The position numbers and the translations under genes are program-made. This document shows positions 1 to 32,402 of a stretch of DNA of 32,402 bases, piece by piece. The notes below the pieces were generated by a model. It made no database searches. It was not told where the DNA came from and saw only the letters and a program-made list of their open reading frames with translations. This DNA is from Candidatus Delongbacteria bacterium. GTDB lineage: Bacteria; UBA4055. The stretch lies in contig JAQVNT010000002.1 of the NCBI GenBank assembly GCA_028702975.1, forward strand, positions 1-32,402, given 5' to 3'. Numbering within the stretch: position 1 is the stretch's first letter; each line of letters starts with the position of its first letter.

Positions 1-174
1 TTTTTTTTAGCATGATCATCAAAGTCGTTTGCAAACGGTATGAAAGTATTAAAGCTTATCCAGTATATGATGGTTTACGCCTGTTACGACATCATAAAAT
101 TCAAGTATAGCGAAAAGTATTGCCGAACAGTTATATTTTCAATAAATTATGACAATTTATCATGGAGGTATAAC

Positions 175-894
175 ATGCAAAAAAATAACAGCTTGTCAGC
201 TTTAATTCTCGGAATATCGATATTTCTGGGTTTGTCGATGCTGGGATTTTTGTTAAGCAGCGCGGCAGTCAAATTCAGAATGATGGAACGAAGCGTAACC
301 GTAAAAGGTCTCGCCGAAAGAGAAATTCCTGCGGATATCGTCATATGGCCGATTCAGTTCATTACAGCCGAAAATAAGCTTGAGGAACTCTACAACGCGA
401 TCGACAGGAATAATTCAAGCATAAAGAAATTCCTGACCGAAAAAGGGATCGACCCTGCCGAGGTAACATTCTCTTCGCCTTCGATAACGGACAAATCGGC
501 GCAGCAGTGGGGCGGGAATGTGAAAGCGGAATTCAGATATTCGGCAGAACAGACGGTCACTGTTTACTCGAAGAATATTGATGCTGTAAGGAAAGTATCA
601 GGAGAATTGTCGGACCTCGGAAAGCAGGGAATAGTGCTTACCGGAGCCGATTATCAGGCGCAGACGGAATATATTTTTACCGGACTGAACGAAATTAAAC
701 CAGCTATGATCGAAGAGGCCACGAGGAACGCGAGGGAAGTAGCCTTAAAGTTCGCTAAGGATTCTCAGAGCGGGCTCGGAAAGATAAAAAGTGCGAATCA
801 GGGTCAGTTCAGTATCGAATCAAGGGACCGAAACAATCCTCACATTAAGAAAGTAAGGGTAGTATCAACGGTAGAGTATTATCTTTCAGATTGA
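175..894 (+). CDS. SIMPL-domain (DUF541/YggE-like) envelope protein
   Basis: The track ORF is 40..894. I prefer ATG 175 (MQKNN...), which follows GGAGG at 164-168 and precedes a hydrophobic signal-anchor (LSALILGISIFLGLSMLGFLL). The body has a SIMPL-like pattern (VTVKGLAEREIPADI..., ...EATRNAREVALKFAKDSQSGLGKI...). The family call is from memory. Confidence 0.65.
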   Translation: MQKNNSLSALILGISIFLGLSMLGFLLSSAAVKFRMMERSVTVKGLAEREIPADIVIWPIQFITAENKLEELYNAIDRNNSSIKKFLTEKGIDPAEVTFSSPSITDKSAQQWGGNVKAEFRYSAEQTVTVYSKNIDAVRKVSGELSDLGKQGIVLTGADYQAQTEYIFTGLNEIKPAMIEEATRNAREVALKFAKDSQSGLGKIKSANQGQFSIESRDRNNPHIKKVRVVSTVEYYLSD

Positions 895-2300
895 GCTCTC
901 AGGAAAAAATGAATAAAGAAAGCGGAAGACTTCGCGGCGCCATAAAGATATCTATAGTTGAGGGGATATTCGCTCAGATACACTCAACGATGACAGCAAT
1001 CGGAACAGTGTTCATAACAAAGTTCGCTCTCATGCTGAACGCGACGCCTTTCCAGTTCGGGATATTGAGCTCGATAGGTCAGCTTTCACAGCTTTTTCAG
1101 CCTCTCGCTTCGGTAATCACGAAGAATCTCGATTCAAGAAAGAAACCTACCGTAAATTATGCGCTCGCAGGCAGGTTCCTGACACTTCTGCTACCGGTTA
1201 TCCCGTTCGTATTTGAAGGTCGAGCCGCGATAACGGCGTTCCTTTCAGTGTGTTTCATAAGTACCGTTCTTCAGGCTATTTCCGGGAACATGTGGATAGC
1301 TTGGATATCAGATCTGGTACCTCTGCGGTTCAGGGGAAGGTTTTTCTCCAACAGGTCCGTATATCTGACGATAGCGGCAATTCTGACAGGCTACACTTTC
1401 GGCTTCTTCCTCGACTTGTTCGACAGCGCTGACGGCAGTCTTGCTGAGAAGTTCAAGCTGAATTTCGATCTTTCGATCTATTTGAACAAGGAAAATCTGC
1501 CGTATGCGTATGTTATAATTTTCGGGACTGCGTCGGCGATCGGGATATACGGGCTACAGCTTCTTAAAAAGCAGCACGAGAGGCCTAAAAAGGTAGAGAC
1601 CGAAAGGTCAGCGGCACTGTTACTTTCCCCATTCAGAGATAAGAATTTTCACAAACTTCTGCTGTTCGGGTGCTGGTGGATGCTCGCTGTCGGGATAGGC
1701 GCGCCGTTCTGGCAGCCGTACATGATCACGGGTTTCAAAATGTCCATGATCGAGCTTCAGGTGTACGGTACATTCTCCACAGCGGGATCGCTTCTGATGC
1801 TTAGACCGTGGGGACGTTTCATCGACCGGTTCGGAAATAAACCCGCGATGATAATAGCGATAATACTCGGCTCGATCAATCCCGCCGTGTGGCTGTTCGC
1901 GACAGCGGACAATTACTGGTTCCTGTTCATCGAGGCGGCTTCGGCCGGTATCATGTGGTCCGGGACTGGCGTCATCATCACGAATCTCGTTCTCGCCGTG
2001 GCCCCGCAGGGCAGACAGCAGATATATTCCGGCATGTACAGCGCCGTAGCCGGCCTCGCCATGGTCGTCACGATGCTGATGTCTGGCACATTCCTTCCTG
2101 ATCCCGCGGAGGTCATGGGGCTTCACCTCGACTCAGAACAGGTACTCTTCGGCCTGACGGCTGTGTTCAGGCTGACAGCCATAATCCCGCTGATCGGTGT
2201 CTATGAGCGTAAGGCTAAACCCATCATGCTCATAATCCACCACCTCAACGATTTTGCCAAGGTCAGGTTAATCAAATATACGGGCAGAATGTTCAAATAA
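891..2300 (+). CDS. MFS-type transporter (about 12 predicted TM segments)
   Basis: A 469-aa ORF that is hydrophobic throughout, with two six-helix halves split by a charged loop (KKQHERPKKVETERS). TTG 891 overlaps the upstream TGA. ATG 909 is an alternative start. Confidence 0.6.
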   Translation: MSSQEKMNKESGRLRGAIKISIVEGIFAQIHSTMTAIGTVFITKFALMLNATPFQFGILSSIGQLSQLFQPLASVITKNLDSRKKPTVNYALAGRFLTLLLPVIPFVFEGRAAITAFLSVCFISTVLQAISGNMWIAWISDLVPLRFRGRFFSNRSVYLTIAAILTGYTFGFFLDLFDSADGSLAEKFKLNFDLSIYLNKENLPYAYVIIFGTASAIGIYGLQLLKKQHERPKKVETERSAALLLSPFRDKNFHKLLLFGCWWMLAVGIGAPFWQPYMITGFKMSMIELQVYGTFSTAGSLLMLRPWGRFIDRFGNKPAMIIAIILGSINPAVWLFATADNYWFLFIEAASAGIMWSGTGVIITNLVLAVAPQGRQQIYSGMYSAVAGLAMVVTMLMSGTFLPDPAEVMGLHLDSEQVLFGLTAVFRLTAIIPLIGVYERKAKPIMLIIHHLNDFAKVRLIKYTGRMFK

Positions 2301-2327
2301 CTGAAAATCTCTTGACAAACCGCATTA

Positions 2328-2355
2328 TTAATAGTACTTTTAATCATACTATTAA
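2328..2355. promoter_or_regulatory. Perfect 9-bp inverted repeat; candidate operator of the toxin-antitoxin operon
   Basis: TTAATAGTA (2328-2336) and TACTATTAA (2347-2355) are exact reverse complements separated by 10 nt. They lie between a TTGACA hexamer (2312-2317) and the AAGAGGG ribosome-binding site / ATG 2366 of the antitoxin. Confidence 0.4.
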
Positions 2356-2365
2356 GAGGGCTGTT

Positions 2366-2629
2366 ATGTATAAATACAAAACAATAACCGCAAATGATCT
2401 GAAAACAAAAGGTATCTCAATGGTGGCTGAAGAGGTCGCTCAATACGGAGAGGCTGTCGTCACTGTCAGAGGAAAAGGTAAGTATGTGATCATTCCGATA
2501 GAAAAATATAACGAACTGCGTGAATATGAACTTTTGGCAGCTCTCGAAGAAACAAGAAAAGACATAGCAGAGGGCAAGTTTACTACAGAATCTGTCAAAG
2601 ATCATATTAAGAGTATCACGCATGATTAA
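2366..2629 (+). CDS. Type II antitoxin, Phd/YefM-like
   Basis: An 87-aa product from ATG 2366, with an RBS at 2354-2360. The track start at 2312 is a TTG extension. The pattern (...EAVVTVRGKGKYVIIPIEKYNEL...) is Phd/YefM-like. The gene overlaps the downstream toxin gene by 8 nt. Confidence 0.7.
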   Translation: MYKYKTITANDLKTKGISMVAEEVAQYGEAVVTVRGKGKYVIIPIEKYNELREYELLAALEETRKDIAEGKFTTESVKDHIKSITHD

Positions 2630-2894
2630 AATAATTTACTCTGATCATTTCAAGAAGAGGGTGAGGAAATTTGTCAAAAAACATCCTGATCTTGTTCAGC
2701 AGTACGAAAAAACGATCGAATTGCTTGAGTTAAATCCGCATCATCCTTCGCTCCGACTGCATAAACTGACGGGAAAGTTAAGCGATCTATATTCAGTATA
2801 TATAAACATAACTTACAGGCTGTCTATAGAATTTTTAATTCAGGACGAAAAGATAATACCGGTTGATATCGGTACGCATGAAGAAGTTTACTGA
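2622..2894 (+). CDS. Type II toxin, RelE/ParE superfamily (mRNA-interferase type)
   Basis: A 90-aa basic protein. The HKLTGKLSDLYSVYINITYRLSIEF and C-terminal GTHEEVY patterns are typical of RelE/YafQ-like toxins. It overlaps the antitoxin gene upstream. Confidence 0.7.
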   Translation: MIKIIYSDHFKKRVRKFVKKHPDLVQQYEKTIELLELNPHHPSLRLHKLTGKLSDLYSVYINITYRLSIEFLIQDEKIIPVDIGTHEEVY

Positions 2895-2912
2895 AGTGAA
2901 ATTGGAGGTATT

Positions 2913-3929
2913 ATGAGAAAATTAGCGAGTATTCAGAGGATAAAGGCATTGGAGCCGATCGAAGGGGCTGATGCAATAGAGAAAGCTACTGTTCTGGGCT
3001 GGCAGCTCGTTGTAAAGAAGGGTGAGTATAAAGTAGAGGATCTTGTCGTTTATTGCGAAATTGACTCTATCTTGCCCGAACGGCCTGAGTTTGAATTCTT
3101 AAAACCCCGCGGAATGAGGATAAGGACGATCAGACTTCGCGGTCAGGTTTCGCAGGGAATTTGCTTTCCGTTATCCGTTCTGCCGAAAGATTTTCCGATA
3201 GAAGAAGATGCCGATTGTACTGAAGTGCTTGGTATTGAAAAGTACGAGCCGCCGATCCCTGCCTGCTTAAGCGGAATTTCAAAAGGAAAATTCCCGTCGT
3301 TCATACCAAAAACTGATGAAACGAGGGTTCAGGTGCTTCAGGAAGTATTGGATAAATATAAAGGCGAAAAGTGCTATGTGACCGAAAAAATCGACGGCAG
3401 CTCTGTGACCTATTACATTAATAACGGCGAATTCGGTGTGTGCTCAAGAAATCTCGAACTTATCGAAGATGAAGAGAACAGCCTCTGGAAAGTGGCAAGA
3501 CAACTCGATATTGAGAACAAACTCCGCTCTCTCGGCAGGAATATCGCTCTGCAGGGTGAACTGATGGGTGAAGGCATACAGAGCAACAAGCTGAAATTAA
3601 GAGGTCAGACCGTTTTCTTTTTCAATGCCTTCGATATAGATAAATTCGTCTATCTGCCTTATGTTGAATTTAAAGAAATACTTGAAAATTTTCAGCTTCG
3701 GATGGTTCCTCTGATCACAACCGATTATGTGCTTGAGAATGATATCCCGTCGATCGTGAAAATGGCTACCGTAAAGAGTAAAATATGCCCGGATGTTTGG
3801 GCGGAAGGCATCGTGATCAGGCCGCTTGAAGATAAGATCGAACGGCTTATCGGAAACGATTATTTCAAGAACGACAGGGTCAGTTTCAAAGCAATCAATC
3901 CCGAATTCCTTCTGAAATACGGTGATTAG
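2913..3929 (+). CDS. ATP-dependent RNA ligase, DRB0094 (Rnl5/DraRnl-like) family
   Basis: The N-terminus MRKLASIQRI...IEGAD is typical of this family. The covalent nucleotidyltransferase motifs are present in order: EKIDGSS (motif I KxDG), LQGELMGEGIQ (III/IIIa), AEGIVIRP (IV) and VSFKAINPEF (V). GGAGG at 2904-2908 precedes the start. Confidence 0.8.
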   Translation: MRKLASIQRIKALEPIEGADAIEKATVLGWQLVVKKGEYKVEDLVVYCEIDSILPERPEFEFLKPRGMRIRTIRLRGQVSQGICFPLSVLPKDFPIEEDADCTEVLGIEKYEPPIPACLSGISKGKFPSFIPKTDETRVQVLQEVLDKYKGEKCYVTEKIDGSSVTYYINNGEFGVCSRNLELIEDEENSLWKVARQLDIENKLRSLGRNIALQGELMGEGIQSNKLKLRGQTVFFFNAFDIDKFVYLPYVEFKEILENFQLRMVPLITTDYVLENDIPSIVKMATVKSKICPDVWAEGIVIRPLEDKIERLIGNDYFKNDRVSFKAINPEFLLKYGD

Positions 3930-3969
3930 TATGAATAATATTTAAGGGAATGATACAGGAGAACCGTAT

Positions 3970-4356
3970 ATGAGAACAAATATCATACTATATGTCGCCG
4001 ATCAGAAAGCAAGCACATCTTTCTATAAAAAAGTTCTGATGATGCCGCCCGTACTCAATGTACCCGGAATGACCGAATTCAGACTCAACGAAGAAACCGT
4101 GCTCGGACTAATGCCGTCAGCAGGAATAAAACGACTTCTCGGAGATAAACTGCCCGATCCCGACAAAGCCGCAGGAATTCCGCGTGCAGAATTATATCTG
4201 TTGATCGATGATCCGGAAGCGTACCACAGACGCGCACTTGTGAACGAAGCGCAAGAGCTAATCCCGTTTCTCGCGAGGGACTGGGGAGATACTGTTGCGT
4301 ACAGCCTTGATCCCGACGGACATGTGATCGCGTTTGCGGGGAAGATAATTCAATAA
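3970..4356 (+). CDS. VOC / glyoxalase-bleomycin-resistance family protein
   Basis: A 128-aa ORF with a beta-alpha-beta-beta-beta type pattern (NIILYVADQKASTSFYKKVL..., ...AYSLDPDGHVIAF). An AGGAG-like RBS lies upstream. Confidence 0.55.
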   Translation: MRTNIILYVADQKASTSFYKKVLMMPPVLNVPGMTEFRLNEETVLGLMPSAGIKRLLGDKLPDPDKAAGIPRAELYLLIDDPEAYHRRALVNEAQELIPFLARDWGDTVAYSLDPDGHVIAFAGKIIQ

Positions 4357-4371
4357 GAATAAGGAGCAATA

Positions 4372-4869
4372 ATGGTTCTTGATATTATATATTCGACATT
4401 GGGCGCATTATTCCTGATCGCGGGGTTTGCAGGCTGTATACTTCCTATTATACCGGGTCCGCCGATAGCTCTGATAGGACTGATTATAGCCTATTTTTCA
4501 TCGTTCTCTATTATAACCGGCAATACCTTGATCTACAGCACGATCGCTGTTGTTGTTGTTACAGTTCTAGACCTCGTCGCGCCGCTGATATTCACTAAAA
4601 GGTTCGGAGGTACTAAGTACGGCTTGTACGGAGCAACAGCAGGACTTGTTGTAGGACTTTTCTTCGGGCCGTTCGGTGTTATTCTCGGTCCGCTGATCGG
4701 CGCATTTGCCGGAGAACTCTATAAGGATATGAGGGATAAAAGGAAGGCGTTCAGGTCAGCCTGGGCGAGTTTTGCGGGGTTCATGTTCGGGACTGGTTTA
4801 AAACTTATAACCGTAGGCGTGCTTATCTGGATATATGTCGCATCATTTTTTAATTCTGTAATCCCATGA
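4372..4869 (+). CDS. DUF456-like small membrane protein
   Basis: A 165-aa hydrophobic ORF with an LPIIPGPPIALIGL motif and glycine-rich helices. AAGGAG precedes the ATG. Confidence 0.55.
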   Translation: MVLDIIYSTLGALFLIAGFAGCILPIIPGPPIALIGLIIAYFSSFSIITGNTLIYSTIAVVVVTVLDLVAPLIFTKRFGGTKYGLYGATAGLVVGLFFGPFGVILGPLIGAFAGELYKDMRDKRKAFRSAWASFAGFMFGTGLKLITVGVLIWIYVASFFNSVIP

Positions 4870-5950
4870 TCTCATCGATCTTCTGTTTGACCCGTCCGCC
4901 CGATCCGCCGTCGAGCCCTGTAAAGAAATAATTTCTGTATTGTTCAAGCTTCGCTTTCATTTCCGGTGTCGGGTTGAGCGCTTGTTCTACGCAGGGGAGA
5001 AGATCATCGGGACTTTTCATGTGCGGGAAAGCTCCGAGCAGCCATTCTTTGGGATCTATTGAAAGTACGGGCATTCCGTCCGAGTGGTTGAGTTCGTTAT
5101 ACGGGAGTTCGTAGATTATTCCGTACCTGCCGAGCGCGAGGAATTCGTTTACTACGCTTGAAGTGTCGCTTATCATAGTGTCTGATGCGTACATGTAGGG
5201 ATAGATGTCGTAATCTTCCTTGCCGATCAGGAAGACACCGGGTTTTTCTTTCGCAAGCTTTTCGTAATATGTGTGCTGAGAGTGCGAGACATATTTTCCG
5301 CCCCAGCTGTACGGGTGAAGTTTGATTATCAGGTTGTACTTCGGTATGAGGTCAGCTATTCTATCCTTGATGTATTCGATGCAGCTAGGTTTGTATGAAG
5401 GTGCGTAAAGTACTGTCTTCTTATTCGGGTCAAGCCCTGTCTTTTTTATCAGCGCGTCCCTGTCGTAATGTCCCTCCCAGAAGAAAGGGTCGAGCTTCGG
5501 AATGCCTATGGTGTAAAAGTCGGCTTTGTCCTGCCAGTTTATGCTTTTTATGTAATCGTACCAGTACTGCCCTTCCAGGAAGACATGATAGCGAAAATCC
5601 TTCTGCTTTACGATGTTTCTGATCCTGAGTGTTTTGATGCCTACACCGTGGTCGAGGTGAACTCTGACGCAGTCTCCGTACTTCTAGGGATCTTTTAGAG
5701 CATCACCGCATACTACAAGATCAAATCCTTCTGTTTCGTCGGTAAGTTTATAACCTTCCTTTTTCATCCACTCGGCGATCCTGTTCTTTTCGTTGATAAG
5801 AAATACCCAGAGGAAGCGTTTCTGGTCTTTGCCGATGCGAAATGATATATCATAGCGGTCGTCTTTTGAAAGCTCTTTATAAAGCGGATATAGTGAGTTG
5901 AAATAATATTCCTTTTTAAGATCGAAAAGCACTTTGATTTTTGACATCAT
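4850..5950 (-). pseudogene. CDP-glycerol glycerophosphotransferase (TagB/TagF) family gene with one in-frame TAG
   Basis: My translation of the minus strand gives one continuous 366-codon frame joining track ORFs 5684..5950 and 4850..5194. It is broken only by TAG (plus-strand CTA at 5684-5686): ...CGDALKDP*KYGDCVRVHLDHG...KKTVLYAPSYKPS...IIKLHPYSW...MYASDTMISDTSSVVNEF.... The YAPS, KLHP and SDTSSV patterns match the Glyphos_transf family. Confidence 0.7.
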
Positions 5951-6036
5951 TTATATCCTGTCAGAATTTTTTTGTAATTTAACTCATGGTTGCCAAAATA
6001 TCCAATATTTTATGATTTGTTTTTTATAGCTTCAGT

Positions 6037-6077
6037 TTTTCTTTAGATTCTGTTTATACATTCTGATAACTTTTTAT
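6037..6077 (+). repeat. 41-bp exact repeat, copy 1 (promoter/operator-like block)
   Basis: TTTTCTTTAGATTCTGTTTATACATTCTGATAACTTTTTAT is identical to 11014-11054. It ends 11 nt before ATG 6089. Confidence 0.9.
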
Positions 6078-6088
6078 GAGGTTCAGTT

Positions 6089-6249
6089 ATGAAAAATATT
6101 CAAAACGGTTTACTCAGCCATTGGAGAATGATGGGCTAGACATAAATGTCAGAATTGTAAATGCTGTCTTTTTTACCATAATAGCAAGTATGGTTATTTA
6201 TTTGACTTATAGTAAAGTAAATGTAATAAGAGAGGAAATAGCTGACTAA
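6089..6249 (+). pseudogene. Internally deleted remnant of a COG4705-like membrane protein gene (paralog of 9421..10197)
   Basis: Bases 6089-6117 are 29/29 identical to 9421-9449 (MKNIQNGLL). Bases 6118-6249, in another frame, encode PLENDGLDINVRIVNAVFFTIIASMVIYL..., which resembles the C-terminus of 9421..10197 (PLENGGIDINIGIVNAVFFTAIVSMVIYL...). The ATG frame stops after 16 codons. Confidence 0.75.
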
Positions 6250-6275
6250 ATAATCAATAAAATTTAAGGAATTCA

Positions 6276-8660
6276 ATGAAAAAAATGATTACAGAAAATA
6301 TATTAAAAGCATTATTTGTAATTTTACTACTGGTGTTTAATATTGCATATTCTCAAACTTTCAAAATTACAGGAAAAATAGTTGAATCAACCGGTGAAGA
6401 ACCACTGCCAGAGGCTAATGTGATTCTACATAAAAAATCGGGCTCTGTTCTTAAGGGGGCAGTTACTGATAGCTTAGGTGTTTTTAAAATTAAATTGATT
6501 CCAAGTGGAAATTATTTCATTGAAATTAAATATATGGGTTTTATTCCTGATACAATTTCGCACTTAGATATTTCAGCAAACATTAATCTAGGAGATATTT
6601 TCTTAAAACCATCTGAAATACTTCTTGATGAGATTGTTGTAAAAGGTAAAGCAGATATTTATACATCTCACTTGGATAAAAAAGTTTATAATGTTAGTAA
6701 AGATATTCTTTCAGAATCAAGTTCCACGAGTGAAATATTGCAAAATATTCCTTCAGTTAATGTTGATATCAACGGTGGGATTACATTGAGAAATACGAGT
6801 AATATTACATTTTTTGTAAACGGAAAACCATCGGCCCTATTAAGAAATAATCCTTCTGCGGTATCAGATCTAATACCTGCAAGTAGTATAGAGAAAATTG
6901 AAATTATAACTAACCCCTCAGCCAAATATAAACCTGACGGAGTTGGAGGAATAATAAATATTGTTCTAAAGAAAAATATGTCAGAAGGATTGAATGGACA
7001 AATTAGTGCTAATGTTGGTAATGATGAAAGATATAATGCTAATATTAATTTAAATTACGGAACTAAAAAGTTAAAACTTTACGGGAATTATGGTTTAAGG
7101 CATTCAAAACCAATTACATTATTTACCGATGCAATGGTTTACAAAGATAGTTTAGGTATTGCAAACAGCTTTTTTAGTGAAGACGGTAAATCAAAAATCG
7201 ATATATTTGGTCATAATATCATTGCAGGTGCAAATTACAAATTTGACGATTATAATAATATCGAAATATCGGGAACTTATGATTTGCAAAATTCATTTCA
7301 TGATGGGAACTCTGATATAATATCGCTTGATTCACTGCAAAATCCAAATTATAATATTACGAATGTTCAAACAGATGATGAGCTTGAGGAAGAGGGAGAA
7401 GTAAGCCTAACATATGAACATGTTTTTAATAAAAATGAAGATCATACTTTAACATTTGAGGCTATATATTCGGCATATAATGAAAAAGAGGACAAGATAT
7501 ATAATCAAAACCAGATATTTCCTATTACGAATACAGACATCAGTAGATATATAATTGAGAAAAATGGTAATCAACAAGAATTGAATTTAGAATATACTTT
7601 ACCCATTAATGAGAATTCTGAAATTGAAAGTGGTTATTCAGGTGAATTTATCTTTGATAATATATGGTATAATAAAAATTCAGTTTTAAGTAAGTTTCTA
7701 TTTAACCGACAAGTACATGCTTTTTACGGGTTATTCGGACAGTCGGTTGAAATTTTTAGTTACAAAGCAGGTTTAAGAGCAGAAGAAACCAATACTAAAT
7801 CACATTTAATAACTCCAATAGATACATTAATTACCAATAATTATTTCAAATTATTTCCAACAATACACCTTGGTTATGATATTACTGATGATAATAAATT
7901 ATCTATGAGTTATTCAAAAAGAGTTAACAGACCCGATCCGGATGAATTAAATCCAAATCCAGAATATAATGACTTACGAAATGCAGAAATGGGAAACCCT
8001 AACTTAAAACCTGAACAAATTCATTCTATAGAATTTGGATACGAACATATACAAAAGAAATTTTCGATAAATACTACTCTCTACTATAGGTATAAATATG
8101 ATGCATTTACCGGAATATCAACGAATATTGGCGATACTTTAGTAATGTTTACAACGACTAATCTTACTACTCAAAAATCAGGAGGTTTTGAAGCAGTTAT
8201 TTCAGGTGATTATTTTAAAGATTGTTCATACAGTTTAACCGGTGATATATATTTTAGCACAATTGATGCTTCTAATCTTGGCTATTCTGACAATAAATCA
8301 AGCATTTCAGGTAATATTAAAGGCTATACCCTAATTAAGCTAACTAAAAGTACTTCATTTCAGATAAATGGTTATTACTATTTCCCAAAAATAACACCTC
8401 AGGGTCAGATGGAAGATTTTTATTATTTTAATCTTGGATTAAAACAGAATTTATTTAATAATAAAGCATCAATTACTCTGACAGGAACCGATGTATTTCA
8501 TACCTATAAAGTTAACTATTCTATAAATTCAGATGAATTAAATCAAAAATCAAATATGCAAAGAATGAATCCTGTTATTTCTCTAGGATTTATTTGGAGG
8601 TTTAACAATTACCAAGAAGAAGACAAAATTATTTTTGATGGTAACGGCATTAAGAAATAG
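6276..8660 (+). CDS. TonB-dependent receptor / outer-membrane beta-barrel family protein with CarboxypepD_reg-like N-domain
   Basis: A 794-aa ORF. It has a signal peptide, then FKITGKIVESTGEPLPEANVIL...GNYFIEIKYMGF (carboxypeptidase-regulatory-like fold). A plug-like segment follows (ILQNIPSVNVDINGGITLRNTSNITFFVNGKPS), then a long Y/N/G-rich beta-strand region. Confidence 0.75.
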   Translation: MKKMITENILKALFVILLLVFNIAYSQTFKITGKIVESTGEEPLPEANVILHKKSGSVLKGAVTDSLGVFKIKLIPSGNYFIEIKYMGFIPDTISHLDISANINLGDIFLKPSEILLDEIVVKGKADIYTSHLDKKVYNVSKDILSESSSTSEILQNIPSVNVDINGGITLRNTSNITFFVNGKPSALLRNNPSAVSDLIPASSIEKIEIITNPSAKYKPDGVGGIINIVLKKNMSEGLNGQISANVGNDERYNANINLNYGTKKLKLYGNYGLRHSKPITLFTDAMVYKDSLGIANSFFSEDGKSKIDIFGHNIIAGANYKFDDYNNIEISGTYDLQNSFHDGNSDIISLDSLQNPNYNITNVQTDDELEEEGEVSLTYEHVFNKNEDHTLTFEAIYSAYNEKEDKIYNQNQIFPITNTDISRYIIEKNGNQQELNLEYTLPINENSEIESGYSGEFIFDNIWYNKNSVLSKFLFNRQVHAFYGLFGQSVEIFSYKAGLRAEETNTKSHLITPIDTLITNNYFKLFPTIHLGYDITDDNKLSMSYSKRVNRPDPDELNPNPEYNDLRNAEMGNPNLKPEQIHSIEFGYEHIQKKFSINTTLYYRYKYDAFTGISTNIGDTLVMFTTTNLTTQKSGGFEAVISGDYFKDCSYSLTGDIYFSTIDASNLGYSDNKSSISGNIKGYTLIKLTKSTSFQINGYYYFPKITPQGQMEDFYYFNLGLKQNLFNNKASITLTGTDVFHTYKVNYSINSDELNQKSNMQRMNPVISLGFIWRFNNYQEEDKIIFDGNGIKK

Positions 8661-8717
8661 GTAAGAGTTGAGTACTATGACTGTTTTAATTCTGATAACT
8701 TATGATGAGGTTTAATT

Positions 8718-9176
8718 ATGAAAAATGTTAAAACATATTTACCACTTGTAACATCAGTTTCTGAAGTTAAAAAAGAAAATGTTACAGAATCGATCACTTT
8801 TAAAAAAACGTTACAAATACTTTTAGTAGATGATGAAGAAATTGTATGTAATATTGGAAAAGAGATGCTTGAAATAAGCATTCATTCAGTGTCTGTTTGT
8901 AAAGATGGTATTGAGGCGATAGAAATATACAAAAAGAACTGGAAGGATATTCAACTTGTAATTCTCGATATGGTTATGCCTAAGTTGGCAGGAACGGAAA
9001 CATATTATGTCTTAAAAGATATAAATCCAAACGTTAAGGTTTTGCTTACATCCGGCTACAGCATTACCGGAGAGGCACAGAACTTACTTGATATTGGAGC
9101 ACAGGGATTCATCCAGAAACCGTTTATAATTGCAGAATTGGCGAAAAGTGTTGCTGAAATATTTCCTTATGAATAA
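8718..9176 (+). CDS. Stand-alone response-regulator receiver (CheY-like) protein
   Basis: The receiver residues are present: LLVDDEE acidic pocket, LVILDMVMP phospho-acceptor Asp, LTSGY and FIQKPF. There is no output domain. A 32-aa N-terminal linker-like extension precedes the domain. Confidence 0.75.
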   Translation: MKNVKTYLPLVTSVSEVKKENVTESITFKKTLQILLVDDEEIVCNIGKEMLEISIHSVSVCKDGIEAIEIYKKNWKDIQLVILDMVMPKLAGTETYYVLKDINPNVKVLLTSGYSITGEAQNLLDIGAQGFIQKPFIIAELAKSVAEIFPYE

Positions 9177-9218
9177 TTGTGTAAAACAAGCCAATAAAAA
9201 ATTAACGAGGAGAATGAA

Positions 9219-9380
9219 ATGATTAAACTATTGCCACAAAGTACAGGTTTTGTTTAAGGTTTCAAAATTACAAGTAAAGTATCCTCAGAGGAGGAAAAGG
9301 AGTGGTTCGCCAAAATAGAACAAAATATTGAGCCATGGTCAATAATGTACTGCTTTAGAATGTCTTTAGAATGTCTTTAG
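9219..9380 (+). pseudogene. Possible degraded fragment of a SpoIIAA-like/STAS (DUF3478-type) gene
   Basis: One frame reads MIKLLPQSTGFV*GFKITSKVSSEEEKEWFAKIEQNIEPWS..., with an in-frame TAA at 9255-9257 and an early end. The N-terminal pattern resembles that family from memory only. Confidence 0.25.
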
Positions 9381-9385
9381 AATGA
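9353..9385 (+). repeat. Three tandem 11-bp units CTTTAGAATGT (last unit ends in A)
   Basis: The units are 9353-9363, 9364-9374 and 9375-9385. Each contains TAGAAT. The array ends 35 nt before ATG 9421. It is a candidate regulator-binding array. Confidence 0.9.
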
Positions 9386-9420
9386 GTTAGTATAATTGAG
9401 CAAATTAATGGAGGTTAGCT

Positions 9421-10197
9421 ATGAAAAATATTCAAAACGGTTTACTCAGAGTTCCAGAAATAACTTTAATATTCTGGATAATTAAGGTGTTATCTACAAC
9501 AGTGGGTGAAACCGGAGCAGACTTTTTAGCAGAGGATCTGGGTTTAGGAATGCCTTTAGTAGCCGGAATAATGAGTTTCATAATGGCTGTTCTGCTGATA
9601 TTTCAATTTACGAAATTCAAGAAGTATATACCCTGGAATTATTGGTCGATAGTGATCTTAATGAGTATAATAGGTACTTTAATTACTGATATTCTTGTCG
9701 ATGATATAGGCATAAGTTTGCTTACTCTGAGTATTGTTTTTACAATATCAATGATCGCGGTATTTATCGTTTGGTTTAAAGAAGAAAAGACATTATCAAT
9801 TCATTCTATTAATACTGGTGTAAGAGAAATATATTATTGGATCATTATCTTAATGGCATTCGCACTGGGAACAGGTGTCGGTGATCTGATATCTGAATAT
9901 TTCGAGCTTGGTTATGGTATAGCTTTATTATTATTCGGTGGTGCGATCGCATTGATAGCTTTTAGTGTTTTTGTTTTAAAGTTGGACAGAACATTAGGTT
10001 TCTGGCTTGCATTTATTTTAACTAGACCGCTTGGAGCATCATTAGGAGATTTCTTTACTCAGCCGTTGGAAAATGGAGGTATAGACATAAATATCGGAAT
10101 CGTGAATGCTGTTTTTTTTACAGCAATAGTAAGCATGGTTATTTATTTAAGTGCTAAAGAGAAAATTAAGGAGAAAGAACATGGAACAAATTTTTGA
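9421..10197 (+). CDS. Polytopic membrane protein, COG4705-like
   Basis: A 258-aa hydrophobic ORF. GGAGG at 9410-9414 precedes the start. The N-terminal PEITLIFWIIKVLSTTVGETGADFL is echoed later by TRPLGASLGDFF, a pattern I associate with COG4705 membrane proteins. Confidence 0.55.
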   Translation: MKNIQNGLLRVPEITLIFWIIKVLSTTVGETGADFLAEDLGLGMPLVAGIMSFIMAVLLIFQFTKFKKYIPWNYWSIVILMSIIGTLITDILVDDIGISLLTLSIVFTISMIAVFIVWFKEEKTLSIHSINTGVREIYYWIIILMAFALGTGVGDLISEYFELGYGIALLLFGGAIALIAFSVFVLKLDRTLGFWLAFILTRPLGASLGDFFTQPLENGGIDINIGIVNAVFFTAIVSMVIYLSAKEKIKEKEHGTNF

Positions 10198-10981
10198 TCG
10201 AAATGGTGGAACTGTAGGATGGTTAACGGTATTCACGGTTCTTGTATGTTGCACTTTTTCAGCCTTTGGACAAGTACTCGAAACGGAATCCGCATACCTT
10301 CCGGATAAACATTCATTTGGTACAATGGCAAGTTTCGAGTATCAGTTTTCTGCTGATGGAAAGGGAATGGCAGTACCACTTGAATTGTCTTATAGTATTC
10401 TTGACAATTTGGAAATTCTTGTTCAACCAACAATCTTTGCTGCAGTCTTTCCATCGAACGGAGAGAGGGTGAATGGACTTGGAGACATCGAGGCCTCGCT
10501 GACCTGCAATTTCAATCATGAAAAAATTTATCTGCCAGCGTTCAGCTTTGCCGGAGAAGTGAAATTGCCGACTGCCCGAAACATATTGATCGGGACGGGA
10601 AAAACCGACTGGACACTTTACGGCATTGCTACGAAAAATTTTGGGCCCGTAGAAATTGACGGCAATGTCACATACACCTTTATGGGTAGTCCGGAAGGCG
10701 TTCATCTGGACAATACCGTTGGTGGCTCATTGGCGGCGGAATGGGAGGTTACTCCGGTACTCAGGCTACTCGGGGAGGCTTTTGCCAATAGTGCTGCGCT
10801 ACCAGAATCTGCTTCAACCGATGCAGAATCCAAGATTACACCGGAAGCTGGCTCGGCAGAGTTTTTCGGTACAGTTGGAGCTGCATACCAATTAAACTCG
10901 AAACTTGAAGTGTCCGTCGGAATTAACTATGGCAGCAGTAACTCAATATTGCTCATTGCAGGCGTTGCAATGGACTGGTAA
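10181..10981 (+). CDS. Outer-membrane beta-barrel protein (MetA-pathway-of-phenol-degradation-like transporter family, tentative)
   Basis: I prefer ATG 10181, which follows AAGGAG at 10168-10173; the track start at 10151 is a GTG. It has a signal-like segment (WLTVFTVLVCCTFSAFGQ), alternating beta-strand patterning, a GLGD motif and a C-terminal aromatic residue (...GVAMDW). It overlaps the upstream gene by 17 nt. Confidence 0.55.
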   Translation: MEQIFDRNGGTVGWLTVFTVLVCCTFSAFGQVLETESAYLPDKHSFGTMASFEYQFSADGKGMAVPLELSYSILDNLEILVQPTIFAAVFPSNGERVNGLGDIEASLTCNFNHEKIYLPAFSFAGEVKLPTARNILIGTGKTDWTLYGIATKNFGPVEIDGNVTYTFMGSPEGVHLDNTVGGSLAAEWEVTPVLRLLGEAFANSAALPESASTDAESKITPEAGSAEFFGTVGAAYQLNSKLEVSVGINYGSSNSILLIAGVAMDW

Positions 10982-11013
10982 TGAGTTTATGCTTGTTACT
11001 GGAATATAACCGA

Positions 11014-11054
11014 TTTTCTTTAGATTCTGTTTATACATTCTGATAACTTTTTAT
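11014..11054 (+). repeat. 41-bp exact repeat, copy 2 (promoter/operator-like block upstream of PAP2-RR-HK)
   Basis: Identical to 6037-6077. It contains TCTTTAGATTC and ends 13 nt before ATG 11068. Confidence 0.9.
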
Positions 11055-11067
11055 AGTGAGAGAAGAA

Positions 11068-11808
11068 ATGAGTATAAATCCATTAAATTTCATATATCCG
11101 ATTTTTGCAGTGACATTAATAATTATAATAAAGCGAGGCTATTATAATGGAATTTTGAAAAATATCATTTTTGATTTGCGATATAATTATAAATTAGTTA
11201 TTGTTTTATTTACAGTTCTTTTAGGAATAATTTTATTTATTGATGAACCGGTAGCCACATATTTAAGAAACCTTAAATTACACAAAATATTAATATTAGA
11301 AATAACTTCAAAATTAGGCAACACATTTGGGAACGGTAATTTTTTATACTCGTATTTCATAGTTGTAATTGTAATTGGTGTACTTTTAAAAAAAAACATC
11401 AAAATATTAATGATTGCTTTAGCTTCTTCGGCATTTGCAGGAATATTTGTTATGTTATTAAAATTTTTAATAACCAGAGAAAGACCGGCTGTTTCATTTG
11501 ACAGTTTACATTTTTTTGCGTATCAGGCAGCAATTAGTAAAAATGAATTATTGAAATTTAACTATACAAGCATGCCTTCAGGACACACAATAACAATTGT
11601 AGCTGCAGTAGTACCGCTGATATTGTTTTATAAAAATAAAATGGTAAGGGCACTTCTGGTTTTTCTGTCTTTTACAACAATGTTTAACAGAATATACAGC
11701 TCAGCTCACTGGATGAGCGATGTCTATACTTCAATTGCTATAGGCATTCTTGTAGGAATCAATATTTATTCGTTAAATATTGAGAAAGATAGGAAAAATT
11801 CGATATGA
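11068..11808 (+). CDS. PAP2-family (type 2 phosphatidic acid phosphatase superfamily) membrane phosphatase
   Basis: All three PAP2 motifs are present: KFLITRERP (KxxxxxxRP), PSGH, and NRIYSSAHWMSDV (SRxxxxxHxxxD-like). It has multiple TM segments. I prefer the ATG at 11068 over the GTG at 11056. Confidence 0.8.
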   Translation: MSINPLNFIYPIFAVTLIIIIKRGYYNGILKNIIFDLRYNYKLVIVLFTVLLGIILFIDEPVATYLRNLKLHKILILEITSKLGNTFGNGNFLYSYFIVVIVIGVLLKKNIKILMIALASSAFAGIFVMLLKFLITRERPAVSFDSLHFFAYQAAISKNELLKFNYTSMPSGHTITIVAAVVPLILFYKNKMVRALLVFLSFTTMFNRIYSSAHWMSDVYTSIAIGILVGINIYSLNIEKDRKNSI

Positions 11809-11854
11809 ATAGTTTTTCTTTTAAAAGGGGTAAATTTATGTTAAATTACTTGCT

Positions 11855-12532
11855 ATGAAAATTCTGATAATTGAAGATGAAATTGAGTTGTTGATCGCAG
11901 AAAGTAATTACCTTACTAAGGAAGGTTATGTCTGTGAAATGGCTGAAAATTTCCAAAAAGCGGGTGAAAAAATCTCAATCTATGAATATGATATAATTCT
12001 GCTGGATATTACTTTACCGGACGGGAACGGGCTTGAATTATTTAAAACCGTAAAAAAATACAATGTAAAAGCAGGCGTTATAATTATTTCGGCTAAGAAT
12101 TCACTGGATGATAAAATTATCGGGCTTGATCTCGGAGCCGACGACTATATGACAAAACCTTTTCAATTATCGGAATTGAATTCAAGGATCAAAGCTGTTT
12201 TAAGAAGAAGGCAATTTGACGGATCAAATATTATTACCTTTAATGAAATAAGTTTGAACACAGATAGTAAGGCTATAAACATAAACGGAAATGATATTTC
12301 ATTTACTAAAAAAGAATATGATCTGCTTCTTTATTTTATAGTCAATAAAAATCGTGTTCTTACAAAGGAAGCCATAGCAGAGCATTTATGGGAAGATAAT
12401 ATTGATCTGGCTGATAATTTCGATTTTATTTATACTCATCTCAACAACATCCGAAAAAAAATTAAATCGGCAGGCGGTAAAGACTATATTAAAACAATTT
12501 ATGGTATGGGCTATAAATTGGGGGAATTATGA
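11855..12532 (+). CDS. OmpR/PhoB-family response regulator (receiver + winged-helix)
   Basis: It has the receiver residues (IIEDE, ILLDITLPDG, ISAK, MTKPF) and a C-terminal winged-helix pattern (FTKKEYDLLLYFIVNKNRVLTKEAIAEHLW...IRKKI...IKTIYGMGYKL). An ATGA overlap joins it to the kinase gene. Confidence 0.9.
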   Translation: MKILIIEDEIELLIAESNYLTKEGYVCEMAENFQKAGEKISIYEYDIILLDITLPDGNGLELFKTVKKYNVKAGVIIISAKNSLDDKIIGLDLGADDYMTKPFQLSELNSRIKAVLRRRQFDGSNIITFNEISLNTDSKAININGNDISFTKKEYDLLLYFIVNKNRVLTKEAIAEHLWEDNIDLADNFDFIYTHLNNIRKKIKSAGGKDYIKTIYGMGYKLGEL

Positions 12533-13761
12533 AATTTTTATCGAAAATTAACAGGAATTATTTTTTTCTCCTTTTAATCATTATGATCATAGTTTCTGTA
12601 GCAGGATATTTTATTCTGCAATTTATCATTCTTGATGACGCCAGAGAAAATCTTACTCAAAATGAAGCCCTAATAATTAATCAGATCATTAAAACCGGTG
12701 AAATTCCGAATATTCATCCGATAGTTGAAATTACACGGATCAATAATAAAACAGTCAAAGAATCATCCTTCAAAGAGATCAATATGCCTTATGAAGGAGA
12801 AGAAGAGACTTTTTTAGAATATTCAAATCAGGTAAAGATAAAGGATTCTTTTTATCAGATTACTTTAAGAGAAACTACTTTTGAAAAGGACAATCTGGTT
12901 ATATTATTAGCTATGAGTTTCATAGTTTTATTGACAGCGTCATTCGGTATTTCGTTTTTTGTAAGTAAGAAAATGAATAAAACTATATGGGTTGATTTTG
13001 AAAGCAATTTAGAAGAAATCGAGAATTTTAGTTTAAGCGGAGAGAGTAGCCTGTCGTTTATACAAACTGATATCGAAGAATTCGACCGTTTAAACACAGT
13101 AATAAATAAGCTTACTAAAAAATTAAAAAGCGATTTTGTTTCTCTGAAAGAATTCACAGAAAGCGCTTCCCACGAAATCCAGACACCTCTTGCTGTAGTC
13201 CTTCTTAATCTTGAGGAAGTTTTACAGCAGGATTTAAATAAAGATACTTTTGAAAAGGTGATCGCATCTATAAATGCTATAAAAAGATTATCTAATCTGA
13301 ATAAAAGCCTAATTTTAATGACAAAAATTGAGAATAATCAATTCAAGGCTGACAATTTAGTTTCAATTAGCGATTTGTTCAAACACAAAATTGATGAATA
13401 TTCTACTCTTTTTGAATCAAAAAAACTTAATACCGAGATAAATATTGATCAAGATTTTGGACTGAGAATCAATGAGCAGATTGCAGATATTTTAATTAAC
13501 AATTTATTATCAAATGCGATTAAACATAATTTTGAAGGCGGTAAAATTCAGATATATATAAATAAAAACGAATTTAGGATCTGCAACACAGGAGAAGATC
13601 ATTTTCTTACAAATGATAACATTTTTAATCGTTTCGTAAAAGGAAACCCCGGATCTTATGGTTTAGGCTTGTCAATAGTCAAGAAAATTTGCGAGTCTCA
13701 AAACTTAAATATTCAATATGAAAAAAAAGAACTGCATTGCTTTATAATTAAATCAAATTAG
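12529..13761 (+). CDS. Sensor histidine kinase (two TM segments, HisKA + HATPase_c)
   Basis: It has an H-box (SASHEIQTPLAVV), an N-box (LLSNAIKHN) and a G-box (GLGLSIVKKI). TM segments lie near residues 10-32 and 120-145, flanking a roughly 90-aa extracytoplasmic loop. Confidence 0.85.
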   Translation: MKFLSKINRNYFFLLLIIMIIVSVAGYFILQFIILDDARENLTQNEALIINQIIKTGEIPNIHPIVEITRINNKTVKESSFKEINMPYEGEEETFLEYSNQVKIKDSFYQITLRETTFEKDNLVILLAMSFIVLLTASFGISFFVSKKMNKTIWVDFESNLEEIENFSLSGESSLSFIQTDIEEFDRLNTVINKLTKKLKSDFVSLKEFTESASHEIQTPLAVVLLNLEEVLQQDLNKDTFEKVIASINAIKRLSNLNKSLILMTKIENNQFKADNLVSISDLFKHKIDEYSTLFESKKLNTEINIDQDFGLRINEQIADILINNLLSNAIKHNFEGGKIQIYINKNEFRICNTGEDHFLTNDNIFNRFVKGNPGSYGLGLSIVKKICESQNLNIQYEKKELHCFIIKSN

Positions 13762-13770
13762 TTTTTTTTA

Positions 13771-13810
13771 CTTCAGAATATCTTTAGATTCAGTTGATAT
13801 ATTTGGATAG
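13771..13810 (+). promoter_or_regulatory. Conserved promoter/operator block upstream of PepSY-like gene 1
   Basis: The block reads CTTCAGAATATCTTTAGATTCAGTTGATATATTTGGATAG. CAGAAT (13774-79) and TAGATT (13785-90) are 11 bp apart. TATATTTG (13798-13805) matches the Bacteroidota-type -7 element TAnnTTTG. The block aligns with 14518-14557 and 6030-6069. Confidence 0.5.
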
Positions 13811-13832
13811 TAAAATTAAAAAAGGAGAAACA

Positions 13833-14333
13833 ATGAAACATCTATTAGTACTGACAACCGTTCTCGCACTGCTTTGTTTCAGTGCTTACGGAGAGACAAA
13901 GAAAGAAGTGCCTGCGGTTGTAAAGGAAGCTTTCGCGAAAAAATTCCCAACTGCAAAAGATGTAAAATGGGACAAAGAAAATGATAAGGAATGGGGAGTT
14001 GAATTTGAGCTTGCCGGAAAAGAATTATCAGCGAACTTTGACAATGCCGGACTGTGGACTGAAACAGGCTATGAATTAGAATCAAAAGAAGTTCCTGCAG
14101 TAGTGAACGCTGCAATTACAAAAGATTTCGCAGGTTACAAGATCGAGGATGTAGCTATGTCTGAATCTAAAGACAGTAAAGTTTACGAGTTTGTACTTGA
14201 AAAAGGCAAAGATAAGCTAGAAGTTGATGTTTCACCTGATGGTAGGATCCTGAAGAAAGGGAAAAAGACCGACGAAGACGGTGAAAACGATGATGGTGAA
14301 GACGGAGAGGATGGCGAAGAAAACGATGATTAA
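13833..14333 (+). CDS. Secreted PepSY-like (DUF2874-type) protein with strongly acidic C-terminal tail
   Basis: ATG 13833 follows AAGGAG. It has a signal peptide (MKHLLVLTTVLALLCFSAYG) and two repeats of the VP..V..A....F......W pattern typical of PepSY-like beta-lactamase-inhibitor-like domains. The tail is GKKTDEDGENDDGEDGEDGEENDD. Confidence 0.75.
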   Translation: MKHLLVLTTVLALLCFSAYGETKKEVPAVVKEAFAKKFPTAKDVKWDKENDKEWGVEFELAGKELSANFDNAGLWTETGYELESKEVPAVVNAAITKDFAGYKIEDVAMSESKDSKVYEFVLEKGKDKLEVDVSPDGRILKKGKKTDEDGENDDGEDGEDGEENDD

Positions 14334-14361
14334 ATAAAACAGCCTTGATATTATTAAAAAA

Positions 14362-14390
14362 AGTCCTGAAAATTTTCGGGACTTTTTTTT
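14362..14390 (+). terminator. Rho-independent terminator
   Basis: Stem AGTCCTG (14362-68) pairs with CGGGACT (14377-83), including one G-U pair. The loop is 8 nt and a T8 run follows. Confidence 0.65.
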
Positions 14391-14517
14391 ATATTATTAT
14401 ATATCACTAAATCTGCAATACCGGAGCAAATAACTCTCTTAAGTAAAGAAAATTTATGAGGTACAAAAATTAGATATCCATGTTTTATCATAAGATCTGA
14501 TTTGTAATTAATTTAAA

Positions 14518-14557
14518 CTTCAGAATTTCTTTAGATTTGCTGAATATATCTTATCAA
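14518..14557 (+). promoter_or_regulatory. Conserved promoter/operator block upstream of PepSY-like gene 2
   Basis: The block reads CTTCAGAATTTCTTTAGATTTGCTGAATATATCTTATCAA. CAGAAT (14521-26) and TAGATT (14532-37) are 11 bp apart. It is a paralog of 13771-13810. Confidence 0.5.
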
Positions 14558-14582
14558 ATTTATCTTAAAAAAGGAGAAAAAA

Positions 14583-15086
14583 ATGAAACACCTGTTAGTA
14601 ATGACGACCGTTTTAGCATTTCTTTGTTTTAGTGCGTACGGTCAAACAAGCAAAGAAGTGCCTCCGATTGTTAAGGCAGCTTTTGCAAAAAAATTTCCCG
14701 GTGCAACTGATGCAAAATGGAATAATGAAGACAATAAAGATTGGGGAGCAGAATTTAAGTTGAACGGGAAAGATCTGTCCGCAAATTTCGATAATAAGGG
14801 AATGTGGGCCAAAACAAAGTATCAAATAGATTCCAAAGAAATACCTGAGGCTGTGAACAATACCATTAAAAAGGATTTCTCAGGCTACAAAATTGAAAAA
14901 TCTGAGATGACGGAATCTAAAGACACAAAAGTTTATGATTTTGTTCTTGAAAAAGCTAAAGAAAAAATCGAAGTTGTTATTGCTCACGATGGTAAAGTTG
15001 TAAAAAAAGAAGCAAAATCAGAGTCAAAAGCTATAAAAGTCGAGCCAAAAGCTGTAAAAACAGAGCCAAAAGCAGGAGGGAAATAA
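14583..15086 (+). CDS. Secreted PepSY-like (DUF2874-type) protein with lysine-rich C-terminal tail
   Basis: A paralog of 13833..14333. By eye the core is about two-thirds identical and the signal peptide is nearly the same. The tail EAKSESKAIKVEPKAVKTEPKAGGK contains a K-A-[IV]-K-x-E-P-K-A repeat. Confidence 0.75.
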   Translation: MKHLLVMTTVLAFLCFSAYGQTSKEVPPIVKAAFAKKFPGATDAKWNNEDNKDWGAEFKLNGKDLSANFDNKGMWAKTKYQIDSKEIPEAVNNTIKKDFSGYKIEKSEMTESKDTKVYDFVLEKAKEKIEVVIAHDGKVVKKEAKSESKAIKVEPKAVKTEPKAGGK

Positions 15087-15116
15087 ATAAAACAAGTCTT
15101 GATTAGATTTTTATAA

Positions 15117-15146
15117 AGTCTCGGAATCTTCCGGGACTTTATTTTA
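15117..15146. terminator. Rho-independent terminator, possibly bidirectional between convergent genes
   Basis: Stem AGTCTCGG (15117-24) pairs with CCGGGACT (15131-38), including one G-U pair, followed by TTTATTTT. It sits between the stop at 15086 (+) and the stop at 15164 (-). Confidence 0.6.
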
Positions 15147-15163
15147 CATATCATTGTCTAATA

Positions 15164-16743
15164 TCACTGAAAAAAATCTACCTTTGTTGTGTCACTTGCA
15201 AAAGTAAATTTCAAGTATCCAGCAAGCCAATCCAGATCAGAACCGTTAATAAATATAGTATTTTTATCAGGATCCTTTGCTTTGTAACCAAGTAATGCAA
15301 CTATGTAATTGCTTAATTCGTAGTGGCTTCTGATACTATCAAAAATTCCCTTATCATTTGGAAAAAGATTGAATTCTAAAAAAGGAACCGTATAAACCAG
15401 CGGATCAAAAAAGCCGTGACCCTGCTTTCCTTTCCGTTCAATAATTCTCCGTGGTCTGAAGTAAACACCATAAATGTAGGTTTATCCGATTTTTTTTTAA
15501 GATAATCGTATATTCCTTTTAGTACGGAATCAGTATATAGTACTGTATTATCGTAAGGCTCATTAAATCTTCCGAATTCTTCAGAGTAACTTCTGTAAGG
15601 AGAATGTGAACCTTTCTGATGGAGTACGATAAAATTATTATCATTTAAATTAATTTTTGAAAGCATCGAGACCAAATCTTCGTCGAGAGATGTATAAGAA
15701 TCAAGGGAAGTTTGAATATCTTCTTTATTATAATAAAAGTCTATGAACTTTTTTCCCAGAATATTGTCAATAACAGATAATTCTTTTTCGGTTTGATTAG
15801 AGATGAACCATGTTATAAAGCCGTTGTTCTTTGCCAGTTTAAAAAGATTATTATCCATATTCAAATCGTTACACGGCTGCTTAATACGGTTTAACAATGT
15901 ATTAAAACTTGTTTTAGTCATAGTTCCGCCGGAATAAATATTTTTTGATAGAACTGATCGTGTAGAACTAAGTGAATCGATAAATGGTGTTGTATTTACT
16001 TCATAACCGTTAATTGAAAGTTTGTCCCATCTTAATGATTCTCCCACTACAAAAATTATATTTCTATCAGGGAGCTTTTCAACTAAGACAGGCTTTTCAG
16101 ATAATATGGTTTCAGGCAAATCATTTCGTGTAATCTTCTTATATAATATTCCACCTATAAAATAGTTCAGACTTCTAACAGAATTGTCGTAAGAATGCTG
16201 ATACTTTGAAGGATAAATAGCCTTCGCTTGCCAGTGGAGGAGGCTTTTTCCGCTGTTAATATATGAAAATGTCACAAAGAAGTTGATTAATATGGCTACT
16301 GTTATCAGTATATAAGAATGTTTAAAACCGATAAGTCTGTCACCGATCTTTTTATTAAAAAAGAAAACTGAAATTATTGAGACTATGAAAAGAAGTATCG
16401 GGAAGATCATTACATCTATCTCGGGGAAAAAAGATTCCATAACTTCGGGTACACTTTCGAAAAAAAGAAGAAAAGCTATCGGCGGCAACAGATTACCAAA
16501 ATACTGAAAATACAGATGTTGGATTAATATAGATACTAAGACAATTAAAGTGAGGATGAATCTTAATCTGAAATTTCTTATAAAGCTTAGAAGCAAAGCT
16601 GTTACAACCGGAAAGAAAAAAGTACCTTTTCCGACAACAATTTCAAACGAATTATTATACATTGAAAACAGCAGGTCCTCTGACACAAAAATTGCTGTAT
16701 AAATTAAAATGAATAATATATTATTTATTACTAACCGATACAT
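15164..16743 (-). pseudogene. Phosphoethanolamine-transferase-like membrane enzyme (sulfatase/alkaline-phosphatase superfamily, EptA/LptA-like) with a 1-nt frameshift
   Basis: Track ORF 15376..16743 has an N-terminal polytopic domain plus VVGESLRWDKLSINGY, SGGTMTKTS and FTSDHGELLNGKES. It then runs into RVTAFLIRWFIRFLF*. Shifting one base at the CCC run (15420-15422, GGG on the coding strand) gives ...SRGHGFFDPLVYTVPFLEFNLFPNDKG...TTKVDFFQ*, ending at 15164. That is the expected family continuation (DHGE...GHG...VPF). Confidence 0.7.
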
Positions 16744-17785
16744 TGAATTCCAAGAGCTTATCTATTATTTTATTTGCCATTCTTTTACCCGCAGTTCCAT
16801 CTAGTGCAAAAAACATGGTTTCATTAGCATTTTTTCGTTCCGACGATTTTTCATCAGGATTATCCAAACATTTTTCGATCGCCCCTTCAATTTCAGAAAA
16901 ATTATCTATCTGAATTGATATCGAACTTAACATAATAATTATTTCAGGTATCGTCCTCAAGCTCTCAGGAACTTTAAATGTGATAAGCGGTTTATCAAAC
17001 GCACAGAATTCTCCGATCAATGAATTATAATCACCGACCATAACATCTGCAATCATTAAATAATCTGTTATATCATGATCTTCAATGAAATATGTTTTAG
17101 GAATATTTCTTAGTTTTTCTACTTTAGATTTCTCTGTCCATGTATGAACCGTAAGGAGTATATTATATTTATCAGTTAACAAATGAACATTGTCTATCCA
17201 TTTATCTAGTTGAGATAACCCGTCAATATTCCATGTTGATGTAAAAAGAACAGTTTTTTTATTTCTGTCTATTTTGCTCTTATCCCTAAGTTTTTCAAGT
17301 AGTTCTGGAGTAATTGTACCGTCAAAAGCTTTATCAAGCTTAGGATATCCAATTGCATAAGTTGTTTTTATTCCCAATTTCTCTGCGTTTTCGACCTGTT
17401 TATTACTGGAAACAAAATAAATATTAAAATTATTATATGTCTTTGGATTTGTCCATTTTTTAAATTGATAAAGACCATGATCGAATCCAAACTTAACAAT
17501 TTTATTTACAGGAAATTTATATGGCGTATGCCGAGCCATGATAACAGCTTTAGGAAATACAGGCATACAAATGTAATCAATGCCAATTTCTTTTAAATAT
17601 TTTTTCGTTTTTCTATTTTTTGCGACAATTTTTATCTCTGGTAGATATTTCTTCACTGGCATGAACATTTCATAATCTAACGGATCAGCACAATAAAAAA
17701 CAATTGGCTCAAGCTTATTAAAGAGTTTTACGATATACCATACTGCTATGTAAGGATATTTATAAATTAAATTAGAAAAATTCAT
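16721..17785 (-). CDS. CDP-glycerol glycerophosphotransferase (TagB/TagF) family protein
   Basis: It has KKTVLFTSTWN, LTVHTW and IADVMVGDYNSLIGEFCAFDKPLITF patterns, analogous to the YAPTWR / KxHP / DYSS motifs. It shares an operon with tagD. Confidence 0.65.
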   Translation of the reverse strand: MNFSNLIYKYPYIAVWYIVKLFNKLEPIVFYCADPLDYEMFMPVKKYLPEIKIVAKNRKTKKYLKEIGIDYICMPVFPKAVIMARHTPYKFPVNKIVKFGFDHGLYQFKKWTNPKTYNNFNIYFVSSNKQVENAEKLGIKTTYAIGYPKLDKAFDGTITPELLEKLRDKSKIDRNKKTVLFTSTWNIDGLSQLDKWIDNVHLLTDKYNILLTVHTWTEKSKVEKLRNIPKTYFIEDHDITDYLMIADVMVGDYNSLIGEFCAFDKPLITFKVPESLRTIPEIIIMLSSISIQIDNFSEIEGAIEKCLDNPDEKSSERKNANETMFFALDGTAGKRMANKIIDKLLEFNVSVSNK

Positions 17786-18801
17786 TTGTAAGTTCCGTTC
17801 AGGTTTTTTAGAATTATAGTTAAAACATAATCAGGAGTAATATTCCTCATACAGTTGTGATGACCCAGCGGACACTTTTTGCCGCCGTGGCTTCCGCAAG
17901 GTCTGCAGTCAAGATCAATTTCAATTACAATATCATTTTCTCGAAAAGGCGAATAGCCGATATTTTTTACAGTAGGACCGAAAAAAGATAAAACATCGGT
18001 CTTTACAGCATTAGCTATGTGAAGAACTCCGCTGTCATTGGTAATTGCCAGATCACATTTTGAGATTACTGCAGCTGATTCAAGAACCGAAAGAGTTCCG
18101 GCCAAATTAATACAATTTATTTCAGATTTAACTTCTTCACACAAGGTTCTTTCATTTTTGCTGCCGATCAAAACTACTTTGAAATTCATGGAAGTAAGAA
18201 AGTTGATAAGGGTCTTATAATATTTCTGAGGCCATCTTTTAGTAAACCATACAGATCCAGGAGAAATAGCGATAGTCTTGGAATTTTGTAATTTTAATTC
18301 ACTGAGCAGTCCATCAGCTTTCAAAAACATATCCGATGACGGAAATAATTCGGTCTGTATATTAAATTTCTCGTCAGAAAAAATAGACAAAAGTTGAAGA
18401 TTCTTTGAAATTTTCAGAATATTATTCTCATGAGGTACTTTATCAGTAAGAAACAATCGGGCAAGTCTGCGGTCGAATCCGATCCTTCTCGGTATTTTCG
18501 CAAATAGCATGAGCATTGCATTAGTAATTGAACTGTGTGGCGAGACCGCCATATCGTAATTTTCTTTCTTCAATTCTCTTAAAGCTTTAAAAAAAGAACA
18601 AATCTTATTTTTTCTTTTATCTAACGATATAATTTTACGGATATTCGGATTGTTTTCGAGTACACCGGATGTTTGCGGGATAACTAAAACATCAATGTGT
18701 GAACCGGGATAAATGTTTTTTAATGATCTTAACAAAGGAGTTATCAGAATAACATCTCCAAGAAAAGCAGTTTGTATTACAAGTATCTTTTTATAATTCA
18801 C
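17782..18801 (-). CDS. Glycosyltransferase family 9 (LPS heptosyltransferase, WaaF/WaaC-like)
   Basis: It has KKILVIQTAFLGDVILITPLLRSLKNIYPGSHIDVL at the N-terminus, NDSGVLHIA, and a C-terminal CRPCGSHGGKKCPLGHHNCMRNITP cysteine/histidine cluster, all typical of heptosyltransferases. Confidence 0.8.
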   Translation of the reverse strand: MNYKKILVIQTAFLGDVILITPLLRSLKNIYPGSHIDVLVIPQTSGVLENNPNIRKIISLDKRKNKICSFFKALRELKKENYDMAVSPHSSITNAMLMLFAKIPRRIGFDRRLARLFLTDKVPHENNILKISKNLQLLSIFSDEKFNIQTELFPSSDMFLKADGLLSELKLQNSKTIAISPGSVWFTKRWPQKYYKTLINFLTSMNFKVVLIGSKNERTLCEEVKSEINCINLAGTLSVLESAAVISKCDLAITNDSGVLHIANAVKTDVLSFFGPTVKNIGYSPFRENDIVIEIDLDCRPCGSHGGKKCPLGHHNCMRNITPDYVLTIILKNLNGTYK

Positions 18802-19901
18802 TAGTTTAATCCCAGTAATTTTTCATATAATTTAATATTCTTTTCTACATATTTATCAATATCAAACTCTTTCACATATTCAAAAGAATTGATCCCTATA
18901 AGTTTTCTCTTATTTTCATCATTTATCAGACTAATAATTGCTTCAGCCAGTTTTTCGTGATTTTCTTTTTCTACAAGTAAACCGTTCTCATTATGTTTGA
19001 TAATCTCAGGAATTCCCCCTGTGTTCGTTCCTACAACAGGTAGCCCCACAGACATAGCATCCAGTATTGACGAGCCAAGACCTTCTAGTTTCGAAGCTAA
19101 AACAAAAATATCACATATTTTCAAGAATTGACCTACATCTTTTCTAAAACCGGCAAAAATAAATTTATTGCCCAATTTTAACTTACTTGCTAACTCTTTG
19201 ATTTCTTCTTCTTTCTGACCATTACCATAAGCACAAAAAATAACATTATTAATTTTATCAGTGACAATTTTTGCTGCATTTAATAAATTAGGGTAATCTT
19301 TATGTCCTGTTAAAGCTGCTACAGTGCCAATTAAGAATACATTGCCTTCAATACCTAATGTTTCTTTTAATTTAGGGTCTATTTTTAATTTTCTGAATTT
19401 GTTAATATCGACACCATCATAAATTGTAATAATTTTATTTTCATCTACACCGTCTTCTAACAACACTCTCTTAACTCCATCAGAGACAGTTACAATTTTA
19501 TCCAGAAATCTATTTTTATACTTAAAATTGCTAAAGAAATTATTCTTCAAATGAAAATCAACTCTACGGACACCAATTATTCTAATTTTATGAAAAAAAA
19601 ATTTAACTAACAAACCAATTGTCAAAGCATGTGCTGAATGAAGATGAAGAATATTGATTTTGTGCTTTCTACAATAAACTGAAATGTTAAATGCTGAAAT
19701 AATATCAAGCTCTCCTAACATTTTAAAAGTTTTATAAGGTAATGCATTGCTTTTTAAATATTTTTCAAAAGAAGAATCAGGTTTACAAAAAAGAATTGAT
19801 TTATACCCTTTTTTCAGCAAACCTTCATGTAGATAAGCGGCCTGCTGCTGACCTCCTCTCCATTCAATTCCGGTATCAATATGTCCGATAATTAATTCCA
19901 T
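18801..19901 (-). CDS. Glycosyltransferase family 4 (GT-B, Glycos_transf_1)
   Basis: It has LEGLGSSILDAMSVGLPVVGTNTGGIPEII...NGLLV, a typical EX7E-region pattern. Confidence 0.75.
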   Translation of the reverse strand: MELIIGHIDTGIEWRGGQQQAAYLHEGLLKKGYKSILFCKPDSSFEKYLKSNALPYKTFKMLGELDIISAFNISVYCRKHKINILHLHSAHALTIGLLVKFFFHKIRIIGVRRVDFHLKNNFFSNFKYKNRFLDKIVTVSDGVKRVLLEDGVDENKIITIYDGVDINKFRKLKIDPKLKETLGIEGNVFLIGTVAALTGHKDYPNLLNAAKIVTDKINNVIFCAYGNGQKEEEIKELASKLKLGNKFIFAGFRKDVGQFLKICDIFVLASKLEGLGSSILDAMSVGLPVVGTNTGGIPEIIKHNENGLLVEKENHEKLAEAIISLINDENKRKLIGINSFEYVKEFDIDKYVEKNIKLYEKLLGLN

Positions 19902-19912
19902 AATCCATTTTA

Positions 19913-21763
19913 CTAATAATTAATAATATTTTCAGTTAGAAACTGTAAAAAAGCTAATCCTTTTATTTTTAGCGAATCGCATTCACTAGAAACTCCTCTA
20001 TAAGATGCTTCTTTAGTATCTAAATTGTAAGTAACAGAATTTATACCATCAATAATTCCAAATCCATGATCAAAGCTATAATAAGCAAAGTTGTTATAAT
20101 ATTTATTAAAGAGGTTTTTACTGAAAATAAAGTCATTATTATCGTCAATCTTAAGCTGTTTTAATAATGTTTTAGGAAAATCGAATTGAGAAGCAGTCTG
20201 ATCATAACTTACACCAGTATATTCATTTTTTAGAACACTACCGAATAGTATTAAAGGGATCTTATGCCTAAGAGGCTCATTAAAATTTCTCTTATTAGGA
20301 TATTTCTCTGCATGATCAGCAGATACAATAAATAGTGTATTATTATACCAACTTTTTTTACTTGCACAATCAATAAACTTTCTGAGTGCTTTGTCTGTGC
20401 AGTGAATTGTATTCTTATATCGGGAAACTATATCATCCTGTTTAAAAATCTTTTCAACATTTGCATTAAAAGGTGTATGACTAACAGATGTCAATGATAC
20501 AGAAAAGAAAGGTTCCTTTTTTTCATCAAGTATATTTAACAGACTTTCATATAGTAGATCATCGGTTTTTTCAAAGTTGTTAAAGTCAATAGACATTTTT
20601 TTAAATCTCTCCCTGTCATAAATATCATCAAAGCCGCCTAATTTTAAATATTCGTCAGTTCTAGAATAATCAAGGTTACCGCGATATGTGAATAAAGTAC
20701 AATAGCCGTAATTCTTTAATATATTTCCAATATTTGGTAAATAAATTATTTTGTTAGATTCCCTTAAAATTGATGATTTAGGTTGTGAAGGAAAACCGCT
20801 TAGTAATGAAACTAAACCTTGTTCAGTTCTGTAGCCGGTTGCATAAAAATCAGAAAATACCAGACTATTTATAGCTAAGCTGTCCAAATATGGAGTTACA
20901 GATTCTTTATTTCCGAAATATTGTAAATTCTCAGCACTCATACTTTCGATGAGTATAATAATTATATTAGGTCTTGACAAATTCAAAATGTATTCGGTTG
21001 TATCTTTAGAAGTACTTGAAAATGTCTTAAAAATATTTTCGGCATCGGTTTTATTAAAGAATGTATAAGGGTTTGTGAAATCATTATCTTTGAAAATTGA
21101 GATAAAATTCCATACCGGATTTAAAGTTGTGAGGTTAAGAATTCTACTATTAGAAAAGTAAATTGAACTCTTTCCGATAGGATTATTTCCAACTCCGCCT
21201 CTAAGCCCAATGACTATAAGCGGAATTAATAGAAGATTCACTACCATACCATATTTTTTACTTTCTTTAAAAAGGTCTTTTTGATTTCTAAAGAGATATT
21301 TATAAAAATATGCAAATATTCCTGAACATAAAATGAAGTAAATAATAAGTGGTATTAAATTAACTGCCGTAGAGTACTCAATTGCTACTCCGGGTGCAGC
21401 CAGGTACGACAAAGCTCTTGCATTAATTCTTGATTCCCAAGTTTGAGTAAGCGCAGCATCAAAAATATTCAGGACAGAGGATAGAATTATGAAAAACATA
21501 CTAATAATGAGAACTGAATTAAAATACAGATTCCACTTATTAAAATAATTAAAAAATAGGAACAATAATACCAATAGAGCAAATATATAGGAAATTACAG
21601 AGAAATCCATTCTCAGTGCAACTAAAAAACTCTTTAAAATAAGTTGGTATTTTTCATCTTCGATATTGTCAAAATTATTTAGCAAAAAGAATATTCTGTG
21701 ACTTAAAAACAATGTTATCCAGAAAATAATGTGTTTAATATAAAATACAAGGGTGCTTTTCAT
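19913..21763 (-). CDS. LTA-synthase/OpgB-like phosphoglycerol transferase family protein (membrane-anchored sulfatase fold)
   Basis: It has about five N-terminal TM helices followed by an extracytoplasmic domain with IIIILIESMSAENL, FYATGYRTEQGLVSLLSG (nucleophile Thr region) and FIVSADHAE. Confidence 0.65.
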   Translation of the reverse strand: MKSTLVFYIKHIIFWITLFLSHRIFFLLNNFDNIEDEKYQLILKSFLVALRMDFSVISYIFALLVLLFLFFNYFNKWNLYFNSVLIISMFFIILSSVLNIFDAALTQTWESRINARALSYLAAPGVAIEYSTAVNLIPLIIYFILCSGIFAYFYKYLFRNQKDLFKESKKYGMVVNLLLIPLIVIGLRGGVGNNPIGKSSIYFSNSRILNLTTLNPVWNFISIFKDNDFTNPYTFFNKTDAENIFKTFSSTSKDTTEYILNLSRPNIIIILIESMSAENLQYFGNKESVTPYLDSLAINSLVFSDFYATGYRTEQGLVSLLSGFPSQPKSSILRESNKIIYLPNIGNILKNYGYCTLFTYRGNLDYSRTDEYLKLGGFDDIYDRERFKKMSIDFNNFEKTDDLLYESLLNILDEKKEPFFSVSLTSVSHTPFNANVEKIFKQDDIVSRYKNTIHCTDKALRKFIDCASKKSWYNNTLFIVSADHAEKYPNKRNFNEPLRHKIPLILFGSVLKNEYTGVSYDQTASQFDFPKTLLKQLKIDDNNDFIFSKNLFNKYYNNFAYYSFDHGFGIIDGINSVTYNLDTKEASYRGVSSECDSLKIKGLAFLQFLTENIINY

Positions 21764-22533
21764 TTTATAGTGCGCCTTTTTTCCCAGAGTTTAGAGTATT
21801 TAAGAAATATGTAATACGAAGAATTGATTGATAATATAAAACCTTCAATACCATCCATAAAACCTAACTTAAGTATATACATTTTGAAGAACCCCCAGAA
21901 AGCCCTGAAAAGTCCTCCGATTAAAGTGTAACTCTTTGAATTGAGAAACATATTTTCTGCACTCAAAGTAGTATATTGATTGATTTTGTTAACATGGTGG
22001 GTAATATTCTGATAAGTATAATGAAACATTACTTCCTCGATAACTCCAATATTACCGTTTTCGATCTTAACGGACTCATGAACAAGCTTTTCGTTGAATC
22101 TCCCTTTATTTTTATCGAAGAGCCTGAGAGTATAATCTTTATCCCACCCGCAATGTTTGATCATTTTTCCAAGATAGAACGAACTTCTTTTAATTTTATA
22201 TCCTGAAACTTCAGGATTATTCAATATCGTTTCAATTTTAAATTTTAAAGGTTCAGTTATAACTTCATCCGCATCAAGAACTAAAACCCAATCATTTCTG
22301 CAATTATCAACAGCTAATTGTTTAGTTTTTGCGAATCCGAGCCAATCAGTCAAAATGATTTTGCAATTGTGTTCTGTGCATATATCAATAGTTTTATCGG
22401 TAGAACCGGAATCAACAACAATAATTTCATCTGCCCACGAAACAGAATTTAAACATCTGCCTATGTTCAGTTCCTCATTTTTGGTTATTATTGCTATAGA
22501 AAGCTTATTATTCATGTTCTTTAATCCATTCAA
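21760..22533 (-). CDS. Glycosyltransferase family 2 (WaaE/KdtX-like LPS core glycosyltransferase)
   Basis: It has LSIAIITKNEELNIGRCLNSVSWADEIIVVDSGSTDKTIDI and LDADE (DXD). Confidence 0.75.
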   Translation of the reverse strand: MNGLKNMNNKLSIAIITKNEELNIGRCLNSVSWADEIIVVDSGSTDKTIDICTEHNCKIILTDWLGFAKTKQLAVDNCRNDWVLVLDADEVITEPLKFKIETILNNPEVSGYKIKRSSFYLGKMIKHCGWDKDYTLRLFDKNKGRFNEKLVHESVKIENGNIGVIEEVMFHYTYQNITHHVNKINQYTTLSAENMFLNSKSYTLIGGLFRAFWGFFKMYILKLGFMDGIEGFILSINSSYYIFLKYSKLWEKRRTIK

Positions 22534-23647
22534 TTATTTTATTTCCTCTGCTTTCCCAAAGCAAATCTGAAGTTTTTTCAAAAATGTAACTACTCATTTC
22601 AGTGATTTTATTCTCATCAATAAGAAGTGAATCAATTTTCTTTGCAAGATCTTTTGGATTTCCCGGTTCAAAAAATAATCCGGTCTTATTTTCGGATATA
22701 AGCTCACGACCTGTTGGTAAATCGGAACAAATTACAGGAATTCCGTAGCTATAGAAATCGAATAATTTCAAAGGAGATGTAAGAAACCTGTTAAAGAAAG
22801 TATCTCTCATAGGAACAATGCCTAATATAGTTTCCTTTAATAATTCATCAAGTTTCTTTTTGTTTATCCACCCAGAAATGATGATTTCAGCTTCAGGAAC
22901 AGTATTATTTATAAATGTTTCTATTTTCTCAATTTCTTCCTTATCTTTTCCACCGATTATTAGAAGCTTAGGTTTTGTTGTTGTGTATTTCAAAGATTCA
23001 ATCAATGTCTCTACTCCTTTAAGAGTATCGAGAGATCCGATGTAAGAAATATATTGTTTATTGGAGCTGGTTTTATGGTAATTCAATATGCCTGTTCTGA
23101 ATACTTTGGATTGCAGTTCCGTAAATATATTGAGATATAATTTACTCTGTGCTTCTTGAAGGCAGATCAATCCTGTCAATTGAGGGATGAATTTATTTTC
23201 GATCTTAGACTGTTTAACTTTTTTATTAATGTTAATATCATTACGCAAGGAAAGGTCTGCGAAAAAATCATGTGACTCGAAATAGACTTTTACATTGAAT
23301 CTGTTCTTGAGTTTTATAAGATACGGGAGGAAAGTTACACTTCGTGTTATAACAGCATCAAGAGACCCACTTTTAATCAAAAGACTCAATTCTTTATAAA
23401 TTTTTCTGTAGTAGAAAAAATTCGAATTTAAAAGAGGTCTGGTTATTTGATGAATAATTAAATTATCTGGTTTTTTTATATTAAAATATTCATGGAACAG
23501 TTCATCAGAAAATTTTTTGGAATTTCGTTTAATGAAGAAATGGCATTTCTCAGAATTTTTTGACAGTCCAATGCAGTTGTAAGTTGCAAATGTAGTACTA
23601 GGTGAATTAGAAGGCCAGTCACCTGTATGAACATAAGCTATATTCAA
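22508..23647 (-). CDS. Glycosyltransferase family 4-like (GT-B)
   Basis: The C-terminal half has LLIIGG...ISGWI...SPLKLFDFYSYGIPVICSDLPTGRELI...TGLFFEPGN, a typical GT4 donor-binding region. Confidence 0.65.
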   Translation of the reverse strand: MNIAYVHTGDWPSNSPSTTFATYNCIGLSKNSEKCHFFIKRNSKKFSDELFHEYFNIKKPDNLIIHQITRPLLNSNFFYYRKIYKELSLLIKSGSLDAVITRSVTFLPYLIKLKNRFNVKVYFESHDFFADLSLRNDININKKVKQSKIENKFIPQLTGLICLQEAQSKLYLNIFTELQSKVFRTGILNYHKTSSNKQYISYIGSLDTLKGVETLIESLKYTTTKPKLLIIGGKDKEEIEKIETFINNTVPEAEIIISGWINKKKLDELLKETILGIVPMRDTFFNRFLTSPLKLFDFYSYGIPVICSDLPTGRELISENKTGLFFEPGNPKDLAKKIDSLLIDENKITEMSSYIFEKTSDLLWESRGNKIIEWIKEHE

Positions 23648-24570
23648 ATTAAACCCATTTTTATATAAAGTTCAGTAAATCCTGCAACAATTTTTGGGAA
23701 ATCAAAATGTTCAAGAACAAACACTTCACCTTTCATATTATAATCATTTTTTTCGATCAACTTCTCTAAATTCGATTTCAAATCATTATAAGAATCAATT
23801 TTATTTACATTTTCCATATTAAAAGTCCAAATGCACCATCTGCCGATATTTAATGCTTCGATCAGCGATAGAGGGGCACCGCCGTCATGTATTGGAATTC
23901 TAATGAAGATCTTATGTTTTTGCATCTCGGTTAAAACTTGATCTTTTTGAATATATGGGATGACCGAAACATTTTTAGGAACATATTCATCTGCTTCTTT
24001 TGTGTAAGGAAACCATGTAAACTTTATATCAGGATGATCTTCGGAAAGCTTGAGCAAAAAATCATGCCTAAAAAAAGTTTTTCTGGTTGAAGGAATATAG
24101 GCAATTACTTTTCTGTCATCGGGAAAAGTAAATTCTTTTTTTACAACTTCATGATTTATTATATAAACGATATCGTTATTGATACCTATTTCTGACAATT
24201 CTTCACTCAGAACATATCCGACAACAACTATCTTTGATATTATCGCACACATCCGAAGCTCAAGAGTTTTGCGTTTAGATTTAAGAATGTTATGAAGATC
24301 TGTACCCATGAAATGATTGATTATCTTTACACCAGAGAAAATACGGTAAAACAAGAAGTCGAATATTTTTACATTACCCCAGAAAAAATGCACGCAATCG
24401 TAATTGTTGAGTAGTATAATTCTTCTAAGAATGTTTTTGCCTTTCCATATTTTGTCTTTAAAAGACACTACCCTGGCATCAACAGAACTTATATCTTTCA
24501 CAATATTGCTTATTGACTCAGTAAATCCGGGATGAGCAACTATCAGTATTTTCATGCAGTTATTTTTCAT
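23644..24570 (-). CDS. Hypothetical protein, degenerate GT-B glycosyltransferase-like
   Basis: A 308-aa ORF coupled to its neighbours by 4-nt overlaps. It has a Rossmann-like start (MKILIVAHPG) and DGGAPLSLIEALNIGRW, which resembles the GT4 E-motif region. This is a weak call. Confidence 0.4.
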   Translation of the reverse strand: MKNNCMKILIVAHPGFTESISNIVKDISSVDARVVSFKDKIWKGKNILRRIILLNNYDCVHFFWGNVKIFDFLFYRIFSGVKIINHFMGTDLHNILKSKRKTLELRMCAIISKIVVVGYVLSEELSEIGINNDIVYIINHEVVKKEFTFPDDRKVIAYIPSTRKTFFRHDFLLKLSEDHPDIKFTWFPYTKEADEYVPKNVSVIPYIQKDQVLTEMQKHKIFIRIPIHDGGAPLSLIEALNIGRWCIWTFNMENVNKIDSYNDLKSNLEKLIEKNDYNMKGEVFVLEHFDFPKIVAGFTELYIKMGLI

Positions 24571-25784
24571 ATTGTTAAATCTAAAACCTTGTTAAAGACT
24601 TCAGCCAGTTTTTCAGTCTGTTTTTTTCGATTGAATTTTTTCTTAAGTTCTTGATTCGGTTTTAAATCACCATTCATGGTTTTTTTAAAGAAGTCAATTA
24701 CTCTGATGTCGTTAAAATTTTCGTCTTCGGTAAAGAAAATTTCAGAAGCCTTATATTTTTTTAAAAAATCAGTAAGTTCGTCTTCTTTGTCAACAAAAGC
24801 GATTATCGGCTTATCCAGTGCAAGATAATCAAACATTTTAAGCGGAAATGCAGAACTCTCTCCGTAATTGGTTAAAAGTATCAGACCTATATCGCAGTCA
24901 TTTATGATATCATAGCTTTTTTTAAGGGGTAAATATCCTGTAAATGTTGTAATTTCTTTCAAACCCGGAAAATCCTTAAGCCATTTCTCATTAGATTTGT
25001 CGTCCATGCAAATAAATTCTATTTCATTTATATTAATTGATCCTGATTTTATCAAGCCGGTAAGCATTCGAAAAAATATTTTAGGGTCAGAAATTTTTTT
25101 AAATCTTCCATTATAGCATATCTTCAACTTCTTGGAGTCAGCTTTTTTAATATCATTCGGCAAGTCCATAATGTCAAAGCCATTAAAAATAGGACTTATT
25201 TTTTTATGGATTCTATTTTTAATCAGATCAGTTTTGATTCTTCTTTTAAGAGTTTCATTGACTGTTGTAAGAGCAGAGCAAGAAGAAATTACCTCATAAT
25301 ACATTCTTTTGTTTATAGTGCTGTATTCTTTCTCCTTAAATAAAGGGTAGGTGATCCATTCATCTCTAAAGTCAATAACAAGAGGTATTTTAGATTTTAC
25401 CGAGATTTCTGATGCGATACTGGACATTGAATGAGGCGGGACGGAAACAAATATCAAGTCGATATTTTCTTCTTTAATTATCTTAAGAGCCTGAGGAACT
25501 GCAGTTAATCGCCAGTTAATTATTTTATCAGGCTGGAAGAATTTACTGAACAATTTTTTTAATGTACCGGGAATAAATTTTCCGAAATCAGCGGCGTAAT
25601 AAACTCTACTGTTTATAACATCATTTAAAAAGTTCAGATCCTTTCTTTCAGTTTTATTTTTATTTGTCAGAATAACCGGTTCATACCCGAAACAAGACAG
25701 ATATTTTATGAATTTTGTAACTCTCTGTACATGAGCACCGGCATTGGGTGGAAAATAGTATGAAATTATTAGAACTTTTTTCAC
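24567..25784 (-). CDS. Glycosyltransferase family 4-like (GT-B)
   Basis: The N-terminus KKVLIISYYFPPNAGAHVQRVTKFIKYL..GYEPVILT is typical of GT4 N-domains. The C-terminal half has FPLKMFDYLALDKPIIAF. Confidence 0.6.
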   Translation of the reverse strand: MKKVLIISYYFPPNAGAHVQRVTKFIKYLSCFGYEPVILTNKNKTERKDLNFLNDVINSRVYYAADFGKFIPGTLKKLFSKFFQPDKIINWRLTAVPQALKIIKEENIDLIFVSVPPHSMSSIASEISVKSKIPLVIDFRDEWITYPLFKEKEYSTINKRMYYEVISSCSALTTVNETLKRRIKTDLIKNRIHKKISPIFNGFDIMDLPNDIKKADSKKLKICYNGRFKKISDPKIFFRMLTGLIKSGSININEIEFICMDDKSNEKWLKDFPGLKEITTFTGYLPLKKSYDIINDCDIGLILLTNYGESSAFPLKMFDYLALDKPIIAFVDKEDELTDFLKKYKASEIFFTEDENFNDIRVIDFFKKTMNGDLKPNQELKKKFNRKKQTEKLAEVFNKVLDLTI

Positions 25785-26725
25785 TTTTTTACCAGAATAT
25801 AATTTCTGAATCCACCGATTTGCTTACTGCAATTCAAGTATTTTTCTATGAATGAAAGGAATCTATATCGGAATCTCTCATGCTTATGAAGTTCTCTTTC
25901 TTCCGAAGGTTTACCGGAGTATTGTAGTTTATCTTTCCAGTTCATTTCAGCTATTATTTCTTTCATAACTTCAGGATGTGTCTCTGTAAATACTGCAAGT
26001 CTGTCAAGAGGTCCGTAGTCAAATTCGTTAGATTTGTCTCTATACATTTCTTCGACTCTTTTTTCTCCCTTATGAACCGTGTCTAAAGCTTTTTTCTTAT
26101 TAACCATAAGATTTGGTGGTCTTACCCAGCCATAATGATAGACATAGGCATCGATCAATGCAACTTTAAGCTTAAATGTTCCATCCTGTTGTCTGTAATT
26201 GATACCACCGAAATTAGGTATTCTTCTGAATGACTGAGCCGATTCCCATGAGTGTATCTCAGGATCATTCCTCACTATCCTGATTTCGTGAGGGTACCAG
26301 CCGTGCCCGGCATGATAATGATCGTAATCGCCCCAAAAATGTCTGTATTTAAACAACAGTCCTTCGATTCCTTTGTCATTCAAATACTTTTCGCAATCTG
26401 CTTTTATATTTTTAAGATATTTTTCATGAATGACTTCATCAGCCTGGAGATAAAACAGCCAGTCACCGCTACATGCATTTTTTGCTATATCCGTCTGATG
26501 GGCATTCTCCATTCCTCTAGGGTATTTCTCAAGATCCCATTTTGTGTCTATTATTTTAATTTTAGGATCTCCAATTGAGGCTACTCTCTCCCTTGTATCA
26601 TCATTACCTTCACCGATGGCTATAACAAACTCGTCAACGATAGGTAATATTGATTTGATCATTTCAACGACCGGATAATATAACTTTATTCCGTTTCTAA
26701 CCATAGAGAAGCCGCTAATTTTCAT
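25781..26725 (-). CDS. GT-A fold glycosyltransferase-like protein (GT2-like)
   Basis: It has MVRNGIKLYYPVVEMIKSILPIVDEFVIAIGEGNDDT and LQADEV (DXD-like). The family is recalled only loosely. Confidence 0.45.
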   Translation of the reverse strand: MKISGFSMVRNGIKLYYPVVEMIKSILPIVDEFVIAIGEGNDDTRERVASIGDPKIKIIDTKWDLEKYPRGMENAHQTDIAKNACSGDWLFYLQADEVIHEKYLKNIKADCEKYLNDKGIEGLLFKYRHFWGDYDHYHAGHGWYPHEIRIVRNDPEIHSWESAQSFRRIPNFGGINYRQQDGTFKLKVALIDAYVYHYGWVRPPNLMVNKKKALDTVHKGEKRVEEMYRDKSNEFDYGPLDRLAVFTETHPEVMKEIIAEMNWKDKLQYSGKPSEERELHKHERFRYRFLSFIEKYLNCSKQIGGFRNYILVKK

Positions 26726-26738
26726 CTGAAATATCTCC

Positions 26739-27125
26739 TTATTTCCTGATATCTTCTTTTATTTGAGTAGTTGATATATTGTCTGTTCTTGGCAAATAAA
26801 TAACCTCGCAGTATTTTTTTAAAAAATCAAATTTTCCTTCCCAGTCATTTCCCATTACAAATACATCTACTCCGTTATTTTTTATATCATCGATCTTTTG
26901 TTCCCAATTATTCTCGGGGATGACTTCATCAACAAATTTCAAAGCTGCAACAATTTTTGATCTGTGCTCATAAGGGTAAGTGCAAATTTTACCTTTAAGA
27001 GCATTGAATTCATCAGTCGATACTGCCACGATCAGATAATCACCGTAATATCTTGCTCTTTCAAGAATTCTTAAATGCCCGTAATGGAATAGATCGAATG
27101 TTCCATAAGTAATTACTTTCTTCAT
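26739..27125 (-). CDS. tagD: Glycerol-3-phosphate cytidylyltransferase
   Basis: It has MKKVITYGTFDLFHYGHLRILERAR (HxGH cytidylyltransferase motif), FVMGNDWEGKFDFLK and RTDNISTTQIK (RTxGISTT). The length, 128 aa, is as expected for TagD. Confidence 0.9.
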   Translation of the reverse strand: MKKVITYGTFDLFHYGHLRILERARYYGDYLIVAVSTDEFNALKGKICTYPYEHRSKIVAALKFVDEVIPENNWEQKIDDIKNNGVDVFVMGNDWEGKFDFLKKYCEVIYLPRTDNISTTQIKEDIRK

Positions 27126-27787
27126 TTATTTCTCATCAGAGTATTATTTCTCTTTTCTATAATATCATCGCAAATTGTGTCAATGTCTTTATCGGTGATT
27201 ATTAGCTCACTTTCAGTTCTTTTTATGTTATTCAACCACTCTAAAGGAAATGATTTTATCCTGTATATTAGCATTTCAGGCTGCACGATGCTTTTTTTAT
27301 TCGCTGATTCCAAAATCTGAGCCCAATCGAAAGATTCATTGAATGCTATGCAGAAAAGATCGAAAAAATCTTTCTCTTCATCTCTGCTAAGGATAGCTGA
27401 AATTTTATTCGTAAGGATGTTCTGTATATTATCAACTCTAAAGCCGTTTTTGATAACTGAATTTCCATCACGATAAACTCTATCGTTTACGAAGTCTATC
27501 TGAAGAGTATCGGCCGCTTTGATGCGATGAAAATCACGGGACTGAACCAGCTTTTCTAATTTGATATTATCAGCTTCGAATCTGTCGTAAACCTGTTTTA
27601 AGTATTCCGCAAATAATCCGTCGTCAGGTGCAAAAAGATCAAGATCGTCTGAATAGCGGTAGTTATAATGAAAGCGGTGGAGAGCCGTACCTCCTGTGAG
27701 GTAAAATGAATTATCAAGAGAAAATACGGTTTTTAAAACCTGATCCTGCACTTCGTATAACTCTTTATAGTCTATCTTTTTTCCCAT
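27122..27787 (-). CDS. Nucleotidyltransferase AbiEii/AbiGii (DUF1814) toxin-family protein
   Basis: It has FYLTGGTALHRFHYNYRYSDDLDLF, the signature region of this family. It has a 4-nt ATGA overlap with tagD and a 16-nt overlap with the upstream small gene. Confidence 0.7.
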   Translation of the reverse strand: MGKKIDYKELYEVQDQVLKTVFSLDNSFYLTGGTALHRFHYNYRYSDDLDLFAPDDGLFAEYLKQVYDRFEADNIKLEKLVQSRDFHRIKAADTLQIDFVNDRVYRDGNSVIKNGFRVDNIQNILTNKISAILSRDEEKDFFDLFCIAFNESFDWAQILESANKKSIVQPEMLIYRIKSFPLEWLNNIKRTESELIITDKDIDTICDDIIEKRNNTLMRNK

Positions 27788-28095
27788 TCAAGTGCCTCAA
27801 TTCTGTTATTTTCTCCAAACATAAGATTTCTGAGCACGAGCACATATCTTTCAATGTAGAACATGTTATATGACGGTTTGAATTCATCGAACATCTGTTT
27901 AAGCGTGACTTTATCGAACAGGATATCAAGATCGTAAAGTTTACGCGAGGAATTATGGAGTATTTTTTCAAATAGTTTTTTCTTTAAGCGATTATCATTC
28001 CCGTCAGCGATGTTAATAATTTCGACAGGCGTAATTTTGTAATCCCAGTAACATTCTTCAACGATCCGTTCGATATGTGCAATTTGCAGCTTCAT
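27772..28095 (-). CDS. Small hypothetical protein, positional partner (putative antitoxin) of the AbiEii-family gene
   Basis: A 107-aa ORF. The CYWDYKITPVEI...LFEKIL pattern resembles small proteins I recall upstream of AbiEii genes in Bacteroidota. It is not a canonical AbiEi winged-helix protein. Its ATG directly abuts the msbA-like stop. Confidence 0.45.
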   Translation of the reverse strand: MKLQIAHIERIVEECYWDYKITPVEIINIADGNDNRLKKKLFEKILHNSSRKLYDLDILFDKVTLKQMFDEFKPSYNMFYIERYVLVLRNLMFGENNRIEALEWEKR

Positions 28096-29997
28096 TTACC
28101 TGTCATTCCCGCTGTCGTTGAACTGAATTTCGTACAGCTTTTTATATTTTTCATTGCTTTCAAGCAGATCTTTGTGTTTGCCGACCCCGAGGATCTCGCC
28201 TTTATCTATGACGGCTATCCTGTCTGAGTTCAGGATAGTTGACAGTCTGTGGGCGATCACTATGACAGTTCTGTCCTTTGTAGCCATCTCGATGGCCTTC
28301 TGAACTTTCTGTTCCGCCTCGGAATCCAATGAACTGGTCGCTTCGTCAAAGATCAGGATCGGAGGATCGCCTACAACCGCTCTCGCAATGCACAACCTCT
28401 GCTTCTGTCCTCCGGAAAGGTTCGAGGCTTTCGGGCTGAGCATGGTATTATAACCGTTATCGAGTTTTTCGATAAATTCGTCCGCGTATGCTATTTCTGC
28501 AGCTTTTTTAACATCTTCCAAAGTGATGGTCTTGTTCGAACCGTATCGGATATTGTTCTCCACGGTATCGTTAAAAAGAACAGATTCCTGAGTGACAGTC
28601 CCAAACAGATCGTGCAGATCTTTAAGCTTAATATCTTTGATGTTCACGCCGTCAACAGAAATGGAGCCTTCATTCGGATCATAGAACCTTTCAATAAGGT
28701 TTACAAGTGTCGTTTTGCCCCCTCCGCTAACGCCTACGATGGCAATTTTTTCTCCTTTACTGATCTCGAGGTCAATATTTTTAAGAATCTTCCTTGTATC
28801 GTAACTGAAACTTACATTCTCGATCTTCAGCGAATTATTAAAATCTGACTTACTGACCGGATCTGAAGATTCAATTATGGAAGACTTTGTATTAAGGATC
28901 TCGAATATCCTGTCCATTGACACAAGAGCTCTCCTGATCTCGGTGTAGTATTTGGTAAGCTCCTTCATGGGATGCAGGATCGAAAACACCGCGAACAAAA
29001 ATGCCGAAAAAGCTCCGAAAGTAAGGCCGGCATCATTATCAAGAACAAGCCTCCCGCCTATGAGAAGAACTATCACTCCCGTTATGGTACCGTTAAGTTC
29101 CGATAAAGGCACATTGACTGACTGATACAGGTGTGATTTGATCCATGAAACATAAAAATTATGGTTCTCTTTTCCGAACTTTTCAGCTTCGAGGTCCTCT
29201 TTCGAATAGGATTTAACTATCTTGATGCCGTTAAAAACTTCCTCCATTTTTGAATACAGGCTCGAATAAGTCTTCTGTATCCTCTTGGAATATTTTTTGA
29301 TCTTTGAGCCTATGAACGATATAGAGAAAGCGAAGACGGGGACTATTACCACTATGTAGAGAAAGAGCCTCGGACTTATAAAAAGGGCGATTGATACATA
29401 AATGAAGATCAGCGTGAAATCTCTGAGCGAGCCAAAGAAAGACTGAATGAAGAGATCGCTTACTATGCTCACATCCGAAGTCAGCCTTACCTGCAGGTCC
29501 CCGATCTTATGGTCCTTATAGAAGCTCATGGAAAGGTCGAGATATTTTTTAAAAAGCAGGTTTCTGATGTATTCTATAGTCCTTCCCCGTAAAGATACGA
29601 AAGTGATCTTATTCAGGTAAAAAAACAGATTTTTAGTAATAATAAGGGTTATCATCGAGAAAGAAATAGCCATAAGAAGGAGGTACGGGTCGGTCATGGA
29701 GAGTATATTGCCTATCCCGGAAAGGACTTTGTCATAGAAAGCTCTTTCGAAAATATCAGGGAATGAAGAAGAGGATAATACAAAGTTTACCGATTCACTG
29801 ATTCGGCCAAAAAAAACAGAGAATGTATTTATTTCATCAGAAACTCTTTTTGAGCCGAAGACATAATCGAAAAGCGGGACGGCCATCGTTACGCTAATTC
29901 CGCTGAGTAAGGCGAAGATCAGCATCGTACAAAGACCCGTGATCATCAGCTTCCACTGTTTCAGCATTATTTTGATAAGCTTTTTTATATTACTCAC
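28096..29997 (-). CDS. msbA: ABC exporter, fused permease-ATPase, MsbA-like lipid A/LPS-core flippase
   Basis: A six-TM exporter domain is followed by Walker A (GVSGGGKTT), the signature LSGGQKQRLCIARA, Walker B (ILIFDEATSSLD) and an H-loop (VIAHRL). It is the first gene of the LPS-type operon. The msbA assignment rests on this context. Confidence 0.7.
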   Translation of the reverse strand: MSNIKKLIKIMLKQWKLMITGLCTMLIFALLSGISVTMAVPLFDYVFGSKRVSDEINTFSVFFGRISESVNFVLSSSSFPDIFERAFYDKVLSGIGNILSMTDPYLLLMAISFSMITLIITKNLFFYLNKITFVSLRGRTIEYIRNLLFKKYLDLSMSFYKDHKIGDLQVRLTSDVSIVSDLFIQSFFGSLRDFTLIFIYVSIALFISPRLFLYIVVIVPVFAFSISFIGSKIKKYSKRIQKTYSSLYSKMEEVFNGIKIVKSYSKEDLEAEKFGKENHNFYVSWIKSHLYQSVNVPLSELNGTITGVIVLLIGGRLVLDNDAGLTFGAFSAFLFAVFSILHPMKELTKYYTEIRRALVSMDRIFEILNTKSSIIESSDPVSKSDFNNSLKIENVSFSYDTRKILKNIDLEISKGEKIAIVGVSGGGKTTLVNLIERFYDPNEGSISVDGVNIKDIKLKDLHDLFGTVTQESVLFNDTVENNIRYGSNKTITLEDVKKAAEIAYADEFIEKLDNGYNTMLSPKASNLSGGQKQRLCIARAVVGDPPILIFDEATSSLDSEAEQKVQKAIEMATKDRTVIVIAHRLSTILNSDRIAVIDKGEILGVGKHKDLLESNEKYKKLYEIQFNDSGNDR

Positions 29998-30144
29998 AGC
30001 ACATTTTCCTCAAATAATTGATCAGCGACATATAAATATAATGAATTAGTAGTTTTTAATCAATCGTAATGTTAATCTTAATTGAGTTGATATTTTCCGC
30101 TTTTTCCGGTATATTCTGCAATGTATAATGCGGGGATTGTTCGA

Positions 30145-30972
30145 ATGATAAAAACGAATTACCATATGCACTCAAACTATTCCGACGGGAAAGCCGATCC
30201 TGAAGAATATGTTAAAGCAGCGGTCGAAAAAGGTTTCGTTTCGATAGGCTTTACCGAGCACGGACCGACGAAATTCAAAAAGCACTGGGAGCTCAAGCCT
30301 GAAAGGGTAGGAGAATATTTCAGCGAGATAAAAAGACTTAAGAATAAATATTCTTCAGATATCGAAATTTACTGCGGGCTCGAGCTCGATTTTCTTCCCG
30401 GTGTGGAAAGCAATGATTTTTACGAGCACGACATTGACTACAGGATAGGATCGATACATTATTTTTTCGATGAAGAAGATATTTACGGGGTTGACTGCAA
30501 TTTCGAGGATTTCAAAAAGACGATATTCGATTACTTCAGCGGAGACGTGAAAAAAATGGTCGGCGAATTCTATTCCAGGATCATTCAGATGGTTGAAAAA
30601 TTCCAGCCTGAGATCATAGGGCATTTTGACCTGATCAAGATCAACAATACGCAAAATCAGTTCTTTCACGAAGGCGAGAGCTGGTATGTTTCCGAGGTTA
30701 TGAAAGTTCTCGAGTATATTTCTTCAAAGGGAACGATGCTTGATGTTAACACCGGCGGAATTACGAGAGGTTATCTGACCGAACCTTACCCGAGCGCCTG
30801 GGCGCTTAGGGAAGCAGCGAGACTGAAAATACCCGTCACACTGAACTCCGACGCGCATAGGCCTGAGCATATCGACGGGAACTTCGAGCTGGTGACTCAG
30901 ATATTGAAAGATGCAGGCTACAAGGAAAAAATGATCCTGCTCGGCGGAAAATGGGAGAGCGCAGAGCTATGA
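30145..30972 (+). CDS. PHP-domain histidinol-phosphatase (HisJ) family protein
   Basis: It has NYHMHSNYSDGK, GFTEHGP and NSDAH metal-binding patterns. I prefer ATG 30145 (MIKTNYHMHS) over the track start at 30121. Confidence 0.65.
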   Translation: MIKTNYHMHSNYSDGKADPEEYVKAAVEKGFVSIGFTEHGPTKFKKHWELKPERVGEYFSEIKRLKNKYSSDIEIYCGLELDFLPGVESNDFYEHDIDYRIGSIHYFFDEEDIYGVDCNFEDFKKTIFDYFSGDVKKMVGEFYSRIIQMVEKFQPEIIGHFDLIKINNTQNQFFHEGESWYVSEVMKVLEYISSKGTMLDVNTGGITRGYLTEPYPSAWALREAARLKIPVTLNSDAHRPEHIDGNFELVTQILKDAGYKEKMILLGGKWESAEL

Positions 30973-31244
30973 ACTCGGTACTTATTGCGCTCATACTCGG
31001 AGGCCTTACCGGTTTTTTAGTAAAACAAAGAAAGGCCATACTTAAACATCTCGACAGGATCACATTTTATTCAGTTCTCGCGCTTCTTTTCTTTCTCGGA
31101 TTTTCAGTCGGCGCGAACGATGTCATCGTAAAAAATCTTCACAGTCTCGGTCTCAAGGCTCTTACGCTAAGTATTGCCGCTGTTCTTGGAAGTGTATCGG
31201 CCTCATGGATCGTTTATAGATTTTTCTTTAAGAGCAGAGAATGA
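30969..31244 (+). CDS. LysO/DUF340-family exporter, small N-terminal subunit
   Basis: ATG 30969 forms an ATGA overlap with the upstream stop. The product is about 90 aa with three hydrophobic segments, and it pairs with the next gene as in two-gene DUF340 loci. Confidence 0.5.
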   Translation: MNSVLIALILGGLTGFLVKQRKAILKHLDRITFYSVLALLFFLGFSVGANDVIVKNLHSLGLKALTLSIAAVLGSVSASWIVYRFFFKSRE

Positions 31245-31837
31245 AAAGCAGCATTGTTATAATACTATTCTTTGCGGCGGGAATTATCTCAGGTCTTCTC
31301 ATGAACGGCTCAGATCTTTCTATCGGCAGCGGCATGAGCGATTACGCACTCCATTTTCTGCTTTTCCTGATAGGAATATCCATAGGATCCGATCTTAAAG
31401 TTTTTAAGATAATAAAAAAACTTCATTTTAAAGTGCTGCTCGTGCCTGTTTCAGTGATCATCGGGACGCTTGCGGGTGTTGCCGCCGTATCAAGTTTGAT
31501 ATCGGATGTCACTCTCAACGAATGCCTGGCGGTCGGATCGGGATTCGGCTACTATAGCCTTTCTAGCATATACATAACGGAATTAAGAGGGGAGAGCCTT
31601 GGAGTGATCGCGCTTCTTTCGAACATCATCCGCGAAGTAATTACTCTTATAGCCGCGCCTGTCATGCTTGCCGTCTTCGGTAAACTTGCTCCGATAGCTG
31701 CTGGAGGGGCGACATCGATGGATACTACTTTACCGATCATAACAAGATATTCAGGTAAAGATTACGCTGTCATCTCGATTTTTTCGGGAACGGTACTTAC
31801 TGTGCTCGTTCCGTTCATGGTAACAATGTTCCTTTAG
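31241..31837 (+). CDS. LysO/DUF340-family exporter, large subunit
   Basis: A 198-aa polytopic ORF with GFGYYSLSS and AAGGATSMDTTLP patterns typical of DUF340/YbjE-like proteins. It has an ATGA overlap with the previous gene. Confidence 0.55.
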   Translation: MKSSIVIILFFAAGIISGLLMNGSDLSIGSGMSDYALHFLLFLIGISIGSDLKVFKIIKKLHFKVLLVPVSVIIGTLAGVAAVSSLISDVTLNECLAVGSGFGYYSLSSIYITELRGESLGVIALLSNIIREVITLIAAPVMLAVFGKLAPIAAGGATSMDTTLPIITRYSGKDYAVISIFSGTVLTVLVPFMVTMFL

Positions 31838-32402
31838 TTCTCCGTATGGATCAGTTTTAATTCTACGAATGCCTTTGAATTGAATTTGTCGGGGAATACT
31901 CTTTCTTTTGAGTCTGAATAGTATGGAACGAGTTCATGCATTTTACCGAAAAGAACTTTGATGTTAAGATCAGATATTATCATATTTTCGCCAATTTCAA
32001 ATGCCAGTCTTGAATTCGCTGCTGAATCGTCTTCTCTGATAAAAGTCTGCTCCTGAGTAAATCCGTACTTTGTTACTGGCCTGAGGACGTATTCAGGGTA
32101 TTGCTTAACTGATAGCGGCGAGTTGTAGCTGAAGGCAGGTTTGTTGTCCAGTTCTATTAGAATATTTCCGTCAGTATTGATCAGGAGTCCGGTCGATCCC
32201 CATTCGTCCTGCATATCACCGTAAGGCTGGTAGATCTTCATCTTCCCGCTGAAACCGAGACTGATCCTGTGTTCATTTTGGTCTTTTCCCGTAAAGCTTT
32301 TTTCAAAAGTGAAATAGAAAGTGGAATCAGGCGCAAAATTTACGATGCAGCTGTCCCCGAAAAGCAGAACGATGTTGTCTTCATTATCTTTTACTTTACT
32401 TT
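31834..32402 (-). CDS. Hypothetical protein, 5-prime partial (runs off the window)
   Basis: My translation upstream of the track start (32241) stays open to 32402 (...KVKDNEDNIVLLFGDSCIVNFAPDSTFYFTFEKSFTGKDQNEHRISLGFSGK-MKIYQPYG...). I recognise no family. Confidence 0.5.
   Translation of the reverse strand, partial: SKVKDNEDNIVLLFGDSCIVNFAPDSTFYFTFEKSFTGKDQNEHRISLGFSGKMKIYQPYGDMQDEWGSTGLLINTDGNILIELDNKPAFSYNSPLSVKQYPEYVLRPVTKYGFTQEQTFIREDDSAANSRLAFEIGENMIISDLNIKVLFGKMHELVPYYSDSKERVFPDKFNSKAFVELKLIHTEN

Follow-up and report, generated by a model that had tools for sequence, protein, structure and literature searches.

Helical-turn direct repeats in an envelope gene cluster of Candidatus Delongbacteria are predicted operators of an OmpR/PhoB-type response regulator

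The PmrA regulator of the PmrA/PmrB (BasR/BasS) system binds the pmra-box, which consists of two XTTAAY hexamers located 5 nt apart and overlapping the -35 region, and its residue His195 contacts bases (PMC10570014). In Porphyromonas gingivalis, the OmpR-type system HaeS/HaeR (PG0719/PG0720) is encoded beside a lipoprotein that carries four DUF2874 (PepSY_like) domains. HaeR binds to its own promoter and to promoters of TonB-receptor and efflux genes, and the HaeS kinase has 427 aa, of which about 104 form a periplasmic domain, and the histidine His226 (PMC3764172, PMC5706477). No HaeR binding motif was found in the papers on HaeSR that were consulted. The same species harbors PorY of the PorXY system (type IX secretion), an orphan kinase whose partner PorX does not belong to the OmpR-type DNA binders (PMC5706477).

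We analyzed a stretch of 32,402 nucleotides (the window), whose host appears to be Candidatus Delongbacteria; all features described below are located on the plus strand. According to the original prediction, copies of a hexamer ahead of five start codons, phased by 11 bp at four of them, serve as operators of the regulator encoded at 11855..12532. This protein (recognition helix YTHLNNIRKK) has the domains of the OmpR/PhoB family, a receiver (Pfam PF00072, 85.9 bits) and a winged helix (Trans_reg_C, PF00486, 66.9 bits), and among solved structures it is closest to DrrD and PmrA/BasR (E = 2.5e-37 for the latter). It shares 52–81% identity with those regulators of other genomes whose genes are preceded by the motif. 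Orthology to PmrA (BasR) was rejected, as NCBIfam model NF007928 gave 173 bits with a cut-off of 330; the NCBIfam PhoB model gave 154 bits with a cut-off of 296. The sensor histidine kinase gene (12529..13761; Pfam HisKA and HATPase_c) overlaps with its start the stop codon of the regulator gene (ATGA, 12529–12532). The kinase passes the NCBIfam PorY-family model NF052314 over its full length (361.8 bits, cut-off 350; model positions 1–417 of 418). In contrast to the orphan PorY, its gene overlaps that of an OmpR-type regulator, and the genes preceded by the sites described below are envelope and efflux genes, so that a PorXY system was discarded. Type IX secretion genes were not found among the site-preceded genes of the orthologous loci.

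The repeated boxes ahead of start codons proved to be real and non-random. CTTCAGNNTNTCTTTAGATT with up to three mismatches has five matches in the window, all on the plus strand (6030, 9353, 9364, 13771, and 14518), compared to 0.32 expected from dinucleotide shuffles, and none of 100 shuffles reached five. The bare hexamer pair YAGAWT-N5-YAGAWT with one mismatch was enriched weakly (12 vs. 6.8 expected), and thus the signal resides in a longer unit. Rather than the hexamer, the conserved unit is CTT(T/C)AGA(A/T)T(T), which covers 9–10 bp and is arranged head to tail with a period of 11 bp; the CTT before each hexamer is conserved in external sites, although the seed pattern had left it unconstrained. 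Using a 21-nt scoring matrix derived exclusively from 45 sites in other genomes, with the window sites excluded, we obtained 22.9 bits for the match at 6030, 25.1 bits each for 9353 and 9364, 24.7 bits for 13771, and 29.4 bits for 14518. Four of the five spots are therefore full sites (9353 and 9364 overlap), whereas the fifth (21-mer 11007–11027) is a half-site whose 11.6 bits correspond to the background, i.e., to the 11–13 bits of hits inside coding regions of the window. Head-to-tail repeats of about one helical turn near or over the -35 region, as in OmpR/PhoB-family operators, are present both in the window and at the 45 external sites.

Operator A (6030..6050) is composed of a distal unit CTTCAGTTT and a proximal unit CTTTAGATT, followed by the -10-like TACATT (6057..6062). 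Its distal unit is degenerate, which speaks against the operator reading. The ATG at 6089, previously taken as a gene start, belongs to the frame-shifted remnant of a second DUF347 gene (6078..6250) that has lost internal sequence at a TTTACTCAG microhomology; translation from this ATG gives MKNIQNGLLSHWRMMG followed by a stop. Positions 6078–6117 match 9411–9449 by 95%, and 6109–6203 match 10054–10148 by 83%. The first intact gene is that of a TonB-dependent receptor (6276..8660; Pfam CarboxypepD_reg, Plug, OMP_b-brl_3). The leader and the first codons recur in part, without repeat units, at 8681..8733 (85% identical to 6050–6104), 5′ of the gene for a stand-alone receiver protein (8718..9176; Pfam Response_reg only, no output domain). 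Three tandem CTTTAGAATGT units had been reported at 9353–9385 and were found as described; operator B (9353..9383) comprises three tandem 11-bp units, CTTTAGAATGT twice and then CTTTAGAAT, and forms two overlapping full sites. It is followed by the -10-like TATAAT (9391..9396) and by genes for a DUF347 membrane protein with four repeats (9421..10197; PF03988, 158 bits) and a putative outer-membrane beta-barrel (10181..10981; weak match to Pfam Phenol_MetA_deg that misses the curated cut-off, E 4.8e-4). Half-site C is a single CTTTAGATT (11018..11026) in a duplicated promoter fragment that has lost the distal unit; its TAGATT occupies 11021–11026 and not 11020–11025. Downstream lies the gene for a PAP2-family phosphatase (11068..11808; Pfam and NCBIfam), which resembles LpxE and undecaprenyl-diphosphate phosphatase weakly; the regulator and kinase genes follow. 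Operator D (13771..13791, CTTCAGAAT-AT-CTTTAGATT) precedes the gene for PepSY-like periplasmic protein 1 (13833..14333; PF11396), which is followed by an intrinsic terminator (14356..14389; 15-pair stem, then a T run). Operator E (14518..14538, CTTCAGAAT-TT-CTTTAGATT), the top site of the window, is followed by the -10-like TATATC (14545..14550) and the gene for PepSY-like periplasmic protein 2 (14583..15086; PF11396). The neighboring LPS core cluster includes two genes of the sulfatase family and one MsbA-like gene.

The claimed 41-bp identity between 6037–6077 and 11014–11054 is exact. Together with the third leader copy at 8681–8733 and the deleted DUF347 duplicate at 6078–6250, it might indicate that the shared sequence is a mere footprint, left when a promoter-leader cassette was recently duplicated and recombined within the locus, and is devoid of regulatory meaning. 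Since the similarity of sites A and C and of the leader at 8681 stems partly from such a duplication, these three do not constitute independent evidence. However, operators B, D and E have only the repeat units and their spacing in common and differ in their flanks, and the same units are found 5′ of orthologous genes in dozens of distantly related genomes. A footprint without function is hardly credible for these reasons, and as the sole explanation it is already contradicted by the sites at orthologous loci.

At all five spots, the proximal hexamer is followed after exactly 7 nt by a -10-like TAnAnT (TACATT, TATAAT, TACATT, TATATT, and TATATC, in this order). In the Bacteroidota loci, a TAnnTTTG box is conserved though unconstrained by the seed, with TA 7 nt and TTTG 11 nt after the proximal hexamer; TATATTTG (13798..13805), 7 nt 3′ of operator D, is -10-like and at the same time a perfect Bacteroidota-type TAnnTTTG. 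A sigma-70 pattern scan gave 44 candidates vs. 47.3 in shuffles, none of them at the expected place. In the mechanism we propose, a regulator dimer would occupy two successive units, roughly from -39 to -20, thereby replacing the -35 element and ending 7 nt 5′ of the TAnAnT box, and would recruit RNA polymerase (class II activation) after the manner of PmrA and PhoB. The same regulator might instead bind the repeats as a repressor, with a dimer over the -35 region blocking RNA polymerase until a signal releases it. The overlap of the sites with the core promoter would be compatible with this, and the possibly related HaeR of P. gingivalis, encoded beside a DUF2874 (PepSY-like) gene, was reported to be both activator and repressor (PMC3764172). 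On the other hand, no recognizable -35 hexamer, as needed for transcription without an activator, is present at any of the five promoters, and the geometry resembles that of the activating pmra-box and pho box (PMC10570014). We therefore regard repression as unlikely; it is the geometry that points to activation.

To follow the repeats beyond the window, we used 80 loci anchored on orthologs of the window kinase. Orthologous loci totaling 1.2 Mb contain 106 sites of ≥ 16 bits compared to 2 in shuffles. The genes 3′ of sites of ≥ 15 bits included 47 regulator orthologs, 31 PepSY-like genes and 5 TonB-receptor genes. In these kinase-anchored loci the motif precedes 40 of 71 regulator genes, 27 of 45 PepSY-like genes, which are the commonest non-regulator targets, and 15 of 553 other genes. 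Because of the latter low proportion, the motif is not a generic promoter element; a generic element had been named in advance as a refutation. TonB receptors of the same type as that at 6276..8660 follow sites in loci L002, L009, L042, L049, and L072, in L003 and L016 a PAP2 gene comes after a PepSY-like gene that is itself preceded by a site, and in L037 a DUF347 gene belongs to a site-preceded gene pair. As a kinase-independent check, we scanned metagenomes for an exact 20-mer; 14 of the 122 hits were placed 19 nt 5′ of a regulator ortholog, and 35 of the 122 had the box at the canonical spacing, compared to a random rate of 1.4%. The expected conservation at orthologous loci was thus found, with the direct repeat placed directly 5′ of regulator, PepSY-like, TonB-receptor and other envelope genes.

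The repeat sequence also varies with the regulator. Base 4 of the repeat changes with the recognition-helix residue that aligns with PmrA His195: with Asn, the proximal units read CTTTAGA in 33 of 34 loci, and with Lys they read CTTCAGA in all 10 loci. This pairing recurs in several lineages, and both regulator types are interspersed in a rough neighbor-joining tree; few evolutionary events could underlie the covariation. Conservation at the kinase-anchored loci, specificity and recognition-helix covariation, which are independent of one another, support the original prediction, and the CTT(T/C)AGA(A/T)T repeats are very probably binding sites of the phosphorylated regulator 11855..12532, a conclusion drawn from sequence comparison.

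It had also been considered that a dedicated alternative sigma factor, with its gene located elsewhere, uses the block as its core promoter, as a -35-like element. The fixed distance between the block and the start-proximal box at all sites would suit this idea, as would an ECF sigma gene 3′ of a site in loci L025 and L026. However, this gene is, where present, a target 3′ of the site, and it is absent from most loci; the motif co-occurs with the regulator gene (40/71 loci) and not with a sigma gene, and it covaries with the recognition-helix residue of the adjacent regulator. Moreover, the element downstream in the Bacteroidota loci is the housekeeping TAnnTTTG, and a tandem repeat with an 11-bp period and up to three units is unlike a -35 element. 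The pattern of an ECF sigma promoter, in which a single -35 element is combined with a -10 element of non-housekeeping type and accompanied by the sigma gene, was not found. A helical-turn direct repeat at a fixed distance 5′ of a housekeeping box leaves a dedicated sigma factor very improbable.

The window system with its predicted operators agrees in several respects with PmrA/PmrB, namely in the type of the regulator and its proximity among solved structures, in an operator whose two hexamers are spaced by 5 nt (11-bp period) and overlap the -35 region (PMC10570014), in autoregulation, in relatives' regulons with lipid A, envelope and efflux genes, and in the position of the window cluster next to LPS core genes. 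The differences are a half-site CTTTAG(A/T) instead of XTTAAY, a kinase sensor domain unrelated by name, PepSY-like proteins and OMP_b-brl_3-type TonB receptors, which are not PmrA targets, and the TAnnTTTG element of the Bacteroidota loci. A pmra-box proper was rejected: although spacing and position agree, the hexamer reads CTTTAG or CTTCAG, so that the element would be a functional analog of the pmra-box. The pho box likewise has 11-bp-period direct repeats that replace the -35 element, with several tandem units possible (cf. 9353–9383), but a different repeat sequence, and the regulon here lacks phosphate-uptake genes. With HaeSR, judged by its published description, the window system shares a PepSY-like neighbor, predicted self-regulation, TonB-receptor and efflux genes among the predicted targets of the family, and a kinase of similar size and layout (410 aa, His215); HaeSR, however, is described as a hemin-acquisition regulator and not as one of lipid A or efflux. 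No published description of this particular binding motif and gene set was found. The combination of components had been described as one without a known assigned function, but the relatives reveal a theme of envelope and lipid A remodeling and efflux: their regulons contain an RND efflux pump, PagL-like, PAP2 and ArnT-like (PMT_2) enzymes, TonB receptors and PepSY-like proteins. On this basis, the system appears by analogy to work like PmrAB or PhoPQ without being their ortholog.

Five regulated units had been proposed. Four have a full site, whereas the PAP2-regulator-kinase unit has a half-site and the first unit begins with a pseudogene. We suggest that unit 1 comprises the TonB receptor and probably the lone receiver, read through the dead DUF347 remnant, that unit 2 consists of the DUF347 and outer-membrane barrel genes with probable read-through into PAP2, regulator and kinase, and that the two PepSY-like genes form units 3 and 4. 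Autoregulation had been postulated as well. Unlike 40 of its 71 orthologs, the window regulator gene is not directly preceded by a full site, but transcription continuing from the three tandem units at 9353 would amount to positive autoregulation, and this is made more likely by a terminator search of 9421–13761, in which none was found.

Since the same boxes recur in dozens of Bacteroidota genomes, ahead of the same regulator and target genes, the system is an ordinary kind of switch. Judged from these sequences, it represents a family widespread in Bacteroidota, with a predicted regulon for cell-envelope remodeling and efflux, under the control of a signal that the kinase would sense. As the host appears to be Candidatus Delongbacteria, acquisition of the cluster from Bacteroidota is probable. 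We tentatively propose, with somewhat more doubt than confidence, that the motif marks the regulon of an uncharacterized Bacteroidota-wide counterpart of PmrAB/PhoPQ, perhaps the HaeSR family, and that this module was transplanted into Candidatus Delongbacteria. If this is true, its core outputs would be an RND pump, PagL-like, PAP2 and ArnT-like lipid A enzymes and, above all, small PepSY-like periplasmic proteins, and the transplanted module would have been refitted with Shine-Dalgarno leaders and TATAAT-type boxes. CpxP feeds back on the kinase CpxA, and the PepSY-like proteins might feed back on their kinase in a similar manner.

The cluster carrying the repeats comprises nine intact + strand genes (6276-15086). 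They encode a TonB-dependent receptor with CarboxypepD_reg, Plug and OMP_b-brl_3 domains (6276-8660), a stand-alone receiver protein (8718-9176), a DUF347 membrane protein with four repeats (9421-10197), a weakly supported outer-membrane barrel (10181-10981), a PAP2 phosphatase (11068-11808), an OmpR/PhoB-type response regulator (11855-12532), a histidine kinase whose ATG overlaps the regulator stop codon (12529-13761), and two PepSY-like proteins (13833-14333 and 14583-15086). The sole clear intrinsic terminator of the cluster lies 3' of the first PepSY-like gene (14356-14389). A sigma-70 pattern scan was uninformative (44 promoter-like sites vs. 47.3 in shuffled sequence), and a search of 5600-15400 against Rfam at a permissive threshold gave no match, which sets the shared leaders apart from known RNA elements.

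When up to three mismatches were allowed, CTTCAGNNTNTCTTTAGATT occurred five times in the window, always on the + strand, between genes and within the cluster, compared to 0.32 occurrences in shuffled sequence, which confirmed that the repeats are non-random. The original prediction had taken the hexamer (C/T)AGA(A/T)T as the unit. The bare hexamer pair was barely above chance, showing that the information sits in a longer unit, and this description was dropped in favor of a 9-10-bp unit, CTT(T/C)AGA(A/T)T, arranged head-to-tail with an 11-bp period. Beyond what the original prediction stated, the sequence shows at all five places a -10-like TAnAnT box downstream of the proximal TAGA(A/T)T, separated from it by exactly 7 nt: TACATT at 6057 (site A, 6030-6050), TATAAT at 9391 (site B, 9353-9383), TACATT at 11034 (site C, 11018-11026), TATATT at 13798 (site D, 13771-13791), and TATATC at 14545 (site E, 14518-14538). 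With a 21-nt matrix derived from external sites alone, the four full sites of the window scored 22.9-29.4 bits. The fifth, located before the PAP2 gene, proved to be a half-site only: the 21-mer at 11007 reached 11.6 bits, the level of several matches inside coding sequence, and its lone hexamer lies at 11021-11026 instead of 11020-11025.

Kinase homologues were numerous (50-68% identity) and originated mostly from Bacteroidales metagenome-assembled genomes. With an alignment of 17 of these homologues, we retrieved 80 loci in species-representative genomes, including flanking sequence of up to 10 kb for each. Carriers of the system include complete genomes such as OY760498.1 (L018) and OY775914.1 (L039) and cultivable organisms such as Saccharicrinis or a Paludibacter relative. 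In the 1.2 Mb of the 80 loci, the pattern [CT]AGA[AT]T-N5-[CT]AGA[AT]T had 45 matches, the great majority of them directly 5' of the regulator gene adjoining the kinase. The profile of the 45 sites revealed CTT before each hexamer, at positions that the search pattern had left free, and downstream TAnnTTTG, with TA 7 nt and TTTG 11 nt after the proximal hexamer. The consensus is thus CTT(T/C)AGA(A/T)TTnCTT(T/C)AGA(A/T)T-N7-TAnnTTTG, in which TAnnTTTG is the housekeeping promoter box of Bacteroidota. Using the 21-nt matrix, 106 sites with ≥ 16 bits were found across the 80 loci and 2 in shuffled sequence. Metagenome contigs were also scanned for the exact 20-mer CTTTAGAWTNNCTTTAGAWT irrespective of the kinase, yielding at least 120 stretches with 122 matches listed. 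Among the matches listed, 14 of 122 sit 19 nt 5' of a regulator orthologue, and a TAnnTTTG-type box is present at canonical spacing in 35 of 122, compared to about 1.7 expected from the random rate of 1.4%. Seven of the listed matches (L081, L094, L102, L152, L159, L183, and L192) represent one gut-metagenome locus, in which the 20-mer directly follows an intrinsic terminator beside an era-like GTPase gene and neither a promoter box nor a related gene was found; these were discarded as probably unrelated or chance matches.

We recorded which gene comes first downstream of each site with ≥ 15 bits in the 80 loci. A regulator orthologue (52-81% identity to the window protein) was encoded there for 47 sites, a PepSY-like protein for 31, an OMP_b-brl_3-type TonB receptor for 5, and a product of some other kind, in most cases with a signal peptide, for 28. 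Conversely, a site was located within 200 nt upstream of 40/71 regulator genes, 27/45 PepSY-like genes and 5/15 TonB receptor genes in the same loci, but only of 15/553 (2.7%) of all other genes and of none of the operon-internal kinase, RND and fusion-protein genes. This bias towards regulator and PepSY-like genes showed the motif to be something other than a generic promoter element, which would be spread at unrelated promoters.

The gene order in Bacteroidales is conserved: the site precedes regulator and kinase, which are followed by a TolC-like outer-membrane factor, an HlyD-type fusion lipoprotein, an AcrB-type RND pump and often a PagL-like lipid A 3-O-deacylase; then comes a second site preceding a PepSY-like gene, sometimes with a PAP2 gene directly after it. 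Other genes with a site 5' in relatives encode TonB receptors, an ECF sigma factor together with an outer-membrane protein, PMT_2 (ArnT-like) and GT87 membrane glycosyltransferases, a phosphate-type porin, YncE-like beta-propellers, and a gene pair containing DUF347. Judged from this gene content, the predicted regulon is concerned with outer-membrane and lipid A remodelling plus efflux, and the window genes (PAP2, TonB receptor, DUF347, outer-membrane barrel and two PepSY-like genes) fit this theme.

At the sites 5' of PepSY-like genes in relatives, the distal unit is usually weakened to CTTCAAAAT or CTTTAAAAT, with A replacing G (L005, L009, L013, L015, L016, L018-L021, L023, and others); the sites 5' of the regulator in these relatives have two full units. 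The PepSY-like sites of the window retain the G. The weakened distal units may set different thresholds for the PepSY-like and the regulator promoters. The only matches of the PepSY-like protein to solved structures were structural-genomics entries that are uncharacterised. In a low-iron study of B. thetaiotaomicron, the PepSY-like BT0922-0923 were only mildly induced, by low iron and in colitis, and no regulator was assigned.

Among solved structures, DrrD and PmrA/BasR come closest to the regulator, and those of PmrA include its complexes with DNA and with RNA polymerase. Its helix THLNNIR aligns with VHIHNLR of Klebsiella pneumoniae PmrA, so that the first Asn, Asn193, corresponds to His195 and the second to Asn196. 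In PmrA, T187, N188, V192, and H195 contact bases of TAA in each half-site (PMC10570014), and base-specific recognition was assigned to N188, N196, and R210 (PMC4660055). For regulators with a site upstream, we compared base 4 of the proximal unit with the residue equivalent to His195. Of 34 loci with Asn at this position, the window being one of them, 33 had T at base 4 (CTTTAGA); with Lys, base 4 was C (CTTCAGA) in 10 of 10. The Lys type appeared in at least four separate places among the Asn types in a rough neighbour-joining tree; although this tree is not robust, the scatter makes it unlikely that the correlation is one inherited accident. In place of a binding experiment, we regard this covariation as the strongest evidence available. 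Conservation, specificity and recognition-helix covariation thus support the prediction that the repeats are operators of the regulator at 11855-12532.

The pmra-box consists of two hexamers 5 nt apart that overlap the -35 element, and box-bound PmrA makes contact with region 4 of sigma and acts as an activator of transcription (PMC10570014). With TAnAnT set at -12 to -7, the two units in our sites cover about -39 to -20, which is the geometry of the pmra-box, and no -35-like hexamer is present at the window promoters. From both features we infer class II activation by a phosphorylated regulator dimer bound to the two units. The regulator might instead use the same sites for repression. Under class II activation, the three units at 9353-9383 would leave room for two overlapping dimers. 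The site 5' of the regulator in 40 of 71 loci predicts that autoregulation is near-universal in the family. In the window, the proposed autoregulation stands in modified form, as the PAP2 gene lies between the promoter copy and the regulator and this copy, a half-site, lacks the distal unit. Since no terminator was detected within 9421-13761, the window regulator is probably autoregulated via read-through from 9353; half-site C may contribute weak binding as well.

The 41-bp identity between 6037-6077 and 11014-11054 was borne out. In the interval from operator A to the TonB receptor gene, 6078-6250 holds a second DUF347 gene that is internally deleted and out of frame, the deletion of about 600 bp lying between TTTACTCAG microhomologies. 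The ATG at 6089, previously regarded as the start of the gene served by site A, belongs to this frame-shifted duplicate. Operator A would formerly have served the deleted DUF347 gene and now faces the TonB receptor gene. The promoter-proximal leader and first codons (MKN...) recur a third time, as an 85% copy at 8681-8733, 5' of the lone receiver gene; this copy is devoid of repeat units and its -10-like box is short by 2 nt. The N-terminus of the lone receiver seems to be derived from the DUF347 start. The 41-bp identity and the 85% copy show that a promoter-leader cassette was copied within the locus. Of the five sites, B, D, and E thus count as independent, whereas A and C depend on each other.

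Adjoining and convergent with the two-component cluster is a same-strand LPS core/lipid A cluster (15376-29997, - strand) encoding a family-9 heptosyltransferase, GT1, GT2, and GT4 glycosyltransferases, two membrane proteins of the sulfatase family, which may be phosphoethanolamine transferases, and an MsbA-like ABC transporter. Scanning the window with the external matrix gave no operator site before this LPS cluster. The two-component cluster and the LPS cluster have G+C contents of 31.7% and 32.9%, respectively; the flanks of the low-G+C stretch 5951-29997 have 43-45% (1-5683 and 30121-32402), and the outer-membrane barrel gene (10181-10981) is an exception with 45.7%. The left flank contains a Phd/YefM-YafQ-type toxin-antitoxin pair (2312-2894), both members below Pfam cut-offs; after it, at 2913-3929, comes an RNA ligase whose OB domain is of the PHA02142 type.

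The best relatives of the regulator are Bacteroidales proteins (70-81% identity), whereas the MsbA-like protein (28096-29997) has its best named relatives in Candidatus Delongbacteria (76-81%), with no Bacteroidota among its listed named matches. This difference suggests horizontal transfer of the cluster. The window genes have Shine-Dalgarno sequences and leaders of 35-45 nt. In Bacteroidales loci (L001, L003, L005, L006, L013-L023, and others; about 9288-9330), the regulator ATG follows the 21-mer by 18-19 nt and lies only a few nt beyond the TAnnTTTG box, suggesting that the regulator mRNA is nearly leaderless there. It is plausible that the cluster was acquired from Bacteroidota and then adapted to the expression signals of its host.

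By analogy, the system would function like PmrAB or PhoPQ. The regulator, however, scored below the PmrA equivalog cut-off (173 bits vs. 330), and the half-site sequence of the pmra-box differs from the repeat in the window and its relatives. The kinase narrowly passed the NCBIfam PorY-family model (361.8 bits vs. 350), but its partner is an adjacent OmpR-type regulator and nothing connects it with type IX secretion, which makes PorXY an unsuitable label. Automatic annotation would probably give this kinase a name implying type IX secretion control. Among solved structures, the kinase matched generic kinase cores only (HprS, QseC). The closest studied relative may be HaeSR (PG0719/PG0720) of Porphyromonas gingivalis, which adjoins a lipoprotein with four DUF2874 (PepSY_like) domains and whose kinase has a layout similar to that of the window kinase; HaeR binds its own promoter and promoters of TonB-receptor and efflux genes (PMC3764172, PMC5706477). 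The HaeSR literature covered gives no HaeR binding motif.

Literature searches for the motif string, for PepSY-like proteins in connection with two-component systems and for lipid A regulators of Bacteroidetes gave, within their incomplete coverage, no description of the motif or regulon, and a coevolution paper on Flavobacterium johnsoniae had no bearing on either. Two-component systems with direct-repeat operators and autoregulation are textbook knowledge. In summary, the observation is real and its main interpretation is supported; new are the delineated regulon and its motif, which belong to a familiar class (two-component system, helical-turn direct-repeat operators) with a mechanism that is not new. 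The sharp 20-bp operator and the fixed promoter geometry allow the regulon to be read straight from genome sequence, and this readout covers gut and environmental Bacteroidales for a signalling system that is very common and unstudied in Bacteroidota. The Asn/Lys to T/C covariation lends itself to a specificity-swap test, and the motif provides a concrete candidate for the site that HaeR recognises in P. gingivalis. For PepSY-like (DUF2874) proteins, this is the first regulatory context found. Its genes suggest that the system controls the lipid A structure of the outer membrane as well as efflux, a function that bears on antimicrobial-peptide resistance and on the appearance of the cells to host immunity.
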